Shown: positions 1 through 64,000 of the stretch, in pieces
Numbering within the stretch: position 1 is the stretch's first letter
Layout of the letters: the number at the start of each line of letters is the position of its first letter
NCBI GenBank assembly: GCA_963705545.1
Contig: CAVPJX010000002.1
Location: forward strand, 109,468 to 173,467
Source of the DNA: an uncultured Actinomycetes bacterium
GTDB taxonomy: Bacteria; Actinomycetota; UBA4738; HRBIN12
Direction of reading: 5' to 3'
DNA length: 64,000 bases
Position numbers and translations under genes: made by a program
The notes under the pieces: model-generated
The model's input: only the letters and a program-made list of their open reading frames with translations
The model's database searches: none
Told to the model about the DNA's origin: nothing

Positions 1-560
1 AGGGCAGCGGCGATCGGCCCGGTCGGGATCCGCTCGACGTAGTACGCGATCGAGACGTGCGGCGCGAAGCCGCCCTCCTCCGCGGGGAGCGACCGGTCGG
101 CCCGTGCCGGCTCGAGCAGGGAGACGCCGTCCAGCAGCAGGTCGCGGATCGCGGCCAACGCCTCCCATGGCTCGACCCAAAGGACCGCCGCCTCCGCGAA
201 CGATCCGGCCCCCGCGATGCTGACCTCCACGGGCGAGCAGCCCGCGAGCGCTGCACGCGCCTCGAGCGCGACCACCGAGGCTGCGTTCGGCGGGAGCTCG
301 TCCAGGAATCCCACCGACTGGATCGTCAGATGACGGCGCCGCGCGTCGAGCGGCGGCACGCCGAGCCCGGCGATCGCGTGCAACACACGCTCGGCGGCCG
401 CGGTCACGGACGCCTGTTGCCCCACCTCCGCCACGAAGATCAGGTAGCGCCGATCCGGGGCCCAGGCGGCGGGCCAGTCGGTCGCGATCGCCGGCACGAC
501 GTGCGCGAGCGCTCCGAACCGGCGGCGTTGGAGCTCGGTGAAGTCCGAGGCGCCGCTCAC
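1..560 (-). CDS. RNA 2',3'-cyclic phosphodiesterase / 2'-5' RNA ligase family (2H phosphoesterase), partial; the 3' end runs off the window edge
   Basis: My reverse-strand translation gives ...RRHLTIQSVGFL... and ...FAPHVSIAYYVERIPTGPIAAAL, i.e. two H-x-T/S-x motifs typical of the 2H family. GTG start at 560 overlaps the bcp stop (GTGA). Not in the ORF track because it has a non-ATG start and is truncated. Confidence 0.45.
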   Translation of the reverse strand, partial: MSGASDFTELQRRRFGALAHVVPAIATDWPAAWAPDRRYLIFVAEVGQQASVTAAAERVLHAIAGLGVPPLDARRRHLTIQSVGFLDELPPNAASVVALEARAALAGCSPVEVSIAGAGSFAEAAVLWVEPWEALAAIRDLLLDGVSLLEPARADRSLPAEEGGFAPHVSIAYYVERIPTGPIAAA

Positions 561-1018
561 CCGGCCGCGAGCGCCGCGCGGGCGTTGGGGACCGTGTCGG
601 CGGGGGAGACCTTGTACCACGACTCCTGGACGCTCCCGTCCTCGTCGATCAGGAACGACGAGCGGATGATGCCCATGTACGTCTTGCCGTGGTTCGTCTT
701 CTCGCCCCAGACGCCGTACGCCTCGGCGACCGTGTGATCCGGATCGGACAGGAGCGGGAACCCCAGCCCGAACTTCTGGTCGAACTTCGCCTGTGCGCTG
801 GGTTGGTCCGGGCTGATCCCGAAGACGTCCACGCCGAGCGTCGCGAGGTCCGCGCGCGCGTCGCGGACCGCACAGGACTGCGTCGTGCAGCCCGGTGTGT
901 CGGCCTCCGGGTAGAAGTAGACGAGCACCTTCCGTCCGCGGTGCTCCGCGAGCGTCACGGTCCGGCCCTCCTGATCCAGGAGGGAGAACGCGGGGGCGGG
1001 ATCGCCCGGCTTCAGCAC
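557..1018 (-). CDS. bcp: thiol peroxidase / peroxiredoxin Bcp
   Basis: 153 aa, MLKPGDPAPAFSL..YFYPEADTPGCTTQSCAVRD. Conserved peroxiredoxin active-site TPGCT motif. Confidence 0.9.
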   Translation of the reverse strand: MLKPGDPAPAFSLLDQEGRTVTLAEHRGRKVLVYFYPEADTPGCTTQSCAVRDARADLATLGVDVFGISPDQPSAQAKFDQKFGLGFPLLSDPDHTVAEAYGVWGEKTNHGKTYMGIIRSSFLIDEDGSVQESWYKVSPADTVPNARAALAAG

Positions 1019-1041
1019 GCGATCACCTTACCGCGACCCCC

Positions 1042-3088
1042 TCATCCGATGAGCGCGGCCGCGAGGGCCTCGGGCTCGGTGACGGGCAGTCGGCACGCGA
1101 ACCGCTCGCAGACGTAGGCGGCCGGCCGACCGTCCACCAGGGTCCGATCGCGGAGCAACGGGACGAGCTCGGTCGCCGCGGCGTCGTCGGGCCGTGCCAC
1201 CGTGAGCGAGACGTTCGGGAGGAACCGGCCCGTCACCTCGTCGATCAACGCGCGCGTCGCCGGCGTACCCGGGTCTCCGACGATCGCCACCTCGCGACCG
1301 GGTCCCACGAAGCGATCGAGGGCCGAGAGCGCGTGTCCGAAGGCGGTCGGTGCGCGGCCCATCGGGTCGCGGACCAGACGCAGCGCGCCCTCTGCCGCTC
1401 CCTCGTACCGCGCGTCGCCCGTGAGCCCCGCGAGCCGCAGCAACACCTCCGCCGCGGCCGAGTTGCCCGAGGGCGTCGCGTTGTCGTACAGCTCCTTCGG
1501 GCGAACGACCAGCGCTTCGGCGTCGACCGCCGTCTGGAAGAAGCCGCCGCGTTCCCCGTCGGCGAACCGCGACAACAGCTCGTCGGCGAGCGATCGCGCA
1601 GCCTCGAACCACCGCAGCTCGAACGTCGTCTCGTACAAGGTCAGGAGCGCCGATGCGAGCAGCGCGTGATCGTCGGCGAAGGCCGGTCGGCCGGCGATGC
1701 CCGCCCGCCACGAACGGAGCAGGCGCCCGTCGCCGTCGCGCAGGTGCTCCCACACGAACGCGGCGCACGTCTCCGCGGCCTCGACGTACGTCGGGCGCCC
1801 CCATCGCCCGCCCGGCCTCCGCCAGCGCGGCGATCGCCATCGCGTTCCACGCCGTCAGCACCTTGTCGTCGGTGCCGGGCCGGACCCGTGCCTCGCGCGC
1901 CGCGAGCAGGATCGCACGCGCCTGGTCGAGGCGTGCGGGCAGGTCCGCCGTCGCCCGGCCGGACGCCACGAGCTCCGCCGGGTCGAGCGGGCGCCACAAG
2001 ACGTTGGTGCCCTCCCAGTTCCCCTCGGGGACGGCCCCGAACGCGCGCGCGACCTCCGGGTCCACGAGGCGGGTCAGCTCGTCCCAGCCCCAGACGAAGA
2101 ACCGCCCCTCGACGCCCTCGGAGTCCGCGTCCTGCGATGACCAGAAGGCGCCTCTCCCGTCCCGCATCTCACGCAGCAGGTAGTCGAGCGTGCGGGCGGC
2201 GACGTCCCGGTACCGGTCGTTCCCGGTCACCTGCCAGGCGCGCGTGTACAGCTGGGCCAGCTGGGCGTTGTCGTACAGCATCTTCTCGAAGTGCGGGACG
2301 TGCCATCTGACGTCCGTGGCGTACCGGGCGAACCCGCCACCGACCTGGTCGTGGATCCCACCGTCCGCGATGCGATCGAGGGTGGTCGTGAGGACCTCCA
2401 TCGCGCCCGGTCGATCGCGGACCGCGCACCGGAGCACGAACCCCAGGGTCGTGGGCTGCGGGAACTTCGGCGCGCCGCCGAACCCGCCCCATCGCGGATC
2501 GAAGGCTCGGCGGAGCCGCTCCAGGGCCTCGACGACGACCCCGTCGTCGAGCGCCGCCGCGCTCCCCGTCAGCTCCGACGGCCGGCCGATCGCGGCGACG
2601 ACGTTCGCGCCCTGCGCGACGAGGTCGTCGCGCCGGTCGCGCCAGGCATCTGCGATCCCGGCGAGCACCTGCCGGAACGCGGGCATCCCGTGGCGGGGCT
2701 CGTTCGGGAAGTAGGTCCCGGCGTAGAAGGGCTCGCCCGCGGGCGTGAGGAACGCCGTCATCGGCCAGCCGCCGCCTCCCGTCATCGCCTGGACCGCGTC
2801 CATGTAGATCGCGTCGACGTCGGGGCGCTCTTCGCGATCGACCTTGATCGAGACGAAGTGGGCGTTCATCTGCGCGGCCGTCGCCTCGTCCTCGAACGAC
2901 TCCCGCTCCATCACGTGACACCAGTGGCAGGCCGCGTACCCCACCGACAGGAGGATCGGTTTGTCCTCGCGCCGAGCCCGATCGAACGCCTCCTCGCCCC
3001 AGGGGTACCAATCCACGGGGTTGTGGGCGTGCTGCAGCAGGTACGGGCTGGTCTCGTTCGCCAACCGGTTGGCCCGACGCTCGCTCAT
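1042..3088 (-). pseudogene. thioredoxin-domain protein, YyaL/DUF255 family (Trx + six-hairpin glycosidase-like fold); frameshifted near 1795-1800
   Basis: The N-terminal about 430 aa ([22 protein letters not shown]...[12 protein letters not shown]...) are in the 1028..3088 frame. The C-terminal about 235 aa (...[20 protein letters not shown]...) continue in the 1042..1755 frame. A G5 run (atgggggcg) at about 1795 restores one continuous protein if read as G4. Confidence 0.75.
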
Positions 3089-3187
3089 GCCGTTCAGTCT
3101 CTCGCGTCCGCGCGCGAGGGTGTGCGTCGCGGACCCGGGCGCGGCCGAGACCTCCGCCCGGCTTCAGCCCGGGGGGCAGGCGTGCCG

Positions 3188-3868
3188 ATGAGGAAGCAGG
3201 CCATGGAAGAGGACATCAGGATCCTGATCGTCGACGAGAGCCCGGGCCTCGCCGAGGCGCTGCAGCTCGAGCTCCCACGGCGGGTCCAGGTCGCCGTCCT
3301 CGGCCCCGTCCCCGACGCCCTCGCGGCGCTCGACGCGATGGATCGCGAGGTCGTCGATCTGGTCCTGGTGGACCTCGATCGCGATGAGGGGGATGGGCTC
3401 GAGACGGTGCGGTTGATCCGCGAGGGCAACGGCGCCGCGCGCGTGCTCTGCGTGTCCGAGGCGCGGGCCCCCGAGGCGGCCGCCGGCGCGCTCGCGGCGG
3501 GCGCCGTGGGCGTGATCCGCCCGGACTCCGGCGGCACGGCCACGCTGTCCGCCCTGCGGCGGGCCCTCGCGGGCGAGCTCGTGCTGCCGGCCGTGCATCT
3601 CCCCAACCTCGTCGACCGTCTCCGGACGAACCGGGATCTGAGCGACGGCGAGCGACTGTCGTCGCTCACGGGTCGCGAGCGCGAGATCCTCCGCCTGCTC
3701 GCCGACGGGGGCGCGACCACCGAGATCGCCTCGGCGCTCGGCATCAGCCCGATGACCGTGCAGAGCCACGTGAAGAACATCCTGTCGAAGCTCGCCGTCC
3801 ATTCGAAGGTCGAGGCCGTGACGCTCGCGTGGAGGACGGGCCTCGCCACGGTCACGCGCTCCGGATGA
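3188..3868 (+). CDS. NarL/LuxR-family response regulator (receiver + LuxR HTH)
   Basis: 226 aa. Receiver-like N-terminus (ILIVDES...DLVLVDLDRDEGDGLE) and LuxR C-terminus (LTGREREILRLLADGGATTEIASALGISPMTVQSHVKNILSKL). The start comes from residue counting within ORF 2291..3868; an alternative ATG is at 3203. Confidence 0.8.
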   Translation: MRKQAMEEDIRILIVDESPGLAEALQLELPRRVQVAVLGPVPDALAALDAMDREVVDLVLVDLDRDEGDGLETVRLIREGNGAARVLCVSEARAPEAAAGALAAGAVGVIRPDSGGTATLSALRRALAGELVLPAVHLPNLVDRLRTNRDLSDGERLSSLTGREREILRLLADGGATTEIASALGISPMTVQSHVKNILSKLAVHSKVEAVTLAWRTGLATVTRSG

Positions 3869-3894
3869 CCGGCGCGCGATAGCCTTCCGCCACG

Positions 3895-4596
3895 ATGGGG
3901 GGGAAGGTGGACGGCGGACAGGCCGGGGGGCGGGTCGTCGTGGCCGATGCCCATCCCGCGGTCCGCGGGGCCGTCCGGCTCTCCTGCGCGGCGATCCCGG
4001 GTCTGGACGTCGTCGACGAGACCTCGAGCGGCGAGGAGCTCCTGGCCTCGTGCCGCCGCCTGCATCCGGACGCCGTCGTGCTCGACCTCTCGCTCCCCGA
4101 TCGAGAGGGATTCGATCTGATCCGTGAGGTCCGCCACGACGAGCTCGCCCGCGTGATCGTGATCCTGTCCGATCGCACGGACGGCGCGACCGTCTTGGAG
4201 GCGCTTCGCCTGGGTGTGGACGGCTACCTCGTGAAGGCGACGGGTCTGACCGACGTCGGGCGCTCCGTCGCTCGGACGCTCGCGGGTGAGCGCGTCGTCT
4301 CTCCGGAGCTCGAGCCGGTCACCGTGCAGGAGCTCGGGCGCCGCGTCCGGCAGGCTCGAGAGGGGACCGAGGTCCGGGCCACGCTGACCGCGCGGGAGCA
4401 CGAGATCTTGCTGCTGCTCAGCGAGGGCTCCACGATCCAGCAGGTCGCGCATCGCCTGGGGATCTCGCCGAAGACGGTCGAAACCCATGTCGCGAAGCTC
4501 TACCGCAAGCTCGACGTTCGGACGCGCGTCCAGGCCGTGGCTCGGGCGGCCTCGCTGGGGCTGATCGAGCTCAATCGCGGACCCGACCGCTCCTGA
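3895..4596 (+). CDS. NarL/LuxR-family response regulator
   Basis: 233 aa. Receiver (VVVADAHPAVR...VVLDLSLPDREGFD) plus LuxR HTH (LTAREHEILLLLSEGSTIQQVAHRLGISPKTVETHVAKLYRKL). Confidence 0.8.
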   Translation: MGGKVDGGQAGGRVVVADAHPAVRGAVRLSCAAIPGLDVVDETSSGEELLASCRRLHPDAVVLDLSLPDREGFDLIREVRHDELARVIVILSDRTDGATVLEALRLGVDGYLVKATGLTDVGRSVARTLAGERVVSPELEPVTVQELGRRVRQAREGTEVRATLTAREHEILLLLSEGSTIQQVAHRLGISPKTVETHVAKLYRKLDVRTRVQAVARAASLGLIELNRGPDRS

Positions 4597-4753
4597 GCCC
4601 TCGAGTGACTCGCCGATCGTCCGATCGGTCCTGAACCGTCGTTCGATCCGTGTCCCCCGGTTCCCCTCAGTTCCTCGTACGCATCCGCCGATACACGACC
4701 CAGAGGAGGCAGCTGCCGTCTCGGGCGTCGGGCCCGGAGCCGGGGCGTCCGAG

Positions 4754-5470
4754 ATGACGAGACGGAGCACGACGGATGACGCGCCCCCTCCCCCGGTGGT
4801 CCGCCGGCGGCTCGGCGTCGTCGTCGTCGACCCGTTGCCCGTGGTGCGGGCCGGTCTCGGGCTCTTGATCGAGGACCGGCCGGACCTCGAGGTGCTCGCC
4901 GAGGCGGGGACCGCGGAGGAGGGCTTGGAGGCGATCGGGCGGATCCGCCGGAGCCGCGTGATCGTGCTCGTGGGGCTCGGGCTCGCCGGCGACCACGATT
5001 CCTACTGGTTGATCCGTACCCTGCGCCAGCGGTACCCGGCGCACGCGATCCTCGGGTGCGGTGCCAACGCCGATCCCACCGCGATCTCGCGTGCGCTGTT
5101 CGTCGGCGCGGACGGCTTCGTCGACAAGAACATCGACCCCGTCGAGTTCCTGCAGGCGCTCCGCGCGGCCGCGGCGGGCGACATGGTGCTGGCCACGCCC
5201 GCCTCGTCGTCCTCGCTCGGTGCGATCGCCGAGGGGATCGAGCGCCGGCGAGAGGTCGAGGTGAAGCTGACGGAGCGCGAGCGGGAGGTCCTCGTCGTGG
5301 CGGCCGAGGGTCTGACCGCTCGGCAGATCGCCACGCGCCTCGGCGTGCGCGAGCGAACCGTCACGACGCACCTCGCGCGGATCTACGGCAAGCTCGGGGT
5401 GGGCAACCGCCTCGCCGCGATCCGTCTCGCGACGCGCTCGGGTCTGGTGTCCGTCGGCTCATCGGAATGA
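4754..5470 (+). CDS. NarL/LuxR-family regulator with a degenerate (pseudo-)receiver domain
   Basis: 238 aa. The LuxR HTH is at the C-terminus (LTEREREVLVVAAEGLTARQIATRLGVRERTVTTHLARIYGKL). The receiver-like region reads VIVLVGLGLAGDHD where the phospho-acceptor Asp is expected. Confidence 0.75.
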   Translation: MTRRSTTDDAPPPPVVRRRLGVVVVDPLPVVRAGLGLLIEDRPDLEVLAEAGTAEEGLEAIGRIRRSRVIVLVGLGLAGDHDSYWLIRTLRQRYPAHAILGCGANADPTAISRALFVGADGFVDKNIDPVEFLQALRAAAAGDMVLATPASSSSLGAIAEGIERRREVEVKLTEREREVLVVAAEGLTARQIATRLGVRERTVTTHLARIYGKLGVGNRLAAIRLATRSGLVSVGSSE

Positions 5471-5591
5471 AGCACGTTGGCGCGCGGATCGCGACCGTCG
5501 CACGCTCCCGTGACGTTACGTAGAAGTACGTACCGCGATTCGGGATCACTAGGGATTCTCGGCTGACGTCCGCACTCCTACCGTGTCCCCT

Positions 5592-5608
5592 GGCGGCTGT
5601 GAGCCGCC
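5592..5608 (+). promoter_or_regulatory. short hairpin in the flp 5' leader (GGCGGCT-gtg-AGCCGCC)
   Basis: 7-bp perfect stem with a 3-nt loop, about 45 nt upstream of the flp ATG. Seen directly. Confidence 0.3.
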
Positions 5609-5652
5609 CGGGCAACGCCCGAATGGCTTCCAGCCTTCGGAGAGGAGGTGAC

Positions 5653-5853
5653 ATGTTCCTTCGTCTCTACACCGGCGCACAGACCTGGTGGGGCGACTTC
5701 CGTCTTCGCGCTCGCGAGGAGGGTGGCGCCACGGCGGTTGAGTACGCGCTGATGGTGGCCCTGATCGCCGCCGTGATCATCGGTGCCGTGACGATCCTCG
5801 GTCAGAACGCTGAGGACAAGTTCACGGACGTCGGTACCGCGGTGGGCAGCTGA
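5653..5853 (+). CDS. flp: Flp family type IVb pilin (prepilin)
   Basis: 66 aa. MFLRLYTGAQTWWGDFRLRAREEGG/ATAVEYALMVALIAAVIIGAV carries the canonical Flp G/xTAVEY processing motif followed by a hydrophobic helix. The Shine-Dalgarno sequence GGAGAGGAGGTG precedes the ATG. This is an internal start of ORF 5599..5853. Confidence 0.8.
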   Translation: MFLRLYTGAQTWWGDFRLRAREEGGATAVEYALMVALIAAVIIGAVTILGQNAEDKFTDVGTAVGS

Positions 5854-5884
5854 TCCATCTGCCTTTCCATCGTACGAGCGGCCT

Positions 5885-5933
5885 TCGCCGGCCGCTCCCT
5901 CCCCCGACGAAGCCGGGGGAGCGAGGGGCCGGC
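5885..5933 (+). terminator. GC-rich stem-loop (about 19-21 bp stem, 7-nt loop) immediately after the flp stop
   Basis: cgccggccgctccctcccccg-acgaagc-cgggggagcgaggggccggcg. I paired it by hand at 19/21 positions. There is no U-tract, as is usual for high-GC Actinobacteria. Confidence 0.4.
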
Positions 5934-6047
5934 GAACCACCCCCCAACATCGAACCAGAGATGGCCTCCTCCCGTCGGCGGATCGCTGCTCCAGCCACGC
6001 GGCTCTCGCGCCGATAGGAGTCAGGAGTTCCGAAAGGAGACGGAAAC

Positions 6048-6848
6048 ATGAGATCACGAGGTCTGGTGGTCGCCGTTGCCCTGGTCCTGGCAGCCCTGGC
6101 AGCGGGGGCGGTGATCCTCTACACGAACGGGGTCAAGGAAGAGGCGGTCAGCGGCGGCGAACTCACCACGGTGATCGTCGCCACGCAGGAGATCCCGGCC
6201 AACACCCCGCTCACCCCGTTGCTCGAGGGCGGAGGCTTCAAGGAGCTCGCCGTCCCGAACGACGCGGTCGTCGACGGGGCCGTGACCAGCCTGGACGAGC
6301 TGAAGGGCCGGACCACGACGTCGCCGCTGCTCGCGAACGAGCAGATCTCGGTGGCGGATCTCGACACGGGCGAGGCCCCCGCGGGCGGCGCGCTCGGGAT
6401 CTCGAAGGGTCACGTCGCGCTCACGTTCAAGCTGAACGCGCCCCAGGGCGGGTTCGGGTACATCCAGCGCGGCGACAACGTCTCGATCTACGCGACGTAC
6501 AACGGCACCTCGATCATCCCCGGATCCATCGAGGACCTGATCGCCGGCAACTCCGCCGACACGACCGCGAAGCGGCAGGAGCTGCCGGACTTCACGGCCA
6601 CGGTCATCCCCACGGTCCGCGTGCTGGCGGTCGAGAACCCCGGCGTGGACGAGGAGGGCAACCCCACGGGTGAGAACGTCACCTTGACGCTCGACCTCAC
6701 GCCCGAGGACGCCCAGGCCTTGGTCTTCGCGTCCGAGAACGCGCTCGTGTGGGTCGGCCTCCTGCCTCCGGGCGAGGACGGTCAGCAGCCTCCCGCGACG
6801 CAGGTGCCGGTCGAGCTGCTGCTCGGGAAGCGGGGAGCCCTGGCATGA
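6048..6848 (+). CDS. cpaB: Flp pilus assembly protein CpaB/RcpC (SAF domain)
   Basis: 266 aa. N-terminal TM helix (LVVAVALVLAALAAGAVIL), then ...TVIVATQEIPANTPL... typical of CpaB. Good RBS (GGAAAGGAGACGG). Confidence 0.8.
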   Translation: MRSRGLVVAVALVLAALAAGAVILYTNGVKEEAVSGGELTTVIVATQEIPANTPLTPLLEGGGFKELAVPNDAVVDGAVTSLDELKGRTTTSPLLANEQISVADLDTGEAPAGGALGISKGHVALTFKLNAPQGGFGYIQRGDNVSIYATYNGTSIIPGSIEDLIAGNSADTTAKRQELPDFTATVIPTVRVLAVENPGVDEEGNPTGENVTLTLDLTPEDAQALVFASENALVWVGLLPPGEDGQQPPATQVPVELLLGKRGALA

Positions 6849-8068
6849 CCGATGCCAGCGTCGTCGCCGTCGGGACGCCGCAGTCCTTCCGCCAGCAGAT
6901 CGCCCGGGCCCTCGAGGTCGAGATGGACGAGATCGGCTGGGTGCAGTCGGCCACGGCCGCGGAGGAGCTCCTGATCAACGCCTACAACCCGGTCGACGTG
7001 ATGGTGCTGTCGCCCGAGGTCAAGGAACAGGACGCGCTCGGCCTGGCGGAGTTCATGGGCCGCCAGGCCCCGGGCACGGCGATCGTGCTCGTCCGCGACC
7101 ACACGTGGAACGGCTTGCTTCCGGCCGCGATGCGCGCGGGGATCCGCGACGTCGTGGACATGACCCAGGGCAACGACGAGCTCCGCGAGGCCGTGGAGCG
7201 CGCCGTCCTGTGGGCCACGAACCTGCGCAGCGCCGCGGGTCCGCAGCGCGACGGCGGCCCCGCCCAGCGCGGGCACGTGATCTCGGTCTTCTCGTCGAAG
7301 GGCGGTTCGGGCAAGACCTTCCTCGTCACGAACCTGGCCGCCTCGATCGCCGACATCACCGGGCAGGACACGGCGGTCGTCGACCTCGACACCGACATGG
7401 GCGACGTCTTCACCTACTGGGGCCGTGAGCCGATCGCGCGGCTCGAGGACCTGATGGGCATCGGCGAGGGCGGCGAGCACGACAAGATCCGCGAGGTCGG
7501 GGTCCAGTTCGATCAGCACGTCTGGGGGTACGGCACGCCGCCCGATCCCTCGACCGAGCCGCCCGCCGGTGAGGCCGTCGGCAAGTTCCTGCGGACGCTC
7601 CGAGCTGACTTCCCGTGGGTCGTCGTGGACGCCTCGGTGGACTATTCGGACTCCGCGCTCGTCTGTTTCGACCTGTCGGACGCGATCTGCCTGGTGACCC
7701 CCCTCGACGTCGTGGGGGTGAAGCACCTGTCCAAGGCGCTCGACACGCTGCTGACGATCGGGTTGCCACGCGACCGGTTCCGCGTCGTGCTGAACCGAGC
7801 CGACAGCAAGGTCGGACTCGACTCCGGCGACGTCGAGCGCGTGATGAAGGTCGAGGTGGACGTGATGATCCCCTCGAGCCGCCTGGTGCCGACGGCGCTG
7901 AACAAGGGGCGCCCCGTCGTGCTCGACGAGCCCGGCTCGGACGTCTCGACCGCGGTGCGCCACCTGGCGACGAAGCTCACGCATCAGTTCAGCGGCGCCG
8001 AAGCGGGCGCCGCCGATCCGAACGGCAACGGCAAGGGCAAGAAGCGGAAGCTGTTCTCGAAGGCGTAA
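6845..8068 (+). CDS. cpaE: pilus assembly ATPase CpaE/TadZ (receiver-like N-domain + ParA/MinD-type ATPase)
   Basis: The ATG at 6845 overlaps the cpaB stop (ATGA). Walker A reads VFSSKGGSGKTFLVTNLA. The N-terminal region is a pseudo-receiver, as in TadZ. Confidence 0.8.
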   Translation: MTDASVVAVGTPQSFRQQIARALEVEMDEIGWVQSATAAEELLINAYNPVDVMVLSPEVKEQDALGLAEFMGRQAPGTAIVLVRDHTWNGLLPAAMRAGIRDVVDMTQGNDELREAVERAVLWATNLRSAAGPQRDGGPAQRGHVISVFSSKGGSGKTFLVTNLAASIADITGQDTAVVDLDTDMGDVFTYWGREPIARLEDLMGIGEGGEHDKIREVGVQFDQHVWGYGTPPDPSTEPPAGEAVGKFLRTLRADFPWVVVDASVDYSDSALVCFDLSDAICLVTPLDVVGVKHLSKALDTLLTIGLPRDRFRVVLNRADSKVGLDSGDVERVMKVEVDVMIPSSRLVPTALNKGRPVVLDEPGSDVSTAVRHLATKLTHQFSGAEAGAADPNGNGKGKKRKLFSKA

Positions 8069-8083
8069 GGGAGAGGATCCACG

Positions 8084-9403
8084 ATGTCCCTGGCAGACAG
8101 GCTGGCGAAGGCGCAACAGCGGGACCGCATCTCGGAGGTTCGAATCCGCGTCCAGGAGCGTTTGGTCGAGGTCCTCGGCCCGCGGCTCTACGACTCGACC
8201 CTCTCCGACGACGAGCTCGAAGGCCTGGTCCACCAGCGCCTGCGCGAGCTCCTCGACGAGGAGGAGGGTCCGCTCTCGGCGCAGGAGAAGCTCCTGATCG
8301 TCCGGCAGATCGGCGACAGCGTCCTGGGTCTCGGGCCGCTCGAGCCGTTCGTCCGGGACCCGGACGTCACCGAGATCATGGTGAACAGCTGGGACACGAT
8401 CTACGTCGAGCGCGGCGGCAAGCTGTACTGGACCGGCACGAAGTTCCACGACGACCAGCAGCTCCGCCGCACGATCGACAAGATCGTGGGGAAGGTCGGC
8501 CGCCGTGTCGACGAGGCCAGCCCCTACGTGGACGCGCGGTTGCCGGACGGTTCCCGTGTGAACGCGATCATCCCGCCGCTCGCGCTGGACGGTCCCTCGC
8601 TCACGATCCGGAAGTTCGCCGCCGACCCGTACGGCGCCGACGACCTGATCGAGTTCGGGACCTTCACGTCCTCGGTGGCGCAGTTCCTCGAGGCCTGTGT
8701 CCGTGGCCGCATCAACATCATGGTCTCCGGAGGGACGGGCGCCGGGAAGACCTCGACCCTGAACGTCCTGTCGTCGTTCATCCCGGACGACGAGCGGATC
8801 GTCACGATCGAGGACGCGGCCGAGCTCCGGTTGCAGCAGCCGCACGTGGTGCGGCTGGAGGGACGCCCGCCGAACATCGAGGGCAAGGGCGCGGTCACGA
8901 TCCGCGACCTGGTCCGCAACTCCCTGCGGATGCGGCCCGACCGGATCGTGGTCGGGGAGGTCCGTGGCGCCGAGGCCCTGGACATGCTCCAGGCGATGAA
9001 CACCGGCCACGACGGCTCGATCTCGACGATCCACTCGAACTCGCCGCGCGACTCGCTGTCGCGCCTGGAGACGATCACGCTGATGGCGGGCATGGACCTG
9101 TCGCCGCGGTCGATCCGCGAGCAGATCGCGTCGGCGATCCAGCTGATCGTGCACCAGCAGCGGCTGAAGGACGGCACCCGCCGCTTCACCCACGTGACCG
9201 AGATCGCGGGGATGGAGGGCGAGGTGATCACCCTGCAGGACCTGTTCCTGTTCGACTTCAGCTCCGGCGTCGATGACGAAGGGAAGTTCCGCGGTCGCCT
9301 GAAGTCGACCGGGCTGCGCCCGAAGTTCATGGAGCGCCTCGAGGAGCACGGGGTGCGTGTCGACCCGGAGATCTTCGCGCTGGAGACGCGGGGGAACCTG
9401 TGA
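8084..9403 (+). CDS. cpaF: Tad/Flp pilus secretion ATPase CpaF/TadA
   Basis: 439 aa. Walker A is VSGGTGAGKTSTLN. The type II/IV secretion ATPase signature includes ...RPDRIVVGEVRGAEALDMLQAMNTGHDGSISTIHSN. Confidence 0.9.
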   Translation: MSLADRLAKAQQRDRISEVRIRVQERLVEVLGPRLYDSTLSDDELEGLVHQRLRELLDEEEGPLSAQEKLLIVRQIGDSVLGLGPLEPFVRDPDVTEIMVNSWDTIYVERGGKLYWTGTKFHDDQQLRRTIDKIVGKVGRRVDEASPYVDARLPDGSRVNAIIPPLALDGPSLTIRKFAADPYGADDLIEFGTFTSSVAQFLEACVRGRINIMVSGGTGAGKTSTLNVLSSFIPDDERIVTIEDAAELRLQQPHVVRLEGRPPNIEGKGAVTIRDLVRNSLRMRPDRIVVGEVRGAEALDMLQAMNTGHDGSISTIHSNSPRDSLSRLETITLMAGMDLSPRSIREQIASAIQLIVHQQRLKDGTRRFTHVTEIAGMEGEVITLQDLFLFDFSSGVDDEGKFRGRLKSTGLRPKFMERLEEHGVRVDPEIFALETRGNL

Positions 9404-10413
9404 TCGGGCTCGGCAACTTCTGGGGCACCGACGCAGCGCTCTACCTGGCGGTCGCCCTGGTCGCGCTGGCGGCCTTCCTGATGGGGTGGATGCTGCTGGG
9501 CACGGCGGCCCGCCGCAAGAAGGACCGCGAGACAGCCCAGCGCCTCGCGTCGATCAGCGGTCGCGGCGGCGGACAGCACGTCCCGCAGATGCCGATGGAC
9601 AAGGGTGCGGGGGGATGGATCCCCGCGAGCGTGACCCACTTCGGCCGGCGGTTCGCCGACAAGCGTGGGTTCTCCGAACGGCTCGACGCCGAGCTCGAGG
9701 CCGCGAGCGTCAGCCTCCGGTCGGGGGAGTTCGTCGTGGTCACCGTCGGCGCGGTGTTCGCCGGCGCGATCGTCGCGCTCGCGGTGTTCGGCAACCCGCT
9801 CTTCGCGCTCGTCGGCGGCGTGATCGGCGGACTCGCGCCGACCGCGGCCCTTCGGGTCGCGCTCAAGCGACGGGCCGAGAAGCTGCGTGAGCAGCTCCCC
9901 GACGTCCTGACGATCATGGCAAGCTCGCTCCGGGCCGGTCACAGCTTCCTCCAGGCCCTCGACACCGTCGCGCGCGAGATCGCGCAGCCGGCCGCGACCG
10001 AGTTCCAGCGGGTGGTCGCCGAGATCCGGCTGGGCCGCAGTGCCGAGGATGCGCTCGAGGCGCTCGCGGAGCGCGTCGGGAGCTCTGACTTCAAGTGGGC
10101 CGTGCTGGCGGTCAACATCCAGCGGGAGGTCGGCGGGAACCTGGCCGAGATCCTCGACAACGTGTCGGACACGCTGCGCGAGCGCGCGATGATGCGCCGT
10201 CAGGTCCGCGTCCTCACGTCCGAGGGACGTCTGTCGGCGTGGGTGCTGACCCTGCTGCCGATCGGTATCGCCTTCTACCTGTTCGCGATGAGCCCCGACT
10301 ACATCGGGCTGCTCTTCAGCACGACGATCGGGTACGTCATGTTGGGCGGCGCCCTGATCCTGTTGGTCGCGGGGGTCCTGTGGATGAGGAAGATCGTGAA
10401 CATCGATGTCTGA
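9400..10413 (+). CDS. tadB: Flp pilus assembly membrane protein TadB (T2SS-F domain)
   Basis: 337 aa, polytopic. The GTG start overlaps the cpaF stop (GTGA). T2SSF-like region: ...LPDVLTIMASSLRAGHSFLQAL... Confidence 0.85.
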   Translation: MIGLGNFWGTDAALYLAVALVALAAFLMGWMLLGTAARRKKDRETAQRLASISGRGGGQHVPQMPMDKGAGGWIPASVTHFGRRFADKRGFSERLDAELEAASVSLRSGEFVVVTVGAVFAGAIVALAVFGNPLFALVGGVIGGLAPTAALRVALKRRAEKLREQLPDVLTIMASSLRAGHSFLQALDTVAREIAQPAATEFQRVVAEIRLGRSAEDALEALAERVGSSDFKWAVLAVNIQREVGGNLAEILDNVSDTLRERAMMRRQVRVLTSEGRLSAWVLTLLPIGIAFYLFAMSPDYIGLLFSTTIGYVMLGGALILLVAGVLWMRKIVNIDV

Positions 10414-11350
10414 GCTCTGGCTGATCGTCGCCGTCGCGTCCGTCTTCGGGGCCGCCCTGTTGATCGGGCTCGCCATGGACCAATCGACCTCGCAGCGCAA
10501 GCGAACCGTCCGCCTGCTCGAGTCGCAGGTGAGCGGGTCTACGACGACCGACTCGACGAACCTGCGGGACCGGGAGATGCAGCGCGGCTTCGGCGAGCGC
10601 GTCCTCATCCCCGTGGTCGGAGGCGCCACCCGCATCGCCCGTCGCGTGACGCCCCTCGATGCGCGCGACCGGATCGCCAAGAAGCTGTTGCTCGCCGGGA
10701 GCCCGCCGGGCTGGGACGCCGAGCGCATCCTCGCGTTCAAGATCATCGGGTGCGTCGGGGCGTTCATCGCCGGGCTCTTCGTCAGCAAGCTGATCGGCCT
10801 GACCGGCTTCACCGGGATCATCGTGATCGGCCTGCTCACGGTCGCGGGGTTCCTGCTCCCCGACTCGGCCCTCTCGCGCAAGGTCGAGGAGCGCCAGCAC
10901 GAGATCCTCGGCACCCTGTCGGACACGCTCGACCTGCTCACGATCAGCGTCGAGGCGGGGCTGTCGCTGAACGCCGCGATCGCGCAGGTCGTCCAGAACG
11001 TTCCCGGCACGCTCTCGTCGGAGTTCGCGCGGATGCTCCAGGAGATCCAGCTGGGCGTGCCGCGGTCCGAGGCGTTCCGTCATCTGGCGGAGCGGACCGA
11101 CGTCGAGGAACTGAACGCCTTCGCGCTGGCCATGATCCAAGCGGACGTCTTCGGCGTCTCGATCGCGAGCGTCCTTCGGACCCAGGCCCAGCAGCTGCGG
11201 ATCAAGCGCCGACAGCGGGCAGAGGCCCGGGCGCAGCAGACGCCGGTCAAGATCGTGTTCCCGCTGATCCTGTGCATCCTGCCGGCCCTGTTCGTCGTGA
11301 TCATCGGGCCCGGCGTGATCCGGATCATGGATCAGATCCTGAGCACCTAG
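10406..11350 (+). CDS. tadC: Flp pilus assembly membrane protein TadC (T2SS-F domain)
   Basis: 314 aa. The start overlaps the tadB stop. ...LSDTLDLLTISVEAGLSLNAAIAQVVQN... is T2SSF-like. Confidence 0.85.
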   Translation: MSELWLIVAVASVFGAALLIGLAMDQSTSQRKRTVRLLESQVSGSTTTDSTNLRDREMQRGFGERVLIPVVGGATRIARRVTPLDARDRIAKKLLLAGSPPGWDAERILAFKIIGCVGAFIAGLFVSKLIGLTGFTGIIVIGLLTVAGFLLPDSALSRKVEERQHEILGTLSDTLDLLTISVEAGLSLNAAIAQVVQNVPGTLSSEFARMLQEIQLGVPRSEAFRHLAERTDVEELNAFALAMIQADVFGVSIASVLRTQAQQLRIKRRQRAEARAQQTPVKIVFPLILCILPALFVVIIGPGVIRIMDQILST

Positions 11351-11440
11351 ACCCGACCGGACCGTCCGGACCCGACCCGTCCCAGGGACCTACTCGGGTC
11401 GGCGCTCAAGGTGGGTTCCCGCCGTGCCGACACCTGAGGC

Positions 11441-11593
11441 ATGCGGACCGAGCGCACGCTCGAGAGGATCCTCGGAGCCTTCGCCGAGGCCGTCGAGGCC
11501 GGCGAGTTCGAGGCGGCCGAGGGTTGGGTCGCCGTCGCCGACTGGGTTCGGACCCGGTCCACGGCTCCCGCGTTCGCTCCGGCCTCGCGTTGA
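11441..11593 (+). CDS. small acidic hypothetical ORF (about 50 aa) downstream of tadC
   Basis: ATG...TGA ORF read by eye (MRTERTLERILGAFAEAVEAGEFEAAEGWVAVADWVRTRSTAPAFAPASR). It is not in the supplied track (too short). Coordinates are approximate and no family was recognised. Confidence 0.2.
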   Translation: MRTERTLERILGAFAEAVEAGEFEAAEGWVAVADWVRTRSTAPAFAPASR

Positions 11594-11797
11594 CCTCGGG
11601 TCCTCCCGGCTCGACCGCGCTCGGATCGCCAGGTCCCTCCCGGCTCGACCGCGTCTGACCTGCCCAGATCACCCGAGGCCGTCGGCGACGGACGTAGGTC
11701 TTCGGTCGCATTGCGGCGTCCCCCTCTCATGCCCTACACTCGCCCCGTCCGGGTAGGCTGTTCGTGCTACCCGGAAGGTCGAGAGGAAGGTGTGCTG

Positions 11798-12040
11798 ATG
11801 AAGCGGATCGGTTTCGCAGTAGCCACCGCGATCTCGTTCGTGCTGTGCGTGGCCGCCCCCGCGTTCGCCCAGTCCGTGGAGCCGAACGGGCCGGACGTCG
11901 AGGGGACGGGCGGTTCGGCTGGGGGCACGGCCTTCACCGGCGCCAACGTGTCGAGGAGCCTGCTCCTGCTGGCGGTCTTGATCGTCATCGGGACGCTCGC
12001 CCTGTACGTCGGCCGTCGCCGGTCGCACGTCGCCAGCTGA
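11798..12040 (+). CDS. small secreted protein with a signal peptide and a C-terminal TM anchor plus basic tail
   Basis: 80 aa. MKRIGFAVATAISFVLCVAAPAFA/QS... has a Gly-rich middle and ends ...SLLLLAVLIVIGTLALYVGRRRSHVAS. The RBS GAGGAAGGTG precedes the ATG. This is an internal start of ORF 11711..12040. Confidence 0.45.
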   Translation: MKRIGFAVATAISFVLCVAAPAFAQSVEPNGPDVEGTGGSAGGTAFTGANVSRSLLLLAVLIVIGTLALYVGRRRSHVAS

Positions 12041-12133
12041 CGCGACACGGACCAGATCGTGCTTCCGACCCCCCATCGGGGGGTCGGTTCGCGTCCGGGT
12101 CCGTTCCGTTCCGTTCGGCAGGGTAACCGTCGT

Positions 12134-14119
12134 TCAGAATGGGCGCGTCAGGTCCCGCCAGAGGCGCACCGGCAGCGACGGCGCGAACGAGACCTCCAGG
12201 TCGAGGTTCCCGTTCGGCACACCTTCGTATACGACCTTCCCGCCCTCGACCCTGAGCCCGGCGCTCAGCGCCGTCGCGTGCATCCCGTCGGGGAGCGTGA
12301 TCGCCACCCGGAGCTCGGCGGGGTCGATCGTGACCTGGTCGACGAAGCTCAGCCGGTAGGTGCCGCCGCTCGAGGTGCCGTCCCACGCCCGGATCAGGAA
12401 CAGGCTCGCCTCGACGACCGACGTGTCGCCGGCGGCCGTGTGGACGTAGTCGTCGAAGTAGGGGTGCCCGTCCTGCTCGAACCGGTCCAGGTCGACCGGG
12501 CGGCCGTCGCGCGTGCCCGCGCGCAGCACCGCGCTCTCGTCGGTGTACAGGTGGACGACGGCTAGGTTGTCGCCCGGGTTCTCCGTGTAGCCGGGGTACG
12601 GACCGATCACGTACTTCGGGAACCCTGAGGTGGGCGCGTCGTTCTCGATCGAGGCCGACAACGTCGCGCGTGCGGTCCCGCCCTCGTCCAGCGCGACGTC
12701 GTAGGCGATCATCCGGCGTTGGAAGAAGTCGAGCTTCGTCCCCGAGCCGCTGTTCGTGATCAACGCGATCGCGTCGGTGCCGTCGGGTCGGAACGCGCCG
12801 CCGGCCCCGGTGAGCGCGAGCCCCTCTTGCATGTCGGGATCGGTGGTCCAGACCTTGACGTGGCCGTCGTCGAACGCGCGCAGGAGAGCGCGCTGTCGCA
12901 TCAGGTCGTCGCCCGAGGTCGCGAGGAACCGGGCCAGCACGTCGGCGGCCACCTCGCCGAGGACGGCCTTGCGCTCCTCGTTCGTGTCGAACAGGGCGTA
13001 GGCTTCGTTCGAGACGAAGCGGACGATCCGGTCGGGCGCGACCCGCACGCCGGCGCTGCGGACCTCCACCGGTCCCGTCACGCGCATCAGGGCCTGCAGC
13101 GCGAACGGGTCCGCGACGATCACGCCGTCCAGGGGTTCGCCGGTGGCTTCCTCGTACGACATCGCGATCGTCCCGGCGGCGAGCGGGAAGTCGGGCGTCA
13201 TGTTGGTGTTCAGCCAGAAGTGGACCGCCTCCCAGTAGAAGCCGGCGTTGTCGATGTACTCCTGCGACGGGGAGCGCCAAGTGCTCTCGTTCAACTCGGG
13301 CAGGCTCTGCACCGGGCGGAAGTCCGAGAACGAAAGGGCCCCGTCATCGATCGTGAGGATCGCGTACGCCCCGATCAGCCCACCCGTCCCGCGCTCCTCG
13401 GCCGGGTTCGCGGCCCCGAAGAAGTACCGCTTCGGGCCGTCCTCGCCCAGGAACGCCGGGAGTCCGCGCAGGATCGCGGCGCCAGCCTCCAGCTGGCGGG
13501 CGAGCGGCTCGATCGCCTCCAGGGCCTCAGCGCGGGCCGACGCGACCGGGCCGAGCACCAGGGTGGACGCGCTCCGTTCGAGCCCAGCGAGCGCCTGGTC
13601 GGCGAGCTCCGAGGCCGATCCGACGGCGGTCGCCAGCCCGACCAGGGGCTCGAGCGGGATCGCCCCGTCTCGCGGGGCGAGGCCACCGAGGCCGCCCGGG
13701 ACCTCGCCGAGCGCCGACGCGATCGTGGCGGCCGCGTCCGCGGTTCGGACGCCCGCGTCCGAGATCGCGCGCACGGTATCGGGCGTCCGTCCGAGCACCG
13801 GGATCGCGGCTGCGAGCGCGTACCAGGGGGTCCGGGCGTCGCCGGCCGCGGCTCGGAACTCACGGCCCGCATCCTGGAACGCCGTGGCCGCCCCGTCGAC
13901 GTCGCCGTCGCGCAGCGCGGTCTTGCCCGTCTCGAGCGCGTCGCGCCCGGACTGGAGGTGGCGGCGGGCCGCGAGGGAGCCGATCCCGACCAGCACGAGG
14001 TCCAGCACGAGGACCGTCACGAGCGCCCCGAGGATCAGCCAGACGACGCGACGACGGGGACGACGCCGAGGCTCGATCGGCGGGGCGTCCGGACGCGGTT
14101 CGGTCGTGGTGGTGTCCAT
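12134..14119 (-). CDS. membrane-anchored large extracytoplasmic protein (DUF4012-like, tentative)
   Basis: Start chosen at MDTTTTEP (residue 64 of ORF 12134..14308). It has a single N-terminal TM helix (VVWLILGALVTVLVLDLVLVGI) followed by about 600 aa. The family assignment is from memory only. Confidence 0.55.
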   Translation of the reverse strand: MDTTTTEPRPDAPPIEPRRRPRRRVVWLILGALVTVLVLDLVLVGIGSLAARRHLQSGRDALETGKTALRDGDVDGAATAFQDAGREFRAAAGDARTPWYALAAAIPVLGRTPDTVRAISDAGVRTADAAATIASALGEVPGGLGGLAPRDGAIPLEPLVGLATAVGSASELADQALAGLERSASTLVLGPVASARAEALEAIEPLARQLEAGAAILRGLPAFLGEDGPKRYFFGAANPAEERGTGGLIGAYAILTIDDGALSFSDFRPVQSLPELNESTWRSPSQEYIDNAGFYWEAVHFWLNTNMTPDFPLAAGTIAMSYEEATGEPLDGVIVADPFALQALMRVTGPVEVRSAGVRVAPDRIVRFVSNEAYALFDTNEERKAVLGEVAADVLARFLATSGDDLMRQRALLRAFDDGHVKVWTTDPDMQEGLALTGAGGAFRPDGTDAIALITNSGSGTKLDFFQRRMIAYDVALDEGGTARATLSASIENDAPTSGFPKYVIGPYPGYTENPGDNLAVVHLYTDESAVLRAGTRDGRPVDLDRFEQDGHPYFDDYVHTAAGDTSVVEASLFLIRAWDGTSSGGTYRLSFVDQVTIDPAELRVAITLPDGMHATALSAGLRVEGGKVVYEGVPNGNLDLEVSFAPSLPVRLWRDLTRPF

Positions 14120-14229
14120 GGCATGGGGGAGGCGCGCCGGTCGTGACCGGATGCGTTCCACGGTAACAGCCCTAGTGATGGGCGTGGGAGCGGCGGTTCG
14201 GCGCCGGGGCGCTGTTACCCTGCGAGCCC

Positions 14230-15051
14230 ATGAGGGTCGCCTACCAGGGGGAACCCGGCGCCTATAGCGAACGTGCGGTCGCCGCCGCCTTCCCCGACGC
14301 GGAGCCACTGCCGTGCGAGACGGTGCGGCTGGTGTTCTCGCGCGTGACGAGCGGCGAGGCGGCGTTCGGCGTCGTTCCGCTCGAGAACTCCCAGGCGGGC
14401 TCGGTCAACGAGACCTACGACCTGCTGTTGAACACGAGCCTGCTGCGGATGGTGGGGGAGGTGCTCGTCCGGGTCGACCACGCCCTGCTCGGCGTGCCCG
14501 GGGCTCGCCTCGAGGACGTTCGCCGAGCCCACTCGCACTGGCAGGCGCTCGCCCAGTGCGAGGAGTTCCTGGCGTCCCTGCGGATCGAGCCGGTCCCGGT
14601 CCACGACACGGCCGGGGCGGCGAGGATGATCGCGGAGACCGGCAACCGCGAGGACGCCGCGATCGCGAGCGTCGAGGCCGGGAGCCTCGCCGGGCTCGCC
14701 GTGCTGTCGGAGCGGATCCAGACGGAGAAGGAGAACCTCACGAAGTTCTCGGTGATCGGGACGGCGGATCCCGGCCTCGGACCGGCCGACAAGACCTCGC
14801 TCGTGATGGCGGTACTCGACCAGCCGGGCTCGCTCCTGGGCGCGCTGGAGCCGTTCGCGGATCGCGGCATCAACCTGCACAAGATCGAATCGCGCCCGCT
14901 CCGTGGCAAGCCGTTCGAGTACCTGATGTACGTCGACATCATGGCCTCGGCCGAAACGGATCCCGTCCGGGACGCGCTCGAGGAAGTGCGCGGGCACACC
15001 TCGCTCCTGCGCGTGCTGGGCACGTACGCGTCGGCGAGCGACCCGGGCTAG
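14230..15051 (+). CDS. pheA: prephenate dehydratase
   Basis: 273 aa. MRVAYQGEPGAYSE... is the PDT domain. The C-terminal ACT domain reads ...TSLVMAVLDQPGSLLGALEPFADRGINLHKIESRP. Confidence 0.9.
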   Translation: MRVAYQGEPGAYSERAVAAAFPDAEPLPCETVRLVFSRVTSGEAAFGVVPLENSQAGSVNETYDLLLNTSLLRMVGEVLVRVDHALLGVPGARLEDVRRAHSHWQALAQCEEFLASLRIEPVPVHDTAGAARMIAETGNREDAAIASVEAGSLAGLAVLSERIQTEKENLTKFSVIGTADPGLGPADKTSLVMAVLDQPGSLLGALEPFADRGINLHKIESRPLRGKPFEYLMYVDIMASAETDPVRDALEEVRGHTSLLRVLGTYASASDPG

Positions 15052-15055
15052 GCGC

Positions 15056-16615
15056 GTGCCCTCGGGCCGGCACGCCGTCCGATCGCGCGTCCCGTTCCCG
15101 GTGCTCCTCGGCGTCCTGGCCGTCCTGTTGATCGTGGCCGCCGTCGTCCAGGCGACCCTCGGCGCGGGTGCGGACGGCGGATCGGCCGCCCGAACGCCCT
15201 CGGACATCGGATCCGCCACGGCACCCTCGTCGCCGACCGTGAGCGACGCGCCTTCGCAGACGCCGACCGCCTCGCCCACGCCGGGGCCGATCAACACGGC
15301 GTTCGCCGGGATCACGACCTTCCGCGGAAACGCGACGCGGAGCTACCACGGCGAGGGTCCGATGCCGCGCGATCCGGTGATCCGGTGGACCTACCCGGCG
15401 AGCGGTGGCATGTGCTCGACGTCCGCGGACCAGCACGGCGCTCGCACCTGGTGCGGCACCGGCTGGACCGGCCAGCCGAACGTGGTCGTCGGCGACGACG
15501 GTCGCTGGGAGCTGCGCGTCGGAGCCTACGACGGTGCCTATCACTTCCTGAACGCGCGGCTGGGTCGCGCGACGCGGCCCGCGTTGCAGACCGGCGACCT
15601 GGCGAAGGGGTCGGCGACCACGGACCCCGACGGCTACCCCCTGTACTACGGCGGATCGCGGGACGACCTGTTCCGGATCGTCGCGCTCGACCGCCCGCAG
15701 CCCACGGTGCTCTACACGATCGACGCCGACACGACCGTGCCGCGTCCGATGTGGAACAACGACTGGGACGGCGCCGCGCTGGTGATCGACGACTACCTGT
15801 TGGAGGGTGGCGAGAACGGCTGGCTCTACGTGGTGCGCCTCAACCGCGGGTACGACACCGACGGGCTGGTCACGGTCGATCCGGCGATCGTCGCCACGAT
15901 CCCCGGGTTCGACGAACGGCTCCTGTCCGACATCGGCGACGACGACGTCTCGATCGAGAACTCCGTCTCGTTCCACGATGGGATCGTCTACTTCGCGAAC
16001 TCCGGCGGGCTGGTGCAGGGGTGGGACGTGTCCGAGCTGCTCGCCGGCGGCACGGGGTACCGCCGCGTCTTCCGGTTCTGGACGGGCGACGATACCGACG
16101 CGTCGGTCGTGATCGACGACGCGGGGTTCCTGTACGTCGCGAGCGAATACCAGCGGTTCAACGAGCGGAGCCGGGAGGTCGGGCAGCTGATGAAGCTCGA
16201 CCCGTCGCGGCCGAAGGACCCCCTCGTGTGGGGGATCCCGGCCACCGAGATCGGGTTCGAGGGCGCCGGCGGGAGCTGGTCCACCCCGGCGCTCAACGGG
16301 GACCTCGTCTACTTCACGACCGCCGCGGGCCGGGTGCTCGCCGTCGACCGGGACTCCGGCCGGATCGTGTGGGAGCTCCGGATCGGTGCCCCCGCGATCG
16401 CCTCGCCCGTGGTCGTGGACGACGTCCTGATCCAAGGCGACTGCACCGGGTCGCTCTACGCCTGGGACGTGTCGAGGCCGCGGATCGAGCCGCCACCGCT
16501 CTGGAAGATGACCTTCTCGGGATGCGTCGAGTCCACGCCCGCCGTCTGGCACGGCTGGCTCTTCGTCGGGACCCGCGCCGGGGCCGTGTACGGCGTGAGC
16601 GATCGACCGGGCTAG
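15056..16615 (+). CDS. membrane-anchored PQQ-like beta-propeller repeat protein
   Basis: 519 aa. N-terminal TM (VPFPVLLGVLAVLLIVAAVV), a Ser/Pro/Thr-rich linker, and repeated ...GxxVWxxxxG... propeller blades (GRIVWELRIGAPAIASPVVVDD, LVYFTTAAGRVLAVD). Confidence 0.65.
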   Translation: MPSGRHAVRSRVPFPVLLGVLAVLLIVAAVVQATLGAGADGGSAARTPSDIGSATAPSSPTVSDAPSQTPTASPTPGPINTAFAGITTFRGNATRSYHGEGPMPRDPVIRWTYPASGGMCSTSADQHGARTWCGTGWTGQPNVVVGDDGRWELRVGAYDGAYHFLNARLGRATRPALQTGDLAKGSATTDPDGYPLYYGGSRDDLFRIVALDRPQPTVLYTIDADTTVPRPMWNNDWDGAALVIDDYLLEGGENGWLYVVRLNRGYDTDGLVTVDPAIVATIPGFDERLLSDIGDDDVSIENSVSFHDGIVYFANSGGLVQGWDVSELLAGGTGYRRVFRFWTGDDTDASVVIDDAGFLYVASEYQRFNERSREVGQLMKLDPSRPKDPLVWGIPATEIGFEGAGGSWSTPALNGDLVYFTTAAGRVLAVDRDSGRIVWELRIGAPAIASPVVVDDVLIQGDCTGSLYAWDVSRPRIEPPPLWKMTFSGCVESTPAVWHGWLFVGTRAGAVYGVSDRPG

Positions 16616-17559
16616 AGGCCGGGCAGCTGGAAGCGGTCGCGGAGCTCCGCGGTGTGCCAGGCCACCAGGGCGATCCCGATCGCGACGAGCCCGCCGAACC
16701 CGAGGATCAAGATCGCTCTGCGTGTCGACCGGGAGCCGACACCCTCGGCGGCGAACCCGGCGACGAGCCCGGCGATGAACCCGCCGATATGCGCCCGATA
16801 GTCGATCCCCGGGATCGTGAACGCGAGGATCATGTTGATCAGCACGAGCGTCACGGCCCCACGCAACCTGGCAGCCGCGAGCGCCAGGTGGCGCCGCCGG
16901 TAGTTGTAGGTCACGAAGGCGCCGAACACGCCGAAGATCGCCCCCGACGCCCCGACGCCGACGGCGTTCGGGCCGAACGCGTAGGAGGCGGCGCTGGCGA
17001 CGAACCCGGTGACGAAGAAGATCAGGACGAACCGAAGGCTCCCGAGCTCGTCCTCGACCACGCGTCCGAAGATCCAGAGCGCGTACGCGTTGAAGGCGAT
17101 GTGCAAGATCCCGGCGTGCAGGAAGATCGCCGTGATCAGGCGCCAGTTCTGGCCGGCGGCGATCCCGATCAGCCCGCCGTCGGACGCCTGCGCGAGCGCG
17201 ACCGAGGCGCCGAGGTCGACGAGCGTCTGCGCCGAAGGCCCCGACATCAGCGAGCCGGGCCCCCCGGCGACGATCTCGACGACGTACATCGTGCCCATCA
17301 GCCCGAGCAGGATCGACGTCGCCGAGAGGCCGCGCTTGATGTTCGCCGCGGCCACCCTCCGCCCGGGCCCCTGGCGGAACTCGCGGCGGGCGTCGTTCAC
17401 GCACGACGGGCATTGATGGCCGACCGGCGCCGGGATCATGCAGTTCGTGCAGATCGGACGGCCGCACCGCGTGCAGTGAACGCCGGTCTCGACGTCGGGG
17501 TGCCGGTAGCAACGTTCGGTCGTCGGCGGGGGAGGTGGGAGCGTCTGCGGCTCGTCCAT
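16612..17559 (-). CDS. rhomboid family intramembrane serine protease with an N-terminal zinc-ribbon
   Basis: Start at MDEPQTL (residue 121 of ORF 16612..17919). Features CYRHPDVETGVHCTRCGRPICTNC, rhomboid TM helices with GASGAIFGVFGA (catalytic Ser) and ...AHIGGFIAG (His). Confidence 0.75.
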   Translation of the reverse strand: MDEPQTLPPPPPTTERCYRHPDVETGVHCTRCGRPICTNCMIPAPVGHQCPSCVNDARREFRQGPGRRVAAANIKRGLSATSILLGLMGTMYVVEIVAGGPGSLMSGPSAQTLVDLGASVALAQASDGGLIGIAAGQNWRLITAIFLHAGILHIAFNAYALWIFGRVVEDELGSLRFVLIFFVTGFVASAASYAFGPNAVGVGASGAIFGVFGAFVTYNYRRRHLALAAARLRGAVTLVLINMILAFTIPGIDYRAHIGGFIAGLVAGFAAEGVGSRSTRRAILILGFGGLVAIGIALVAWHTAELRDRFQLPGL

Positions 17560-17564
17560 GAGCG

Positions 17565-18554
17565 TCAGGCCGTCATGTCGGGGAGCGCCTGCAGCTCGGC
17601 GGCGACCTCGTCCGGGTCGAACAGCGGGCTCCAACGGTCGAGCACCGTTCCGTCCGCGCCGATCAGGAAGAGCCACGGCTCGGTCAGGTCCTTCGTCTGG
17701 TCGGGCCAGAGCCAGTCCGCGGCGGCCCGGTTGATCACGCTGTTCTGATAGTCGCGCCAGATCTCGACGTGGATGTAGACCGCCTTGTCGGGGTACGCCT
17801 CGGCGAGCTCGGCCAGCCCGTCGACCGAGGGGCCGCAGAACTGACTCGTGCAGTACAGCGGCGTCGCGAACAGCACGAGCGCGGCCCGGCGCTGCGCGAT
17901 CGCTCGGGCGATCGTCCATCGGTGGAGCTCCGGGTCGGGAACGGGCGCTCCGTCCTGGGCACGGGAGTCGATCGCCTGCGGCGGCGCGTCCGTGGAGTCC
18001 ATCGTCAGGTTCTTCGTGCGCAGGGCCTCATCGCCCGGTACCGGCAACGTCGGCTCAGCGGCGACCGTGAACGCGGTCTGGAGCTGCTGCGGACCCGAGC
18101 CCGGGATCTCGGCCGTCACCTCGACGGTCCACACGCCCGCCCGGTCGAAGGTGACGTCGTCGGCCTCGTAGACGCCGCGGACGTCGGCCGGATCCGAGAG
18201 GGCCGGGTTGCCCGAGCCGACGGGGGTGCCGGGAGCCGGCACGTACGACGCCGTCGAGACCGGTCCGGCGACCGGCTGACCCGAGCCGTCCTCCCCGAGG
18301 TAGGAGAACGCGAACTGAACCTGGCCGAAGGTGAGGAGCTGCGTGCCGTCCTGGGTGGTCGCGAACACCCCCGCCTGGACACGTTGCGGGGCGCCGGCGA
18401 ACAGGTCGGTCGTCGCGACCTCGGCCGCCAAGGTCGACGAGGTGCTCGCGGTGGGGACCGGCGCGGACCCCGGATCGTCCCCCCCGCTGCAAGCGGCGAG
18501 GAGCGAGAGGCCGACGACGAACACGAGGCCGGTACGGTGGGATCGGAAGGGCAT
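17565..18554 (-). CDS. lipoprotein with a C-terminal thioredoxin-like / thiol-disulfide oxidoreductase-like domain (tentative)
   Basis: Start at MPFRSHRTGLVFVVGLSLLAAC/SGG (lipobox). C-terminus reads ...LVLFATPLYCTSQFCGP... Confidence 0.55.
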   Translation of the reverse strand: MPFRSHRTGLVFVVGLSLLAACSGGDDPGSAPVPTASTSSTLAAEVATTDLFAGAPQRVQAGVFATTQDGTQLLTFGQVQFAFSYLGEDGSGQPVAGPVSTASYVPAPGTPVGSGNPALSDPADVRGVYEADDVTFDRAGVWTVEVTAEIPGSGPQQLQTAFTVAAEPTLPVPGDEALRTKNLTMDSTDAPPQAIDSRAQDGAPVPDPELHRWTIARAIAQRRAALVLFATPLYCTSQFCGPSVDGLAELAEAYPDKAVYIHVEIWRDYQNSVINRAAADWLWPDQTKDLTEPWLFLIGADGTVLDRWSPLFDPDEVAAELQALPDMTA

Positions 18555-18616
18555 CCCGCTCAGTCTCTCGCGTGGCGCGGTGGAACGTCCCGCCGTCCAG
18601 GCGGGCCTCGCCGAGG

Positions 18617-19147
18617 TCACGGGCCGCGGAGGGCGCCCTCGTGTCGGAGCAGGAAGCGCTTGCGATCCTCGTGCCGTCCGTACCCGCCGATGTGGCCGTC
18701 GGCGTGGACCACGCGGTGACAGGGGATCCAGAGCTCGATCGGGCAGCGGGCGAGCGCCCCGCCGGCGGCTCGGCCGCCACGCGGGCTCCCCGCAGCGGCC
18801 GCCACGTCGCCGTAGGTGACCAGCTGGCCGTACGGGATGGTCCGCGTGATCTCCAGGACCCTGGACGCGAAGCCGGCGCCGACGAGCCGCAGATCGACCG
18901 GGGAGCGGAGCGCGTTCCGTCGCCCGGCGAAGTAGCCGTCGACCTCCCTCCGGATCCGATCGACGGCCCGGCCGCGGCCCGGACCGACGGTCGCGCGGAG
19001 GGTCCGCTCGAGCGCGTCCAGATCCCGTTCGGCCGCGCCGCCGCCGTCGTCGAACGCGGTGGCGACGATCCCGGAGCCGGAGGACACGATCGTGAGGGTG
19101 CCGAGCGGCGTCTCGACGGACGTCGCCGCCAGGCCGGAGCCGACCAT
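18617..19147 (-). CDS. ogt: methylated-DNA--protein-cysteine methyltransferase
   Basis: About 176 aa from MVGSGLAATSVETPLGTL... The active site is ...LARCPIELWIPCHRVVHADG (PCHR motif). Start from residue counting in ORF 18617..19696. Confidence 0.8.
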   Translation of the reverse strand: MVGSGLAATSVETPLGTLTIVSSGSGIVATAFDDGGGAAERDLDALERTLRATVGPGRGRAVDRIRREVDGYFAGRRNALRSPVDLRLVGAGFASRVLEITRTIPYGQLVTYGDVAAAAGSPRGGRAAGGALARCPIELWIPCHRVVHADGHIGGYGRHEDRKRFLLRHEGALRGP

Positions 19148-19890
19148 CAGATCGGCGGCCACGGGTACGGCCGCCCGGGCCCCGGCGTGGGGAACGTGGC
19201 GGCCGCGATCGCGTCGTCGATCCGGGCGTCGAGCGCGAGCAGCTCGGGGGCGGACAAGAGCTCGCGCAGCCTCCCGCCGAGGTTCCCCTCGAGCGACGAG
19301 CGTAGCCGCCCGAGGTCGCTCCGCAGCTCGTCGGGGATCGGCTCGCCCTCGAACTCCCAGATCACCGTTCGGAGCTTCGGCTCCACCGCGAAGCAGACCC
19401 CGTGATCGACGACCCAGATCCGTCCGTCCTCCCCGAGGAGGCAGTGGCCGCCCTTGCGGTCCGCGTTGTTCGCGACGTGGTCGAAGAGCGCGATCCGGCG
19501 GAACGCGTCCGGGTGGCGCTCGGCCAGCGTGAAGTAGTGCTCGTTCGGGTCGAACGCGACGAACAGCTGGACCGAGCCCGGTCCTCGAGGCCCGTCGCGC
19601 AGGATCGTGGGCGGAACGTCGGGCCAGCCGAGCTCCGCGGCGACGAGGTAGGCGGCGACCTCGCGGCGGCACAGGGTTCCCTCGGCGAAGTCCCACAGCG
19701 GCGTCTCCCCGTCGCGCGGCTTGTAGACGGCGAGCATGGGTGGCTCTTCGGACGAGGCGACCCGGACCAGGAAGGTCTCGTTCGACGAGTTCGGCAGGTA
19801 CCCGAGGAGCTCGAGCTCACCGGAGACGAGCGCGGGCGGGACCGGCGGTCCGTTCAGTCCCGCCGTGAGTGACCGTTCATCGCGGGGCAT
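19147..19890 (-). CDS. SCO1664-family protein (PI3/4-kinase-like fold; conserved actinobacterial, mycothiol-associated cluster)
   Basis: Start at MPRDERSLTAG (residue 85 of ORF 19147..20142). Contains ...LFDHVANNADRKGGHCLLGEDGRIWVVDHGVCF... The stop overlaps the ogt start by 1 nt. Confidence 0.6.
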   Translation of the reverse strand: MPRDERSLTAGLNGPPVPPALVSGELELLGYLPNSSNETFLVRVASSEEPPMLAVYKPRDGETPLWDFAEGTLCRREVAAYLVAAELGWPDVPPTILRDGPRGPGSVQLFVAFDPNEHYFTLAERHPDAFRRIALFDHVANNADRKGGHCLLGEDGRIWVVDHGVCFAVEPKLRTVIWEFEGEPIPDELRSDLGRLRSSLEGNLGGRLRELLSAPELLALDARIDDAIAAATFPTPGPGRPYPWPPI

Positions 19891-20375
19891 GCGTGGCCCT
19901 CCGGGTCGAGCGGGTTCCCGCAGAACTGGCACGTCGGCCGGCCGCGCTCGGCGACCGAGGCTCCATGACGCGAGAGCGCGAACATCTGCTCCTTCGTGGC
20001 CCAGAGCCGCAGTTGGTCGGGCTCGGCTCGGAGCAGCACGTCGGGATCGTCCTCCTCGAGCTCCGGCTGGTATTCGTCGACCTCCAGGAGGAAGAGGTCG
20101 CGCTCCTCGTCGAACCCGATCGAGAGCCGGCCCGCGCGCCACCGTGGGTCGAGCGGCTCCTCCAGGTCCATCTCGGATTCGTCGGGCCCGGTCCCGGTTT
20201 CCAGGTCCAGGCGCTCCAGGAGGTCGAGGACCGACGCCGCGAGGAGCTGCACCTGTTCCTTCTCCACGATCACGGTGACCAGATCGGTCCCGCTGCGAAC
20301 CTGCAGGTAGAAGGTCCGCTCGCCGGGCGGGCCGACCGCGTCGGCGGTGATCCGATCGACGGGTCCGAGCTCCAT
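19854..20375 (-). CDS. DUF3090 family protein
   Basis: 173 aa from MELGPVDRITADAVGPPGERTFYLQ... to ...TCQFCGNPLDPEGHACPAMNGH. Overlaps the downstream SCO1664-family gene by 37 nt. Confidence 0.6.
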   Translation of the reverse strand: MELGPVDRITADAVGPPGERTFYLQVRSGTDLVTVIVEKEQVQLLAASVLDLLERLDLETGTGPDESEMDLEEPLDPRWRAGRLSIGFDEERDLFLLEVDEYQPELEEDDPDVLLRAEPDQLRLWATKEQMFALSRHGASVAERGRPTCQFCGNPLDPEGHACPAMNGHSRRD

Positions 20376-20380
20376 GCGGG

Positions 20381-21019
20381 CTATCCTCGCAGGTTCCGTT
20401 TCCCTCGCGGGGCGGCGAACCGCTGCAGGCCGCCTGTGTCGTTCACCAACAGCACGTGCGGCTGCGCCCCATCGATGTGGACGACCGAAACGGCCGCGGT
20501 GTCGACGATCGTGCGCTGGAACGCGTCGAGATGCGCGCCGGCGTAGTGCGAGACGAGCATGCGCACGATGTCGCCGTGCGTGGCGACGGCGACGTTGGCG
20601 CGTGGATGGCGCATCGCGATGCGTGTCAACCCGTCGATCGCCCGCGCCTGCGCTTCCGGGAACGACTCGCCGTCCGGGAAGCGGAACGCGGACGGCGTTG
20701 CCTGCAGGACGCGCCACGCCTTCGTCCGGCGGACCTGCGCGAGGGAACGGCCGGTCCACGACCCGGCGTCCATCTCGATCAGCGCCGCGCGTCGCTCGAC
20801 GGCGAGCCGCCGCGCCGTGGCGAGCGGTTCGATCGTCTCCACGCATCGCTCCAGCGGGCTCGAGTAGGTGGCGCCGAGTCGGACCCCTTGGAACCGCTCG
20901 ATCAGCGCGTCGGCTTGCGCCCGTCCGCGATCGTCGAGACCGATCCCGGCGGTCCGACCGTAGAGGATCTTGCCGGTCTGCGCGGTCAGACCATGCCGGA
21001 TCAGGAAGAGCGTCGTCAC
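20381..21019 (-). CDS. histidine phosphatase family protein (phosphoglycerate mutase-like)
   Basis: 212 aa. MTTLFLIRHGLTAQT... carries the catalytic RHG motif. Confidence 0.8.
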   Translation of the reverse strand: MTTLFLIRHGLTAQTGKILYGRTAGIGLDDRGRAQADALIERFQGVRLGATYSSPLERCVETIEPLATARRLAVERRAALIEMDAGSWTGRSLAQVRRTKAWRVLQATPSAFRFPDGESFPEAQARAIDGLTRIAMRHPRANVAVATHGDIVRMLVSHYAGAHLDAFQRTIVDTAAVSVVHIDGAQPHVLLVNDTGGLQRFAAPRGKRNLRG

Positions 21020-21043
21020 GGGCGGAGGATACGCGGCTCGGGT

Positions 21044-22201
21044 TCAGTCGGCGGGTGCCATGGGCAGCCGCACCACGAAGGTTGACCCGCGCCCGAGCTC
21101 GCTTCGAACGTCGACCGTGCCGCCGTGGTTCTCCGCGACGTGCTTGACGATCGCGAGTCCGAGCCCCGTGCCCCCGGTCTCGCGGGAACGCGCGCGGTCG
21201 ACGCGGTAGAAGCGCTCGAAGATCCGCGGGAGCTCCCGCGACGGGATCCCCAGCCCCGAATCCTCGACCTCGAGGATCACCGACCGGTCCTCGGTCGCCA
21301 CCGTGATCCGGACCCGTCCGTCCGGCGGCGTGTAGCGGATCGCGTTGTCGACGAGGTTCCGGATCAGCAAGGAGAGGTCGCGCGCGGATCCGACGACCGG
21401 CGGCGCCGGCGGAGCATCGATCTCGAGCGAGAGCTTCGCATCCTGCGCCGTCGCCTCGAACCGCTGGCCCTCCTCGCGCACGAGCGCGTCGAGTCTGACG
21501 CGGTCATCCAGGATGCCTCCGGATTCCAGGCGGGAGAGGTCCAGCAGGTCGGCCACGATCCGCGAGAGGCGAACGGCATCCCGTTCGAGCTGGGCCGCGA
21601 ACCGCGGAACGGCGTCCGGGTCCTCCTCCGCGGCATGGGCGAGCGTCTCGGCCGCGGCCTGGATCGACGCCGCGGGCGTCTTCAGCTCGTGGGACGCGTT
21701 CGCGACGAAGTCCCTGCGGATCGCCTCGACCCGCCGGCTCTCGGTGATGTCGGTGACCACCATGAGGGTGGAGCCGTCCTCGCCGGCTGGGGTCGCCGTG
21801 ACGCGGAGCCACCGAGGCGGCGTCCCACGCTCGATCTCGGTGGAGGTGACGGCCCTGGATGTGGTCGCCCGCTCCGCCGCCTGCCGGATCGCCGGCGGAT
21901 AGACGTGGCCGAGCGAATCAGGACGACCGCCCAGGTGTTCGACGAGCGCCCCGTTCGCGAAGACGGTGCGTCCCTCGCCGTCGACCAGCAGGACGCCCTC
22001 CCGCATGGATCCGAGCGTCAGCTCCTGCACTCGGCGTGCCTCCGTCGCCTCCTCGCGGCCCTCCTCCAGCGATGCACGCGCGGCACGGATCGAGCGGTCC
22101 GCCTGCGCCAGCTCGCCACGTCGCGACCGGCGCCCGAACAGGAACCCGACGACCGCGATCACCGTCGCCCCCACGATCCCGACAAGCACGTCCGCGTCCA
22201 C
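21044..22201 (-). CDS. PAS-containing sensor histidine kinase, SenX3/PhoR-like
   Basis: 385 aa. N-terminal TM, a PAS domain (MREGVLLVDGEGRTVFAN), HisKA (FVANASHELKTPAAS) and an HATPase_c domain. It lies divergent to pstS. Confidence 0.8.
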   Translation of the reverse strand: MDADVLVGIVGATVIAVVGFLFGRRSRRGELAQADRSIRAARASLEEGREEATEARRVQELTLGSMREGVLLVDGEGRTVFANGALVEHLGGRPDSLGHVYPPAIRQAAERATTSRAVTSTEIERGTPPRWLRVTATPAGEDGSTLMVVTDITESRRVEAIRRDFVANASHELKTPAASIQAAAETLAHAAEEDPDAVPRFAAQLERDAVRLSRIVADLLDLSRLESGGILDDRVRLDALVREEGQRFEATAQDAKLSLEIDAPPAPPVVGSARDLSLLIRNLVDNAIRYTPPDGRVRITVATEDRSVILEVEDSGLGIPSRELPRIFERFYRVDRARSRETGGTGLGLAIVKHVAENHGGTVDVRSELGRGSTFVVRLPMAPAD

Positions 22202-22337
22202 GCGGCGAGTGTACGGGCGGGGGTCGGACGGCCGACCACGGTGTTCCCCGTCCGTTCGCCTGAGCTTCCCTGGGTGGCTACCCGCAGGGCCGTAGGCCGA
22301 TGACCTGCGCAGACGGCGTCGAGATCGCCGCTAGCAC

Positions 22338-22359
22338 GTTCACCGCCCGTTCATCTTCG
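22338..22359 (+). promoter_or_regulatory. PHO-box-like direct repeat (GTTCACCgcccGTTCATCttcg) upstream of pstS
   Basis: Two 11-nt direct-repeat units with a GTTCAYC core, about 70-90 bp upstream of the pstS start. This matches the actinobacterial PhoP/RegX3 PHO-box architecture (from memory). Confidence 0.5.
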
Positions 22360-22428
22360 GGTCGATGGCCGTCCACCCGTCCTCCATAGCATCGCCCCCG
22401 GCCAGTCTCCAAGGGGAGGGTTATCGGG

Positions 22429-23485
22429 ATGGGCAAGACGCGGAAGTACGCAGGGATCCTGGGCGCGGTCCTCGCGCTCACGCTCGTCGCGGTCGCGTGC
22501 AGTAGCGACGACGGCGGCGGTGAGACCGGGACGACAGGCGGAGCCACCGGTGTCACCGGAGGCGAGGAACTGACGGGCACGATCACGATCTCAGGATCGT
22601 CCACGGTCGAGCCGATCTCGAGCCTGGTGGCGGAGCTCTTCAACGAGGTGCAGCCCGGGGTCGCGATCTCGGTCGACGGTCCCGGCACGGGCGATGGGTT
22701 CGAGCTGTTCTGCAACGGCGAGACCGACATCACCGACGCCTCCCGCCCGATCGACGAAGAAGAGGCTGCCGCCTGCGAGGCCTCGGGGATCAACTACGTC
22801 GAGCTCGAGGTCGCGTTCGACGGGATCACCGTGATGACGAATCCGGAGAACGCCGACGTCACGTGCCTGAACCTCGGCGACCTCTATGCGCTGTTCGGTC
22901 CCCAGTCCGACGGGATCGACACGTGGAACGGGGCCGACGACCTCGCGAAGCAGGTCGGCGGGAACGGTGGATTCCCGGACGCCCCGCTCGAGATCACTGC
23001 TCCGGGCGAGGAGTCCGGCACGTACGACGCTTTCATCGAGCTCTCCGGGATCGAGGACACGGCGATCGCGCAGGGGGTGCCGGAAGACGAGGCCGCGGCG
23101 CTCCGCACCGACTACCAGTCCTCTGCCGAACGACAACGTGATCATCCAGGCGATGGAGGGTTCCCCGAGCGCGCTCGGATTCGTCGGGTTCGCGTTCGCC
23201 GAGGAGGCCGGCGAAGCGATCAAGGAGATCGAGATCGACGGAGACGGTGGCTGCATCGCGCCGGCGGCCGAGACGATCGCCGACGCCAGCTACCCGCTGT
23301 CGCGGTCCCTGTACATCTACGTGAACACGGACAAGTTGGCCGACAACGCGGCCACGGCTGCCTACGTCGACTTCTACCTGAGCGACGAGGGGCTCACCAC
23401 GGCCGTGGAAGAGGCCGGCTACGTGCTCCTGCCGGCGGACCGCGTCGAGGCCACGCAGGCCGCGTGGAGCTCCGCGACGGCATGA
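22429..23485 (+). pseudogene. pstS: phosphate ABC transporter substrate-binding lipoprotein PstS; frameshifted near 23125
   Basis: N-terminus (lipobox LVAVAC, ...ITISGSSTVEP...) is in the 22429 frame. C-terminus (...PNDNVIIQAMEGSPSALGFVGFAF...YPLSRSLYIYVN...) is in the 22886..23485 frame. One extra g in tctgccgaac separates them. Confidence 0.8.
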
Positions 23486-23539
23486 CGGGAACCGTGAGTT
23501 CAGACCGGGCGCGCCTAGCGCGCCCGGTCTGGCCGGCCG

Positions 23540-24529
23540 GTGCCACGAGCGATTAGGCTTCCGACGACGTCGATGGCGACCACCTTCCCCTCCCAGCCCT
23601 CCATCACGATCCAGCAGCTCCGTGGCAACCCGCGGCGGCGCCGCAAGGAGGGCATCGTGCACGGCATCCTCGCCGCGGCTGCCCTGTTCTCGATGGCGAT
23701 CTCGGTGGCGATCGTCGTTGCCCTGATCGGTCGAGCGATAACGTTCCTGTCGGCGGTGGACCTTGGAGCACTGCTCGACGGCAGCTGGCGACCTCGTCAG
23801 GGCCAGTTCGACGTCCCGACGCTGGTGATCGGCAGCTTCCTCGTGACGATCATCGCCATGGTGGTCGCCGTCCCGTTGGGGATCGGCGCCGCGATGTTCC
23901 TTTCCGAGTACGCCACACCGCGGACCCGGCGCTGGCTGAAACCGATCCTCGAGACCCTCGCCGGCATCCCGAGCGTCGTGATCGGCTTCTTCGCGCTGAC
24001 GGTGCTCAACCCGACGATCGTCCAGAGCCTGCTCGGGGCGACCAGCACCTTCACGATGATGGCTGCCGGGATCGGCGTCGGGATCCTCACCATCCCGCTC
24101 GTGGCGTCGATCTCGGAGGATGCCATGTTCGCCGTCCCGGGGCGCTCCGGGAGGCGGCCTACGGGATCGGCGCCAGACGACGGACCGTGACCACCCGCGT
24201 GGTCCTGCCCGCCGCTATCTCGGGCATCGTCGCAGCGATGATCCTCGGTGTCTCCCGCGCGCTCGGCGAGACCATGGTGGTGGCGATCGCGGCGGGCGGC
24301 ACGGCGGAACGCGACCCGGAGCTGGGATCCGTTCGTGCCGGGTCAAACGATGACCGCCGCGATCTCGAGCCTTGCGATCGGGTCGGATTCCGTCAAGGCG
24401 GGCGCCGGCGCCGGTGGGGTCAACGCGTTCGACTCGCTCTACTTCGTGGCCCTCCTGTTGTTCGCGGTCACGCTGCTGCTGAACGTGATCAGCGAGCGGT
24501 TCGTGCGGCGCTACCGGAGGGTGTACTGA
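23540..24529 (+). pseudogene. pstC: phosphate ABC transporter permease PstC; at least two frameshifts (about 24150 and 24330)
   Basis: The protein continues across frames 23540 -> 24187 -> 24248 (...ISEDAMFAVP | ...REAAYGIGARRRTVTTRVVLPAAISG... | ...PFVPGQTMTAAISSLAIG...). It ends at a TGA overlapping the pstA ATG. Confidence 0.75.
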
Positions 24530-25471
24530 TGGCGGCCGTTCCCGTCGCGACCCGTGCCTCGGTCGCGGAGGCGCTCTCGGGTCGCCGCGCCGACGTGAAG
24601 GGGAAGGTGTTCGAAGCCTTGCTCCTGGTCTCCCTCCTGATCTCGCTCGGGGTCCTGATCACGTTGCTGCTCTCGATCCTGGTCGACGCGCTGCCGGTGT
24701 TCCGGGAACGCGGGTGGGACTTCATCACTAGCGATTCGTCGCGCTTCGACTTCCGCACGGGCGTCAAACAGGCCGTCGTTGGCTCGATCGTCCTGATCGG
24801 GTTCGTCGCCGTCTTCGCCTTGCCGCTGGGGATCGCCGCCGCCGTATACCTGCAGGAGTACGCCCGGGACTCGCGGATCAACCGCCTCCTGATCACGAAC
24901 ATCCGGAACCTGGCCGGCGTGCCCTCGATCGTCTACGGGATCCTCGGCCTCGTGGTCTTCGTGCAGTTCATGGGGGCGATCACGGGGCCAGGCAGCATCA
25001 ACGGCCGGACCACGGTCTCGGGCGGGCTGACGCTCGCCGTCCTCGTCATGCCGTTCATCATCATCATCACGATGGAGGCGCTCCGCGCAGTACCGCAGGG
25101 CATCCGCGAGGCCGCCTACGGGGTCGGGGCAACCCGCTGGGAGGTCGTGCGGAGCCACGTGTTGCCGTACGCGGCCCCGGGCGTCTTCACCGGCTGCATC
25201 CTGGCCCTGGCGCGTGCCTTCGGCGAGACGGCGCCGCTGCTGCTCGTGGGCGCGGTCACCGGCTACTTCAGCACGGGCGCCGCGAGCTTCTTCGAGCAGC
25301 TCCACGGTCCGTACACGGCCCTTCCGACGCTGATGCTTCTCGTGGTCGAGGTACCCGGGCGAGGAGTGGAAGGCGAACGCGGCCGCCGCGATCGTCGTCC
25401 TGCTCGTGGCGATCCTCGTGGTCAACGCGGTGGCGATCTGGCTGAGGAACCGGTATGAACGAAAGTGGTGA
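24529..25471 (+). pseudogene. pstA: phosphate ABC transporter permease PstA; frameshift near 25350
   Basis: MAAVPVATR... The in-frame ORF ends with junk, but shifting one frame gives the canonical C-terminus ...[36 protein letters not shown]. Confidence 0.75.
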
Positions 25472-25475
25472 TCGG

Positions 25476-26366
25476 ATGGACTCGAAGATGACCCGGGTCG
25501 AGACCGAGTCGGCCTCGACCACTCGGACGGAGGAAGGGCCGCACCTGGTGCTGAAGGTTCCCCGCGAGAGCGCCTCCGAGGAGGCGCAGCGCGAGATCGT
25601 CTTCGACGTCCAAGGCGTCTCCGTGTATTACGGCGCGTTCCGCGCGGTCCGCGACGTGAGCCTGCCCATCCTGAAGAACGAGATCACCGCGCTGATCGGA
25701 CCGTCCGGGTGCGGGAAGACGACCTTTCTGCGGTGCCTGAACCGGATGAACGACCTGATCGAAGGCGCCCGGGTGGAAGGCAAGCTCTTCTACCACGGCG
25801 TCGATCTGTATGACGACCGCGTGGATGCCGTCGAGGTCCGGCGCCGCATCGGGATGGTGTTCCAGAAGCCGAACCCCTTCCCGAAGTCGATCTACGACAA
25901 CATCGCGTTCGGTCCGAAGATCGCCGGGATGAAGGTGAACATGGACGACCTCGTCGAGGAGTGCCTCCGGCGGGCGGCCCTGTGGGACGAGGTGAAGGAC
26001 AAGCTCAAGGAGTCCGGGATGGAGCTCTCGGGTGGCCAGCAGCAGCGGCTCTGCATCGCCCGCGCGATCGCGACCCGGCCCGATGTGATCCTCATGGACG
26101 AGCCATGCTCGGCCCTCGACCCGATCGCGACGGCCCGGATCGAAGACCTGATGCAGGAGCTCCTCTCCGACTACACGATCGTGATCGTGACGCACAACAT
26201 GCAGCAGGCAGCCCGGGTCTCCGACCGCACCGCGTTCTTCACGGTCGAGGTCTCCGACACCGGTCAGCGGACCGGGACCGTGGTGGAGTTCGACCGGACC
26301 GAGACGATCTTCACGAACCCGTCGGACAAGCGCACCGAGGACTACGTGACGGGGCGATTCGGATGA
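25476..26366 (+). CDS. pstB: phosphate ABC transporter ATP-binding protein PstB
   Basis: Walker [13 protein letters not shown] signature [14 protein letters not shown], Walker B ILMDEP. An alternative upstream ATG is at 25455. Confidence 0.9.
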
Positions 26367-27040
26367 CGCGAGAGAGCTTCCACGAGACGCTCGAGAAGAC
26401 GGAGCTGGAGCTCCTCAGCTTGGGCGAGCTCGCCTCGACCGCGGTCCAGCGTTCCGTCGAGGCTCTCGTTACCCACGACGACGCCCTCGCCGAGCAGGTC
26501 GTGACCGACGACGACCTGATCGATGACCTGTACCTCAAGCTCGACCGCGAAGTACTGCAGCTCCTGGCCCTGCAGTCGCCCGTCGCCGAGGACCTCCGGC
26601 TCATCTCGGCGATCCTGCATTCCTGTCTCCACCTGGAGCGCGTCGGAGACCAGGCCGTGAACGTCGCGAAGCTCTACCTGACCACGAAGAACGAGCCGGG
26701 GAGCGACGGGATGCGGCAGCAGTTGCGCGAGATGGGGGACCTGGTCGTCACGATGCTGCGGACCGCGATGGAGGCGTTCGCGAAGCGGGACCTCGAGCTG
26801 TGCCGGCGGGTCCCGGTCATGGACGACCCCGTCGACCGCCTGAACCGCTCCACGCACCTCGAGGCCCTCAAGCTCGCGGACGACCCGCGGAGCCTGGACT
26901 GGGGCTTGCACATGAACATGGCGGCCCGGGCTCTCGAGCGCGTCGGGGACAACGCGGTCGACATCGCCGAGCAGGTCGGTTTCCTGGTGACCGGGGAGTT
27001 CCGCGAGTACACGGACGCGTCGCATCCGGTGGACGTCTGA
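26363..27040 (+). CDS. phoU: phosphate signalling complex protein PhoU
   Basis: 225 aa. The start overlaps the pstB stop (ATGA). Two PhoU repeats (...[14 protein letters not shown]..., ...[14 protein letters not shown]...). Confidence 0.9.
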
Positions 27041-27044
27041 GCGG

Positions 27045-27762
27045 ATGTCGGCGGACCCGGGACGCACATCCGAGCCCGGCCTGCGGATCCTGGTCGTCGA
27101 GGACGAGGAGTCGCTCGCGGACTCGGTCCGGTACAACCTGGAGCGCGAGGGGTACCTGGTCACGGTCGCGACCGACGGCCGCGCGGCGATCGAGCGCTTC
27201 CGTGGGGAGCAGCCGGCCCTGGTGATCCTCGACCTGATGTTGCCCGGAGGTCTCCGGGCTCGACGTCTGCCGCACGCTACGCGCCGAATCCGATGTCCCG
27301 ATCATCATGGTGACGGCGAAGGACTCGGAGGCCGACAAGGTCGCGGGCCTCGAGCTCGGCGCCGACGACTACGTCACGAAGCCGTTCTCGGTTCGCGAGC
27401 TCGTCTCGCGCGTGCGTGCGCACCTCCGCCGGTCGCGGATGCACTCGGTCGACGAGGCCGACGAGGTGCTCGTGGGCGGTCCGGTACGCATGGACGTCCA
27501 ACGGCACGAGGTGCGCGTGGGGGGCGGTGAGGTCGCCTTCCCCCCGAAGGAGTTCGAGCTCCTGGAGGCGTTGCTCCGGCGGAAGGGGCGCCTGCTCACC
27601 CGCGACTTCCTGATCGAGGAGGTCTGGGGCGCAGACTACTTCGGCGACACCAAGACCCTCGACGTCCACGTCAAGCGGATCCGTCGGAAGATCGAGCCGG
27701 ATCCCCATCACCCCACGCACCTGGTCACGGTCCGAGGGCTGGGCTACAAGTTCGTCGCCTGA
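27045..27762 (+). pseudogene. OmpR-family response regulator RegX3/PhoP-like; frameshifted near 27255
   Basis: Receiver (LRILVVEDEESLADSVRYNLEREGY...LVILDLMLPG) is in the 27045 frame. ...IIMVTAKDSEADKVAGLELGADDYVTKPFS...winged helix is in the 27307 frame. One extra g (ggaggtctcc) separates them. Confidence 0.8.
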
Positions 27763-27763
27763 G

Positions 27764-28541
27764 CTACCCGCGCCCGGGGATCGGTCCCTTCGTCGCGGCG
27801 ATCCGGCCCACCTCGCGGAACCCGAGCCGCTCGTAGAGGCGGAGGACCGCCGGGGCATCCGGGTCGGCGAACAGCATCAGGGGCTCCGCGCCCGCGCCGC
27901 GCCTCCTCGACGATCCGCGCGGTGATCGCGGTCGCGTACCCGCGGCCGCGCGCCTCGGGGAACGTCGTCACGTTGTCGACGTGACCCACCCCATCGAAGA
28001 CCATCAGCGCGGCCGACGCCACGATGCGCCCAGCTTCGCGAACGCCGAACCACCGCTTGCCGGACGGGGTCAGCACCTCTTCCTCGATCCTCGCGAGCTG
28101 CGTCCGAGCAGGCTCCGTCTCGACGCCGAACAGCGCGAAGGTCTCGCGGATCGTGGCCCACAGCTCCGGGCCGGGCGTGAGCTCCTCCACCTCGGCGTCG
28201 GGGATCACCTCGGGTGGGGCAGTGAGGTCCATCACGACGTCCCAGGAGCGCGCATGGCCGGCGGTCGCGAGCTCCTCGAGCACGCCGGCCTCCGGGTCGG
28301 GGTCGAAGCAGACGAGGTGGAACGTGCCGACGTCGGCGTCCGCGAGCGCGGGCGTGAGCTCGCCGGCGACCTCCGCGAGCGCGACGCCGCCGGACGGCAC
28401 GTCGACCCGCGCGTAGTTGACGTCCCAGACCGCCGGATAGCGACCGTCGGTGACGACCGCGCCCCACCACGCCGGCCGCAGGGAACCGAAGGAGCGGTCG
28501 GCGGCTCGCCAATAGCGCAGCACGTGCTCGGGGAGCGGCAC
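27764..28541 (-). pseudogene. GNAT family N-acetyltransferase; frameshifted near 27890
   Basis: GNAT motif A reads ...KRWFGVREAGRIVASAALMVFDGVGHVDNVTTFPEARGRGYATAI. The true C-terminus (...GAEPLMLFADPDAPAVLRLYERLGFREVGRIAATKGPIPGRG*) is in another frame after a 1-nt indel in a cggcgcgg run. The GTG start at 28541 is tentative. Confidence 0.6.
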
Positions 28542-28583
28542 GACGGGCAGGGTAGCGGGCGGGCGTGCGCTACGCTCCGCGGC

Positions 28584-29561
28584 GTGATCTCCGGACGCGT
28601 GTACCGGCACGGGACCCTCGAGCCCGACGCGGTCGAACCGGCCGCGGCCGCGACGTTCGCGGGTGACGGCGCCTGGTGCTGGTTCGACGTCGTGGACCCG
28701 ACCGTGGTCGACCTGCAAGCCCTCCAGCGGGAGCTCGGGCTGCATCCGCTCGCGGTCGAGGACGCTCGCCACCGGCAGCAACGCCCCAAGGTCGAGCTCT
28801 TCGACGACCACGCATTCGTGGTCATGCGGCCGCTGACGGTGTCGGCGTCGGGCGACGTCGCCGAGACGGAGGTCCACGCTTTCGTCTCGAGCACCTGGAT
28901 CGTCACGCTCCGGTTCACGCCGGTCTTCGATCTGGCTCCGGTGCTGCATCGCTGGTCGAACGGCGGATCGATCGGCGACGGGTCGACCGGGTTCGCGCTC
29001 TACGTCCTGATCGACGAGGCAGCCGACGGGTACCTGAACGTCGTGGAGACCCTCGAGGACCGGGCCGACGACCTCGAGGACCTGGTGTTCGGGCGCGAGG
29101 CGATCTACGGCCAGGAACAACGCACGATCCAGACGCGGATCCTCCGCCTGCGACGCGACGTCGTCCGGCTCCGCCGCTTCGCGATGCCCCTGCGTCAGGC
29201 GCTCGACCTGATCCACGAGGAGCCGTGGCTCGTGGGCTCCGATCTCGCGCCGTACTACCGTGACGTCTCGGAGCACCTCCTGCGCGCCGTGGAGCTGGCG
29301 GACAACGTGCGCGAGTCCCTCACGACGATCCTCGAGGTGCGGACGGCGCAGTCCGCCAACCAGCTCAACGAGACCACGAAGAAGCTCACGGCGTGGGCGG
29401 GGATCATCCTCGTGCCGACGCTGATCGCCGGGATCTACGGGATGAACTTCCGACACATGCCCGAGCTCTCCTGGCAGGTCGGGTATCCGCTGTCGCTCGG
29501 TCTGATGGCCGCGTCCGCCGTGATCCTGTACGCCGTGTTCAAACGGAACGACTGGCTGTAG
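28584..29561 (+). CDS. corA: magnesium/cobalt transporter CorA
   Basis: 325 aa from GTG. Signature ...LIAGIYGMNF... (GMN motif) and two C-terminal TM helices. Confidence 0.85.
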   Translation: MISGRVYRHGTLEPDAVEPAAAATFAGDGAWCWFDVVDPTVVDLQALQRELGLHPLAVEDARHRQQRPKVELFDDHAFVVMRPLTVSASGDVAETEVHAFVSSTWIVTLRFTPVFDLAPVLHRWSNGGSIGDGSTGFALYVLIDEAADGYLNVVETLEDRADDLEDLVFGREAIYGQEQRTIQTRILRLRRDVVRLRRFAMPLRQALDLIHEEPWLVGSDLAPYYRDVSEHLLRAVELADNVRESLTTILEVRTAQSANQLNETTKKLTAWAGIILVPTLIAGIYGMNFRHMPELSWQVGYPLSLGLMAASAVILYAVFKRNDWL

Positions 29562-29570
29562 GGGACCGCG

Positions 29571-29900
29571 ATGTGCCGGGCGGTGAAGGTCCTGTGCGTG
29601 GCCGAGGACGCCGACACCCTCGCAGCACTGCGCTCGGCGGCCGTCTCGGCCGAGTGGGAGCTGACGCCCGGGGCGACGATCGAGGCGGACGCCGTCGGCC
29701 TGCTGGACGCCGAGCGACCGCACGTGCTGGTCGCCTTCGGCGGATTCGATCGGCTGGTGGCGCTCGCCCGGGAGCGCTTCCCGGCGATGCGGATCGTCAC
29801 CGACCGAGACACGCCCGGGGCGACGGTCGTCGCGACCTCGATGGTCGAGGTCCGGGGGCGGATCCTGGGGACCCGCCCGGGCGGTCCGGTGCGGAGCTAG
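29571..29900 (+). CDS. hypothetical small protein, degenerate receiver-like (tentative)
   Basis: 109 aa. KVLCVAEDADTLAAL... resembles the start of a CheY-like fold but has no phospho-acceptor Asp (HVLVAFGGFD). Lies 10 nt after corA. Confidence 0.3.
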   Translation: MCRAVKVLCVAEDADTLAALRSAAVSAEWELTPGATIEADAVGLLDAERPHVLVAFGGFDRLVALARERFPAMRIVTDRDTPGATVVATSMVEVRGRILGTRPGGPVRS

Positions 29901-29907
29901 CTACCGA

Positions 29908-30459
29908 TCAGGTCCACGGGCCCCACCCGCCGTGGTGCACCATCTTCATCGTCACGATGATGTTGGCGCGGGCGTTGAAGGCGGACCAGCCGTGGAAACC
30001 GAACGTACTGGCCCGGCCGGGCCAGTAGGACAACAGGTGCTGGTAGATGCCGGCCGCCCCGGACGGGTTGTAGGCGCCGGGCTGGAAGTTGGACTCCCGG
30101 TCGGCGATGTAGAGCGCGGTTCCCGCCCCGCCGGGCACGGACCAGTGGCGGGCCGCGCAGCGGATCAGCTGTCGCACCTGCCAGGAGCCCTGGCGCCAGT
30201 CGTAATCGCAGATCTTGGCGGGGGTTCTCCCCGCCTCGTGGGGGACGGCCGCCTCGGCGATCGTCGCCGGAAGGGCCGTCAGGGTCAGGGTCAGGATGAG
30301 CGTCGCCAGGATCCGGCGACGCGATTCGATGACATGGGTCATGTGTTCGATCACCCCCGCGGTGATCCGGTGCTGGCGGCGCCGGGTCGTGCGACCGGCC
30401 GTGCGGCGGACCTCGCCGTGCCGATCGACCCGCGGTAGGTCGCGGGTGTGGTGCATCAC
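29908..30459 (-). CDS. secreted lytic transglycosylase-domain protein (SLT / Rpf-like)
   Basis: Strong SD (AGGAGGTG) before the ATG at 30459. A possible Tat/Sec signal (SRRRILATLILTLTLTALPATIAEA) is followed by ...YIADRESNFQPGAYNPSGAAGIYQHL... An alternative start is at 30342. Confidence 0.7.
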   Translation of the reverse strand: MMHHTRDLPRVDRHGEVRRTAGRTTRRRQHRITAGVIEHMTHVIESRRRILATLILTLTLTALPATIAEAAVPHEAGRTPAKICDYDWRQGSWQVRQLIRCAARHWSVPGGAGTALYIADRESNFQPGAYNPSGAAGIYQHLLSYWPGRASTFGFHGWSAFNARANIIVTMKMVHHGGWGPWT

Positions 30460-30795
30460 CTCCTATGGTCGGACAGCTCTCGTGTGACCTAGCGTCCGCG
30501 CCAACCCCCGGGCCCCTTCGACCCGCGCGCAGGCGTGCGCCAACCACCATGGGAAGGTGGGAGCGCAGCCAACTGCGCGGGAAGGTCCGAGCCGGGAGGC
30601 TCGTGCGGACCCGGCAACCCTAGACCGGGACTGGAGGTTCCGACAACTTGGGCGTGACCGCGGGTCACATCCCGCGGATGGGGGAGGCCGCCCGGCCGAC
30701 AGCGCGATGACCACCCGGCGGGTGTCGACGAGCGAGCGCGGCGGCTTCCACGATCGGCCCGAGGGAGAGGCACGACCGGCGGCTACCATGGCCTC

Positions 30796-31761
30796 GTGGG
30801 CAAGCGGGTCCTTCTGGCGGCGCCGCGCGGCTACTGCGCAGGCGTCGAGCGCGCGGTGGACGCGGTCGAGCATGCGCTCGAGGCTCACGGGCCCCCGGTC
30901 TACGTCCGCAAGCAGATCGTCCACAACCTCCACGTCGTGCGCGACCTCGAGGCGCAGGGCGCGGTCTTCGTGGAGTCGGAGACGGAGGTCCCCGAGGGTG
31001 CGGTGGTCGTCCTGTCGGCGCACGGGGTCGCGCCCGACGTGTACGCGAACGCCTCGGCGCGCGAGCTCGAGGTGATCGACGCGACGTGTCCCCTGGTGAC
31101 GAAGGTTCACTTCGAGGCCAGGCGGTTCGCGGAAGAGGACCGTACGATCGTGCTGATCGGGCACGCGGGGCACGAGGAGGTCGTCGGCACGACCGGCCAG
31201 GCTCCCGCTCGGACGATCCTCGTCCAGAGCGTCCACGAGGCGCGGACGATCCAGATCGCCGACCCCGACAACCTGGCGTACCTGACCCAGACCACCCTCT
31301 CGGTCGACGAGACGGACGCGATCCTCGCGATCCTCCGCGACCGGTTCCCGGCGATCGCCGGACCCCCGCGCGAGGACATCTGCTACGCCACCCAGAACCG
31401 CCAGGACGCCGTCAAGGCGATCGCTCCGGGCGCGGACGTCGTCCTGGTGATCGGCTCGACGAACTCCTCCAACTCGAACCGGCTGGCCGAGGTGTCGCGG
31501 GAGCTCGGAACCCCGGCCTACCTCGTGGACGACGAGGACCAGGTGGATCCCGTCTGGCTCGATGGGGCCGCGACGGTCGGACTCACGAGTGGCGCCAGCG
31601 CGCCCGATCACCTCGTCTCCCGGATGCTGGACTGGCTCGCGCATCGCGGATTCGACGAGGTCGAGCAGGTCCGGGTGGCGGAAGAAGGTGTCCGCTTCTC
31701 GCTGCCGGCGGGTGTGCGTCGGCGTCCGAACGCAGAGGCTCAGGTCCAGGCCGAGAACTGA
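30796..31761 (+). CDS. ispH: 4-hydroxy-3-methylbut-2-enyl diphosphate reductase
   Basis: 321 aa with a GTG start. ...LLAAPRGYCAGVERAV... HNLHVVRDL ... TCPLVTKVH ... are the IspH/LytB motifs. Confidence 0.9.
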   Translation: MGKRVLLAAPRGYCAGVERAVDAVEHALEAHGPPVYVRKQIVHNLHVVRDLEAQGAVFVESETEVPEGAVVVLSAHGVAPDVYANASARELEVIDATCPLVTKVHFEARRFAEEDRTIVLIGHAGHEEVVGTTGQAPARTILVQSVHEARTIQIADPDNLAYLTQTTLSVDETDAILAILRDRFPAIAGPPREDICYATQNRQDAVKAIAPGADVVLVIGSTNSSNSNRLAEVSRELGTPAYLVDDEDQVDPVWLDGAATVGLTSGASAPDHLVSRMLDWLAHRGFDEVEQVRVAEEGVRFSLPAGVRRRPNAEAQVQAEN

Positions 31762-32291
31762 TCGCGGTCTTCCTCGGGCTCCTCGTACGCGACCGACACG
31801 AGGGTCGACGTCGACCGTACCCCCGGGAGCGCCTGGATCCCCTCGAGGATCGTTCCGCTCGCGACCTCCCACGGCTGTGCGACGCAGGCGAGCAGGTCGA
31901 ACGCTCCAGCCGTGACGGCGACGCCCGAGACGTCCTCGAGCTCCGAGAGCCGTTCCGCGATCCCCGGAGCCGCGCCGGGATCGGCCTGGATGTGGACGTA
32001 GCACGCGGAAGCGATCAGGGCGGGCGGCGTGGGCGCCCCGAACCCGCCGGGCGCGAGCAGGTCCGGTGGGACGACCGGAACGGTGAGCGTCCGCTGAACG
32101 CCCTCGACCAGGTGCACGCGCGCCAGCACCGCGGTCGCGATCTGCTCGAGGTCGGCCCCCTCGACGATCGCGAGCACGTCCCACGCCCCGACCACGACGA
32201 CGGCCCGTCGCACGCCCGCGAGGGTCGGCAGGGTCGTCGCTACGCGCGCCGTCGTGCCGGGCTGCGTCCGCAGGTAGACGTAGGCGTCCAC
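31740..32291 (-). CDS. tandem Lrp/AsnC-type ligand-binding (RAM) domain protein without an HTH
   Basis: Two repeats of about 80 aa (VDAYVYLRTQPG...VVVVGAWDVLAIVEGADLEQIAT... and CYVHIQADPG...AVTAGAFDLLACVAQPWE...). The GTG start at 32291 is 1 nt after the upstream stop. An alternative ATG is at 32387. Confidence 0.55.
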   Translation of the reverse strand: MDAYVYLRTQPGTTARVATTLPTLAGVRRAVVVVGAWDVLAIVEGADLEQIATAVLARVHLVEGVQRTLTVPVVPPDLLAPGGFGAPTPPALIASACYVHIQADPGAAPGIAERLSELEDVSGVAVTAGAFDLLACVAQPWEVASGTILEGIQALPGVRSTSTLVSVAYEEPEEDRDQFSAWT

Positions 32292-32292
32292 G

Positions 32293-33486
32293 TCAGCTCT
32301 CGACCAGCACCGGCTGGGGTCCGCACAGATCCTCCAGCTCCTCGGAGCCCTCCTCCGGACCCACCGAGATGATCCGGTCGCCCGCAACGAGCGTGAACCC
32401 CGCGCGCGGCCGGTAGATCCAGCGCGTGCCGCGCTGCACGGCGAGGACGAACATCCCGGTCTCGGTCTCGACGCGGAGCTCCTTGAGCGATCGCCCGTCG
32501 GCCGGCGCGCCCGGGGCGACGATCGTCTCGGCGAAGGTCTCCTCGGTCTCCTCGAGCGCCATCTGCACCACGGGATGCAGCGGTTCCCCGTGCTCGACGT
32601 ACCAGGTCATGTCCCGCGCCGAGTCGCACATCGCCTCGCTCGCGCCGGCCAGGCGGAGCAGCCCACGGAGCTCGTCGGGGTTGCGGGCCTCGGGCGCCGC
32701 GCGGAGCACCCACGACTCGAGCTCGTCGTGGAGGATGTCGCTTCGCGCCTCGAGCGCTCCGACCTCGGCCGCGAGCGCGCGGTTGTTGAACAGGAGCGAG
32801 GAGTATGCGAGCCCGACGGTCGCCTCGGCGAGGTCCTTCAGCTCGACGAGGATGTCGACGGCACGGTCGAGCTCCGACAGGGGCGGCGCGTCCTCGTCGT
32901 CCGGCTCCGCCAGCCGTTTCGCGCCGGCGAGCTCCCGGACCAGGTTCACCCCTTCCTCGGGTCCGCGGACGAGCAGCACATCCCCTTCCGACACGGCGTC
33001 GTCGGGGCCCGGATCGAACTCCCAATCCATGCCGCTGCGGATCGCCATCACCCACATCCCGGTCTCGGTCGGCAACGACAGGTCGCGCAGGGCGCGCCCG
33101 GCCATCGGCGCGTCGGGTTGGACCTTGACGCGCGCCGTCATCTCATCGGCGTGGCGGAGGTCCGGTCGCAGGGCGTCCGGGATCCCGAGCCGGGCCGCGA
33201 CCACGCGGGCGATGTCGCTCGCGGCGTCGCCGATCCGCTCGATCGCGTCCGCGATCCACAGGACGCCGGCCATCCCCTCGGCATCCTCGGGGCTGCGAGC
33301 CGCGAGCATCGCCATCATGCGCAGGCGCCGGAGGTGGTCGTTCATGCGGAGCTCGAGCCGTTCGACCTCCCGGGCGAGCTTCTCCTCGTTGAAGAAGACC
33401 GCGGCGTAGGCCAGGTCGACCATCAGCTCCGACGCGTCCTTCAGCTCGACCAGGAGCTCTTTGACGTTCTTCGGTTCGTCATCCAT
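32293..33486 (-). CDS. cytoplasmic regulator with two [PhoU-like + RCK_C/TrkA-C] repeats
   Basis: 397 aa. PhoU-like helices (DLAYAAVFFNEEKLAREVERLE; GLAYSSLLFNNRALAAEVGALE) are each followed by RCK_C (TGMWVMAIRSGMDWEFDPGPDDAVSEGDVLLVRGPEEG; TGMFVLAVQRGTRWIYRPRAGFTLVAGDRIISVGPEEG). Confidence 0.7.
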   Translation of the reverse strand: MDDEPKNVKELLVELKDASELMVDLAYAAVFFNEEKLAREVERLELRMNDHLRRLRMMAMLAARSPEDAEGMAGVLWIADAIERIGDAASDIARVVAARLGIPDALRPDLRHADEMTARVKVQPDAPMAGRALRDLSLPTETGMWVMAIRSGMDWEFDPGPDDAVSEGDVLLVRGPEEGVNLVRELAGAKRLAEPDDEDAPPLSELDRAVDILVELKDLAEATVGLAYSSLLFNNRALAAEVGALEARSDILHDELESWVLRAAPEARNPDELRGLLRLAGASEAMCDSARDMTWYVEHGEPLHPVVQMALEETEETFAETIVAPGAPADGRSLKELRVETETGMFVLAVQRGTRWIYRPRAGFTLVAGDRIISVGPEEGSEELEDLCGPQPVLVES

Positions 33487-34714
33487 GGGGCAGCACTCCC
33501 GATAGTGTCATAACGAACAGGACGCAGGCGACCCCGGCCAGGTCCAACACGCTCGTGATGATGGGCACCGTGTGGTTGTCGGGGTCCAGGCCGAACCGGT
33601 ACGTGACGATCGCCAGGTAGTAGCCGGCGAGCAGGGTGATCGGCGTGACGAGGAGCCCCGCGACCACGGTCGCCCCGACCACGGTCCATGGGTCCGTGGG
33701 CGCGTCCCCCGTGAGCGCCGACAAGCCGACCGCGACGGCGCCGATCAGGGTGAAGACGCCGACCGCCATCACGACAACGAGCGCCCCGTCGACGACCGCG
33801 GGGGTTTCCGGCCGCCCGCGCGGCGTGATCACACCGATCTGGAGCTTCGACGAGGTCCGCGAGGCGAAGATCCCGCCGAGGGCACCGGCCTGGGAGACGA
33901 AGGGCGGGATCATGACCAGCACGGCCGGCACGGCGAGGAGCTCACCGAGACGGGCCTCCTGGAGCGCGCCGGCGAAGATGTCGAGCACCGGCGTCAGCAG
34001 GATGACCGCGGTCATCTCGAGCACGATGCGCCGGACCACCCGATCGTCCACGGCGTAGGCGCGGATCGTCGCGTAGACGCCGGCCACCAGGCAGAGCCCG
34101 GACGCGATCGCGTTGACGGTCGGGTCGCGGACCAGGAACGTCGCCAGGTATAGCGTCGGCAGGGTCGCCATGTCGCCGAGCGCCGTCACCATGGGGGTCG
34201 CGACCGAGTCGAGGTCCCAGCCTCGTCGGTACGACAGGACCGAGAACCCGACGGTCACGAGCAGGATCAGCACGGATCCCAGCGCCCCGCCGACCACCGA
34301 GATCGTGATCAGGCTCCAGATCGAGATCGACGGCGCACCGAACGCGGCTGCCACCGTGCGCGCCAGGATCGCCAGCCACAGGGACGAGGCGAACGTGGTG
34401 ACGATCGCCACGTAGACGTTGCGGTACAGCACGCCGTCGCGCTGCCGCGAAACCTCGAAGGTCCCTGCCGCGTTCGTGGTCCCGAACCGGGCCCCGATCG
34501 CGCCGAAGATCGTTCCGCGCATCCCGACCGCGGCCGGGACCAGGATGAGGAGGCCGGGGAGCTCGCGGAGGGTGTCGCCGATCCCGGCGAGCGTCAGGCC
34601 GGCGACGAAGCCGGCGACCGTCGAGAGGACGAGCGCGACCAAGCCCTGCCGGAGCGTCCGACGCTCGGCATGCAGGGAGCGGTACCACCGCGGGGCACGG
34701 CGGGCGAGGGCCAT
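33479..34714 (-). CDS. membrane protein with two MgtE-type transmembrane (divalent cation transporter) repeats and no CBS/N-domain
   Basis: 411 aa, about 10 TM helices. MgtE-TM-like motifs appear twice (SVATPMVTALGDMATLPTLYLATFLV; PPFVSQAGALGGIFASR...HTVPIITSVLDLAGVACVLFVM). The stop overlaps the start of the PhoU-RCK gene. Confidence 0.65.
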   Translation of the reverse strand: MALARRAPRWYRSLHAERRTLRQGLVALVLSTVAGFVAGLTLAGIGDTLRELPGLLILVPAAVGMRGTIFGAIGARFGTTNAAGTFEVSRQRDGVLYRNVYVAIVTTFASSLWLAILARTVAAAFGAPSISIWSLITISVVGGALGSVLILLVTVGFSVLSYRRGWDLDSVATPMVTALGDMATLPTLYLATFLVRDPTVNAIASGLCLVAGVYATIRAYAVDDRVVRRIVLEMTAVILLTPVLDIFAGALQEARLGELLAVPAVLVMIPPFVSQAGALGGIFASRTSSKLQIGVITPRGRPETPAVVDGALVVVMAVGVFTLIGAVAVGLSALTGDAPTDPWTVVGATVVAGLLVTPITLLAGYYLAIVTYRFGLDPDNHTVPIITSVLDLAGVACVLFVMTLSGVLPHG

Positions 34715-34868
34715 AACGGAACGCTCACGGGTCGCATCCTTCCGGTCCGAGCGGCGCGACGGAACGGAGGCCGCTCATCAGGGGTGGGCCGAAGGCCCGA
34801 GACAGTATGCGCCCCAACGCCGGCGGGCACAAGACGCGCGCCGCCGCCCGGGTGGAACCCGGCGGCCC

Positions 34869-35786
34869 TCACGCGACCCAGTCGCGGGTCACGAACAACC
34901 AGAAGGCGAGGCCGGCGTGTTCGCCGTACCGGCGGAATCGCCGGGCGATCGCGGCGTCCGCGACGCTCCGCCGGCCCACGAGCCGCGCGTAGGTCGGCCG
35001 GGTCCACGAATCGAGGATCAGCCTCGAGGTCCGACCGAGGGTCATCATGATGTGGGCGGCCGCGTAAGGGCCCACGCCGGGGAGCTCGAGCAGGGTCTGC
35101 TCGAGCTCGTCGTCGGGCAGGTCTTCGGGGGTCGCGCGCTCGAGGCCCTCCAGGTCGAGCGTCCCCGCCGCGACCGAGCGGGCGAGCGCGATGAGGTACG
35201 GCCCGCGATAGCCCGCGCGGACGATCTCCCGGTAGAGGGCCTCCGGCGCCGCGGCCATCGCCTCCGGCGTCGGGAACGCGTTCGCGAGCGGCCCCGCGTC
35301 CCCGGCGGCCGGCGACCCCAGGTGCTCGACGAGGGCACCGACCATCCGCACGGTCGCGCTCCACGCGCAGTTCGTCGTACAGATCGTCTTCACGACGTCC
35401 TCGAAGACCGACGGGCTCTGCAGCATCCGTCCGGCTCCCGTCGCGGCCCAAGCGAGGTCCGGATCGTCGGCGACCTTCGCGTAGAAGCCCGAGAGATCCT
35501 GGTCGAGGCGGAGGACCTTCGCGATCCCGGCTTCGACGTCGGCGCGGACGCGGGGCCCGGCGGGGGGTCCGAGGATCTCCACGGCGGCGTTCTGCCGGCT
35601 GCCCTCCGCGATCCGCACCCGCCGCGGGCGCCCGCCCCGGACCGGCAGGGTCACCGCGAGCGAGCGCGCCTGTTCGTCCAGCGACGTCGGCGGGAGCTCG
35701 GCGAAGCCATGGGAGTTCAGCGTGCGCCACAGGTCGACCGGCTCGCCGCCGGGGCCGCGGAGCGGGACCTCGATCGTCGTGGGCAC
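34869..35786 (-). CDS. alkA: DNA-3-methyladenine glycosylase II family (HhH-GPD)
   Basis: 305 aa. HhH-GPD signature ...LLELPGVGPYAAAHIMMTLGR... Confidence 0.75.
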   Translation of the reverse strand: MPTTIEVPLRGPGGEPVDLWRTLNSHGFAELPPTSLDEQARSLAVTLPVRGGRPRRVRIAEGSRQNAAVEILGPPAGPRVRADVEAGIAKVLRLDQDLSGFYAKVADDPDLAWAATGAGRMLQSPSVFEDVVKTICTTNCAWSATVRMVGALVEHLGSPAAGDAGPLANAFPTPEAMAAAPEALYREIVRAGYRGPYLIALARSVAAGTLDLEGLERATPEDLPDDELEQTLLELPGVGPYAAAHIMMTLGRTSRLILDSWTRPTYARLVGRRSVADAAIARRFRRYGEHAGLAFWLFVTRDWVA

Positions 35787-35857
35787 GCGTTCCTCCTCAC
35801 CGTCGCGGGTCGAGCCCGATCCTCGTCCACCGCAGCCGATCGGGGCGACTCAAGGCC

Positions 35858-37564
35858 GTGGCCTGGGAAGACGATGCCTCGGGGGTACCGGCGAAGACAA
35901 GCCCTCGGGCCCCTCCGGGAAGGGCAAGGCACGTGACGACGAACCTCGAAGCGCTCGCCCGAGGCCTCCGATCGATGGGTCGTCGAGGCCTGGTGCTGCT
36001 GTTCGCGCTCCTGGCGGCCCCCGCCGTGGTCCTGTGGATCGGCCGCTCGTTCCCCGCCCTCGATCCGGTCTACGAGTCCATCCGGTTCCACCTGATCGTG
36101 GTGAGCGCGATCGCCGCGTTCGCCCTGCTGGTCGCCCTCGCGACCGCGTTGTTCGCCGCGCAGGATGGTCGCGCCGCGCCCGTCCTGCTGGCGCTCGGGT
36201 GTGTGTGCGTGGGGTTCATGATGCTCGGCCACGGCCTCACCACGCCGGGGATCCTCGATCGTCCGCTGAACCTCTGGGTCGCCCGCCTGCCGGTCTTGGC
36301 GCTCGCGGGCTTCGCGCTGTGCCTCACCGTCGCGGTGCGCGACGAGGGGCTCGCGGCCCGGGTCGTCACGGCCGCCCCGCGAGCGTCGCTGCTCGTGCCG
36401 ACGGCCGTGCTCGGCCTGGGCACCGCGGCGATCGTGGTCGACCCGACGATCGCCCACGGTGCGGCGCCGATCCCGGGCGAGGAGACGATCCGCCTCGTGC
36501 TGCTCGGCGTGAGCGCCCTCGCCCTGCTGACCGTCGGGGCGATCCACTGGCGCCGTTGGGGACTCGGGCGCGACCGGATCCACCTGGCGCTCGTCCTCGC
36601 CTCGTGGCTCGCGATGGCCGCGCTGCTGTCGCTGCAGTTCGGGACGTTCTGGCGTCTCAGCTGGTGGGACTACCACGTGTACCTGCTGGCCGGTTTCGCG
36701 GCCGCCGCGTGGGCGGTCGTGGCCGGCTTCCGCGGCTCGCGGAGCCTGGCGGACGCCGTCGGCGGGATCACCGTGCGCGACCCGATGGAGCAGGTCGCGC
36801 AGCGGCACCCCGAGGCCCTCCATGCGTTGATCGGCGCGGTCGAAGCCAAGGACCCGTATACCCACGGCCACTCGGTGCGGGTTGCGGAGGTCTCCGCTCG
36901 GATCGGGCTGCGGCTCGCGCTGCCTCCCGAGACGATGCGCGGCCTGCACCAGGGGGCGTTCTTGCACGACGTCGGGAAGATCAGCGTGCCCGACCGGGTG
37001 TTGAACAAGGCCGGGGACCTGTCCGCAGAGGAGTGGACGATGATCGAACGGCATCCCGAGGTCGGATGGGATCTCGTCAGCCGGGCCGAGTCCCTCCGCG
37101 GTGCGCTCTCGGCGATCCGCCATCACCACGAGCGCTGGGATGGGACCGGCTACCCCGACCGCCTGGCTGGCGCCGACATCCCCCAGCAGGGGCGGATCGT
37201 GGCGGTGGCCGACGTGTGGGACGCTCTGACCTCCGATCGTGCCTATCGTCCCGCGTGGGAGGTGGATCGCGCCGTGTCCCACATCGCCGCCGCGAGCGGC
37301 AGCCTGTTCGACCCGGAGGCGGTCGAGGCGTTCCTCGACGTCGTGGCCGACCTGGGCCTGTGGCCGGAGAAGACGCGGGCGGACCTGGCGGCCCTCCTGG
37401 ATGCCTCGGCCGGCTGCCACGTCGAGGACCGTCGCGCGCGTCAGCAGGCCGCGAACGCCGGGCCCGGAGGGGGAGCGGTCGACCCGAGCGCTCCGCAACC
37501 ACCGCCCGGCCCGGACGGCGAGGTCGCGCCGGTCCACTCGACCGCGACCGACCGATCGACGTGA
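35858..37564 (+). CDS. membrane-anchored HD-GYP domain phosphodiesterase
   Basis: 568 aa from GTG. About 7 TM helices, then HD-GYP (HGHSVRVAEVSARIG...HDVGKISVPD...IRHHHERWDGTGYP...VADVWDALTSDRAYRP). Confidence 0.8.
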   Translation: MAWEDDASGVPAKTSPRAPPGRARHVTTNLEALARGLRSMGRRGLVLLFALLAAPAVVLWIGRSFPALDPVYESIRFHLIVVSAIAAFALLVALATALFAAQDGRAAPVLLALGCVCVGFMMLGHGLTTPGILDRPLNLWVARLPVLALAGFALCLTVAVRDEGLAARVVTAAPRASLLVPTAVLGLGTAAIVVDPTIAHGAAPIPGEETIRLVLLGVSALALLTVGAIHWRRWGLGRDRIHLALVLASWLAMAALLSLQFGTFWRLSWWDYHVYLLAGFAAAAWAVVAGFRGSRSLADAVGGITVRDPMEQVAQRHPEALHALIGAVEAKDPYTHGHSVRVAEVSARIGLRLALPPETMRGLHQGAFLHDVGKISVPDRVLNKAGDLSAEEWTMIERHPEVGWDLVSRAESLRGALSAIRHHHERWDGTGYPDRLAGADIPQQGRIVAVADVWDALTSDRAYRPAWEVDRAVSHIAAASGSLFDPEAVEAFLDVVADLGLWPEKTRADLAALLDASAGCHVEDRRARQQAANAGPGGGAVDPSAPQPPPGPDGEVAPVHSTATDRST

Positions 37565-37821
37565 TCGAGGTCACCCCTCGCGCGCGTGAGGTCCTCGCTC
37601 GGGCGTCGGCGTCCGCGCGCCGCTTCGATCCCGAGGCTCGGATCCGGATCGTGCGCGACGGCGCGGGCATCCGTTCCGGGTTCGCGCACGGGCCGGAGGC
37701 GGGCGACCGCGTGTTCGAGGAAGACGACCTGATCGTCTTCGTCGAGGCCGGCCTCTCCGGCGTGGTCGATGTCACGGAGTCGCACGACCAGCTCGTCCTT
37801 CGGCCGGGGGACGACGGCTAG
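37561..37821 (+). CDS. hypothetical small protein
   Basis: 86 aa. The GTG overlaps the HD-GYP stop (GTGA). VIEVTPRAREVLARA...IRIVRDGAGIRSGFAHG...DLIVFVEAGLSGVVDVTE. No family recognised with confidence. Confidence 0.3.
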   Translation: MIEVTPRAREVLARASASARRFDPEARIRIVRDGAGIRSGFAHGPEAGDRVFEEDDLIVFVEAGLSGVVDVTESHDQLVLRPGDDG

Positions 37822-37830
37822 ACTCCGACC

Positions 37831-38706
37831 ATGGTGCAGCGGCGGCGGGCGGGTCTCTCGGGCGTGAGCGGCTCGGGGACCGCGGGCCCGGTCATGGTGA
37901 TCGGCGGCGCCGAGGACAAGCTCCGGGACAAGGCGATCCTCGCGCGCTTCGCGAAGTTCGCCGAAGGACCCGACGGCCACGTCGTCGTGATCTCGACCGC
38001 GTCGTCGATGGGCGACCTCGCCACCGAGGCGTACCGCGAGCTCTTCGAGGGGCTCGGGATCGGCCGGGTGACCGGGCTGCGCCCCGAGGACCGCGAGGAG
38101 GCGATGGACCCGGTGCTGGGGGCCGAGCTCGCGAGCGCCTCAGGGGTGTTCCTCACCGGCGGGAACCAGTCCCGGCTGGCGCAGGTGGTCGCCGGCACGC
38201 GCCTCGGGGACGCGCTGTTCCTGGCGCACGACCGCGGCGCGGTCCTCGCCGGCACGTCGGCGGGCGCGAGCGCGATGGCCTCGCACATGGTGGCGTTCGG
38301 GCGCTCGGGATCGACCCCGAAGAACCGGATGGCGCAGCTGTCGGCAGGCCTCGGGATCCTGCAGGGGATCGTGATCGACCAGCACTTCGAGCAGCGCGGG
38401 AGGATCGGCCGCCTGCTCGCGATCGTGGCGGGCTCTCCCTCCCTCCTGGGCGTCGGCCTGGACGAGGACACCTGCGCCGTCGTCTTCGCCGACCAGAGCC
38501 TTCACGTGATCGGCCGCGGCGCCGTCACGATCGTGGACGGCTCGATGGTCAAGACCGACGCCTACCGCGGGAAGGGGTATCGTCCGCTCATGATCTCCGG
38601 GGCGGTCCTGCACACGCTCCCCTCGGGCTATTGGTTCGACCTGCGGACCCGGAGGCTGCTCGCGGGCGAGGGTCTCCAGGGGGTGGAGCGGGAGGCGTCG
38701 GAGTGA
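37831..38706 (+). CDS. cphB: cyanophycinase (peptidase S51)
   Basis: 291 aa. ...VMVIGGAEDK...VFLTGGNQSRL...LAGTSAGASAM (catalytic Ser)...IVIDQHFEQRGRIGRL. Confidence 0.85.
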   Translation: MVQRRRAGLSGVSGSGTAGPVMVIGGAEDKLRDKAILARFAKFAEGPDGHVVVISTASSMGDLATEAYRELFEGLGIGRVTGLRPEDREEAMDPVLGAELASASGVFLTGGNQSRLAQVVAGTRLGDALFLAHDRGAVLAGTSAGASAMASHMVAFGRSGSTPKNRMAQLSAGLGILQGIVIDQHFEQRGRIGRLLAIVAGSPSLLGVGLDEDTCAVVFADQSLHVIGRGAVTIVDGSMVKTDAYRGKGYRPLMISGAVLHTLPSGYWFDLRTRRLLAGEGLQGVEREASE

Positions 38707-41558
38707 CGTCCGCGCGCACCCGGACGCGGGGCGACCGGGAGCGTGCCAAGCGCGAGCCGGCGTCGAAGAAGCCGGGGAGGGCGAAGCCGGACCTCCAGAT
38801 CCTGCAGACCCAGGTCTTCCGCGGTCCCAACTACTGGTCCTACGAGCCGTGCATCCGGATGCTCGTGGACCTCGGGTCGCTCGAGGACTGGCCGTCCAAC
38901 ACGATCCCCGGGTTCAACGCGAAGCTGCTGAAGGCGCTCCCCGGGGTGGGCGAGCATTCGTGCTCGCTCGGCAAGAGCGGGGGGTTCCGCGAGCGGCTCG
39001 CCGACGGGACGTGGCTCGGTCACGTCTGCGAGCACGTCGCGCTCGAGCTGCAGCGGGAGTCGGGGGCACACATCACCCGCGGGAAGACCCGCAGCGCGGG
39101 CGAGCCCGGTCGCTACCACGTGATCTACGGCTACGCGGAGGAGCGCGTCGGCCGCGCGGCGGGGGAGCTCGCGATCCGCCTCCTGAATCACCTGATCAAG
39201 GCCGAGGCGGACTTCGACTTCGACGCGGAGCTCGAGCGGCTGATCCTGCTGGCCGAGCGGCGGCAGTTCGGCCCGTCGACCCAGGCGATCCTGGACGAGG
39301 CGACGGGACGGGACATCCCCTTCATCCGGTTGAACGAGGCCTCGCTGGTGCAGCTCGGCCAGGGCAGGTACCAACAGCGGATCCGGGCCACGATGACGTC
39401 GCAGACCTCCGCCCTCGCGGTCGATGTGGCGGGCGACAAGAAGATGACGAACCAGCTCCTCGCGGCCGCCGGGCTCCCGGTGCCGCGGAGCGAGGTGGTG
39501 CGGGCCGAGGACCACGCGGTCGCGGCCGCCAAGCGGATCGGCTTCCCGGTCGTGACGAAGCCGCTCGACGGCAACCACGGCCGCGGTGTCGGTCTGGGCC
39601 TGCGGACCGAGCGGGCCGTGCGGACCGGCTTCCGGCGGGCGCTCAAGGAGTCGCGGGGCGGGCGCGTCGTGGTCGAGTCCTTCGTCACGGGCAACGATTA
39701 CCGGATGCTCGTGATCGGCGGGCGCATGGTGGCGATCGCGGAGCGGGTGCCGGCGCACGTGGTCGGCGACGGGAGGCGGACCGTCGCCGAGCTCGTCGAG
39801 AAGACGAACCAGGACCCGCGACGCGGGATCGGTCACGAGAAGGTGCTCACGCGGATCAAGGTCGACGAGGCCGCGACGGAGCTCGTGAAGAAGCAGGGGT
39901 TCCAGATCGACGAGATCCCACCGAAGGGGGAGCGCGTCCTGCTCGCGGCGACCGGCAACATGTCGACCGGCGGCATCTCGATCGACCGGACCTGGGAGGC
40001 GCACGAGGACAACGTCGAGATCGCCGAGGAGGCGGCCCGGGTGGTGGGTCTCGACGTCGCCGGGATCGACTTCCTGGCGCCCGACATCTCGCAGCCGGTG
40101 CGGGAGACGGGAGGCGCGATCGTCGAGGTGAACGCCGCACCCGGGTTCCGGATGCACACGCATCCGACCGAGGGCGAGCCGCAGTACGTCGCGAAGTACG
40201 TGGTCGACCTGCTCTACCCACCCGGGACGCCCTCGCGGATCCCGATCGTCGCGGTGACCGGTTCCAACGGTAAGACGACGACGACCCGGATGATCGCGCA
40301 CATCTTCCGGGGGATGGGTCGTCAGGTCGGCGTGACGTCGACCGACGGGATCTACATCGACGAGCGGCTCGTCAAGCGCGTGGACGCGAGCGGACCGAAG
40401 TCCGCGCAGATGGTGCTGCAGAACCCTCGGGTGGACATGGCCGTCTTCGAGGTGGCGCGCGGCGGGATCCTGCGCGAGGGGCTCGGCTACGGTCGCAACG
40501 ACGTCGGCGTCGTGCTGAACGTCACCGGGGATCACCTCGGCCTGCGGGACATCCACACGATCGAGGAGCTCGCGGCGGTCAAGCGAGTGGTGGTCGAGGC
40601 CGTGCCCCGCAACGGGTGGGCGGTCCTGAACGCCGACGACCCGCTCGTCCTGGACATGCGGCGGCACTCGAGCGGCAACGTGATCCTGTTCTCGATGGCC
40701 GAGAAGCCCGAGTTCGTCGAGCGGTGGATCCGACGTGGACACAAGGCGGTCGTGCTGGAGCAGACGCCCCGCGGCGAGATGATGGTGATCAGGGAAGGTC
40801 GGCGGACGATGCCGATCGCGTGGGTCCACACGCTCCCCGCGACCTTCGACGGCAAAGCGCGCATGATGGTGCAGAACGCGATGGCCGCCGCCGCGGCCGC
40901 GCACGTCGCCGGAGCCCACCTCCACGACATCCGTCAGGGCCTGCGGTCGTTCACGACGTCGATGTATCAGGCGCCGGGACGCCTCAACCTGTTCGACCTC
41001 GACGGCATCCGCGTCCTGATCGACTACGCCCACAACGCGGCGGGTCTGGATACGGTGGGCGACTTCGTCGATCGGATGACCGCCGACGTGTCCTCAGGCG
41101 AGCAGCCGGGCGGGGCGTCGTGGACCGCGAACCTGCGGGTGGCCGTCGTCGCGACCGCGGGCGACCGTCGCGACGAGGACATCCGGGAGCTGGGGAGGGT
41201 CGCCGCGCGGTACTTCGACGAGGTGATCGTCCGCGAGGACCACAACCCCCGTGGGCGCCGGAAGGGCGAGACGGCCGAGCTGATCCTGCAAGGCGTGCGG
41301 GAGTCGATCGCGAGCGGGCAGGGCCGGGCCGGGCACGCCGAGGTGGTGCTCGACGAGATGGAGGCGACGCGGCGGGCGCTCGATCGCAGCCGCCCGGGCG
41401 ACCTCGTGGTCCTCTGCGTCGACTACGCGACCGACGTGTACCGCGAGCTCGAGAGCCGAACGGGCGCGGCGGCGCCACAGGTGCTGCGGGCCTCGGAGGA
41501 CGGAGCGACGGTGGAGGCGGCGGGCGGCGACCCCGACCTCATGTCCGCCGACGCCTGA
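38703..41558 (+). CDS. cphA: cyanophycin synthetase (N domain + ATP-grasp + Mur-ligase domains)
   Basis: 951 aa. The GTG overlaps the cphB stop (GTGA). N domain LQTQVFRGPNYWSYEPCIRMLVDLG, ATP-grasp (VVTKPLDGNHGRGV...), M domain (VTGSNGKTTTTRMIAH...VLNADDP). Confidence 0.9.
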   Translation: MTSARTRTRGDRERAKREPASKKPGRAKPDLQILQTQVFRGPNYWSYEPCIRMLVDLGSLEDWPSNTIPGFNAKLLKALPGVGEHSCSLGKSGGFRERLADGTWLGHVCEHVALELQRESGAHITRGKTRSAGEPGRYHVIYGYAEERVGRAAGELAIRLLNHLIKAEADFDFDAELERLILLAERRQFGPSTQAILDEATGRDIPFIRLNEASLVQLGQGRYQQRIRATMTSQTSALAVDVAGDKKMTNQLLAAAGLPVPRSEVVRAEDHAVAAAKRIGFPVVTKPLDGNHGRGVGLGLRTERAVRTGFRRALKESRGGRVVVESFVTGNDYRMLVIGGRMVAIAERVPAHVVGDGRRTVAELVEKTNQDPRRGIGHEKVLTRIKVDEAATELVKKQGFQIDEIPPKGERVLLAATGNMSTGGISIDRTWEAHEDNVEIAEEAARVVGLDVAGIDFLAPDISQPVRETGGAIVEVNAAPGFRMHTHPTEGEPQYVAKYVVDLLYPPGTPSRIPIVAVTGSNGKTTTTRMIAHIFRGMGRQVGVTSTDGIYIDERLVKRVDASGPKSAQMVLQNPRVDMAVFEVARGGILREGLGYGRNDVGVVLNVTGDHLGLRDIHTIEELAAVKRVVVEAVPRNGWAVLNADDPLVLDMRRHSSGNVILFSMAEKPEFVERWIRRGHKAVVLEQTPRGEMMVIREGRRTMPIAWVHTLPATFDGKARMMVQNAMAAAAAAHVAGAHLHDIRQGLRSFTTSMYQAPGRLNLFDLDGIRVLIDYAHNAAGLDTVGDFVDRMTADVSSGEQPGGASWTANLRVAVVATAGDRRDEDIRELGRVAARYFDEVIVREDHNPRGRRKGETAELILQGVRESIASGQGRAGHAEVVLDEMEATRRALDRSRPGDLVVLCVDYATDVYRELESRTGAAAPQVLRASEDGATVEAAGGDPDLMSADA

Positions 41559-41900
41559 GTGGATCTCGAACGGGTCAAGCGCGAGCTGGAGGCTCGACGC
41601 GACGAGCTCCGGTCATCGCTCGGGGTGCTCGTCGAGGTCCGTCGGGACCCCGCCGCTTCGGTCTCGTTCGGGAAGCGCGTCGGCGACGGTACGACGGAGG
41701 CGGTCGAGCGCATCAACCAGACGTCTGCGGCGCGATCGCTCGCCGGAACCCTGCAGGCCGTCGAGGCCGCCCTCGGCCGGATCGCCGAAGGCACCTACGG
41801 GGTGTGCGTCCGGTGCGGTGCGCAGATCCCCGCCGAGCGTCTGGACGCCATCCCCTGGACCCCCTACTGCGTGGCCTGCAGCCGCGAGGTCGCCGACTGA
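41559..41900 (+). CDS. DksA/TraR-family C4-type zinc-finger protein
   Basis: 113 aa, GTG start. ...GTYGVCVRCGAQIPAERLDAIPWTPYCVACSRE. Confidence 0.6.
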   Translation: MDLERVKRELEARRDELRSSLGVLVEVRRDPAASVSFGKRVGDGTTEAVERINQTSAARSLAGTLQAVEAALGRIAEGTYGVCVRCGAQIPAERLDAIPWTPYCVACSREVAD

Positions 41901-43847
41901 GCCACCGGTTCCGTCCGGCTCTGCGCCGGGGTCCCGATGACCGGCCTCGGCATGGATCACGTGCATCAACGCGTTGATCAGCGCGAGGTGCGTGAACGCC
42001 TGCGGGAAGTTCCCCAGGTGCCGTCCGCTCGTCGGGTCGAGCTCCTCGGCGTAGAGCCCGAGCGGGCTCGCGAGCGAGAGGAGCTTCTCGCACAGGCGCC
42101 GCGCCCGGTCGATCTCGCCGATCTCGACGAGCGCCGACACCAACCAGAACGAACAGATCGCGAACGTCGCCTCCTCGCCCTCCAGACCATCCTCGCTCCG
42201 GTCGGTCCGGTACCGCAGCACGAGGTCGTTGACGCTCAGCTCGTCGGCGATCGCCAGCACCGTCGCTCGAGCCACCGGGTGATCGGGCGGCAGGAACCCC
42301 ATCAGGACCGCGAGCAGGGACGACGCGTCGAGCGAGTCCGATCCGTACCGCTGCGTGAGCACGCCGCGCCCGTCCACGCCGTGGGCGAGCACGTCCGCGC
42401 GGATCGCGTCGGCCTCGGTGCGCCAGCGAACGGCCATCCCCGGCTCGTCCATCGCCTCGGCCAGGCGGGCAGCGCGGTCGCACGCGACCCAGCACATGAT
42501 CTTCGACGAGGTGAAGTGATCGGGCGCGGATCGGACCTCCCACACGCCCTGATCCGGCTCGCGCCAACGGCTCGCCGCTTGATCCGCGATCCGTACGAGC
42601 TCGGCCCAGGTCACGCCGGTCACGTGCTCGCCGGCGCCCAGGTGGAGCAGCACGGAATCGAGCAGCGCCCCCCACACGTCGTTCTGCTGCTGCCGGTAGG
42701 CGTCGTTGCCCACCCGCACCGGCCGCGAGCCCTCGTACCCGGACAGGTGGTCGAGGGTGCGCTCCGTGAGGTCACGCTCGCCGCCGACGCCGTACAGCAC
42801 CTGGAGCGGCGCGTCCTCGCCGATCCGGTCCGCGATGAAGTGGAAGAAGTCGCGCGCCTCGTTCGCGAAGCCGAGCGTGTACAGGCCCCACAGGGCCCAC
42901 GTGGCGTCGCGCACCCACGTGTAGCGGTAATCCCAGTTCCGCTCACCCCCCGTGATCTCGGGGAGCGACGTCGTCGGCGCGGCGAGCAGCGCGCCGGTCG
43001 GAGCGTAGGTAAGCCCCTTCAGGGTGAGGGCGCTCCGCTGCAGGACCGGTCGCCATGGGTGATCGGGGAAGTTCCCCCCCACGACCCAGCCGCGCCAGAA
43101 GTCGCCGGTCAGCCGCAGGCACTCCTCGGCCTCGTCCACATCGGCCGGCGGACGGCCGTCGCTCCACGAGAGGGCGACGAAGGCGCGGTCGCCCTCCTGC
43201 ATGGTCGTGTGCGCGCGCGCCGTGCGTCCCTCGAGACCGAGCCGAAGATCCGTGGTGAGGCGGAGCAACGGGTCCTCCGGTTCGCCTGTGGCGATCGCCT
43301 CCCCGTATCCCGGGCCCGCGTACGCCCAGTCCGCGTCCCGCAGCCCGTACCCGAACACCGGCTCGCACCGGACCTCCAGGTCGACCTGTCCGTTGATGCA
43401 CTTGATCGTGCGCACGAGGACGTGGTCGGCGCGGAAGTCGTCGGGCGGCCGGACGTATTCTTGCTCCCGTCGCTCATCCGCCCAGCGCCGGACGGCCAGG
43501 GCGGTCCGCACGATGAGCCAACCCGAACGCGTCTGCCAGGTGGTCTCGAGCACGTTCGTCCCGGGGAGGTAGCGGCGGCCGGCCGGGACCGACAGCTCGT
43601 CCGGACCGACGCGGAAGCTCCCGGCGGCCCGGTCGAGGATCGCGCCGAACACGCTCGGTCCGTCCGGGCGGGGGATGCACAGCCACTCCACGTCTCCGGA
43701 AGGGGACACGAGCGCCATCGCCTCGCGGTCGGAGAGGAACGCGTACTCCGCGATCGGGAAGAACGCGCCGGGCTGCGGCCAGCCGAACGGCATCCCGACC
43801 GGCGGCGCGTCGTGGCGCGCCTCGGGGTCCGAGAGCGGGCGGTCCAT
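41613..43847 (-). CDS. glycoside hydrolase family 15 (glucoamylase-like; actinobacterial GH15 trehalase type); the 3' end is probably a read-through
   Basis: 744-aa ORF. The GH15 core reads ...GERNWDYRYTWVRDATWALWGLYTLGFANEARDFF...WEVRSAPDHFTSSKIMCWVACDRA... Family members are usually about 640-670 aa. The last about 90 codons overlap the dksA-like gene antisense. A 1-nt deletion in the ccccgg run near 41925 would terminate at about 41866. Confidence 0.7.
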   Translation of the reverse strand: MDRPLSDPEARHDAPPVGMPFGWPQPGAFFPIAEYAFLSDREAMALVSPSGDVEWLCIPRPDGPSVFGAILDRAAGSFRVGPDELSVPAGRRYLPGTNVLETTWQTRSGWLIVRTALAVRRWADERREQEYVRPPDDFRADHVLVRTIKCINGQVDLEVRCEPVFGYGLRDADWAYAGPGYGEAIATGEPEDPLLRLTTDLRLGLEGRTARAHTTMQEGDRAFVALSWSDGRPPADVDEAEECLRLTGDFWRGWVVGGNFPDHPWRPVLQRSALTLKGLTYAPTGALLAAPTTSLPEITGGERNWDYRYTWVRDATWALWGLYTLGFANEARDFFHFIADRIGEDAPLQVLYGVGGERDLTERTLDHLSGYEGSRPVRVGNDAYRQQQNDVWGALLDSVLLHLGAGEHVTGVTWAELVRIADQAASRWREPDQGVWEVRSAPDHFTSSKIMCWVACDRAARLAEAMDEPGMAVRWRTEADAIRADVLAHGVDGRGVLTQRYGSDSLDASSLLAVLMGFLPPDHPVARATVLAIADELSVNDLVLRYRTDRSEDGLEGEEATFAICSFWLVSALVEIGEIDRARRLCEKLLSLASPLGLYAEELDPTSGRHLGNFPQAFTHLALINALMHVIHAEAGHRDPGAEPDGTGGSVGDLAAAGHAVGGPGDGVQTLGGDLRTAPDAHPVGAFGDPAEGGLDGLQGSGERSRRRRLVDALDRLRRTVADALPERDRSGGVPTDLDEHPER

Positions 43848-43904
43848 CCGGCCAGTCTAGGACCGTCCGGACCTGGTTCCCGAGACCACCCGTACGATGA
43901 CGAC

Positions 43905-44658
43905 GTGAGCCTCTCCGATGCGCGCGAGCGCGCCCTCGCGGCGCTGCTCCGCGATCCGGCCCGCTCGGCGATCCTGCTCGACTTCGACGGGACGCTCAGC
44001 CCGATCGTGGAGCACCCGGACCTCGCGCGGATCGCGCCGGGCGTCCGTGCTGCACTCGCGCGGCTCGCGCCCATCTACGCCCTGGTGGCCGTCGTCAGCG
44101 GCCGCCCCGCGGACGAGGTCGGACGGCTGGTCGCCGTGGAGGGCGTTCAGATCGAGGGCCTCTACGGCCTGGAGGGGGGCCCCGACCTGCCCGCGGTGCC
44201 CGGCGACGTCGGCGCGGAGGTCGAGCGCGTCGCCGTCGAGCTCCCCGGCTCGCTCGTGGAGCACAAGGGGGCGACGATCGCCCTGCACGTGCGTGGGCGC
44301 CCGCGATCCGGACGCGGCCGAGATCTTCGCGGCCCGGGCGCTCGGACCCATCGCGTCGGCGTCGGGCATGCGCCTGCTGACCGGCAAGCGTGTGGTGGAG
44401 CTCGTCCCGGTCGACGCGCCGCTGAAGGACCGGGCGGTACGACGGCTGATCGACGCCACCGGTGCCGAGGCCGCGCTGTACGCGGGCGACGACGCCGCGG
44501 ACCTCGACGCGTTCGCCGCACTCGACGAGGCCCCGGTCGACGCGGTCAAGGTCGCGGTCCGTGGACCCGAGACGCCCCTCCCGGTCGTCACGGCGGCCGA
44601 CGTGGTCGTCGACGGTCCCGAAGGCATGGCGGAGCTCCTGCGCGACCTGATCCCCTGA
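43905..44658 (+). pseudogene. otsB: trehalose-6-phosphate phosphatase OtsB; frameshifted near 44292
   Basis: HAD motif ILLDFDGTLSP is in the 41937 frame. The C-terminus (...RDPDAAEIFAARALGPIASASGMRLLTGKRVVELVPVDAPLKD...YAGDDAADLDAFAAL...) is in the 43918..44658 frame. One extra g (gtgggcgcc) separates them. Confidence 0.75.
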
Positions 44659-44685
44659 CCAGCCCGACCGGTCGCGGCGTGCGGA

Positions 44686-46158
44686 CTAGGCGGCGGGCCG
44701 GATCCGGTCGACCGCCTCGAGCTGCTCCGTGAGCCAGGTCGCGGGCGTGTGCGCCTGGATCGTCCGCGAGAGCCCGCGGGCCCGTCGGGCGCGATCCTCG
44801 GCGGGCATCTCGAGCGCCGCGCGGATCGCCTCGGCGGTCTCGGAGAGGTCGAACGGGTTGATCGCCAGCGCGTGCCGGCCGAGGCGACCGAAGGCACCCG
44901 CGTTGCGCGACAGGATCAATGCCCCGCGGCGCCGGTTCACGAGCGGCCCCTCCATCGCGACCAGGTTCATCCCGTCGTAGACCGGGTTGACCAGGAGCGC
45001 GTCGTACGCGCCGTAGGCGGCGACGGCATATCGGTAATCCTCCTGCACGCGTACGTCGATCGGCGTCCAGCCGTCGCCGCCGAGCGCGGCGTTGATCCGG
45101 TCCGCCTCGGCCAGGCATTCCTGGCCGTAGTCCTGGTACGCGGGCACGTCCTCGCGGGACGGGCTGAGGAGGGCGAGGAACCGGACCCGCCCGCGCCACG
45201 ATGGGTTCCGCTCCAGGAAGAGCTCGTACGCGAGGAACCCGCGCAGGATGTTCTTCGTCGGCTCGAGCCGGTCGACCCGCAGCAGGAGCGCTCGGTCGCC
45301 GCGCTCGCGCTCGACCTCGGCGCGCATCGCACGGACCTCCGGCTCGGTCGCCGTCTGGCGGATCGCGGCCGCGTTGACCGCGACCGGGAACGTCCGGACC
45401 GCGGTCGCGTGCGGTCCGTCGGAGACGCGCCAGCGTCGGAGGTCGACGCGGACGCCGGCGAGGCTCCGGCAGGACAGCAGGAAGTTCTCGGCCCAGGTCC
45501 GGCTCTGGAAGCCCACGACGTCGGCACCGGCCATCCCGCGCAGGATCGCGGCGCGCATCCCCACGGGCAGGGTCCGCATGTAGCTCGCCCCCGCGAACGG
45601 GGTGTGCGAGAAGTGCACGATCTTCGCCTCGGGCCGGAGCTCGCGGAGCATCGCCGGGACGAGCGCGAGGTGGTAGTCCTGGATCAGGAACACCGGCTCG
45701 TCGCCGCTCACCTGGGCGAGGACGGTCGCGAAGGCCCGGTTCGCCTCCTCGTACGCCTGCCAATCCCTCGCGGTGTCGTCCCCGAACACCGGCGAGCGCG
45801 GCAGGTCCCACAGGTAATGGTGGAGGAACCACAGCACGCCGTTCGCGATCCGGTTGTAGTACGCGTCGTAGCGTTCGGGCGGGATCCGGACGAACCGGAC
45901 CCGGATCCCCGCGTCGTGCGTGACGTCCGTGTCCGCCTCCGCGGCCTCGTGGTCGCCGGCCGTCATCGCCGCGGAGACCCACGTGATGTCGTCGCGGAAG
46001 AACACGCTCGAGAGCGCCGTCACGAGGCCGCCGGAGCCGCGGCGCGGCACCGACAGGCCGGCCTCGTCGCGCTCGAAGGAGACCGGGCCACGGTTCGACG
46101 CGACCACGATCGGGGACTCGATCGCGGGCACGGACACGTCCGACGGGGGTCCGGGCAT
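44686..46158 (-). CDS. otsA: alpha,alpha-trehalose-phosphate synthase (GT20)
   Basis: 490 aa. ...IVVASNRGPVSFE...LWFLHHYLWD...VFLIQDYHLALVPAMLR... Confidence 0.9.
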   Translation of the reverse strand: MPGPPSDVSVPAIESPIVVASNRGPVSFERDEAGLSVPRRGSGGLVTALSSVFFRDDITWVSAAMTAGDHEAAEADTDVTHDAGIRVRFVRIPPERYDAYYNRIANGVLWFLHHYLWDLPRSPVFGDDTARDWQAYEEANRAFATVLAQVSGDEPVFLIQDYHLALVPAMLRELRPEAKIVHFSHTPFAGASYMRTLPVGMRAAILRGMAGADVVGFQSRTWAENFLLSCRSLAGVRVDLRRWRVSDGPHATAVRTFPVAVNAAAIRQTATEPEVRAMRAEVERERGDRALLLRVDRLEPTKNILRGFLAYELFLERNPSWRGRVRFLALLSPSREDVPAYQDYGQECLAEADRINAALGGDGWTPIDVRVQEDYRYAVAAYGAYDALLVNPVYDGMNLVAMEGPLVNRRRGALILSRNAGAFGRLGRHALAINPFDLSETAEAIRAALEMPAEDRARRARGLSRTIQAHTPATWLTEQLEAVDRIRPAA

Positions 46159-46167
46159 CCGGGCAGT

Positions 46168-47937
46168 CTAGCCCCGGGTCGCGACGGCCTCGGTCCGGGC
46201 CCGACGGGGCGGGCGATCGGAGGCCCGGACGCGCGAGGCCGCCGCCCGCCGCACCAACCGGCGGACGTCGCCGGGCCCGAGGCGCACCGCTCCCGCCTCG
46301 TCGAGCCAGGCGAAGATCGCCGGCCGCATGCCGAGCGCGGTCACGCTGACGACGTCGCCCGTGGACGATCGCTCGATCATCCCTCGGAGCGCGTGCAGCT
46401 CGTCCTCGTAGACCGCCACGTCGTCGGTGCCCGCCTTGGCGGCGCCCGTCCGGAGCTGATGCACGACGTCCTCCCGCGTGCGACCGCGGAGGTAGTGGGC
46501 GAGCTCCGCGATGGCGACGTGGTCCGCCCCCACGGCGGCGCGGAACGCGAAGGCGTGCAGGATCGCGTCGGTCCGGTCCCCGGCGGTGCAGATCGCCAGC
46601 CAGGTCGCGCGCCCCGACGTGCGGAGGCCGTCGAGCACCTCGGTGAGCCCGATCATCCCTGCCTCGTTGTGGGCGTAGTCGATCACGACGATCCGGCCGT
46701 TCAGGCGGAACAGGTTCGCCCGGCCGGGGTTGCGCTCGGGATCGAGCACGAACGTCTTCAGCCCGCGTGCCACCGCTCGAGGCGGCAGCCCGATCGCGAG
46801 GCCCGCCGCAGCCGCGGCGAGGGCGTTGTGGAGGTTGACCCGGGAGATCCCCGCGAGGGTCACCGGCACGTCGACGAGGGGGATGATCGGGTGCGTGTCG
46901 TGACGCTCGATCCAGGCGAGGCGCCCGTCGAGCACCGTCATCACGCGGCCGCCCTCCCGCAGGACCTCGGGGATCACCGGATGGTCGGGGTGGAGCGAGC
47001 AGATCCACGGCCGCCCGGTCGCGTGACGGCGCATCGCCAGCACCCGGGGATCGTCGGCGTTCAGCACGTCCCAGCCGGCGGGCCGGGTGATCCGGGTGAC
47101 GATCGCCTTCACCTCCGCCAGTTGGTCGACCGTGTCGACGCCGTGCAGGCCGAGGTGGTCCTCGCTCACGTTCGTCACGACCGCGACGTCGTTGTGGCGC
47201 ACGCCGACGCCGCGCAGCAGCATGCCTCCTCGCGCGGTCTCCAGGACCGCGACGTCGGGATGCTGCGCCAACGCGCGGGCCGCCCCGCCGAACCCCGAGT
47301 AGTCGCCGGCCTCCACCAGGACCCCGTCGTCGCGGTACACGCCGTCCGTCGTGGAGTAGGCGACGCCTAGGCCGGCCGAGCGGACCAGGTGGGCCAGGAG
47401 CCGGACCGTCGTGGTCTTGCCGTTCGTCCCGGTGACCTGGATCACCGAGGTATCCGGATCGGGCACGGTGGGCTCCGCGCCAGGCTCGACGTCCCGCAGC
47501 CGGGCGCCGGCCTCGGCGATCACCCGGTCGGGGGAGCGGCGCCGGATCAGCTCGAGGGCCGAGGCGGCCTCCGTCGCGAGCGCCTCCGCGGCGCCGCGAC
47601 GACGCCACGGGAACGCGACGACGATCAGGTCCGGCCCCGGGCCGCTGCGGGCCCGCACGGCGAGGCGGCGGGCCCCACCCGCGACGGCGATCCGCCGAGT
47701 GAGCTGGGCGGCGATGCGGCCGATCGCGCGCCGCCGTTGCTCGGTCCCGGGCGCGCCGGCCCGGAACGTGCTGCTCGAGCCGAGCCGGACGGCCGATCGG
47801 ATCACCGCCTCCTCGGAGGCGCCCATCCAGCCCGGTACCGAGAGCGTCAGCTTGATCGCGGGACGCGGGAAGAACAGGTTCGGTCCGTCGAGGACCCGCA
47901 GCTCCACCGTCCCCACCGGTCCGCGCAGGCGGGTCAT
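46168..47937 (-). CDS. cyanophycin-synthetase-like protein with CphA N-domain + Mur-ligase (M) domain but no ATP-grasp domain
   Basis: 589 aa. N-terminus (VELRVLDGPNLFFPRPAIKLTLSV) parallels the CphA N domain (LQTQVFRGPNYWSYEPCIRMLVDL). It is followed directly by a Mur-ligase domain (VIQVTGTNGKTTTVRLLAH...VLETARGGMLLRGVGVRHNDVAVVTNVSEDHLGLHGVDTVDQLAEVK...VLNADDP). No ATP-grasp segment is present. Confidence 0.75.
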   Translation of the reverse strand: MTRLRGPVGTVELRVLDGPNLFFPRPAIKLTLSVPGWMGASEEAVIRSAVRLGSSSTFRAGAPGTEQRRRAIGRIAAQLTRRIAVAGGARRLAVRARSGPGPDLIVVAFPWRRRGAAEALATEAASALELIRRRSPDRVIAEAGARLRDVEPGAEPTVPDPDTSVIQVTGTNGKTTTVRLLAHLVRSAGLGVAYSTTDGVYRDDGVLVEAGDYSGFGGAARALAQHPDVAVLETARGGMLLRGVGVRHNDVAVVTNVSEDHLGLHGVDTVDQLAEVKAIVTRITRPAGWDVLNADDPRVLAMRRHATGRPWICSLHPDHPVIPEVLREGGRVMTVLDGRLAWIERHDTHPIIPLVDVPVTLAGISRVNLHNALAAAAAGLAIGLPPRAVARGLKTFVLDPERNPGRANLFRLNGRIVVIDYAHNEAGMIGLTEVLDGLRTSGRATWLAICTAGDRTDAILHAFAFRAAVGADHVAIAELAHYLRGRTREDVVHQLRTGAAKAGTDDVAVYEDELHALRGMIERSSTGDVVSVTALGMRPAIFAWLDEAGAVRLGPGDVRRLVRRAAASRVRASDRPPRRARTEAVATRG

Positions 47938-47951
47938 CCGCGAACGCTATC

Positions 47952-49217
47952 TCAGGCCGCGACCTCGGCGCGATACCGGCGGAGCTCCGGGTAGAGCGCC
48001 GCCACCACGCCGGCGCCGACGATGCACGCGAGGCCCCCGGTCACGACCGAGATCGTCGGGGTGAACGCCTGCGCGACGACGCCCGCCTCGAAGTCGCCTA
48101 GGCGCGGCCCTCCCGTCACGACCAGCGTGAAGAGCGCGCCCAGCCGTCCTCGCAGATGGTCCGGCGTGGTCACCTGCAGGATCGTGCTGCGGAAGATCGC
48201 CGAGATCACGTCCGCCGCGCCCGCGACGGCCAGGAAGAGGAGGGCGAGCCAGAGCTTCGAGCCGACGAGCCCGAACGCCACGATCGCGGCGCCCCACCCG
48301 ACCACCGACCACACCACCGCGACCCCTTGGTGCACGACGTGCTTCGCCCACCCCGACGCGACCGCCTGCAGCAGCGCTCCGACCGAGGGGGCGGCGAACA
48401 GGAGCCCGACGACCGCAGCCCCTCGATGGAACTGCGAGATCGCGATCACGGGGAACAGCGCCACCGGCAGCCCGAAGATCATCGCGATGAGGTCGATCAC
48501 GAACGTCGATTGGATCAATCGGTTCCGGCGGACGAACCCGAACCCCTCGGCGACCGCGCGCCGGCCGCGCACGGCGCCGTCGGTCCGCTCCGGTGGCATG
48601 GGGTGCATCGCGATCGCGGCGACGAGCAGCGCGCCGTAGGTGGCCAGGTTGAACCAGTACGGCAACGCGACCCCATCGGTGGCGGCGATCGCCAGGCCAC
48701 CCATCGCCGGACCCACGATCGAGACGGTCTGCCAGCCAACCTGGTTGAGGGTGACCGCCGAGGGCACGAGACGCGTGCCCACGAGCCGGGGGATCATCGC
48801 CTGGCGCGCCGGGCTCTCGATCGCCGACGTGAAGGCCATGATCGCGTTCGCCACGAAGACGAGCCACAGCCCGGACCGGCCGAGGGTCGCGCTCATCACC
48901 AGCATCGCGGACGCCCCGATCAGGGCGACCTGGGTCCAGGCGAGCGTGATCCGTCGGTCGTGGGCGTCGATGAATCCGCTGCCGATCAGCGTCCCCAGCA
49001 CGAGCGCGACGAACCCCGTGAGCCCGATCATCCCCACCGCGGCGGTCGATCGGGTCAGGTCGAAGACCTGGATGTAGATCGCGGTCCTCGCCACCTGCAC
49101 GCCGAGCGCCGAGACGAACCCGGCGAAGTAGAGCAGGCGGAAGTCCCGCGAGACACGCAGGGGGGTGACGTCGATCGCGATGCGACGCAGGCGGGACGGG
49201 CGCGTGGGTTCGCTCAC
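47952..49217 (-). CDS. MFS transporter
   Basis: 421 aa, about 12 TM helices. 14 nt upstream of the CphA-like gene on the same strand. Confidence 0.8.
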   Translation of the reverse strand: MSEPTRPSRLRRIAIDVTPLRVSRDFRLLYFAGFVSALGVQVARTAIYIQVFDLTRSTAAVGMIGLTGFVALVLGTLIGSGFIDAHDRRITLAWTQVALIGASAMLVMSATLGRSGLWLVFVANAIMAFTSAIESPARQAMIPRLVGTRLVPSAVTLNQVGWQTVSIVGPAMGGLAIAATDGVALPYWFNLATYGALLVAAIAMHPMPPERTDGAVRGRRAVAEGFGFVRRNRLIQSTFVIDLIAMIFGLPVALFPVIAISQFHRGAAVVGLLFAAPSVGALLQAVASGWAKHVVHQGVAVVWSVVGWGAAIVAFGLVGSKLWLALLFLAVAGAADVISAIFRSTILQVTTPDHLRGRLGALFTLVVTGGPRLGDFEAGVVAQAFTPTISVVTGGLACIVGAGVVAALYPELRRYRAEVAA

Positions 49218-49296
49218 TCGCGGCGGAAGCTAACAGCCGCACGGCACCGCGCCCGCGCGGTGGATGCGCCGGCGTCGCGCCATCGACCGGTGCCGG

Positions 49297-50637
49297 CTAC
49301 GCGCCGGCCACGTCCGCGATCGCCTGCTCCAGCACCCCGAGCCCGTCGTCGAGCAGCTCGTCGTCGATCGTGAGCGGGGGCAGCAGACGGATCACGTTGC
49401 CGTACGTTCCGGCCGTGAGGACGATCACGCCTTCTTCGAGGCACCGTCGAGCGATCGCGTTGATCCGATCGCCGGCGAGCGGCTCCTTCGAGTGGCGATC
49501 GGCGACGAGCTCGATCGCGCACATCGCGCCGCGGCCGCGAGCGTCGCCGATCGTGTCGAAGCGGTCCTGCATCGTGCGCAACCGCGCCAGGATCACGTCC
49601 CCGATCCGGCGTGCACGAACCAGCAGGTCCTCGCGTTCGATCTTGTCCAGGACGGCCAGTGCCGCCGCCGCCGCCACGGGGTTCGTGCCGTACGTCCCCC
49701 CGAGACCGCCGGGATGCACGCTGTCCATCAGCTCGGCGCGCCCGGTCACGGCCGAGATCGGGAGCCCCGCGCCGAGCGACTTCGCGGTGGTCACGATGTC
49801 CGGAACGATGCCTTCGTCTTCGATCGCGTACCACCGTCCCGCCCGGCCCATGCCGCTCTGGATCTCGTCGGCGATGAAGCAGATCCCGTGCTGCGCGCAG
49901 AAGTCCGCGAGCCCCTTCAGGAACCCGGGCGCGGGCACGACGAACCCGCCCTCGCCCTGGATCGGCTCGGCGATCACGGCCGCGATGTTCTCCTCCCCGA
50001 TGTGCTTGTGCATCTCGTCGATCGCGTAGGCGAGCGCCTCCTCCGCGCACCGGTCCGGGCCGGAGGGCCAGCGGTACGGGTAGGCGAAGGGGAGCCGGTA
50101 GACCTCGGGCGCGAAGGGGCCGAAGCCCTGCTTGTAGGGCATCACCTTGGCGGTCAGCGTCATCGCGAGGAGCGTCCGCCCGTGGAACGCGTGGTCGAAG
50201 GTCACGATCGCCGGACGTCGGGTGGCGTACCGGGCGACCTTCACCGCGTTCTCGACCGCCTCGGCACCCGAATTCGCGAAGAACGTCTTCTTCGGCATGT
50301 CGCCGGGCGTGAGGGCGTTCAGGCGCTCGGCCAGCTCGATCGAGGGCTCGTTCGCCGTGACGCCGGAGGTGTGCGTGTCGAGGTCGAGCTGGCGCTTCGC
50401 GGCGTCCATCACGTCCTCGGGCGCGTGGCCCACGTTCAGCACGGAGATCCCGGTCGCGAGGTCGATCAGCCGGTTGCCGTCGACGTCCTCGATGATCGCG
50501 CCCGACGCGCGGGCGACGACCACGGGATGGACCGGTGGGAAGGCGGAGGGCATCGACGCTGCGCGCCGGTCCACGAGCTCGCGCGACCGCGGTCCCGGGA
50601 TCTGGGTGAGGACCTTTCGTTCCTGGGGGATATCCAT
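49297..50637 (-). CDS. gabT: 4-aminobutyrate aminotransferase (class III PLP aminotransferase)
   Basis: 446 aa. ...[18 protein letters not shown]...[11 protein letters not shown] (PLP-Lys). Confidence 0.9.
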
Positions 50638-50825
50638 CTCGGACGCTCCTCGAGGCCGGCCCGCCCTCGCTCGCGGCGGGGTGTCGGACCCAGCCTAGCT
50701 GGCGGTGCCCCCATCGGCCTGCCCCATGTCGGGTGGTCTCTGCGAGTCCCTGCGGGGCATACTCCGGGTATCGGACGCACCGCGGCCCGGCCTCTGGTCG
50801 CGGGTCCGGCAGAAGGAGGGGAACG

Positions 50826-52262
50826 ATGGCGGACAGCTATCAGATGTTCATCGGCGGCGAGTGGGTGAACTCGTCCGACGGGCAGACCCGGGACATCATC
50901 AGCCCCCACACCGGCGAGGTGATCGCCTCGGTCCAGGAGGGGACCGCGGCCGACGTCGACAAGGCGGTCGCGGCGGCGAAGAAGGCCTTCGACGAGACCT
51001 GGTTCGACTCCACGCCGAAGGACCGCCAGCTCGCCCTCCTGAAGCTCGCGGACGCGATCGAGGCGAACGCCGACGAGATCGTGAAGATCGAGGCGCAGGA
51101 CGCCGGCAAGCCGGCCGCCGTGACGATGTCCGAGGAGATCCCGCCGATCGTCGACAACCTCCGCTTCTTCGCGGGCGCCGCGCGGACGCCGGAGGGCCGC
51201 AGCGCCGGCGAGTACATGGCGGGCTTCACCTCGATCATCCGGCGCGAGCCGATCGGCGTCGCCGGGCTGATCGCCCCGTGGAACTACCCGCTGATGATGG
51301 CGATCTGGAAGATCGGACCGGCGCTCGCGTCGGGAAACACGGTGGTCCTGAAGCCGTCGGAGATCACCCCGCTCTCCACGATCAAGCTCGCCGAGCTCGC
51401 GGCCGACATCTTCCCGGCCGGGGTCTTCAACGTCGTCACGGGCGACGGCGTGCCCGTCGGCGACCGGATCGTCCGGCACCCCGACGTGGGCATCGTCTCG
51501 CTCACCGGCGACGTCAACACCGGCAAGCTGATCCACTCCAACGCGAGCGACACGTTGAAGCGCGTCCACCTCGAGCTGGGTGGGAAGGCGCCCGTCGTGG
51601 TGTTCGACGACGCGGACCTCGCGTCGGCGATCGAGTGGATCTCGATCGCCGGCTACTTCAACGCGGGCCAGGACTGCACGGCCGCGTGCCGGGTGCTCGT
51701 CGCCGACGCCGCCTACGACCAGGTCCTGAGCGACCTGGTCCCGGCGGTCGAGGAGATCAAGGTCGGGACCGCGTTCGAGGAGGACGTGGCGGTCGGCTCG
51801 ATGATCAGCGAGGAGCAGCTCCAGCGGGTCGAGGGGTTCCTCGCACGAGCGAAGGACGACGGCGCCGAGATCCTGACCGGTGGCGCATCGCTCGGCACGG
51901 GGGGGTTCCACTTCCAACCCACCGTCGTGGCGAACCCGGCGCAGGACTCGGAGATCATCCAGAAGGAGGTCTTCGGTCCGGTCGTCACCGTGCAGCGGTT
52001 CTCCGATGAGGATCAGGCCGTCGCCTGGGCGAACGGGACCGACTACGGGCTCGCGTCGTCGGTCTGGACGCGCGACGTCGGCCGGGCCATGCGGATGTCC
52101 CGCCGGCTGCAGTTCGGATGCGTCTGGATCAACACGCACATCCCGCTGACCCCCGAGATGCCGCACGGCGGCTACAAGCAGAGCGGACATGGCAAGGACA
52201 TGTCGGTCTACTCGCTCGAGGACTACACGAACATCAAGCACGTGATGGTGTCGCTGGACTGA
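50826..52262 (+). CDS. NAD-dependent aldehyde dehydrogenase (aminobutyraldehyde / betaine-aldehyde DH-like)
   Basis: 478 aa. ...[15 protein letters not shown]...[11 protein letters not shown] (catalytic Cys)... Confidence 0.9.
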
Positions 52263-52356
52263 CCGGCTCGTCCGCGGTCAGCAGTCTGAGCCAGACTAGA
52301 GGGCGGCGCGGGCGGTGCCCGCAGGGTCCATCCGCGCCCCGGAGGGTGGTGAACCG

Positions 52357-53787
52357 ATGATGGCGGTACGACCGTTCCTGGTGAACGGCGAGTGGCGGAC
52401 CGGCGCGGGCTCGCTCGAGGTGAAGAGCCCGTACGACGACAGCGTCGTGGCCGAGATCGGCGTCCCCACCGCCGACGACGTCGAGGAGGCCGTCGCGACC
52501 GCGGCGGCGACGTTCGAGGAGTCGCAGCACCTGCCGATCCACGCGCGCGCCGATGCGCTCGACCACATCTCCCGGCGGCTGTCCGAGACGATCCCCGAGA
52601 ACGCCGAGCTGATCGCGCGCGAGGGCGGCAAGCCGCTCAAGTGGGCGACGGTCGAGGCGACGCGGGCCGTGTCCACGTTCCGCTGGGCGTCCGAGACGAT
52701 CCGCCACGGCGACGACGAACTGGTCCGGCTCGACACCGAGGCCGCGCTCGGCTCGCGGGTCGGGCTGATCCGGCGGTTCGCGCTCGGCCCGGTCCTCGGG
52801 ATCACGCCGTTCAACTTCCCGCTGAACCTCGTGGCGCACAAGGTCGCGCCGTCGCTCGGCGTGGGCGCGCCGATCGTCGTGAAGCCCGCGTCGGCCACGC
52901 CGATCGGGGCGCTGCGCCTGGCCGAGTTCTTCGCGGAGACCGAGCTGCCGAAGGGCATGTACCAGGTGCTCCCGGTCTCCTCGAAGGTGGCCGACGGGAT
53001 GGCGCGGGACGAGCGGTTCCGGAAGATCTCGTTCACGGGGTCGTCCGAGATCGGCTGGTACCTGAAGGGGCTCGATCCGAGGAAGCGCGTGACCCTCGAG
53101 CTGGGCGGCAACGCGGGCGTGATCGTGCACTCGGACGCGGATCTGGACCACGCGGCCCAACGCGTGGCCTTCGGCGGCTACTACCAGGCGGGTCAGAGCT
53201 GCATCAGCGTCCAGCGCGTGCTCGTGAGCTCGGAGGTCTACGACGACTTCGCGACCCGCCTCGTGAAGCAGGTCGAGAGCCTCAAGGTCGGCGACCCACT
53301 CGACCCCACCGTCGACGTGGGTCCGGTGATCCAGCGCTCCGAGGTCGACCGGATCGACGCATGGGTGAAGGAGGCGGTCTCCCAGGGCGCCGAGGTCCTG
53401 ACCGGCGGCGAGGCGGACGGTCCGTTCTACAAGCCCACCCTGATCTCCGACGTCACCCCCGAGATGAAGGTCTGCCGCGAGGAGGTCTTCGGGCCGGTCG
53501 TCACGATCAGCCCGTACCAGACCTTCGAGGATGCGCTCGCGACCGTGAACGACTCGCGGTTCGGCCTGCAGGCCGGCGTCTTCACGAACGACATCAACCG
53601 GGCGTTCCTGGCCCATCGGACGCTCGAGGTCGGCGGCGTGATCGTCAACGACGTGTCGGCGTTCCGCGCCGACCAGATGCCGTACGGGGGATCGAAGGAC
53701 TCCGGGTTCGGCCGCGAGGGGCTGCGGTTCGCGATGGAGGAGATGACCGAGCCGCGGATCATGGTCCTGTCGCACGTCCCGCTGTAG
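52357..53787 (+). CDS. aldehyde dehydrogenase family protein
   Basis: 476 aa. ...LELGGNAGVIVHSDADL...YQAGQSCISVQR (catalytic Cys)... Confidence 0.9.
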   Translation: MMAVRPFLVNGEWRTGAGSLEVKSPYDDSVVAEIGVPTADDVEEAVATAAATFEESQHLPIHARADALDHISRRLSETIPENAELIAREGGKPLKWATVEATRAVSTFRWASETIRHGDDELVRLDTEAALGSRVGLIRRFALGPVLGITPFNFPLNLVAHKVAPSLGVGAPIVVKPASATPIGALRLAEFFAETELPKGMYQVLPVSSKVADGMARDERFRKISFTGSSEIGWYLKGLDPRKRVTLELGGNAGVIVHSDADLDHAAQRVAFGGYYQAGQSCISVQRVLVSSEVYDDFATRLVKQVESLKVGDPLDPTVDVGPVIQRSEVDRIDAWVKEAVSQGAEVLTGGEADGPFYKPTLISDVTPEMKVCREEVFGPVVTISPYQTFEDALATVNDSRFGLQAGVFTNDINRAFLAHRTLEVGGVIVNDVSAFRADQMPYGGSKDSGFGREGLRFAMEEMTEPRIMVLSHVPL

Positions 53788-53796
53788 CGAGGCGCA

Positions 53797-53960
53797 TGCT
53801 GAGCTGGATCGCGCTCATCGTCCTGATCGGCGCGGGCGTGTACGTCGTCGTCCGTCTGCTTCGTTCCTGGTCGACGGCGTCCCGACGCTACGCGGGGCCG
53901 CCAGGCCCGAGCGCCAGACCCGACGATGGGCGGCCGGAAGACGGCCCCGGGGACGCCTAG
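53797..53960 (+). CDS. small hypothetical membrane protein
   Basis: 54 aa. MLSWIALIVLIGAGVYVVVRLLR has a single TM helix. May be part of the next ORF if an indel is present. Confidence 0.25.
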
Positions 53961-54312
53961 CGCCGCCGTGGACGGCCGGGAGCTCGCGTACGCGATCCTG
54001 CCGTTCGTCGTGCTGGTTGCGCTCGGCTGGGGGTTCTGGATCATCTTCCGCCAGCGGGGCACCGCTCGGTCTGTCCCCGGGTCGACGGCGCGCGACCCAG
54101 GTCGCGCGCCGTCGCGTGCCTGGTGGGGGAACCCGTGGCTGTGGGTCGGCGTCTCGGCGGTCTTCGTCGTGCTCGGGATCTTCTTGTGGCCCGGGCTCTT
54201 CGGCGGCGTGGTCCTGTTCCTCCCGTTCGTGTGGGTGTCGCGGACCCGGCCGCCGGAGATGGATCCCCGGACGAACGGCCATTCCCGCCGGGACGATGCG
54301 CTGGGCGGATGA
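53926..54312 (+). CDS. hypothetical membrane protein (3 TM)
   Basis: 128 aa. LAYAILPFVVLVALGWGFWIIF... WLWVGVSAVFVVLGIFLWPGLFGGVVLFLPFVWV. Confidence 0.3.
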   Translation: MGGRKTAPGTPSAAVDGRELAYAILPFVVLVALGWGFWIIFRQRGTARSVPGSTARDPGRAPSRAWWGNPWLWVGVSAVFVVLGIFLWPGLFGGVVLFLPFVWVSRTRPPEMDPRTNGHSRRDDALGG

Positions 54313-54328
54313 CGCGCCAGCCCGAGCG

Positions 54329-54982
54329 TCAGGCGGTCCGGAGCGCGGCGTCGGCGAACCGACCGATGATCGCCGCCGCTTCCCGCTCGCGTCGCCACAG
54401 GTAGTGATCGGTCCCCTCGAGGATCTCGACCGTCGCGCGCGCCAGAGCCCTCGCGTAGGCCCGGAGCTCGTCCGGGGGGCAGAACACATCCCCGTCGCCG
54501 GCGAGGAGCAGGACCGGGCGCGCGAGCCCCCGGAGCTCGGCCGCGGCGGGGGCGGGCGGGATCTCCACGTCGCCCGGGCGCAGCGGGAAGCCGATCAAGG
54601 CGAGCGCTCCCGGCCGTTCGTCGTCGAACGCCTCGCGCAAGGCGACGTTGGCGCCGAAGGACCATCCGACGAGGAGGGTCGGCACGCCGGGCGCATGCTC
54701 GCGGATCCGGTCGATCGCGGCGCGGACGTCGCGGAGTTCGCGTCGTCCGCCGCCGTAGCCGCCACCCGAGCCCATCACGCCGCGGAAGTTGAAGCCGAGG
54801 ACCGCGTAGCCGCGATGCGCGAGGTCGTTGCGGATCGCCCACAGGATCGGGTGATCCTTGCTCCCCCCGTGGCGCGGATGCGGGTGGCAGAGCACCGCCG
54901 TGGCGACGGCCTCGCCGACGGGCATCCGGAGCTCGCCCTCGAGGTGGACGCCGTCGTCCGTCACGAACCACATCGGATCCAT
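54329..54982 (-). CDS. alpha/beta hydrolase (dienelactone hydrolase-like)
   Basis: 217 aa from MDPMWFV (residue 145 of ORF 54329..55414). ...CHPHPRHGGSKDHPIL...LVGWSFGANVAL (nucleophile elbow GWSFG). Confidence 0.7.
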   Translation of the reverse strand: MDPMWFVTDDGVHLEGELRMPVGEAVATAVLCHPHPRHGGSKDHPILWAIRNDLAHRGYAVLGFNFRGVMGSGGGYGGGRRELRDVRAAIDRIREHAPGVPTLLVGWSFGANVALREAFDDERPGALALIGFPLRPGDVEIPPAPAAAELRGLARPVLLLAGDGDVFCPPDELRAYARALARATVEILEGTDHYLWRREREAAAIIGRFADAALRTA

Positions 54983-54993
54983 CGCGTGGCACG

Positions 54994-55965
54994 ATGGCAG
55001 CCGTGACGTCGGAGCGGCAAGCGATGGGCTTCGCCCTGCGCGACGTGCGTCCGTGGGACGGCCTCGTCGAGGCGGTCCGAGAGGGCGAGCGACTCGGGTA
55101 CGCGAGGCTGTTCCTCCCCGAGATCCCCGGCGGCCGGGACGCGGTCGCCACGCTGAGCGCGCTGACGGACGCCGCGCGACGGATGGGCCTGGCGACGGGC
55201 GTCCTGCCGATGGCCGCCCGTACGCCGCTGGCGACCGCGATGGCCGCCGCGACCCTGCAGGAGCGCTCCGGCGGCCGGTTCGTGCTCGGGCTGGGAACCG
55301 GCCCCGCCGTGCCGGGGGCCCTCGGCCGGCTCGGGGACCTCGTCGCCGTCCTCCGAGGGCTGCTGCGCGGTGAAGCCGTCGAGGTCGACGGACGCACGCT
55401 TCGGCTGCAGGCACCCCCCGATCCGCCGCCGCCGATCTGGCTCTCGGCGCTCGGCCCGCGCGCCGTGCGGCTCGCCGGGGCGGTGGCCGACGGTGTCTTG
55501 TTGAACTGGTGCACGCCCGAGCGGGTCGCCGCCGCCCGCGCGGAGCTCGCGCTCGGAGCCAGGGAGGCGGGACGGGATCCCGCTGACGTGATCGTCGGCG
55601 CCTACATCCGGGCGTGCCTGGTGCCGGACGAGGCCGCCGCGCTCACCGCGATGCGCACGGCGGCGGGGGAGTACGCCTCGATCCCCGCGTACCGCCGTCA
55701 GGCCGCCGCGCTCGGACTGGACGCCGAGGCCGCGGCCGCGGCCTCGGCGTTCCGCGAAGGCCGCCCCGACCGGGTCCCGGAGGCGTTCGTCCGCGCGTTG
55801 GGGCTCCTGGGGGATCCGGCGGCCGCCCGGGCGCGCGTCGATCGGTACCGCGAGGCGGGGCTGACGCTCCCGATCGTCTACCCGGTCGCGACCGAGGACC
55901 CGGTCGGCTCGGTCCTCGCCACGCTCCGGGCGATCGCCCCGCCTGGTCGTGTCGGCGGGACCTAG
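54994..55965 (+). CDS. LLM-class (luciferase-like) F420-dependent oxidoreductase (tentative)
   Basis: 323 aa. ...LGYARLFLPE...RFVLGLGTG... matches the luciferase-like monooxygenase TIM-barrel pattern. Confidence 0.6.
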   Translation: MAAVTSERQAMGFALRDVRPWDGLVEAVREGERLGYARLFLPEIPGGRDAVATLSALTDAARRMGLATGVLPMAARTPLATAMAAATLQERSGGRFVLGLGTGPAVPGALGRLGDLVAVLRGLLRGEAVEVDGRTLRLQAPPDPPPPIWLSALGPRAVRLAGAVADGVLLNWCTPERVAAARAELALGAREAGRDPADVIVGAYIRACLVPDEAAALTAMRTAAGEYASIPAYRRQAAALGLDAEAAAAASAFREGRPDRVPEAFVRALGLLGDPAAARARVDRYREAGLTLPIVYPVATEDPVGSVLATLRAIAPPGRVGGT

Positions 55966-56822
55966 GCCGGGACCCAGACCTCGACGGAGGTCCCGGAGCC
56001 CTCGCGGCTCGATACCGAGAACCGTCCGCCCGCGAGCTCGGCCCGTTCCCGCATCGTCTGGAGCCCGAGGTGGCCGGGCACCGCGGAGGACGCGGCCCCG
56101 GCGGCGCCCGGGACGCCTTCGCCGTCGTCGCGGATCACCATGAGGATCCCGTCGTCGACCTGGCGCAGCGACACGTGCACGCGGCGGGCGCCGGCGTGCT
56201 TGCGCACGTTCATCAGGGCCTCCTGGGCGATGCGGAACAGGATCACGCGCGGCTCGTCGTCGGGTTCGGCGGCGAGCCGGTCCTCGAGCTCCCACGTGAT
56301 CGCGAGCTCGTCGGCCAGCTCGCGCAGGTTCGACCGGAGGGTCTCCGCGAGCCCGTGCTCGTTCAGCATCGGGGGGCGGAGATCGAAGGTCAGGCGGCGC
56401 AGCCGCGACGTCGCGGCGGCGACGATCTCGGTCAGCTGCCGCACCTCCGCCTCGAGCTCAGGATCCGCGACCTCGCCCAGCAGCATAGCGAGCCGGAGCT
56501 GAACCGCGCCCATCACCTGGAGGGTGTCGTCGTGGATGTCCTCGCTGATCCGGCGGCGCTCCGCCTCCTGCGCCGCGACGAGCAGGGAGGCGAGCCTGCG
56601 TCGCTCGTCCTGCGGGCGCTCGGGCCCGTCGCGTTCCTCCCGGAGCTCGTCCTCGGCGCCCCGCACCTGCCACCCCCGGACCGTTCGCCGCGGCCGCGGC
56701 GAGCGCGCTGAGGGTACCCCGCGGGGTCGCCTGCGACCGCGATCCAACGGTCGATCCCGGGCGCGGCTTGCGAGACGTCGCTCCGCGCGTACACTGTGGT
56801 TTGCACGGCTCCCACCGTGCAA
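55962..56822 (-). CDS. cytoplasmic sensor histidine kinase, HisKA_3 (NarL-partner) type; start uncertain
   Basis: HisKA_3 (ERRRISEDIHDDTLQVM), HATPase_c (...EALMNVRKHAGARRVHVSL...GDDGEGVPG). An alternative GTG start near 56666 would avoid overlap with the fdxA operator region. Confidence 0.6.
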   Translation of the reverse strand: MHGGSRANHSVRAERRLASRARDRPLDRGRRRPRGVPSARSPRPRRTVRGWQVRGAEDELREERDGPERPQDERRRLASLLVAAQEAERRRISEDIHDDTLQVMGAVQLRLAMLLGEVADPELEAEVRQLTEIVAAATSRLRRLTFDLRPPMLNEHGLAETLRSNLRELADELAITWELEDRLAAEPDDEPRVILFRIAQEALMNVRKHAGARRVHVSLRQVDDGILMVIRDDGEGVPGAAGAASSAVPGHLGLQTMRERAELAGGRFSVSSREGSGTSVEVWVPA

Positions 56823-56823
56823 A
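56800..56823 (+). promoter_or_regulatory. perfect 9-bp inverted repeat TTTGCACGG-n6-CCGTGCAAA upstream of fdxA
   Basis: Seen directly in the sequence about 45 bp upstream of the fdxA ATG. Likely an operator for a dimeric regulator. Confidence 0.4.
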
Positions 56824-56865
56824 TCGGATCAACCACGTCGACCCGATCAGAGAGGTGGAGCGGAG

Positions 56866-57192
56866 ATGACCTACACGATCTGCGAGCCGTGCATCGACGT
56901 GAAGGACCGCGCCTGCGTCGATGAGTGCCCGGTCGACTGCATCTACGAAGGCCCGCGCATGCTGTACATCCAGCCCGACGAGTGCGTGGACTGCGGGGCC
57001 TGCGAGCCGGCCTGTCCCGTCACCGCGATCTTCTACGAGGACGACGTGCCGGGCGAGTGGAAGCAGTTCACGCCGGTCAACGCCGAGTGGTTCGCGGACA
57101 ACGTGACCGGGCTCGGCTCCCCGGGCGGAGCCGCCCAGGTCGGGCCGGCCGCCGTCGATCACCCCGTGGTCGCCGCCTGGCCCGCGATGTAG
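56866..57192 (+). CDS. fdxA: 7Fe ferredoxin (3Fe-4S + 4Fe-4S)
   Basis: 108 aa. MTYTICEPCIDVKDRACVDECPVDCIYEG...CVDCGACEPACPVTAIF. Confidence 0.85.
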   Translation: MTYTICEPCIDVKDRACVDECPVDCIYEGPRMLYIQPDECVDCGACEPACPVTAIFYEDDVPGEWKQFTPVNAEWFADNVTGLGSPGGAAQVGPAAVDHPVVAAWPAM

Positions 57193-57217
57193 GGCTCGCG
57201 CCGCCCCGCCCCTCGGC

Positions 57218-60103
57218 CTAGGGGTGGGCGTGGTCCACGTCGCCGCCCGGGAGGAACACCCGGAACGACGCCCCGCCGCCCTCGCGCTCCTCGACCCACG
57301 CCCGTCCGCCGTGAAGCTCGGCGAACCGGCGGACCAGCGTGAGCCCCACGCCCACGCCCGGGGAGTGCTCCCGGGCGCCGGCCCCTTGCTGGAAGGGCTC
57401 GAAGATCCGCTCACGGAGCTCGGCCGGGACGCCGGGCCCGTCGTCCTCGACGACGATCGTCACGCCGTCATCGCCACCGCGGACCGACAACCACACGTGG
57501 GCGCCAGTCGGTGTGTGGCGTGCGGTGTTCGCGAGCAGGTTCTCGACGATCCGCTCGACCTTGGCGGCGTCGATCGCCGCCACGACCGGCTCCAGCTCGA
57601 CGGTCAGCCGCTCCGGCTCGATCGGCTGACTCTCGTCCAGCACGCGCCGAACCAACGCGCCGACGTCGGTCGCCTCGAGCTTCGGCGTGATGATCCCCCG
57701 CGCCAGCCGGTCCATGTCCAGCAGGTTGCGGACGAGCCGCTCGAGCCGCCGCGCGTTCTCGGCGATCCGGTGCGCCAGGTCGCGCGCGTCGCCATCCGCG
57801 AGGCGGACGTCGGGCCGCTCGAGGGTGACCGCGAGGCCGAGGATCGCGGCGAGCGGGGTCCGCAGATCGTGGGAGACGGCCTGCAGGAACGTGTTCTTCA
57901 TCTCGTCGAGGGCGCGGAGGCGGTTCGTGGCCTCGCGCTCCACCTCGAGGGCCTGGGCGAGGCGCTCCTCCGCGCGCTTGCGCTCGGTGATGTCGAGCAG
58001 GAACCCCTGCCAGTACGGGTCGCGTCCCTCCGGCTGCACGAGCGTCGCCTCGTCCTGTACCCAGACGATGTCCCCGCCCTTGCGGATCATCCGGTACTCC
58101 ATCGAGAAGCGTCCGCCGCCGCTCTGCCGGTTGCTCTGCGCGTCGGCGGCGAGCACCCGTTCCCGGTCCTCGGGGTGCAGGATCTTCCGCCAGAGCCCCG
58201 GATCGGCCTCGATCTCCTCCGTCGTGTAGCCGATCAGGTCGGTGTTGCCCGGCGCGATGTAGACCGTGTTCGAGAGCGACGGGTCGCGCGGATCGATCTC
58301 CTGGGTGTAGAAGATCGCCTGGTTCTGCTCCACGATCGTGCGGAACTTGAGCTCCGCCTCCCGGAGCTGCTCCTCGGCGCTCTTGCGTTCCGTGATGTCC
58401 AACAGGAAGCCCTGCCAGAACCCGCCCTCCGGGGTCTCGAGGAACGTCGCCTCGTCGTGGACCCAGACCCATCGGCCGTCCTTCGCGAGGAACCGGTAGT
58501 CCATGGAGTAGGGCTGCTTCGAGTGGTTCGATCGCTGGTCCACCTCCCACACGTCGTCGCGATCATCGGGGTGCACGTGGTCGATCCAGAAGTCGGTCGT
58601 CCAGGTCCACTCGTCCACGCTCCAACCGAAGACCGCCTGGACCTGCGGGCTCAGGTAGAAGCGCTCCGGGTCGGCGTCGGGCGACTCGACGTAGACGACC
58701 GCGGGGATGTGCTCGACGAGCGCCCGGTAGCGCCGCTCGGCTTCGCGCAGGCCCAGCTCGGCCTCCATCCGGCGCGTGATGTCGAGCATCACGCCTTGCC
58801 ACAGCACCGGCTCCCCGTCCACGCCGCGGATCAAGATGGATTCGTCGTGGAACCACACGACACGCCCGTCGGCGGCGATCACCCGGTAGTCCTGCCGATA
58901 GGGCTCCTCCGAGAGCGCCGTCCGCTCGCTCTCGGCCAGGACCGCCTCGCGGTCGTCGGGGTGGAGGATCTCGAGCCAGAAGTCTCCCTGTTCGATCCAC
59001 CGCGCGAGGGGGTATCCGAGGATCGTCTCGACCTGGGGGCTCAGGTAGGTGAAGGCCGAGGCGACGTCGTAGGCGTCCGTGGACGGATCCTCCTGATACA
59101 CGATCGCAGGCGTCTGCTCCACGAGGCGCCGGAAGCGCTCCTCCGCGACCCGGAGCCCGCCCTCCGCCTCGTGACGCTCGGTGACGTCGGTGAGGAAGCC
59201 GAGCCAGTAGATCGTGCGCCCCCACCGGTCCTCGATCGGGGCGGAGACGTCGTGGACCCAGACGATCCGGCCGTCGGCGGCGATCATCCGGTACTCCTCC
59301 TCGAACCGGTCCGGTGCGCGCGCGGCCGCGATCACGCGGTCGAGGTCGTCGGGGTGGACGCGGGAGAACCAGAAGTCCGGGTCGTCGAAGTAGCGCTCGC
59401 GCGAGAACCCGAGGACCTCCTCCATCTGGGGACTGAGGAACTCGAGGCGGGCGCCGTCCTCCTCGACGATGTCCGTGTACGTCACCGCGGGGATGTGCTC
59501 CACGAACGCGCGGTAGCGTGCCTCGGTCGCCCGAGCGTGCTCGTCGAGCCCCTGGCGCGTGACGGCCGCGCCGAGCACGGTCGCCGCGGCCCGGAGCGCC
59601 TCGAGTTCCGCGCCCGACCAATCGCGCCGCTCGGCACAGTCGTCGAACCCGATCACGCCCCACCACTCGCCGTCGGTCTGGACCGGCATGCAGACCATCG
59701 AGACGATGTCCTGGGCTTCCAGGGCCGGACGCTCCGCGTCCGGCAACTCCGCGACCGCTCCCGCGATCGAGCCGCCGGCACGCATCACGGTCGGCCACCG
59801 GCCGAAGCCGAACTCCGCCCAGGGTGTGCGCTCGAGGATGGGGTTGCCGAACTGGGACCGGACGCCGGGGGCGCACCACTCCGCCATCTGGGCCGCGCAA
59901 TCGCGGTCTCGGTCGTCGACCACGTTGCGGATCAGGTAGGCCCGCGAGACCTCGGCCGCCTCGCCGAGCCGCGCCAGGACCTCGTCGATCGCGTCGCGCC
60001 AATCCGGCGAGAGGAGCAGCCGCTCGGCGGCGAAGGCGATCGCCTCCAGGATCGCGTCGCGGCGGAGCGAGACCCCACCAGCAGCGTGCGCCGTCTCCAC
60101 CAT
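57218..60103 (-). CDS. multi-sensor hybrid-type histidine kinase (GAF + about 5 PAS + HisKA + HATPase_c)
   Basis: ORF 57218..60187. Start chosen at MVETAHAAGG. Repeated PAS blocks (...YRMIAADGRIVWVHD..., ...YRVIAADGRVVWFHD..., ...YRFLAKDGRWVWVHD..., ...YRMIRKGGDIVWVQD...), then HisKA (LQAVSHDLRTPLAAI) and an HATPase domain. Confidence 0.75.
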   Translation of the reverse strand: MVETAHAAGGVSLRRDAILEAIAFAAERLLLSPDWRDAIDEVLARLGEAAEVSRAYLIRNVVDDRDRDCAAQMAEWCAPGVRSQFGNPILERTPWAEFGFGRWPTVMRAGGSIAGAVAELPDAERPALEAQDIVSMVCMPVQTDGEWWGVIGFDDCAERRDWSGAELEALRAAATVLGAAVTRQGLDEHARATEARYRAFVEHIPAVTYTDIVEEDGARLEFLSPQMEEVLGFSRERYFDDPDFWFSRVHPDDLDRVIAAARAPDRFEEEYRMIAADGRIVWVHDVSAPIEDRWGRTIYWLGFLTDVTERHEAEGGLRVAEERFRRLVEQTPAIVYQEDPSTDAYDVASAFTYLSPQVETILGYPLARWIEQGDFWLEILHPDDREAVLAESERTALSEEPYRQDYRVIAADGRVVWFHDESILIRGVDGEPVLWQGVMLDITRRMEAELGLREAERRYRALVEHIPAVVYVESPDADPERFYLSPQVQAVFGWSVDEWTWTTDFWIDHVHPDDRDDVWEVDQRSNHSKQPYSMDYRFLAKDGRWVWVHDEATFLETPEGGFWQGFLLDITERKSAEEQLREAELKFRTIVEQNQAIFYTQEIDPRDPSLSNTVYIAPGNTDLIGYTTEEIEADPGLWRKILHPEDRERVLAADAQSNRQSGGGRFSMEYRMIRKGGDIVWVQDEATLVQPEGRDPYWQGFLLDITERKRAEERLAQALEVEREATNRLRALDEMKNTFLQAVSHDLRTPLAAILGLAVTLERPDVRLADGDARDLAHRIAENARRLERLVRNLLDMDRLARGIITPKLEATDVGALVRRVLDESQPIEPERLTVELEPVVAAIDAAKVERIVENLLANTARHTPTGAHVWLSVRGGDDGVTIVVEDDGPGVPAELRERIFEPFQQGAGAREHSPGVGVGLTLVRRFAELHGGRAWVEEREGGGASFRVFLPGGDVDHAHP

Positions 60104-60254
60104 CGGTTCCGCGTTGTCTCCTCGCTCGTCCGGACGCGCCGGAGGAAGAGGCCCGTGCCGGGTCCCCTGGGGAGTTATCGGCGCCACCCGGCGGAGGATG
60201 AGCCTGGGGGTCTCGCGGGCGGGTTCCTCGTCGGCCAGGCTCGCCGAGCGCGGG

Positions 60255-61379
60255 TCAGACGGGCTGCGGGAGGGTCCCCGGTCCCAGGTCGGCCGTGCCC
60301 GTCCCGTCGGGCCATCGCTCGCGGGACCTCGCGGCGAGCTTGAACATCAGCTCGACCGCCTTGGGGTCCTCGGAGGCCGGGCGGGCCTCGATCACGCCGT
60401 CGGCGAGAGCCCGGTCCCAGATGTCCTGGCCGCGCTCGGTGCGCACGATCGTCAGGGTCCAGCCCTCGGATTGGCCGAGGCCGCCGAGCGAGATGTCGGC
60501 ATGCTCGGCCGCGAAATCCGGGCAGTGCAGGCATCCCGGTCTCGTGTACGCGTGCGCCTCCTTCAGGGAGTACGTCAGCTCCTGCCCGTCATCGGTGTAG
60601 AACAGGAGCTTCCCCTTCACGTTGACCCGGATCAGGCGGTCGAGGTCGATCCCGAGCTCCTGCTGCGCGATCCGGTCCATCAACCCCTCGTACGTGAACG
60701 TCTTGGAGCACAGCAGCCCGAGGGTCCAGGCGATCTTCCGCCGCCACTTGTTGATCCGCCGCGCCTCGAGTGAGCCGGTGACCGAGGCCTGGCAGCTCAT
60801 CCCGACCAACGCCAGGCGGGACAGGCCCATCTCCGCCGCCTTCACGAGGGCGAGCGGGTTCGCGGAGTACGTGTAGCGGCTCCCGGCGGTCGCGAGCACG
60901 CCCGCCTCGTCGGTCACGACCGCCGGCTCGGCGTCCCACGGCCGCTCGTCCGAGAGCTTCGACGCGAGCGCGCCGTCGATCTCGCCGTTCCGCAGCCCCC
61001 AGACCAACAGCGCCGAGACGACGCCGCCGTCCTGGCCCTGGGCCAGCTGGCCGGGGTCCCGCGCGCGAGCGAGCGCGATCTCGCGGTACTGCCCGATCAC
61101 CTCGTCGGGCGTGCGGGTCCGACCGAAGAGGGACACGTCGATCTCGCCCTCCCACTCACGGAACCGCGGGCACGCGCGGGTGCAGATGTCGCAGCCCTTG
61201 TCGCCGTGCGAGCACGCGTCCGCCCCGTCTTCCTGCAGCTGGACCGGGACGTCGTCCTCGTACCCCAGCACGTGGAACGGACACGACACGATGCACGCGG
61301 TGCACCCGGTGCACAGGCCGGTCATGACGACGTCGTGGTAGAGGTCCCGCCACTGGGTCTTGTCCGCCGAGGAGGGCAT
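60255..61379 (-). CDS. coenzyme F420 hydrogenase/dehydrogenase beta-subunit (FrhB)-family protein with an N-terminal 2x[4Fe-4S] ferredoxin domain (tentative)
   Basis: Start at [10 protein letters not shown] (residue 53 of ORF 60255..61535). [12 protein letters not shown]...CDICTRACP, then FrhB-like N and C domains (...LALVGMSCQ...CLHCPDF...). Confidence 0.55.
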
Positions 61380-61462
61380 CGGCCCGAGTATAGGTGCGGC
61401 CCCGCAAGCCTCCCGGCGTCGTGGCGCGTACTCCCTCGGTCGACGGACGATCGGGAGGACCC

Positions 61463-61834
61463 ATGCGGACGAAGGCTCGATGGATGGTCGTGGCGGCCGC
61501 CGCGGCAGCGGCGCTGATGACGATGGCCGCCTCATGCAGCAGCGATGACGGCGGTGGCGGCGACGCGAGCGGCGGAGGTGCCGGACCCACGGTCACGATG
61601 AAGGACCTGGCGTTCGACCCCGTCACGCTCACCGTGACCACCGGCGAGGACACCACGATCTCGCTCGTGAACGAGGACGGCGTCGAGCACAGCTTCACGC
61701 TCGACGACGACAGCGTGTCCCAGGACGTGGAGGGCGGCGAGAGCTCGAGCGTGACGATCAACGTGTCGGCGTCGATCGGTTGGCACTGCAAGTACCACCC
61801 CGAAACGATGAAAGGCACCATCGAGGTGGCGTAA
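61463..61834 (+). CDS. cupredoxin-domain lipoprotein (plastocyanin/azurin-like blue copper protein)
   Basis: Lipobox MTMAAS/C. Cu ligands in ...VEHSFTLDD... and ...[12 protein letters not shown] (His...Cys-x2-His-x4-Met). Confidence 0.65.
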
Positions 61835-61875
61835 CCGGAGTCGCGAGGGCGCCGGTCGGTCGGTCGGTCGGTCGG

Positions 61876-62247
61876 TCAGATGCTGAACGAATCGCCGCAG
61901 GCGCACTCGTGCTTCGCCTGCGGGTTGCGCACCTTGAGGCCACCGCCCAGCAGGGCGGCGTCGAAGTCCAGCGTGCTCCCGGTGACGATCGGGATGCTGG
62001 CGGGGTCGATCAGCACGCCGAACCCGTCCGGGGCGCGGACGACGGTGTCGCGCTCATCGGGTTGATCCTCGAAGGTGAGGCTGTACGTGAACCCCGAGCA
62101 CCCGCCGGCCAGCACGCGGAGCCGGAGGTACGCCTCGGGGCGACCGTCGCGGGCGGCCAACGAGCGGGCCTTCCGGGCCGCGGCCTCGGTGACCTCGATC
62201 GGGTCGAGCATGTCGCTCGCCACGTCGTCCATCGCATCGTTCGGCAT
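61876..62247 (-). CDS. iron-sulfur cluster insertion protein, HesB/IscA/ErpA family
   Basis: 123 aa. ...LRLRVLAGGCSGFTY...C-terminal ...HECACGDSFSI. Confidence 0.8.
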   Translation of the reverse strand: MPNDAMDDVASDMLDPIEVTEAAARKARSLAARDGRPEAYLRLRVLAGGCSGFTYSLTFEDQPDERDTVVRAPDGFGVLIDPASIPIVTGSTLDFDAALLGGGLKVRNPQAKHECACGDSFSI

Positions 62248-62262
62248 CCCCGCCAGGATACG

Positions 62263-63642
62263 TCAGGTCAGGCGTTCGGCCAGCCCGACGAAGGCCGCCT
62301 TCACCGACTCCGAGAGCGTCGGGTACGCGTGGATCGCGTCGGCGACCGCCGCGACCGGGACGTGTCCCACCATCGCGACCGCGACCTCGTGGATCATCGC
62401 CCCCGCGTCCTCGCTGACGATGTGGCCTCCGAGGAGCTCACCGGTGTCCGCGTCGGCGACGAGCTTGACGACGCCGTAGAGCGCTCCCTCGATGTGGGCT
62501 CGTTCGTTGTCGGCGATCGGCGAGACGCTCGTCTCGACGGCGTGTCCGTCGTCGGCGGCCTGGCGCTCCGTGAGTCCCACGCTCGCCACCTCTGGATCGC
62601 AGAACGTGACCCGAGGGACGACCCGGTAGCCGCGCGGCCGCGGCTCCCCGAGGATGTCGTCGACCACCAGCTCTGCCTCGTAGGACCCGACGTGGGTGAA
62701 CAGGAGCTCCCCCGTCGCATCGCCCGCCGCCCAGACGTGGTCGGCGGTGCTGCGGAGCGTCTCGTCCAGGACCGGCCGGCCGTCCGGGTGCAGGTCGACG
62801 CCCACCGCCTCTAGGTCGTGACCGTCGAACACGGGCCGACGTCCCGTGGCCACGAGCACCTCGTCCGCCGCCAGGATCTCGCCGCCGACGAGCGCGACGG
62901 ACCATGCGCCGTCCCGATGCTCCGCGCGGTCGATCCGGACCCCGGTTCGGACGTCGATCCCGTCGGATCCGAGCGCCGGCAGGAGCGCTCCGGCGGAATC
63001 GGGGTCCTCGTTCGGGAGGATGTGCGGCGCGATCTCGAGGAGCGTCACCGCCGAGCCGAACCGCGCATAGATCTGCGAGAACTCCACGCCGATCGCCCCG
63101 GCCCCGATCACGACCAGGCGACCGGGGGCGACGTCGGGCTGCCAGACCGCCTCACGGTTCGTCCAGTACGGGCCGTCCGCCAGGCCCGGCACCGGAGGGA
63201 GGCTCGCCTCGGTCCCGGTGGCCAGGACGATCCGGTCGGCACGGATGGCCGTCCCGTCGGCGAGCTCTAGGTCGTGCGGGCCGGTCAGCCGGATCTCCTG
63301 GAGGAAGACCTCCACGCCGCGCTCGAGGAACGGGGCGGCGCCGGCGCCGGACTGCTCGTCGATCACGCGACGGACCCGCTCGCGGACCGCCGGCAGATCG
63401 ACGTCGACGGGGCCGGGGACGCGCACGCCGAATCGTTCACCGTCCCGAGCCATGGCGGCGACCTTCGCACTCTTCAGCATCACCTTCGTCGGGACACAGC
63501 CGAAGTGGTTGCACTCGCCGCCCAGCCGGTCACGCTCCGCGATCGCCACACGCAGCTCGCTCCGTTCGGCCAGCTGCAGGGCGATCTCGGATCCCGTCCC
63601 GCCCCCGCCGATCACGACCACGTCGAACCGCTCGCGACCCAT
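62263..63642 (-). CDS. FAD-dependent pyridine nucleotide-disulfide oxidoreductase (dihydrolipoamide dehydrogenase / mercuric-reductase-like)
   Basis: Start at MGRERFDVVVIGGGGTGSE (residue 94 of ORF 62263..63921). Redox disulfide GGECNHFGCVPTK, second NAD fold VVIGAGAIGVE, and a C-terminal dimerisation domain (...HAYPTLSE). Confidence 0.8.
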   Translation of the reverse strand: MGRERFDVVVIGGGGTGSEIALQLAERSELRVAIAERDRLGGECNHFGCVPTKVMLKSAKVAAMARDGERFGVRVPGPVDVDLPAVRERVRRVIDEQSGAGAAPFLERGVEVFLQEIRLTGPHDLELADGTAIRADRIVLATGTEASLPPVPGLADGPYWTNREAVWQPDVAPGRLVVIGAGAIGVEFSQIYARFGSAVTLLEIAPHILPNEDPDSAGALLPALGSDGIDVRTGVRIDRAEHRDGAWSVALVGGEILAADEVLVATGRRPVFDGHDLEAVGVDLHPDGRPVLDETLRSTADHVWAAGDATGELLFTHVGSYEAELVVDDILGEPRPRGYRVVPRVTFCDPEVASVGLTERQAADDGHAVETSVSPIADNERAHIEGALYGVVKLVADADTGELLGGHIVSEDAGAMIHEVAVAMVGHVPVAAVADAIHAYPTLSESVKAAFVGLAERLT

Positions 63643-64000
63643 CACGCGGCTCCGCAGAACGCGACGAACATCCTCGCGTAGACCCGGGCGGCCGTGACCA
63701 GCTCGTCCACCGCGACGGACTCGTTCGCGGAATGGGCCACCGAGAGCGAGCCCGGGCCGAGGATCACCGAAGGGATCGAGGCCTCGTTCAGGTAGAAGCG
63801 CGCATCGGTGATCCCGGTGAACCCGACGTCGGCGGGGCGAAGCCCCGTCTCGGCGGCGACGGCGGCGCGGCCCACGTCGGCGACGCGCTCGTCCGATGCG
63901 GCCTCGGCCGCGTCGCTCCACTCCCGCAGCTCGACCTCGATGTCCACTTCCGGATGCTCCGACCGCACCCGCTCGACCAGGCGCGCGAACGGCGCCCGGA
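63642..64000 (-). CDS. M20 family metallopeptidase (ArgE/DapE-like), C-terminal part only; the 5' end lies beyond the window
   Basis: ...GFTGITDARFY...PSVILGPGS...AHSANESVAVDELVTAARVYARMF is the M20 C-terminal catalytic region. The stop overlaps the start of the oxidoreductase by 1 nt. Confidence 0.55.
   Translation of the reverse strand, partial: RAPFARLVERVRSEHPEVDIEVELREWSDAAEAASDERVADVGRAAVAAETGLRPADVGFTGITDARFYLNEASIPSVILGPGSLSVAHSANESVAVDELVTAARVYARMFVAFCGAA

Follow-up and report, generated by a model that had tools for sequence, protein, structure and literature searches.

Three consecutive NarL/LuxR-family response-regulator genes (RR1, RR2 and RR3), which lie head to tail among the ORFs of the 64-kb stretch of DNA analyzed here (the window), are found directly upstream of flp-cpaB-cpaE-cpaF-tadB-tadC, and by their residues all three products are pseudo-receivers in the published sense of a receiver missing any one of five active-site residues (Bourret et al. 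2025, PMC12632262); none of them passes as a canonical receiver. With moderate confidence the array can be read as a dedicated, kinase-less cassette for the Tad/Flp pilus, in which a sigma-28 factor would drive the atypical regulators together with the pilus machinery, and the regulators would act in turn on the pilin promoter.

RR1 (3203..3868, + strand; from Pfam, the NarL alignment and a MAFFT table) and RR2 (3895..4596, +; from Pfam, the NarL alignment and an orthologue table) encode atypical NarL/LuxR-family response regulators, and RR3 (4754..5470, +; from Pfam, HMMER, MAFFT, an AlphaFold2 model and Foldseek) an aspartate-less pseudo-receiver with a LuxR HTH. The spacers are 26 nt between RR1 and RR2 (3869-3894) and 157 nt between RR2 and RR3 (4597-4753), and both the ORFs and the Pfam matches bear out the head-to-tail arrangement that an earlier note on this DNA had described. 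Translation of RR1 more likely starts at ATG 3203 (MEEDIR...) than at ATG 3188, because the latter falls within the conserved promoter-like box GCCGATGA. Judged against curated Pfam cut-offs, RR1, RR2 and RR3 each contain a Response_reg domain (PF00072; 47.0, 66.0 and 35.1 bits, respectively, cut-off 30.2) and a GerE/LuxR HTH (PF00196; 72.1, 61.9 and 62.0 bits, cut-off 23.5), and with a receiver and a four-helix HTH all three belong to the NarL/FixJ (LuxR-HTH) family. They are only 30-32% identical to one another and are therefore distant paralogues, not recent duplicates. Full-length matches of the regulators are to NarL, VraR, DevR and RcsB, and NarL (PDB 1JE8) is the best solved-structure sequence match for each. 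The AlphaFold2 model of RR3 has the (beta-alpha)5 receiver fold, with pLDDT > 90 across residues 21-100, and its top Foldseek matches are ChrA, LiaR, VraR, RcsB and NarL. In NCBIfam all three fall far below every equivalog cut-off, the best matches being NarL (108-132 bits, cut-off 250) and MadR (113, cut-off 300).

The residues compared were the acidic pair, the acceptor Asp, the Ser/Thr and the Lys. The RR3 pocket reads D-P / G74 / G103 / K125 (residues 69-82, VIVLVGLGLAGDHD); G74 is aligned to NarL Asp59 by HMMER, MAFFT concurs, and in the AlphaFold2 model G74 closes strand beta3, which is the acceptor position, confirming the D-to-G substitution reported in the earlier note. The accompanying suggestion that RR3 is a phosphorylation-independent pseudo-receiver gains support from its orthologues (n=59), where the acceptor position is occupied by Gly (42), Ala (12) or Ser (5) and never by Asp (0/59), and the conserved Lys is always kept (59/59). 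What that note overlooked is that RR1 and RR2 are pseudo-receivers too: in alignments to NarL and by MAFFT, RR1 (D-E / D / S) has Pro at the conserved-Lys position, with Arg one residue before, and RR2 (D-A / D / S / K) has Ala as the second metal-binding acidic residue. RR3 alone belongs to the aspartate-less receiver subclass; RR1 and RR2, which retain the acceptor Asp and the Ser/Thr position, fall outside it. The conserved Lys of RR1 is kept in just 9/55 orthologues and the full acidic pair of RR2 in 6/58, and in five deep-branching relatives the pockets of both RR1 and RR2 are fully canonical. Since the Asp is kept and those relatives have canonical pockets, phosphorylation of RR1 and RR2 may still matter; substitution at the DD, T or K positions does not always abolish phosphotransfer (PMC12632262).

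A tblastn search with the window's three kinases as queries detected no kinase gene inside a 10-kb distance of the array across 63 family loci; applied as a control to 18 unrelated response-regulator loci, it recovered a HisKA_3 kinase next to the regulator in 13. The array is thus without the kinase, adjacent or in the same operon, that defines a canonical two-component system, as had been noted before, and the nearest one in the window, a PhoR-like HisKA kinase beside pst genes (21044-22201, - strand, ~15.6 kb from the array), had gone unmentioned. Two more distant kinases, both on the - strand, have the Pfam domains already ascribed to them: a GAF + multi-PAS kinase with HisKA and HATPase_c (57218-60103/60187; start 60103), and a small soluble HisKA_3+HATPase_c kinase (55962-56822) that has no hydrophobic segment and an Arg-rich, low-complexity N-terminus. 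The gene for the latter is missing between the GAF-PAS kinase and a luciferase-like gene in 15/15 metagenomic relatives examined. The HisKA_3 kinase was rejected as a conserved partner on account of this absence; it appears peripheral, and its tie to the cassette is doubtful. The proposal that it feeds RR1 and RR2 is weakened accordingly, as it is by the damaged pockets of the two regulators.

The host is an uncultured soil actinobacterium from a lineage of uncultured Actinomycetota, and the relatives compared are uncultured Actinomycetota or Actinomycetes MAGs. The order DUF255(-)/RR1/RR2/RR3/.../flp/.../cpaB-tadC is retained in ~60 species-level genomes. RR3 is the best conserved of the three regulators (median identity to the window protein 74%, compared with 53% for RR2 and 51% for RR1), and its invariant residues concentrate in alpha4-beta5-alpha5 and in the HTH. 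In RR1 and RR2 the receiver domains evolve fast and the HTH domains are conserved; the HTH recognition helices are conserved in each of the three regulators, yet distinct from one another. RR1 is missing in two species (L019 and L032), and the RR1 and RR2 ORFs are intact, with GC3 of coding type, in 54-58 genomes. Two unrelated neighbours, DUF255 and pheA, are likewise syntenic, so general collinearity may explain part of the synteny between the array and flp/tad, and in many relatives a gene for a ~500-aa membrane protein on the opposite strand sits between RR3 and flp. Neither this gene nor the tadE- and tadG-like genes of related loci have a tblastn match anywhere in the window. RR1, RR2 and RR3 are the only LuxR-HTH genes within 10 kb.

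The ORFs and Pfam matches also confirm the position of the array right upstream of the pilus genes, all on the + strand: flp, encoding a Flp/Fap pilin (5653..5853; PF04964, E = 2e-13), cpaB (6048-6848; RcpC), cpaE/tadZ (6842-8068; CbiA/ParA and a weak Response_reg match), cpaF (8084-9403; T2SSE), tadB (9400-10413; T2SSF) and tadC (10406-11350; T2SSF). CpaE/TadZ is a ParA-like ATPase whose N-terminus is weakly receiver-like. All six components of the Tad/Flp (type IVc) core (Flp, CpaB/RcpC, TadZ/CpaE, TadA/CpaF, TadB and TadC) are present by Pfam; minor pilins of the TadE/F/G type were not found in the window, going by tblastn with the tadE- and tadG-like genes of relatives.

Promoters recognized by sigma-28 (FliA/WhiG) have a -35 element TAAA or CTCA, a spacer of 15-17 nt and a -10 element GCCGATAA with a central CGA (PMC8325347, PMC12871210), and boxes of the form CTCA/TTCA, N16-17, GCCGAT[A/G] occur upstream of RR1, RR3, cpaB and the distant GAF-PAS kinase. 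The predicted promoter of RR1-RR2, P_RR1 (3163..3191, +), consists of TTCAG (3163-3167), N16 and GCCGATGA (3184-3191), and in 55/57 loci the RR1 receiver is preceded, at ~50 nt, by the pattern [CT]T[CT][AC]-N16-17-GCCGA. For RR3 the predicted promoter P_RR3 (4666..4694, +) is CTCAG, N16, GCCGATAC; among related loci, 37 have CTCA-N17-GCCGATAG at this place and 41/63 have GCCGATA. P_cpaB, predicted to serve cpaB-tadC (5989..6017, +; CTCCAG, N15, GCCGATAG), is found in only about a third of loci; GCCGATA precedes the cpaB start by 38-49 nt in 12 related loci. The predicted box of the GAF-PAS kinase, P_HK (60202-60175, -), reads CTCATCC-N13-GCCGATAA, and GCCGATAA recurs upstream in 10/11 relatives, the eleventh having GTCGATAA. 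All four boxes fit the pattern of a sigma-28-dependent promoter by sequence match only, and a scan of the window for CTCA-N16-17-GCCGAT gave a modest excess (3 matches against 0.54 expected). No sigma-28 gene was found among the window genes scanned. Co-regulation of the GAF-PAS kinase with the cassette is plausible, because its box is of the same type as that of RR3 and is conserved in 11/11 relatives.

The flp promoter has neither a recognizable -35 box nor a sigma-28 box, and a scan of 3000-6100 with the E. coli consensus found no E. coli-type sigma-70 promoter. Its layout is conserved in a gapless alignment and includes a predicted -10 hexamer TACCGT of the TAnnnT type (5579..5584, +; conserved column block 'cta.cgt') and two further elements, neither assigned to a strand. 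Motif A (5517..5532; from hexamer counts and the gapless alignment) is a 16-bp 7-2-7 inverted repeat, TACGTAG-AA-GTACGTA, which can be written as the NarL-style palindrome TACGTAG-NN-CTACGTA and may serve as an operator for a NarL-type dimer, its centre lying near -66 relative to the predicted start site of flp. The hexamer TACGTA occurs just twice in the 64 kb, both times within motif A. In 949 kb of related loci 50/50 matches to motif A precede flp or occupy the corresponding position, and in 46 cases the distance to a detected flp downstream is 124-162 nt. Motif A is also present at a second flp copy in one locus (L055), and it travels with flp where another gene intervenes between flp and RR3. 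Motif B (5541..5560; window CGGGATCACTAGGGATTCTC, lineage consensus C.GGGAAA..CGGAATTCCC) is a bipartite, non-palindromic element that overlaps the -35 region and is conserved in flp promoters, with fixed spacing relative to motif A and the -10 box in 50 of them. Neither RR1 nor RR3 has a copy of motif A upstream, whether in the window or in related loci, and autoregulation through motif A was rejected for this reason.

The flp 5' leader contains a hairpin (inverted repeat I15; 5588..5612, +; GGCGGCTGTGAGCCGCC) that keeps its position from locus to locus; inspection by eye shows some compensatory changes. RNAalifold on 36 poorly aligned flp leaders found no supported consensus hairpin and gave, as a weak alternative, CCGCC paired to the Shine-Dalgarno sequence. 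An Rfam scan of the window returned no matches, and the leader hairpin fits no described RNA family. A strong hairpin between flp and cpaB (5884..5936, +; 23-nt arms, 91% complementary) is likely a terminator or attenuator.

Direct observation covers gene content, the residues of the pockets, conservation and, for the cis-elements, conservation at specific positions. Support for the earlier claim that the array regulates flp/tad is circumstantial: the synteny holds in ~60 species, RR1, RR3 and cpaB have a common promoter type, and the palindrome is found solely at flp. According to the mechanism that we favour, a sigma-28-family (FliA/WhiG-like) factor encoded outside the window would transcribe RR1-RR2, RR3, cpaB-tadC and the distant GAF-PAS kinase from the CTCA/TTCA-N16-17-GCCGAT[A/G] promoters. 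RR3 would be incapable of Asp phosphorylation because Gly fills its acceptor site, and RR1 and RR2 would be at best poor acceptors. As homodimers, heterodimers or both, the regulators would bind the 7-2-7 palindrome (~-66) and the adjacent non-palindromic element over the -35 region and would activate the TAnnnT promoter of flp largely without Asp phosphorylation, so that pilin synthesis would follow and depend on the sigma-factor decision in a feed-forward cascade. In this scheme we infer which sigma factor acts, how proteins pair with sites, that the effect is activation and not repression, and that RR1 and RR2 work independently of phosphorylation. A more specific version, offered tentatively, is a combinatorial, phosphorylation-free dimer code of the three proteins that would relay the sigma-28 decision to pilin expression; within it the Asp-less RR3 would serve as an obligate auxiliary, comparable to WhiI or RcsA. 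Read in this way, the sigma-28 decision is possibly gated by c-di-GMP, as of the WhiG type; the lineage would record a stepwise conversion of RR1 and RR2 to pseudo-receivers, the five deep-branching species being canonical; and the module, tied to the Tad pilus, would correspond to BldM-WhiI of Streptomyces in a setting without sporulation.

There are rival explanations of the array. HisKA_3 kinases normally pair with NarL-family regulators, and RR1 and RR2 could be working acceptors of the distant orphan kinases, with RR3 as a phosphorylation-independent third input to a multi-input Tad cascade, as first proposed. The retained acceptor Asp and Ser/Thr position agree with this, as does the GAF-PAS kinase box, which is of the same sigma-28 type as those of RR1 and RR3; moreover, the five deep-branching relatives with canonical pockets still have no adjacent kinase, and a distant kinase must therefore once have served RR1 and RR2. 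We nevertheless consider such a cascade rather unlikely today: most orthologues have lost the Lys of RR1 or the acidic pair of RR2, the receivers of both evolve fast and their HTH domains are conserved, the HisKA_3 kinase with its Arg-rich, low-complexity N-terminus is absent beside the GAF-PAS kinase in every relative examined, and the GAF-PAS kinase itself is HisKA-type, not the usual partner class of NarL. Distinctly less probable still is that RR3 alone is functional, RR1 and RR2 being duplicates in decay on which selection has relaxed. Their lower identity, highly variable pocket residues and the loss of RR1 in two species would fit decay, but their ORFs are intact, the recognition helices of their HTH domains show conservation of at least 80-95%, and the RR1 promoter is conserved in nearly all loci.

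The array might also consist of sigma-28-regulon factors unrelated to the pilus, their adjacency to it simply inherited and the flp motifs bound by another regulator; motifs A and B could indeed be targets of an unlinked one. The equal synteny of DUF255 and pheA, the opposite-strand membrane-protein gene that parts RR3 from flp in many relatives, and the lack of motif A upstream of the regulator genes, hence of any sign of autoregulation, all suit this account. It is nonetheless improbable, given that motif A follows the 7-2-7 arrangement of NarL-family dimer sites where RR1-RR3 are the sole LuxR-HTH genes nearby, that the regulator genes have their promoter type in common with cpaB, that RR3 and motif A are both near-invariant across the lineage, and that tad-adjacent regulators control tad in P. 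aeruginosa and Pectobacterium.

Several percent of all receiver domains are pseudo-receivers, and the means by which they are turned on and off are largely obscure (PMC12632262). The locus offers a compact, conserved test case: three atypical NarL-type regulators, whose genes have a predicted sigma-28-type input, face one obvious candidate target promoter with two sharply defined operator-like sites. About 60 natural variants are to hand, some of them from species that keep two canonical pockets out of three, and the predictions are testable with purified proteins and synthetic DNA, without culture of the organism. Predicted WhiG/FliA-type control of actinobacterial pili would now reach a pilus of the Tad/Flp kind, in a soil lineage that is uncultured.

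Comparison with known systems shows partial likenesses. NarL reportedly binds 7-2-7 sites of the form TACYYMT-NN-AKRRGTA (Darwin et al. 1997, Maris et al. 2002); motif A is likewise a 16-bp inverted 7-2-7 repeat with TAC-N10-GTA, but its heptamer TACGTAG departs from TACYYMT past the first three bases. VpsT, RedZ, RamR and SecR are pseudo-receiver LuxR-HTH regulators controlled otherwise than by Asp phosphorylation (PMC12632262), and RR1-RR3 similarly fuse a receiver-like domain without the full set of catalytic residues to a LuxR-type HTH; unlike in those proteins, no ligand or second-messenger motif was identified in RR1-RR3, and VpsT is only a distant structural match of the RR3 model (Foldseek rank 50). 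PprB, a NarL/LuxR-family regulator encoded, like the array, at a tad locus (that of P. aeruginosa), directly and positively controls flp/tad, as stated in a passage of PMC3510237 that cites Bernard et al. 2009. However, PprA-PprB pairs a classical regulator with an adjacent cognate kinase, whereas here three pseudo-receivers are found with no kinase within 10 kb in ~60 genomes. The type IV pilus clusters of Rubrobacter and Actinoplanes have WhiG/FliA-type GCCGATA -10 boxes, and the predicted WhiG/FliA regulons in those studies include kinases and response regulators (PMC8325347, PMC12871210). The boxes in the present actinobacterial pilus locus are of the same GCCGATA type, but the pilus is of the Tad/Flp kind (CpaF, TadB, TadC), and where the sigma factor has been described as acting directly on the pilus genes, here there are operator-like sites at the pilin gene and a layer of three regulators.

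The closest resemblance is to Streptomyces, in which sigma-WhiG transcribes whiI, and the atypical regulators BldM and WhiI bind 16-bp sites as a homodimer and as a heterodimer (PMC4125116). As in WhiG-WhiI/BldM, the regulators are orphan NarL/LuxR-type proteins with degenerate or unused pockets (PMC4125116, PMC12871210). There a promoter of WhiG/sigma-28 type precedes the atypical regulator gene; here conserved promoter-like boxes of that type lie upstream of RR1 and RR3. In WhiI the conserved Lys is missing, as is one Asp of the pair, and RR1 and RR2 between them miss exactly those two. The targets, with flp as the predicted one here, are alike in having one 16-bp palindromic and one non-palindromic site. 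Orthology to BldM was rejected: identity of the regulators to a presumed BldM sequence is 28-31%, a lead only, and below their identity to NarL. The regulators match no equivalog in NCBIfam. The present system differs from BldM/WhiI in having three proteins instead of two, one of which (RR3) lacks the acceptor Asp itself, and it is predicted to act on the Tad pilin gene next to it rather than on genes of sporulation.

Three open reading frames on one strand, all with coding-type GC3, occupy positions 3188-5470 of the window (G+C ~72%). The gaps between them have the lengths given in the earlier note, 26 nt at 3869-3894 and 157 nt at 4597-4753. Their products, the NarL/LuxR-family regulators RR1, RR2 and RR3, each contain a receiver domain (PF00072) and a GerE/LuxR helix-turn-helix domain (PF00196), all above Pfam cut-offs, and the closest solved structure for each is E. 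coli NarL (E-values 2e-24, 4e-29 and 7e-23, respectively). Pairwise identity among the three is 30-32%; judged by their sequences, they are old paralogues in one family and not recent duplicates. The real start of RR1 is probably 3203, because the ATG at 3188 falls within the predicted sigma-28-type promoter box that precedes the gene and RR1 of relatives starts (M-x-E-D-I-R) shortly 3' of that box. The recognition helices of the DNA-binding domains are strongly conserved and each is different (TVQSHVKNI, TVETHVAKL and TVTTHLARI). Across orthologues the RR1 and RR2 receivers show free variation; the invariant residues of RR3 cluster in alpha4-beta5-alpha5, a surface that receivers commonly use for dimerization or partner binding (PMC12632262).

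Phosphorylation pockets were compared in NarL numbering (D13, D14, D59, S87, K109) using HMMER pairwise alignments and a MAFFT alignment with ~170 orthologues. RR1 has the acidic pair D-E, the acceptor D, S at the Ser/Thr position and P at the Lys position (with an Arg one residue before, 'GVIRPD'), RR2 has D-A, D, S and K, and RR3 has D-P, G74, G103 and K125. The replacement of the acceptor Asp by Gly in RR3 that the earlier note had read is thus correct in both alignments and also in an AlphaFold2 model (61 sequences; mean pLDDT 77.8, >90 over most of the receiver), which retains the (beta-alpha)5 fold, with G74 closing beta3 at its C-terminus, the acceptor location. A Foldseek search with this model returned the full-length NarL-family regulators ChrA, LiaR, VraR, RcsB and NarL. 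A pseudo-receiver is defined as a receiver without any one of five active-site residues (PMC12632262); because each of the three proteins lacks at least one of these, their aligned pockets make all three atypical response regulators by this definition, and RR3 belongs to the aspartate-less subclass. No RR3 orthologue has D at the acceptor position, which holds G in 42, A in 12 and S in 5, and the Lys is invariant. RR2 orthologues keep D and K in 57/58 each, with the acidic pair mostly lost, and RR1 orthologues keep D in 42/55 and Lys in 9/55 only. Five divergent members (L013, L015, L021, L023 and L041) keep canonical quintets in both RR1 and RR2 (DDDTK/DDDSK and EDDTK/EDDSK), which suggests an ancestor with two ordinary regulators and one Asp-less regulator, and pocket decay afterwards. 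Set against the other loci, these five resemble a natural series of decay from receiver to pseudo-receiver.

The evidence throughout consists of sequence and the comparison of metagenome-assembled genomes (MAGs). At E <= 1e-10, RR3 retrieves over 2,300 relatives from the database. Identity is 75% or higher for each of the best 120, and those few of them that bear an organism name are Actinomycetota MAGs. Scanning one genome per species yielded 63 loci whose RR3 is 62-91% identical to that of the window; they come without exception from uncultured Actinomycetota or Actinomycetes MAGs, and below this group identity falls sharply to <=38% in unrelated regulators. Nearly all of the 63 loci share the gene order DUF255(-), RR1, RR2, RR3, flp, cpaB-cpaE-cpaF-tadB-tadC, with two species (L019 and L032) having two regulators only. 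Measured against the window proteins, the orthologues have a median identity of 74% (RR3), 53% (RR2) and 51% (RR1), compared with 87% for CpaF and 70% for Flp. Descent could account for part of the shared gene order, for DUF255 and pheA are syntenic as well. Many relatives have an opposite-strand gene for a polytopic membrane protein (487-500 aa, no Pfam family) between RR3 and flp (for example 10677-12179(-) in L009; also L003-L011 and many others), and in many, flp and cpaB are separated by tadE-like (PF07811) and Tad/TadG-like (PF13400) genes; the 64-kb window has no match to any of them. One MAG, SMAG_U3924, yields two different whole cassettes (L001 and L022, with RR3 91% and 66% identical to that of the window), so that either one genome has the locus twice or the bin is mixed.

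In the window itself, the DUF255/thioredoxin-domain gene (1028-3091(-)) lies upstream of RR1 and divergent from it; a frameshift near 1793-1812 splits it (residues 72-505 of a full-length homologue align in frame -1 and 499-753 in frame -2), so that the gene is a pseudogene unless the break comes from misassembly. Downstream of RR3, flp (5653-5853(+)) is followed by cpaB, cpaE/tadZ, cpaF, tadB and tadC, and after tadC by a gene (11711-12040(+)) whose small product bears a cell-wall anchor of the LPXTG/LAXTG type; its homologue in L002, L006 and L009 has GCCGATA ~215 nt upstream.

The 182-nt intergenic region between RR3 and flp contains TACGTAGAAGTACGTA (motif A, 5517-5532), which accounts for the only two TACGTA hexamers in the window. 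Fifty aligned flp upstream regions share a gapless conserved architecture that reads, 5' to 3', TACGTAG-nA-nTACGTA, 8 nt, C.GGGAAA..CGGAATTCCC, ~19 nt, a TAnnnT box, a leader hairpin and a ribosome-binding site; in the window the second element is CGGGATCACTAGGGATTCTC (motif B, 5541-5560) and the predicted TAnnnT box is TACCGT (5579-5584). A search for TACGTA-N4-TACGTA (<=1 mismatch) gave 50 matches in 949 kb of related loci, 46 of them 124-162 nt upstream of a detected flp and the remaining four at contig ends or where flp is too divergent for detection. Where flp is present in two copies (L055) a match precedes each, and motif A remains with flp where another gene parts flp from RR3. Motif A can be written TACGTAG-NN-CTACGTA, an inverted repeat of 7-2-7 form (TAC-N10-GTA), which is the geometry of sites for dimers of NarL-family C-terminal domains; motifs A and B could instead be bound by another regulator. 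Given a predicted start near 5591, the centers of motifs A and B would lie at ~-66 and ~-40, typical activator positions, and by a consensus scan for E. coli-type sigma-70 promoters no -35 hexamer is evident.

Right after the predicted -10 box is a GGCGG...CCGCC hairpin (5588-5612), conserved in position in ~50 related loci and with apparent compensatory changes (GGTGG/CCACC in L007, GCGAA/TTCGC in L040); it has no Rfam match, and RNAalifold on 36 poorly alignable flp leaders supported no consensus hairpin, offering instead a weak pairing between CCGCC and the Shine-Dalgarno sequence. A further hairpin between flp and cpaB (5884-5936; 23-nt arms, 91% complementary) is likely a terminator or attenuator that parts expression of pilin from that of the machinery.

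A different conserved signal, CTCA or TTCA, 16-17 nt, GCCGAT[A/G], precedes the regulator genes. The flagellar/WhiG-type consensus of Actinomycetota is TAAA, T(A/C)AA or CTCA at -35, N15-17, and GCCGATAA at -10 (PMC8325347, PMC12871210). The box before RR1 (3163-3191) is found in 55/57 related loci, ~50 nt before the receiver, and that before RR3 (4666-4694) has 37 strict matches, with GCCGATA in 41/63 loci. The box before cpaB (5989-6017) is seen in a minority of loci only; 12 loci have GCCGATA there, 38-49 nt 5' of the start. A GAF-PAS kinase gene ~50 kb away has an intergenic box (60202-60175(-); CTCCAC/CTTCAC...GCCGATAA) after an FrhB-like gene, present in all 11 full-length metagenomic relatives (among L081-L094), with GCCGATAA in ten and GTCGATAA in the eleventh. 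The strict pattern occurs three times in the window against 0.54 expected; the weight of evidence for these predicted promoters is their positional conservation across genomes, not this count. The third CTCA-N17-GCCGAT match is at 22590-22616(+), in a region of a PhoR-like kinase and pst genes. Because no sigma factor gene is present among the window genes scanned, a sigma-28-type factor is only inferred. A 568-aa protein (35858-37561(+)) with an HD_5/HD domain, presumably of the HD-GYP type, may matter if that factor is c-di-GMP-gated, like WhiG2; its gene is followed by a cyanophycinase/cyanophycin synthetase pair (37831-41555).

The observation that the regulators have no nearby kinase extends to the whole family: tblastn with the window's three kinases detected none within 10 kb in 63/63 loci, and as a positive control detected an adjacent HisKA_3 kinase in 13/18 unrelated regulator loci from the same scan. 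The nearest kinase in the window (21044-22201(-)) is a membrane-anchored, PhoR-like PAS-HisKA protein adjoining pst genes, and together with an OmpR-type regulator at ~27.3-27.8 kb (27307-27759 being its C-terminal two-thirds, with the true start probably further upstream) resembles a PhoR/PhoP-type system. The kinase gene has a histidine phosphatase-family gene (20381-21019(-)) as its neighbor, and PstS-like and PstB-like genes lie within 21044-27759. The two distant kinases that the earlier note drew into a multi-input cascade are real, namely a soluble HisKA_3 kinase (55962-56822(-)) and the GAF multi-PAS HisKA kinase (57218-60103(-)). RR1 and RR2 retain the acceptor Asp, substitutions at other pocket positions do not always abolish phosphotransfer (PMC12632262), and the conserved sigma-28-type box makes the GAF-PAS kinase appear co-regulated with the cassette. 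However, the favored HisKA_3 partner has an Arg-rich, low-complexity stretch as its first ~70 residues, and its gene does not occur in the interval from the GAF-PAS kinase to a luciferase-like gene in 15/15 relatives examined; it may be newly inserted or in decay. Phosphorylation of RR1 and RR2 by these kinases is the less likely reading. The earlier observation is confirmed and its interpretation partly borne out: it holds for the missing Asp of RR3 and is weakened for the HisKA_3 partner.

The arrangement most likely reflects a cascade from a sigma-28-type factor through the regulators to the pilin promoter. The sigma factor would drive transcription of the genes for RR1, RR2 and RR3, of the operon for the pilus machinery and of the GAF-PAS kinase gene. 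Dimers of the regulators, homomeric and/or heteromeric, would then occupy motifs A and B and switch on the pilin promoter. As predicted from its pocket, RR3 would certainly act independently of Asp phosphorylation; for RR1 and RR2 this is probable. The putative terminator or attenuator after flp and the separate predicted cpaB promoter fit separate control of a pilin made in abundance and a machinery made sparingly. Cis-elements of such unusual clarity and conservation make this pseudo-receiver circuit directly testable.

The closest worked example is the Streptomyces WhiG-WhiI/BldM system. In it whiI is transcribed by sigma-WhiG and its product is missing the Lys and one Asp; of two kinds of 16-bp site, the palindromic one is bound by BldM homodimers and the non-palindromic one by BldM-WhiI heterodimers (PMC4125116). 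The likeness is in working mode and not in family membership: BldM appears to resemble the three proteins less than NarL does, and they match no curated equivalog family. WhiG-type promoters have been reported inside pilus clusters of Rubrobacter and Actinoplanes (PMC8325347, PMC12871210), PprB of P. aeruginosa is a NarL-family regulator at a tad locus (PMC3510237), and a tad-adjacent two-component system is known in Pectobacterium. The locus is a variation on kinds already known, namely orphan atypical NarL-type regulators, sigma-28-type control of pili in actinobacteria and tad-adjacent regulators.

Follow-up and report, generated by a model that had tools for sequence, protein, structure and literature searches.

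A small secreted protein beside a tad operon as a candidate sortase-type wall peptide paired with a DUF4012 protein

Introduction

Two small open reading frames, here called p50 and p80, lie downstream of tadC in a 64-kb stretch of DNA (the window) from an uncultured actinomycete. The locus raises the question whether p80, a secreted protein of 80 aa, belongs to the Tad pilus that is encoded next to it or has another role at the cell surface. A sequence-only reading of the locus had called both frames unannotatable and had proposed p80 as a minor subunit, tip protein or anchor of the pilus. We analyzed the two genes with homologue and profile searches, structure models and gene order in 80 related loci, all of which were found through tadC and belong to one lineage. 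With a probability of roughly 0.55, p80 is the precursor of a sortase-type wall peptide that belongs to a DUF4012 cassette and not to the Tad pilus, and p50 is a separate gene.

Results

Both p80 and p50 are genuine, conserved genes. Third-position GC of the two frames was 0.87-0.97 (0.93 for p80), which is the coding pattern of this genome with 71% GC. Homologues of p80 formed 51 clusters, and from its closest relative, L001, p80 differs by 15 synonymous and 11 nonsynonymous codons. Both frames recur in related loci: p80 was present in 43 of the 80, and small homologues of p50 in 27 loci besides the window. The p80 gene with its ribosome-binding site was as first described, with the Shine-Dalgarno sequence GAGAGGAAGG at 11781-11790 and the ATG 7 nt further on. 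The described protein features held as well: a signal peptide, a Gly-rich core (10 Gly in p80) and a C terminus made of LLLLAVLIVIGTLALYVG and RRRSHVAS, that is, a hydrophobic helix followed by a basic tail at the extreme end. The n-h-c layout with an A-x-A site was present, as judged by inspection, in every one of the 51 clusters and in each of the 43 loci. The coordinates of all features are collected in Table 1.

Table 1. Features of the p50-p80-DUF4012 region. Nucleotide positions are those of the window; residues are those of the p80 precursor.
Feature	Position	Strand	Basis or description
p50 promoter-like element, sigma-28/WhiG type	11405..11433	+	CTCA/TCAA at 11405-11409, GCCGACAC at 11426-11433
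p50, acidic cytoplasmic protein of 50 aa	11441..11593	+	ATG-TGA ORF, homologues, AF2 model
Exact direct repeat, 18 nt	11602-11619 and 11636-11653	+	CCTCCCGGCTCGACCGCG, 34 nt start to start
p80 promoter-like boxes, sigma-70-like	11711..11740	+	-35 TTGCGG 11711-11716, -10 TACACT 11735-11740, 18-nt spacer
Stem-loop in predicted p80 5' UTR	11745..11778	+	Inverted repeat directly 5' of the Shine-Dalgarno sequence
p80, precursor of 80 aa	11798..12040	+	ORF translation, GC3, homologues, Pfam Gram_pos_anchor
p80 signal peptide	residues 1-24		MKR and 18 hydrophobic residues before AFA/QS
p80 variable segment	residues 25-43		S/T/P/G-rich
p80 TAFTG	residues 44-48		Followed by spacer ANVSRS
TAFTG codons	11927..11941	+	Encode the pentapeptide located where sortase substrates have L(P/A)xTG
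p80 TM helix	residues ~55-72		Followed by RRR (73-75) and a short tail
GC-rich hairpin, 10 bp	12065..12087		In the gap separating p80 from the convergent DUF4012 gene
DUF4012 gene, 661 aa	12134..14119	-	Convergent with p80, its invariable partner

For the sortase-type tripartite C-terminal signal that had been read on p80, curated models gave a mixed outcome. Pfam PF00746 (Gram_pos_anchor) scored 21.7 on p80 and thereby passed its gathering score of 20. TIGR01167 gave 13.2 on the p80 of the window, below the cut-off of 15.9, which was passed by the relatives P0236 (18.4) and the L044 copy (16.0). The L044 copy also exceeded the cut-off of Microco_LAVTG (NF058582; 29.8 against 27), a model for which the p80 of the window was sub-threshold. 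With LAXTG_small_WW (NF058583) the p80 of the window reached 28.5 bits against a cut-off of 65, and is therefore not a member of that family; its relatives gave 17-23 bits. The sub-threshold NCBIfam matches on p80 all covered one and the same C-terminal region. The model matches started at residue 47 (PF00746 and TIGR01167) or residue 45 (Microco_LAVTG), a placement consistent with T47-G48 corresponding to the motif's TG. Weak sub-threshold matches were found to two other C-terminal sorting models, VPDSG-CTERM and GVDTG. The label unannotatable was wrong for p80, since some of its relatives carry the name 'LPXTG cell wall anchor domain-containing protein' in the annotations of both PGAP and JGI.

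That no LPXTG precedes the helix, as had been stated, is literally correct, but an invariant TAFTG occupies the position of the motif, and in substance the statement probably fails. GGTAFTG was unchanged in the 43 p80-bearing loci, and TAFTG was constant in every family member examined. Six residues separate TAFTG from the hydrophobic helix. A glycine within the TM helix and the RRR were likewise invariant across the family, and the mature segment differed among relatives in both length and sequence. The A, T and G of TAFTG agree with LAXTG, whereas the first position is an invariant Thr and not Leu. On the sortase reading, p80 would have TAFTG where substrates of actinobacterial class E sortases normally have LAXTG.

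It is possible, at clearly less than even odds, that p80 is just a small type I membrane protein with a single pass. Once the signal peptide is gone, the C-terminal helix would keep it in the membrane, no sortase would process it, and its juxtamembrane GGTAFTG would contact the extracytoplasmic part of the DUF4012 protein. The curated sortase-signal thresholds reached by p80 (Pfam) and its relatives (TIGR01167, Microco_LAVTG) speak against this, as does an x-A-x-T-G located 3-6 residues before a helix that a basic cluster follows, which is the exact spacing of class E substrates. The pattern of conservation, however, favours it: what is kept is the juxtamembrane motif, the TM glycine and the RRR, and not a passenger domain. 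The Thr in place of Leu and the close pairing of p80 with DUF4012, itself a single-pass membrane protein, point the same way. So do the searches for a sortase and for further substrates. No credible ORF with the sortase catalytic motif TLxTC (searched as a regular expression) was present in the window or the 80 loci (about 0.9 Mb), and no other protein with an xxxTG C-terminal signal was found in the window or related loci. When a profile of the TAFTG signal was run against 5.8 billion proteins, the best 120 matches were all 44-81 aa long, so that no larger protein with this signal was among them.

That the TAFTG-helix-RRR signal is read by an enzyme other than a sortase, either the rhomboid protease encoded 4.6 kb away (in a rhombosortase-like manner) or the DUF4012 protein itself, we consider improbable. 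The tripartite form is common to many non-sortase sorting systems, and the weak VPDSG-CTERM and GVDTG matches agree with such an enzyme, but the best-scoring models were all sortase-signal models. A GG doublet stands ahead of TAFTG, but lies 11 residues before the helix, unlike in GlyGly-CTERM. The neighbouring rhomboid scored 50.2 against the rhombosortase (TIGR03902) cut-off of 84 and is a backbone gene that is also found in loci without p80. GlyGly-CTERM/rhombosortase was rejected for p80 on the distance of the GG from the helix and on this score. No gene other than DUF4012 is strictly co-inherited with p80, and the DUF4012 protein has E/R/D residues that never vary, but its model contains neither a protease nor a transpeptidase fold.

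Gene order ties p80 to the DUF4012 gene. In all 43 p80-bearing loci the DUF4012 gene was convergent with p80, and the two were never found apart among the 80 loci; this conserved adjacency is partly inheritance, since all loci come from one lineage. In 20 related loci pheA directly follows tadC, with no p50, p80 or DUF4012, and the backbone tadC-pheA-PQQ-rhomboid is thus found without the cassette. In 27 loci 2-5.4 kb of glycosyltransferase genes (a priming sugar transferase and other genes) separate tadC from p80, and in the window and 16 related loci p80 is directly 3' of tadC on the same strand. Together p80 and the convergent DUF4012 gene, in many relatives with the priming sugar transferase, form a cassette between tadC and pheA that some relatives lack and others carry in enlarged form. 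Often, not always, p50 is found in the same cassette.

The description of p80 as the end of the pilus operon is correct for its position in this window, but p80 is preceded by promoter-like boxes and a predicted 5' UTR of its own, and does not behave as a tad-operon gene, being absent or displaced in most relatives. A tad operon was found within 6 kb in every p80 locus sampled, yet this proximity is biased because the loci were found through tadC. A sigma-28-type promoter class is shared with the response regulator beside flp by p50, and not by p80. The real Flp pilin is encoded at 5650-5853 (Pfam Flp_Fap, 2.4e-13); no Flp or TadE Pfam signature was detected on p80 or p50, and p80 has no prepilin-peptidase motif and carries its hydrophobic helix at the C terminus. 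Tad pili are not known to be assembled by sortases. A Tad-pilus accessory function of p80 as last gene of the operon, be it minor subunit, tip or surface anchor, is thus very unlikely and is largely refuted by synteny.

The DUF4012 protein has a TM helix at its N terminus, and the rest comprises a helical bundle, the alpha/beta DUF4012 domain and a beta-sandwich. In its AF2 model (pLDDT 86.5) the extracytoplasmic domain appears LCP-like, and the model shows likeness both to beta-sandwich domains and to LCP phosphotransferases. No sequence link to LCP (PF03816) emerged when PDB was searched with a profile or when 63 members were scanned with Pfam, and Foldseek of the model against PDB gave weak partial beta-sandwich matches only (ribophorin I/Ost1, M1 aminopeptidases). 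DUF4012 genes of Streptomyces and of Rhodococcus plasmids sit in polysaccharide clusters, and in two of the four such loci examined DUF4012 was directly 3' of a sugar transferase. In Bifidobacterium DUF4012 is likewise located in polysaccharide clusters (PMC5412050). Scans beside DUF4012 in Streptomyces NBC_00467 and in two loci on Rhodococcus plasmids found no p80-like ORF, and the small ORF after DUF4012 in Streptomyces NBC_01320 carries no p80-type signal; the pairing with p80 is therefore lineage-specific. A DUF4012 locus of Lachnospira was assessed from its annotation only.

The boxes upstream of p80 are predicted to be its own promoter. They were found in the same register in nearly all 43 loci, independent of the upstream content, and in the cross-locus alignment they varied as TTGC.. 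and TA..CT or TATCAT. A strict E. coli-type sigma-70 scan detected no promoter, and a scan for T-run terminators was also negative. The stem-loop of the predicted 5' UTR was kept in the consensus fold of 11 relatives, in which three pairs showed compensatory changes. An Rfam scan of 11300-12200 assigned it to no family, and an RNA element in that interval was dropped, its sole match (Scr1601, E 0.88) being at chance level. The region 12041-12133 folds with -50 kcal/mol (z = -3.7 against shuffles), and its hairpin is likely a bidirectional terminator without a T-run. The direct repeat reported between the two genes is real and slightly longer than claimed, but is a local duplication that is not conserved, as it falls in a segment of about 83 bp that L001 lacks.

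The E/A-rich frame of about 50 aa was also recovered as described, and p50 is a real protein in its own right, cytoplasmic and built as a helical hairpin. It contains 7 E and 12 A and has a pI of 4.9; in its AF2 model (pLDDT 90) helices 2-19 and 23-41 form the hairpin and a disordered tail follows. A search in 1.84 billion representatives gave 29 matches, nearly all of 42-87 aa, and elsewhere the frame is also called by gene callers. Pfam and NCBIfam gave no match on p50, and a fold search returned generic helical hairpins only, every E value being above 0.8. Two identities were considered and dropped: a TPR repeat, as the three long matching proteins were repetitive and unrelated, and RsiG/FlgM, for which neither motif nor family match was found.

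No Shine-Dalgarno sequence precedes p50, and a leaderless transcript is therefore predicted. The GCCGACAC box ends 7 nt 5' of the ATG. In 27 of 29 loci, and in both gene orientations, the C of its central CGA lies exactly 13 nt 5' of the start codon. The element at 11405-11433 matches the patterns T(A/C)AA-N16-GCCGA and CTCA-N16-17-GCCGA (PMC12871210, PMC8325347), either of which was accepted up to 200 bp from a start codon. On these grounds p50 is probably transcribed alone and leaderless from a sigma-28/WhiG-type promoter, both the sigma factor and the start site being predictions from the boxes. A conserved box of this class also precedes the gene for the response regulator that adjoins flp.

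Discussion

As p80 carries the TAFTG signal, is always beside DUF4012 and lies in a cassette of variable presence next to the pilus operon, it is probably a tiny peptide anchored to the wall rather than a component of the pilus. In the proposed route p80 would be exported by Sec and cut by signal peptidase after AFA, and its C-terminal helix and RRR would retain it in the membrane. A sortase would then cut between T47 and G48 and transfer the peptide of about 23 residues, rich in S/T/P/G, to peptidoglycan. On this reading the TAFTG motif predicts that the sortase has an altered P4 specificity. [quoted passage not shown]

Because the DUF4012 domain appears LCP-like, the pair most likely acts in the assembly of cell-envelope glycopolymers. 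By analogy with LcpA/GspA/SrtA of Actinomyces oris, the p80 peptide could, speculatively, be a sortase-anchored acceptor or partner. A tentative and rather improbable extension is that p80 serves as a minimal 'stem peptide', in which DUF4012 would put a lipid-linked glycan, primed by the sugar transferase, on the S/T-rich stretch of about 20 residues, and a sortase with a Thr-adapted S4 subsite would anchor the product. If true, this would be a stripped-down modular form of the LcpA/GspA/SrtA protein-glycosylation route and the widespread DUF4012 family would receive its first assignment of function and of fold class.

If the wall-anchor reading of p80 is right, a family of proteins of about 80 aa in abundant uncultured soil Actinomycetota deserves annotation as peptides anchored to the wall through a sortase-type signal with the variant motif TAFTG. 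For DUF4012, which is common in Gram-positive polysaccharide loci, the strict pairing with p80 and the LCP-like model are a testable lead. The locus also holds a lesson on gene neighbourhoods, as the last gene after tadC resembled an operon member, yet is part of a separate indel cassette.

Among known systems p80 is comparable to the class E LAXTG substrates, such as the Streptomyces chaplins ChpA-C and GspA of Actinomyces oris. These share with p80 an actinobacterial host, a signal peptide, and an x-A-x-T-G shortly before a hydrophobic helix of about 20 residues and an Arg cluster. Unlike them, p80 has an invariant Thr at P4 and is essentially without passenger domain, with a mature part of about 23 variable residues; its family consists of proteins of about 80 aa only, with no sortase gene in the window or the 80 loci. 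The best NCBIfam matches of p80, NF058583 and NF058582, also describe tiny proteins with little beyond a signal peptide and a sortase signal, whereas p80 differs from them by its TAFTG motif and its coupling to DUF4012.

In Actinomyces oris the LCP enzyme LcpA glycosylates GspA, a sortase substrate encoded by a neighbouring gene, and SrtA is the sortase of this system (PMC6381275). The likeness to p80 and DUF4012 is that a gene for an extracytoplasmic protein, here with a modelled LCP-like fold, adjoins a gene with an xAxTG signal, and that in many p80 relatives a priming transferase for lipid-linked sugar is next door. In contrast to LcpA, DUF4012 is not of the LCP family by sequence and has helical and beta-sandwich domains in addition. 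Whereas GspA is large, p80 is tiny; the p80 and DUF4012 genes are convergent and not co-oriented, and glycosylation is hypothetical here.

The promoter-like element of p50 corresponds to WhiG/FliA promoters of Actinomycetota in its CTCA/TCAA box, which 16-17 nt separate from a GCCGA(T/C)A box (PMC8325347, PMC12871210), with a spacer one nucleotide longer than in the published query in many p50 relatives. In Rubrobacter WhiG/FliA (sigma-28) controls type IV pili (PMC8325347, PMC12871210). With p50 a conserved tiny protein would be added to the predicted sigma-28/WhiG regulon, which seems to touch the regulator of the tad locus too.

Small genes downstream of tadC

The sequence-only reading had placed two small ORFs behind tadC, and both exist. 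With a third-position GC of 0.87-0.97 and the second position lowest, p50 (50 aa) and p80 (80 aa) show the codon-position pattern expected of genuine genes here (GC of the window 71%). Both were also called by other gene callers, and exact-protein look-ups returned the same neighbourhoods. A gene for a DUF4012 protein runs convergent to p80, and the gap between them holds a strong GC-rich hairpin. The direct repeat reported between the two ORFs was recovered as well, exact and 18 nt long; the ~83-bp stretch holding it is missing from the closest relative (L001, TadC 93% identical), and we regard the repeat as a duplication that arose locally and recently; nothing points to a function. Taken as a whole, the sequence-only reading was confirmed in part. 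Just 5' of flp lie three consecutive LuxR/GerE-type response regulator genes with no cognate kinase between them. Between the rhomboid gene and ogt a further ORF has good coding statistics and no Pfam match.

Features of the window and of the related loci. Coordinates refer to the sequence named in the second column.
Feature	Sequence	Position	Strand	Details
Response regulator 1	window	3182-3868	+	LuxR/GerE-type
Response regulator 2	window	3895-4596	+	LuxR/GerE-type
Second sigma-28/WhiG-type box	window	4666-4694	+	CTCA-N17-GCCGATAC, intergenic
Response regulator 3	window	4754/4796-5470	+	LuxR/GerE-type; adjoins flp, downstream of second box
Flp pilin	window	about 5650-5853		Pfam Flp_Fap, 2.4e-13
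Tad/Flp operon	window	6111-11350		CpaB/RcpC, TadZ-like ParA ATPase, TadA T2SSE ATPase, T2SSF proteins TadB and TadC; tadC stop at 11350
p50 promoter-like element	window	11405-11433		CTCAAG-N15-GCCGACAC
p50	window	11441-11593	+	ORF
Direct repeat	window	11602-11619, 11636-11653		two copies
p80 promoter-like boxes	window	11711-11716, 11735-11740		TTGCGG, 18-nt spacer, TACACT; from cross-locus conservation
p80	window	11798-12040	+	ORF, GAGAGGAAGG just upstream
DUF4012 gene	window	12134-14119	-	661 aa
ORF without Pfam match	window	17565-18524	-	319 aa
Histidine kinase gene	window	57218-60103	-	961 aa, GAF/multi-PAS
Third sigma-28-type match	window	60175-60202	-	CTCA-N16-GCCGATAA, intergenic, perfect -10 box
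p80 homologue	L008	7309-7551		N-terminal half out of frame
WbaP-like transferase	L012	6989-8617		
WbaP-like transferase	L044	7052-8611		
Split Alg14/Alg13-type ORFs	L044	8634-9613		two short ORFs
p50 homologue	L043	8424-8759	+	between tadC and pheA
Small ORF after DUF4012	L090	5511-5675		54 aa, lipoprotein-like N terminus (…LLLASC…)
Glutaminyl-peptide cyclotransferase	L090	5669-6346		next after the 54-aa ORF

Gene order at the tadC-pheA junction

Eighty loci surrounding relatives of TadC (47-93% identity), all from MAGs of uncultured Actinomycetota, were retrieved, and each gene was located in them. Along the backbone, tadC is followed by pheA, then a PQQ-propeller gene and a rhomboid gene. 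The loci that could be classified fell into three groups: 20 with pheA ~50 bp after tadC and no p50, p80 or DUF4012; 16, plus the window, with p80 at 113-481 bp from tadC; and 27 with 2-5.4 kb from tadC to p80, occupied by a priming sugar transferase of WbaP-like type and, in some cases, by other glycosyltransferases. DUF4012 is convergent to p80 wherever p80 occurs (43/43 loci), with a gap of 35-157 bp in loci where both ends were readable. p80 and DUF4012, in some loci joined by the transferase, p50 or both, thus act as a single insertion/deletion cassette between tadC and pheA. As identified from translations only, the WbaP-like transferase stands between tadC and the p50/p80/DUF4012 block in L012 and L044, and in L044 it is followed by two ORFs resembling a split Alg14/Alg13-type glycosyltransferase.

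The promoter-like boxes of p80 keep a constant register in almost every locus, regardless of the upstream sequence, and are followed by a 5'-UTR stem-loop with 3 compensatory pairs among 11 relatives. A pilus-associated role, as first proposed for p80, is not supported: Pfam gives neither an Flp nor a TadE signature for p80, the gene has boxes of its own, and tad loci occur without it (20) or with an insert ahead of it (27).

The sortase-type signal of p80

The hydrophobic helix and basic tail described for the p80 C terminus were found, and where no motif had been seen, residues 44-48 read TAFTG, six residues ahead of the helix. At 21.7 bits Pfam Gram_pos_anchor (PF00746) clears its gathering score of 20, and the NCBIfam matches were all below cut-off (LAXTG_small_WW 28.5, Microco_LAVTG 15.0, TIGR01167 13.2). 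PF00746 and TIGR01167 begin to match at residue 47, Microco_LAVTG at residue 45; these start positions, as distinct from residue-level alignments, would fit T47-G48 on the TG of an L(P/A)xTG motif. Relatives of p80 exceed the curated cut-offs (TIGR01167 18.4 and 16.0 vs 15.9; Microco_LAVTG 29.8 vs 27), and several carry the PGAP/JGI name 'LPXTG cell wall anchor domain-containing protein'.

The family is large, with 51 clusters in a single-sequence search and 168 matches to a profile of the signal, and is uniform in length (76-89 aa) and architecture: a signal peptide ending in A-x-A, 15-25 variable S/T/P/G-rich residues, the invariant GGTAFTG, a short polar spacer, a helix with one invariant Gly, and an invariant RRR. 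In the L008 homologue TAFTG, helix and RRR are all intact; the loss of frame in its N-terminal half points either to a pseudogene with a frameshift or to an error in the assembly.

We consider p80 best filed as a TAFTG variant of the known sortase-signal small proteins. TAFTG resembles the class E (LAXTG) pattern in its A, T and G, but has Thr in place of the expected Leu. Since this Thr is invariant, the prediction is either a sortase whose pocket is adapted to it or the lack of a sortase altogether. No sortase gene was found in the 64-kb window or in ~0.9 Mb of related loci. In the route we propose, p80 would be exported and trimmed by signal peptidase, its C-terminal helix would hold it in the membrane, and a sortase would cut between T47 and G48 and join the product to peptidoglycan; the mature wall-linked product would then be a peptide of just 23 residues, QSVEPNGPDVEGTGGSAGGTAFT. 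In the chief competing reading, p80 stays uncleaved and works with DUF4012 as a small protein of the membrane. That conserved residues cluster in the juxtamembrane motif, the helix and RRR is consistent with this reading and with the sortase one. Rhombosortase-type processing is unlikely, as the rhomboid scores 50 against a rhombosortase cut-off of 84 and remains in loci without p80.

p50 and sigma-28/WhiG-type boxes

p50 is a genuine gene of small size. Its homologues, 48-87 aa long, were found in 28 of 44 p80-bearing sequences (16 p80 loci have none) and once, in L043, where p80 and DUF4012 are absent, so its link to the cassette is looser than that of p80. Exhaustive searching of 1.84 billion representatives gave 29 matches, nearly all of 42-87 aa, with the core T-L-[DE]-[RK]-I-x2-A-F-A-E-A-V-x2-G-x-F-x2-A-E-G-W; a few long matches were rejected as repetitive unrelated proteins. 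No Pfam or NCBIfam family matched p50. AlphaFold predicted a helical hairpin (helices 2-19 and 23-41, pLDDT 94-99 across the first 40 residues), and a fold search with this model was uninformative. Selection is moderate (11 synonymous vs 13 nonsynonymous codon changes against L001). p50 has the orientation of p80 in window-type loci and is inverted, diverging from p80, in transferase-type loci; the control region of p50 thus travels with the gene.

Two elements are conserved in this region, a CTCAAG-like box and (G)CCGATA(C/T). In 27/29 loci the C of CGA stands exactly 13 nt ahead of the start codon, and no Shine-Dalgarno sequence precedes p50. The box position implies a putatively leaderless transcript. 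In the window the element fits the two search patterns published for WhiG/FliA promoters of actinobacteria (PMC12871210, PMC8325347). A second box, before the regulator next to flp, is kept as CTCA-N17-GCCGATA(C/G) in 10 of 12 related loci with a readable region. Control of type IV pili by a WhiG/FliA-like sigma factor has reportedly been described in Rubrobacter, and the second box suggests similar control of the tad-locus regulator. With the same class of box before both genes, p50, and not p80, may share a regulon with this regulator. The third match, read in the window sequence, lies 72 nt upstream of the histidine kinase gene.

The DUF4012 partner and comparison with known systems

Like p80, the DUF4012 protein has an envelope topology. 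Its AlphaFold model (63 homologues) is confident (pLDDT 86.5, pTM 0.84). In the model an Arg-rich tail leads into an N-terminal TM helix, implying that the rest lies outside the cell; beyond the helix come a long bundle of helices, an alpha/beta domain coinciding with the Pfam DUF4012 region (227-374) and a C-terminal beta-sandwich. Foldseek gave weak beta-sandwich likenesses only (ribophorin I/Ost1, M1 aminopeptidase N-domains). The LCP structures named for the fold are 3pe5, 3okz, 3owq, TagU (6uf6), Cps2A (2xxp), MsrR/LcpA (9gn3, 6uex) and Actinomyces oris LcpA (5v8c). Sequence profiles did not detect this relationship, so we take the predicted LCP-like fold as a lead from structure and not as membership of the family. 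E241, R243 and D331 are invariant across this lineage, Streptomyces, Rhodococcus and Lachnospira, as would be expected of an enzyme.

On Streptomyces and Rhodococcus plasmids DUF4012 lies inside polysaccharide clusters, directly after a sugar transferase in 2/4 loci, and its placement in Bifidobacterium is alike (PMC5412050; also PMC6744442). None of the distant Streptomyces/Rhodococcus loci scanned had a p80-like ORF, and the p80-DUF4012 pairing is therefore specific to this lineage. On the Streptomyces sp. NBC_01320 plasmid (L090) DUF4012 has another small-ORF neighbour, unrelated to p80.

The most interesting threads are the LCP-like fold suggested by the model and a candidate minimal peptide-anchored glycopolymer route, in which, speculatively, DUF4012 would transfer a lipid-linked glycan to the S/T-rich p80 peptide or to the adjacent wall. 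In A. oris the genes lcpA and gspA are neighbours, and GspA is a sortase substrate that is glycosylated by LcpA and anchored by SrtA (PMC6381275); we judge this system a close precedent for p80 and DUF4012.

Follow-up and report, generated by a model that had tools for sequence, protein, structure and literature searches.

The gene considered here lies on the minus strand (positions 46168..47937) of a 64,000-nucleotide stretch of DNA from an uncultured Actinomycetes bacterium, hereinafter the window, and codes for a 589-aa protein that we describe as a putative side-chain ligase paralogous to cyanophycin synthetase. Its ORF opens with an ATG and has a GC3 of 0.94, typical of real genes in this window of 72% GC, and its product has homologs of ~570 aa at 66–100% identity in many MAGs. 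An MFS_3/EntS-like transporter gene (47952..49217, minus strand; Pfam MFS_3 E = 2.3e-39) is situated 14 nt upstream and a GT20/OtsA-like trehalose-6-phosphate synthase gene (otsA; 44686..46158, minus strand; Pfam Glyco_transf_20 E = 1.4e-106) 9 nt downstream, both gaps being as a prior sequence-only reading of this DNA had given them. On the plus strand are cphB, coding for cyanophycinase (37831..38706; TIGR02069 237.8 bits, cutoff 126.6, Peptidase_S51), and directly downstream of it cphA (38703..41558), identified as a full-length cyanophycin synthetase 1 (CphA1) by its TIGR02068 score (1174 bits, cutoff 850), its Pfam domains and synteny. The latter gene has a GTG start, which overlaps the cphB stop, and a GGGAGG Shine-Dalgarno sequence; it is convergent with the gene under study, their ends being 4.6 kb apart. 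The otsA gene and a GH15 gene look like an insertion between the two. The long ORF between these inserted genes (43857–44897), considered as a candidate otsB, proved to be off frame, an artefact that matches no family. A promoter and terminator scan of positions 41400–50900, uninformative at this GC content, found none.

[quoted passage not shown] In contrast, the 589-aa protein matches only Mur_ligase_M (aa 168–378) and Mur_ligase_C (aa 405–533), with no ATP-grasp family detected in Pfam at E <= 0.1. The cyanophycin synthetase model TIGR02068 aligns to it with 328.4 bits, below the curated cutoff of 850 bits, and only over model positions 481–848, which correspond to the M domain. In the AlphaFold model of the whole protein (pLDDT 88.8), an N domain extending to ~aa 148 is joined by a linker of 15 residues to an M domain beginning at aa 164. 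This model aligns to the CphA1 structures 7lgq, 7lg5 and 7wae, from one end of these to the other, with a TM score of 0.77 (query-normalised), skipping ~290 residues of CphA1, as against ~0.5 for the best MurE matches; accordingly, the N and M domains superpose in the CphA1 arrangement with the G domain passed over. Thus, both the Pfam scan and the structural alignment bear out the proposed absence of an ATP-grasp domain, and the protein is confirmed to consist of an N domain and a Mur-ligase M domain, both of the CphA type and joined with no domain in between (hereinafter N+M protein). The architecture is also conserved, as every full-length member of the family that we examined has it, without the G domain.

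The N domain (aa 1–160; 47458..47937, minus strand), delineated by the structural model, hhalign and motif counts, is Arg-rich and has diverged strongly. PF18921 does not match the N+M protein at E <= 0.1, and the N-domain likeness to CphA on which the sequence-only reading drew has a BLAST E-value of 0.19, which by itself is not significant. Nevertheless, a profile-profile comparison by hhalign with the N domains of the partner CphAs aligns 106 columns with P = 9e-4 and places the GPN loop in register. Further, a PDB fold search with a model of residues 1–165 (pLDDT 94) returned CphA1 or CphA2 chains for all of its top 15 matches (E 2e-4 to 6e-2, probability 0.97–1.0), those that follow being noise, and together these comparisons support the suggested resemblance. 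An HMM of 30 N regions found only chance matches among PDB sequences (best E = 0.097, an aminotransferase); among 1.84 billion representatives it found 324 proteins, the best 150 of which are fragments or N+M proteins of ~560–585 aa, with no CphA1 (~900 aa) among those 150. Plain HMMER is therefore blind to this homology, which profile-profile and fold comparison support as a relationship, partly resting on predicted structure, that is too diverged for Pfam. In short, the CphA N domain (PF18921 fold) is recognizable at the level of structure and remote homology. While the family shares with CphA1 (e.g., Synechocystis SuCphA1, PDB 7LG5/7LGQ; TIGR02068) the fold of this domain and its packing against the M domain, the Cx19HxxEH peptidase site of CphA1 is lacking: the HxxEH motif is present in none of 61 family members as compared to 46 of 46 partner CphA1s. 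The median net charge of the domain is likewise +9 in the family and −4 in the partners, i.e., basic rather than acidic. Its best-conserved motif in the N+M family is the loop GPNLYFPRP. The strings quoted earlier do occur, VELRVLDGPNLFFPRPAIKLTLSV at aa 11–34 and VTGTNGKTTT at aa 168–177 of the N+M protein and LQTQVFRGPNYWSYEPCIRMLVDL in CphA.

The M domain comprises a core (Mur_ligase_M, aa 168–378; 46804..47436, minus strand; PF08245 64.3 bits, cutoff 24, E = 2e-17) featuring T197, E233, D260-H261 and K277, and a lid (Mur_ligase_C, aa 405–533; 46339..46725, minus strand; PF02875 32.8 bits, cutoff 28.4, E = 1.4e-7) with R406, H423 and the motif AELxHYLRGR (aa 477–486). The roles of the equivalent CphA1 residues are taken from PMC9427784 and PMC9262961. 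The P-loop TGTNGKTT (aa 169–176; 47410..47433, minus strand), invariant in the family, aligns to residues 494–501 of SuCphA1 and TeCphA1 inclusive of K499 and T500. The residues of TeCphA1 aligned with T197 and E233 are the Mg ligands T522 and E558; D260-H261 aligns to D585-H586 of SuCphA1, whose double Ala mutant has an inactive M domain (PMC9427784, PMC9262961); and R406 and H423 align to R731 and H748 of TeCphA1, which contact the ATP phosphates (PMC9427784). K174, T175, T197, E233, D260, H261, R406 and H423, covering every published ATP/Mg catalytic residue of the M domain that could be mapped, are invariant in the family, including members at 41–45% identity. By these alignments the catalytic machinery of the M domain is, as in CphA1, intact. 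However, the lid motif AELxHYLRGR (or xKxKYLRGR) is specific to the family and replaces the acidic KEDDDxRGR/REDHNPRGR of CphA1, and the carboxylate-side GD[YW][SA]G loop also differs; hence, this M domain may use substrates other than those of its CphA1 counterpart. The lid motif could be an equivalent of the DNPR motif of MurE.

Beyond the M domain, the N+M protein has a basic C-terminal extension (aa 550–589; 46171..46290, minus strand) without a counterpart in CphA1, as judged from the model, its pLDDT and pairwise alignment with CphA. From the secondary structure of the model and its pLDDT, the extension is predicted to contain a helix (aa 555–573), with disorder beyond it. C-terminal fusions to TPRs recur in the family.

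The N+M gene has at least 579 matching stretches in species-representative genomes, and its carriers are MAGs of Actinomycetota, Chloroflexota and Dormibacterota, every carrier found being an uncultured one. The public labels are either 'cyanophycin synthetase' or the generic 'Mur ligase family protein'. When M domains are placed in a neighbour-joining tree, 200/200 bootstraps set the N+M clade apart from CphA1, represented by sequences from cyanobacteria and gammaproteobacteria as well as by the partners, and the partner pairs branch in a similar order within the two clades. The M domains of the family are 31–40% identical to those of CphA1. These values rule out that the gene arose from the neighbouring cphA by a recent deletion, and the separation from all CphA1s indicates that the family is an old paralog.

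Across related loci, the constant genomic partner of the N+M gene is cphA, usually accompanied by cphB. It lies less than 8 kb away in 43 of the 50 loci with a full downstream flank and was not within 8 kb in the other seven. In Dormibacterota, Chloroflexota and divergent Actinomycetota the two genes are convergent with gaps of −14 to ~100 nt, and all six diverged lineages (41–45% identity) have cphA within ~2 kb, mostly directly adjacent. In two of these six, cphA and then the N+M gene lie in tandem on one strand, 25 and 13 nt apart, while in the other four, as in most loci, the convergent genes are not co-transcribed. The linkage to cphA and cphB is thus conserved across lineages. The neighbours that seemed to define an operon in the window behave differently: otsA is downstream in only 20 of the 73 loci with enough downstream sequence and restricted to a sub-clade, and of 67 loci 46 have an MFS gene upstream, every one of them belonging to a single actinobacterial sub-clade. 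Neither is present in the Dormibacterota and Chloroflexota members or in the examined members at 41–45% identity, and upstream genes in other phyla vary (ferrochelatase, a regulator, fasciclin, a glycosyltransferase). Hence, although the tight spacing in the window is genuine, the operon proposed by the sequence-only reading does not generalise, and these counts exclude it as the family-wide key to function.

Besides CphA1, the closest known systems include CphA2 (PDB 7TA5, 8FXH), which is likewise a reduced CphA paralog retaining a non-catalytic N domain and coexisting with CphA1, and whose N domain is among the fold matches described above. However, CphA2 is cyanobacterial and represents the reciprocal reduction, with the G domain kept and the M domain truncated and inactive (PMC10273328), whereas the N+M protein, from the three phyla named above, has no G domain and a complete M domain whose residues suggest that it is active; it thus lies outside the definition of CphA2 as N, active G and truncated inactive M. 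With MurE, MurF and other Mur ligases it shares the superfamily (Mur_ligase_M with its P-loop, Mur_ligase_C and acyl-phosphate chemistry), of which it is a member. Those enzymes are nevertheless much more distant (E 1e-11 to 1e-6 versus 2e-58 for CphA1), feature a UDP-binding N-terminal domain where the N+M protein has the CphA N domain, and have family models (MurC–F) whose scores it does not reach, the best being ~80 bits for MurE against cutoffs of 257–476. A published phylogeny found a Francisella noatunensis 'MurE' and a Solemya velum symbiont 'MurF' to be mis-tagged and to cluster with CphA rather than MurE/F (bioRxiv 10.1101/2022.11.30.518518), implying that other CphA-like ligases without a standard name exist.

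CphA1 builds the poly-Asp backbone with its ATP-grasp domain. As it lacks this domain, the N+M protein is unable to extend poly-Asp, polymerisation being excluded in principle, and would have to act in trans on the CphA1 product; with its M-domain machinery intact, the addition of an amine to a carboxylate is possible while backbone building is not. We therefore favour, with somewhat better than even confidence, the proposal that the gene codes for a stand-alone cyanophycin side-chain ligase, an ancient paralog of CphA1 with a non-catalytic N domain and an M domain, which works with the CphA1 and CphB encoded nearby. Its substrate, the amine it uses and its physiological purpose are ones we infer: most likely it ligates an amine to the free β-carboxylate of Asp in cyanophycin in trans, and the amine may be other than Arg. 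In CphA1 structures, cyanophycin, as the M-domain substrate, sits in a groove bounded by the N domain and the core of M, and the hydrophobic GPN loop of the N domain packs on M (PMC9427784, PMC9262961); it is this loop that is best conserved in the N domain of the family. By comparison, an Asp-containing cyanophycin chain or oligomer would be held in the same groove of the N+M enzyme; ATP at the P-loop (K174/T175), with Mg bound via T197/E233 and with D260-H261 and the lid residues R406/H423 also taking part, would phosphorylate the free β-carboxylate, and the isopeptide bond would then form through attack by an amine that the lid domain holds. The enzyme might in this way fill in or re-load bare Asp or install a non-Arg side chain. 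Of the two roles suggested earlier, acting on or remodelling cyanophycin is the better supported, since the conserved neighbours are cphA and cphB; the other, an exported amide product, draws only on the clade-specific transporter neighbour.

Some observations count against the side-chain ligase proposal. It is not obvious why a second side-chain ligase would be needed when the M domain of the partner CphA1 is itself intact and the primer-generating Cx19HxxEH is retained by 46 of 46 partners. The convergent, not co-transcribed arrangement with cphA at most loci, the lid and loop motifs unlike those of CphA1, and the seven of 50 loci where cphA was not within 8 kb also count against it. The exporter-like MFS gene packed tightly with the N+M gene in one sub-clade could also mean a small exported product. 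Such an enzyme would couple an amine to a small carboxylate, be it free aspartate or some other, yielding a dipeptide-like product (e.g., β-Asp-X, a compatible solute or signal) exported by the MFS protein in the actinobacterial sub-clade alongside trehalose synthesis. The 14-nt and 9-nt gaps, the transporter gene directly upstream in 46/67 loci, and amine-site and carboxylate-loop motifs unlike those of CphA1 would all fit. However, we consider it unlikely given that MFS and otsA are missing from the Dormibacterota, Chloroflexota and diverged actinobacterial members while cphA is always nearby, that otsA and the GH15 gene look inserted, and that retention of the N domain in CphA1-like packing suggests a polymeric or oligomeric substrate.

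The linkage to cphA would also suit a primer or dipeptide synthase making β-Asp-Arg or short seeds from free Asp and Arg for extension by CphA1, allowing a faster start of synthesis; the M-domain chemistry is of the right type, and CphA1 reportedly performs its initial ligations very slowly when no primer is present (PMC9262961). Yet Cx19HxxEH, the motif that renders CphA1 primer-independent (PMC9262961), is kept by 46/46 partners, and the acidic lid motif expected for Arg binding is not kept in the family, which makes this decidedly unlikely. The similar branching order of N+M proteins and partner CphA1s, the recurrent TPR fusions and basic tail, suggestive of protein or polymer binding, and the precedent of CphA2 with its non-catalytic N and M domains (PMC10273328) could instead point to a structural or regulatory subunit binding CphA1 or cyanophycin granules, with ligase chemistry incidental or lost. 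We regard this as very unlikely, since all mapped ATP/Mg residues are invariant down to 41% identity, unlike in the truncated inactive M domain of CphA2. Finally, the generic Mur domains in Pfam and the 'Mur ligase family protein' annotation might suggest an ordinary Mur/FolC-type ligase of cell wall or folate metabolism unrelated to cyanophycin, or else a decayed cphA remnant. Both are effectively refuted: the TIGR02068 M region scores 328 bits as compared to <= ~80 bits for the MurC–F and FolC models, far below their cutoffs; a PDB sequence search gives E = 2e-58 for CphA1 and 1e-11 or worse for MurE; the N domain has the CphA fold; and the intact ORF, whose GC3 is of the coding type, is conserved across hundreds of genomes and falls in a clade of its own rather than being a truncated copy of its neighbour.

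The sequence-only reading gave this architecture as one not known to have been described, and the literature we searched likewise yielded none of an N+M form without the G domain. The current account of cyanophycin biosynthesis recognizes two synthetases, CphA1 (N+G+M) and CphA2 (N+G and a dead M). Recognition of the N+M family corrects a systematic annotation problem, its members being labelled as cyanophycin synthetases or generic Mur ligases. In hundreds of uncultured soil bacteria this gene adjoins that of the full synthetase and probably codes for an undescribed helper enzyme of the polymer, which serves to store nitrogen. More speculatively, we raise as a possibility, without favouring it, a two-synthetase system in many soil Actinomycetota, Chloroflexota and Dormibacterota, in which CphA1 makes the polymer and the trans-acting N+M ligase installs a non-arginine side chain, or caps or re-loads bare aspartates, to give a chemically distinct or regulated polymer; the lost acidic lid motif and basic N domain would then reflect another amine and the binding of an Arg-poor anionic backbone. 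Alternatively, and no less speculatively, the N+M form might be the older one, with CphA1 having evolved from it when a G domain was inserted. Tailored cyanophycin variants have so far come only from the promiscuity of CphA1 (PMC8560796), and an enzyme that loads another side chain or acts in trans on a pre-formed backbone would be a ready tool for making them. The family would also bear on how CphA1 evolved, whether by insertion of G into an N+M ancestor or with loss of G from a CphA1-like one. A third, reciprocal form with N, a live M and no G, encoded beside cphA in at least several hundred species-level genomes of three or more phyla, would bring a new enzymatic step into a pathway that is considered well understood.

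The window has a G+C content of about 72%, and its genuine genes are marked by GC at the third codon position of about 0.9. On its minus strand, a tight string of genes runs from a gabT-like class-III aminotransferase (49297–50637; TIGR00700, 522 bits, above the cutoff) through an MFS_3/EntS-like transporter (47952–49217), the gene for a 589-aa protein (46168–47937) and a GT20/OtsA-like gene (44686–46158) to a GH15 trehalase-like gene (41613–43847; TreH1-like at 367 bits, below the cutoff). On the plus strand, cphB (37831–38706; TIGR02069, 238 bits) and a full-length cphA (38703–41558; TIGR02068, 1174 bits) run towards this string. The short gaps previously claimed around the 589-aa gene are real, namely 14 nt on the side of the MFS gene and 9 nt on that of otsA. 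The GTG start of cphA overlaps the stop of cphB (GTGA), and a Shine-Dalgarno sequence, GGGAGG, lies 8 nt upstream (all within 38690–38706). The approximately 830 bp between otsA and the GH15 gene (43848–44685) contain no assignable gene, and a long ORF at 43857–44897 was rejected as it reads like an off-frame artefact. Directly upstream of cphB lies a gene for a 568-aa HD_5/HD-domain protein (35858–37564), which resembles c-di-GMP phosphodiesterase response regulators of the NosR family at a score below the cutoff (129 bits) and may regulate the cyanophycin locus. At the other end, gabT and two plus-strand aldehyde dehydrogenase genes, namely an aminobutyraldehyde dehydrogenase (50733–52262; PRK13473, 717 bits) and a second one (52315–53787), adjoin the MFS gene and that of the 589-aa protein. 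This trio (49297–53787) has the look of a set for putrescine/GABA catabolism, which follows on from the breakdown of arginine, and such a set is kept upstream of the counterpart of the 589-aa gene in 35–44 of 80 related loci.

The 589-aa protein had been proposed to combine the N domain and the Mur-ligase-like side-chain ligation domain (M) of the cyanophycin synthetase CphA1 without the ATP-grasp domain (G) that extends the backbone. This N+M assignment and the lack of an ATP-grasp domain are borne out. In a Pfam search, only Mur_ligase_M (aa 168–378) and Mur_ligase_C (aa 405–533) were recovered and the ATP-grasp families were absent, while in the CphA of the window the CphA N-domain family was matched along with both Mur domains and about eight families of the ATP-grasp type. 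TIGR02068 scores 328 bits against the protein, restricted to model positions 481–848 (the M domain), as compared to about 80 bits for MurE-type models; likewise, among PDB sequences, CphA1 chains are matched at E = 2e-58 over residues 163–498 and MurE at 1e-11 or worse. Both searches thus mark the M domain as specifically CphA-type.

The first 165 residues have no Pfam match, an HMM built from 30 family N regions found nothing among PDB sequences, and the resemblance to CphA that the sequence-only reading had picked out by eye reaches only E = 0.19 in BLAST. The N domain is instead recognized through its predicted fold and through profile comparison. An AlphaFold2 model of the whole protein from a 40-sequence alignment (mean pLDDT 88.8) has CphA1 structures as its best PDB matches (7lgq, 7lg5, 7lgj, 7wae), with the alignment spanning the entire CphA1 chain (about 880 columns) and skipping the roughly 290-residue G domain. 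The TM-score against CphA1 is 0.77, normalized to the 589-residue query, with the best MurE matches at about 0.5. As the M domain makes up only about two-thirds of the query, the N domain of the model must superpose too, with the same predicted placement relative to M. AlphaFold2 weights are older than the CphA1 structures of 2021, so the model is no copy of them. Modeled alone, residues 1–165 (pLDDT 94.2) retrieve exclusively CphA1 or CphA2 chains as the top 15 PDB matches (E 2e-4 to 6e-2, probability 0.97–1.0, TM 0.49–0.61), the rest being noise with a probability below 0.1. Further, a profile–profile comparison of 61 family N regions with the N domains of 43 partner CphAs, i.e., full-length CphA1s encoded near an N+M gene, aligns 106 columns at P = 9e-4 and places the GPN loop in register. 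Several family members of 727–745 aa (P0132, P0355, P0362, P0382 and P0386) have a TPR domain fused to the C-terminus of the N+M body, which hints at protein–protein interactions.

We mapped the published M-domain residues of CphA1 onto the N+M protein via a HMMER alignment to the Synechocystis SuCphA1, the numbering being common to TeCphA1. The P-loop residues K499 and T500 correspond to K174 and T175, the Mg ligands T522 and E558 to T197 and E233, D585 and H586, which inactivate the M domain when both are changed to Ala, to D260 and H261, and the lid residues contacting the ATP phosphates (R731, H748) to R406 and H423. All eight are invariant across 40 close homologs, 61 locus-derived sequences and nine members at only 41–61% identity, and a total of 84 M-domain positions are both invariant and identical between the N+M family and the partner CphA1s. 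The Cx19HxxEH metallopeptidase motif of the N domain, which makes CphA1 primer-independent (PMC9262961), is present in none of the 61 N+M family members as against all 46 partner CphA1s. With the catalytic residues of M intact and this motif lost, the protein looks, as judged from its residues, like an active amide ligase that depends on ATP and whose N domain is non-catalytic.

The family also has features of its own. One hallmark is a GD[YW][SA]G motif in a loop after the first Mg ligand. The lid motif is acidic in CphA1 (KEDDDKRGR in SuCphA1 and REDHNPRGR in the window CphA), whereas the N+M family has AELxHYLRGR at the same place, or xKxKYLRGR in diverged members, with Y482 invariant. We take this segment to be the counterpart of the MurE DNPR motif, which selects the amino acid to be added; in that case, an amine other than arginine may be the substrate. 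Close family members have a strongly basic N domain (median net charge +9 versus −4 in partner CphA N domains), and the 589-aa protein bears an extra basic C-terminal tail; however, we give the N-domain charge little weight because members at 41–45% identity look less Arg-rich on inspection of the alignment.

In a neighbor-joining tree computed with Kimura distances from 27 M-domain sequences (384 columns), all N+M proteins form one clade, split in 200 of 200 bootstraps from a CphA1 clade comprising the cyanobacterial Su and Te, the gammaproteobacterial Tm and nine partner CphAs. Identity between the two clades is 31–40%, as against 39–93% inside CphA1, and the M domain of the window CphA scores 333 bits against SuCphA1, that of the N+M protein 201 bits. 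The separate clade, the identities and the bit scores together rule out a recent deletion product of the neighboring cphA. Partner pairs branch similarly in both clades (for example, L062/L067, L060-61/L064 and the window/L013 recur), as if the two genes had long been inherited together. Being rooted at the midpoint only, the tree is compatible with the N+M form being either ancestral or derived.

A scan of species-representative genomes recovered at least 579 stretches encoding the family. The best 80 of these are all from MAGs, of Actinomycetota, Dormibacterota, Chloroflexota and a few other lineages; further members are labelled Acidimicrobiales, Nocardioidaceae and Mycobacteriales, and no cultured carrier is found among these 80 genomes or the named protein matches. 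We searched the 80 loci with the neighboring proteins of the window, limiting counts to loci with enough flank. cphA lies within 8 kb downstream in 43 of 50 loci, usually accompanied by cphB (42 loci); three of the seven loci without it have an otsA/GH15 insertion, which probably pushes cphA past the flank. The otsA and GH15 genes (41613–46158) look like an insertion between the N+M gene and cphA; this arrangement is seen only in a sub-clade, and GH15 occurs in 9 of the 80 loci. While the close spacing in the window stands, the operon with otsA and the MFS gene envisaged earlier is not a family-wide feature but a lineage-specific overlay, with otsA downstream in 20 of 73 loci and an MFS gene directly upstream in 46 of 67. 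One MAG locus (L067) has a ferrochelatase in two overlapping ORFs (7066–7578 and 7484–7999) just upstream of the N+M gene, probably from a frameshift or assembly error.

In members at 57–61% identity (Dormibacterota, Chloroflexota and some Actinomycetes), the MFS, gabT and otsA genes are absent and the upstream genes vary, while the distance between the end of the N+M gene and that of a convergent cphA–cphB pair ranges from −14 to about 100 nt. Six members at 41–45% identity were looked up for gene order. The P0215 gene is preceded on its own strand by cphB, an ORF and cphA, in this order, with 25 nt separating it from cphA; for P0213, the gap to the 3′ end of a preceding same-strand cphA is 13 nt. 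A convergent cphA directly adjoins the gene in P0212 (0 nt) and P0235 (83 nt), and in P0168 one is found at a distance of about 2 kb. The sole neighbor surviving across the whole N+M family is cphA.

The protein is not a CphA1, as it has no G domain and its TIGR02068 score lies below the cutoff of 850. CphA2 retains G with a truncated, dead M domain (PMC10273328), and the N+M form is reduced in the reciprocal way. Although a member of the Mur ligase superfamily, the N+M protein fits no peptidoglycan or folate family. Sources name family members 'Mur ligase family protein' or 'cyanophycin synthetase'; full-text literature searches, which also covered recent work of the main cyanophycin structural group, turned up no description of a G-less or N+M cyanophycin synthetase or 'CphA3', and a 2023 survey of cyanophycin gene clusters makes no mention of the form. 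Two sequences tagged as Mur ligases, 'MurE' from Francisella noatunensis and 'MurF' from the gill symbiont of Solemya velum, are reported to cluster with CphA in a Mur-family phylogeny (bioRxiv 10.1101/2022.11.30.518518); these may be other unrecognized CphA-like ligases.

In CphA1, the cyanophycin substrate of the M domain must end in an Asp without Arg, and it sits between the N domain and the M core, with the hydrophobic GPN loop of N packing on M (PMC9427784; PMC9262961). Given this position of the substrate, N+M is exactly the CphA1 side-chain ligation module, and the N–M interface motif is the best-conserved part of its N domain. The most economical reading is that the protein works in trans as a side-chain ligase, which would take up a chain or oligomer of cyanophycin that bears Asp, use ATP to activate a free β-carboxylate and attach an amine to it; polymerization itself is beyond it. 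It might thereby fill in or re-load bare Asp residues, cap chain ends or attach something other than Arg as a side chain; variants of cyanophycin carrying Lys, Orn, Cit or Glu in the side chain are known and have so far been attributed only to CphA1 promiscuity (PMC8560796). We regard a catalytic role on a cyanophycin-type substrate as somewhat probable, and the remaining likelihood, appreciable but short of even, is shared by a small-molecule product, primer synthesis and a scaffold role. With its proposed function, the N+M protein is of real interest to cyanophycin enzymology.
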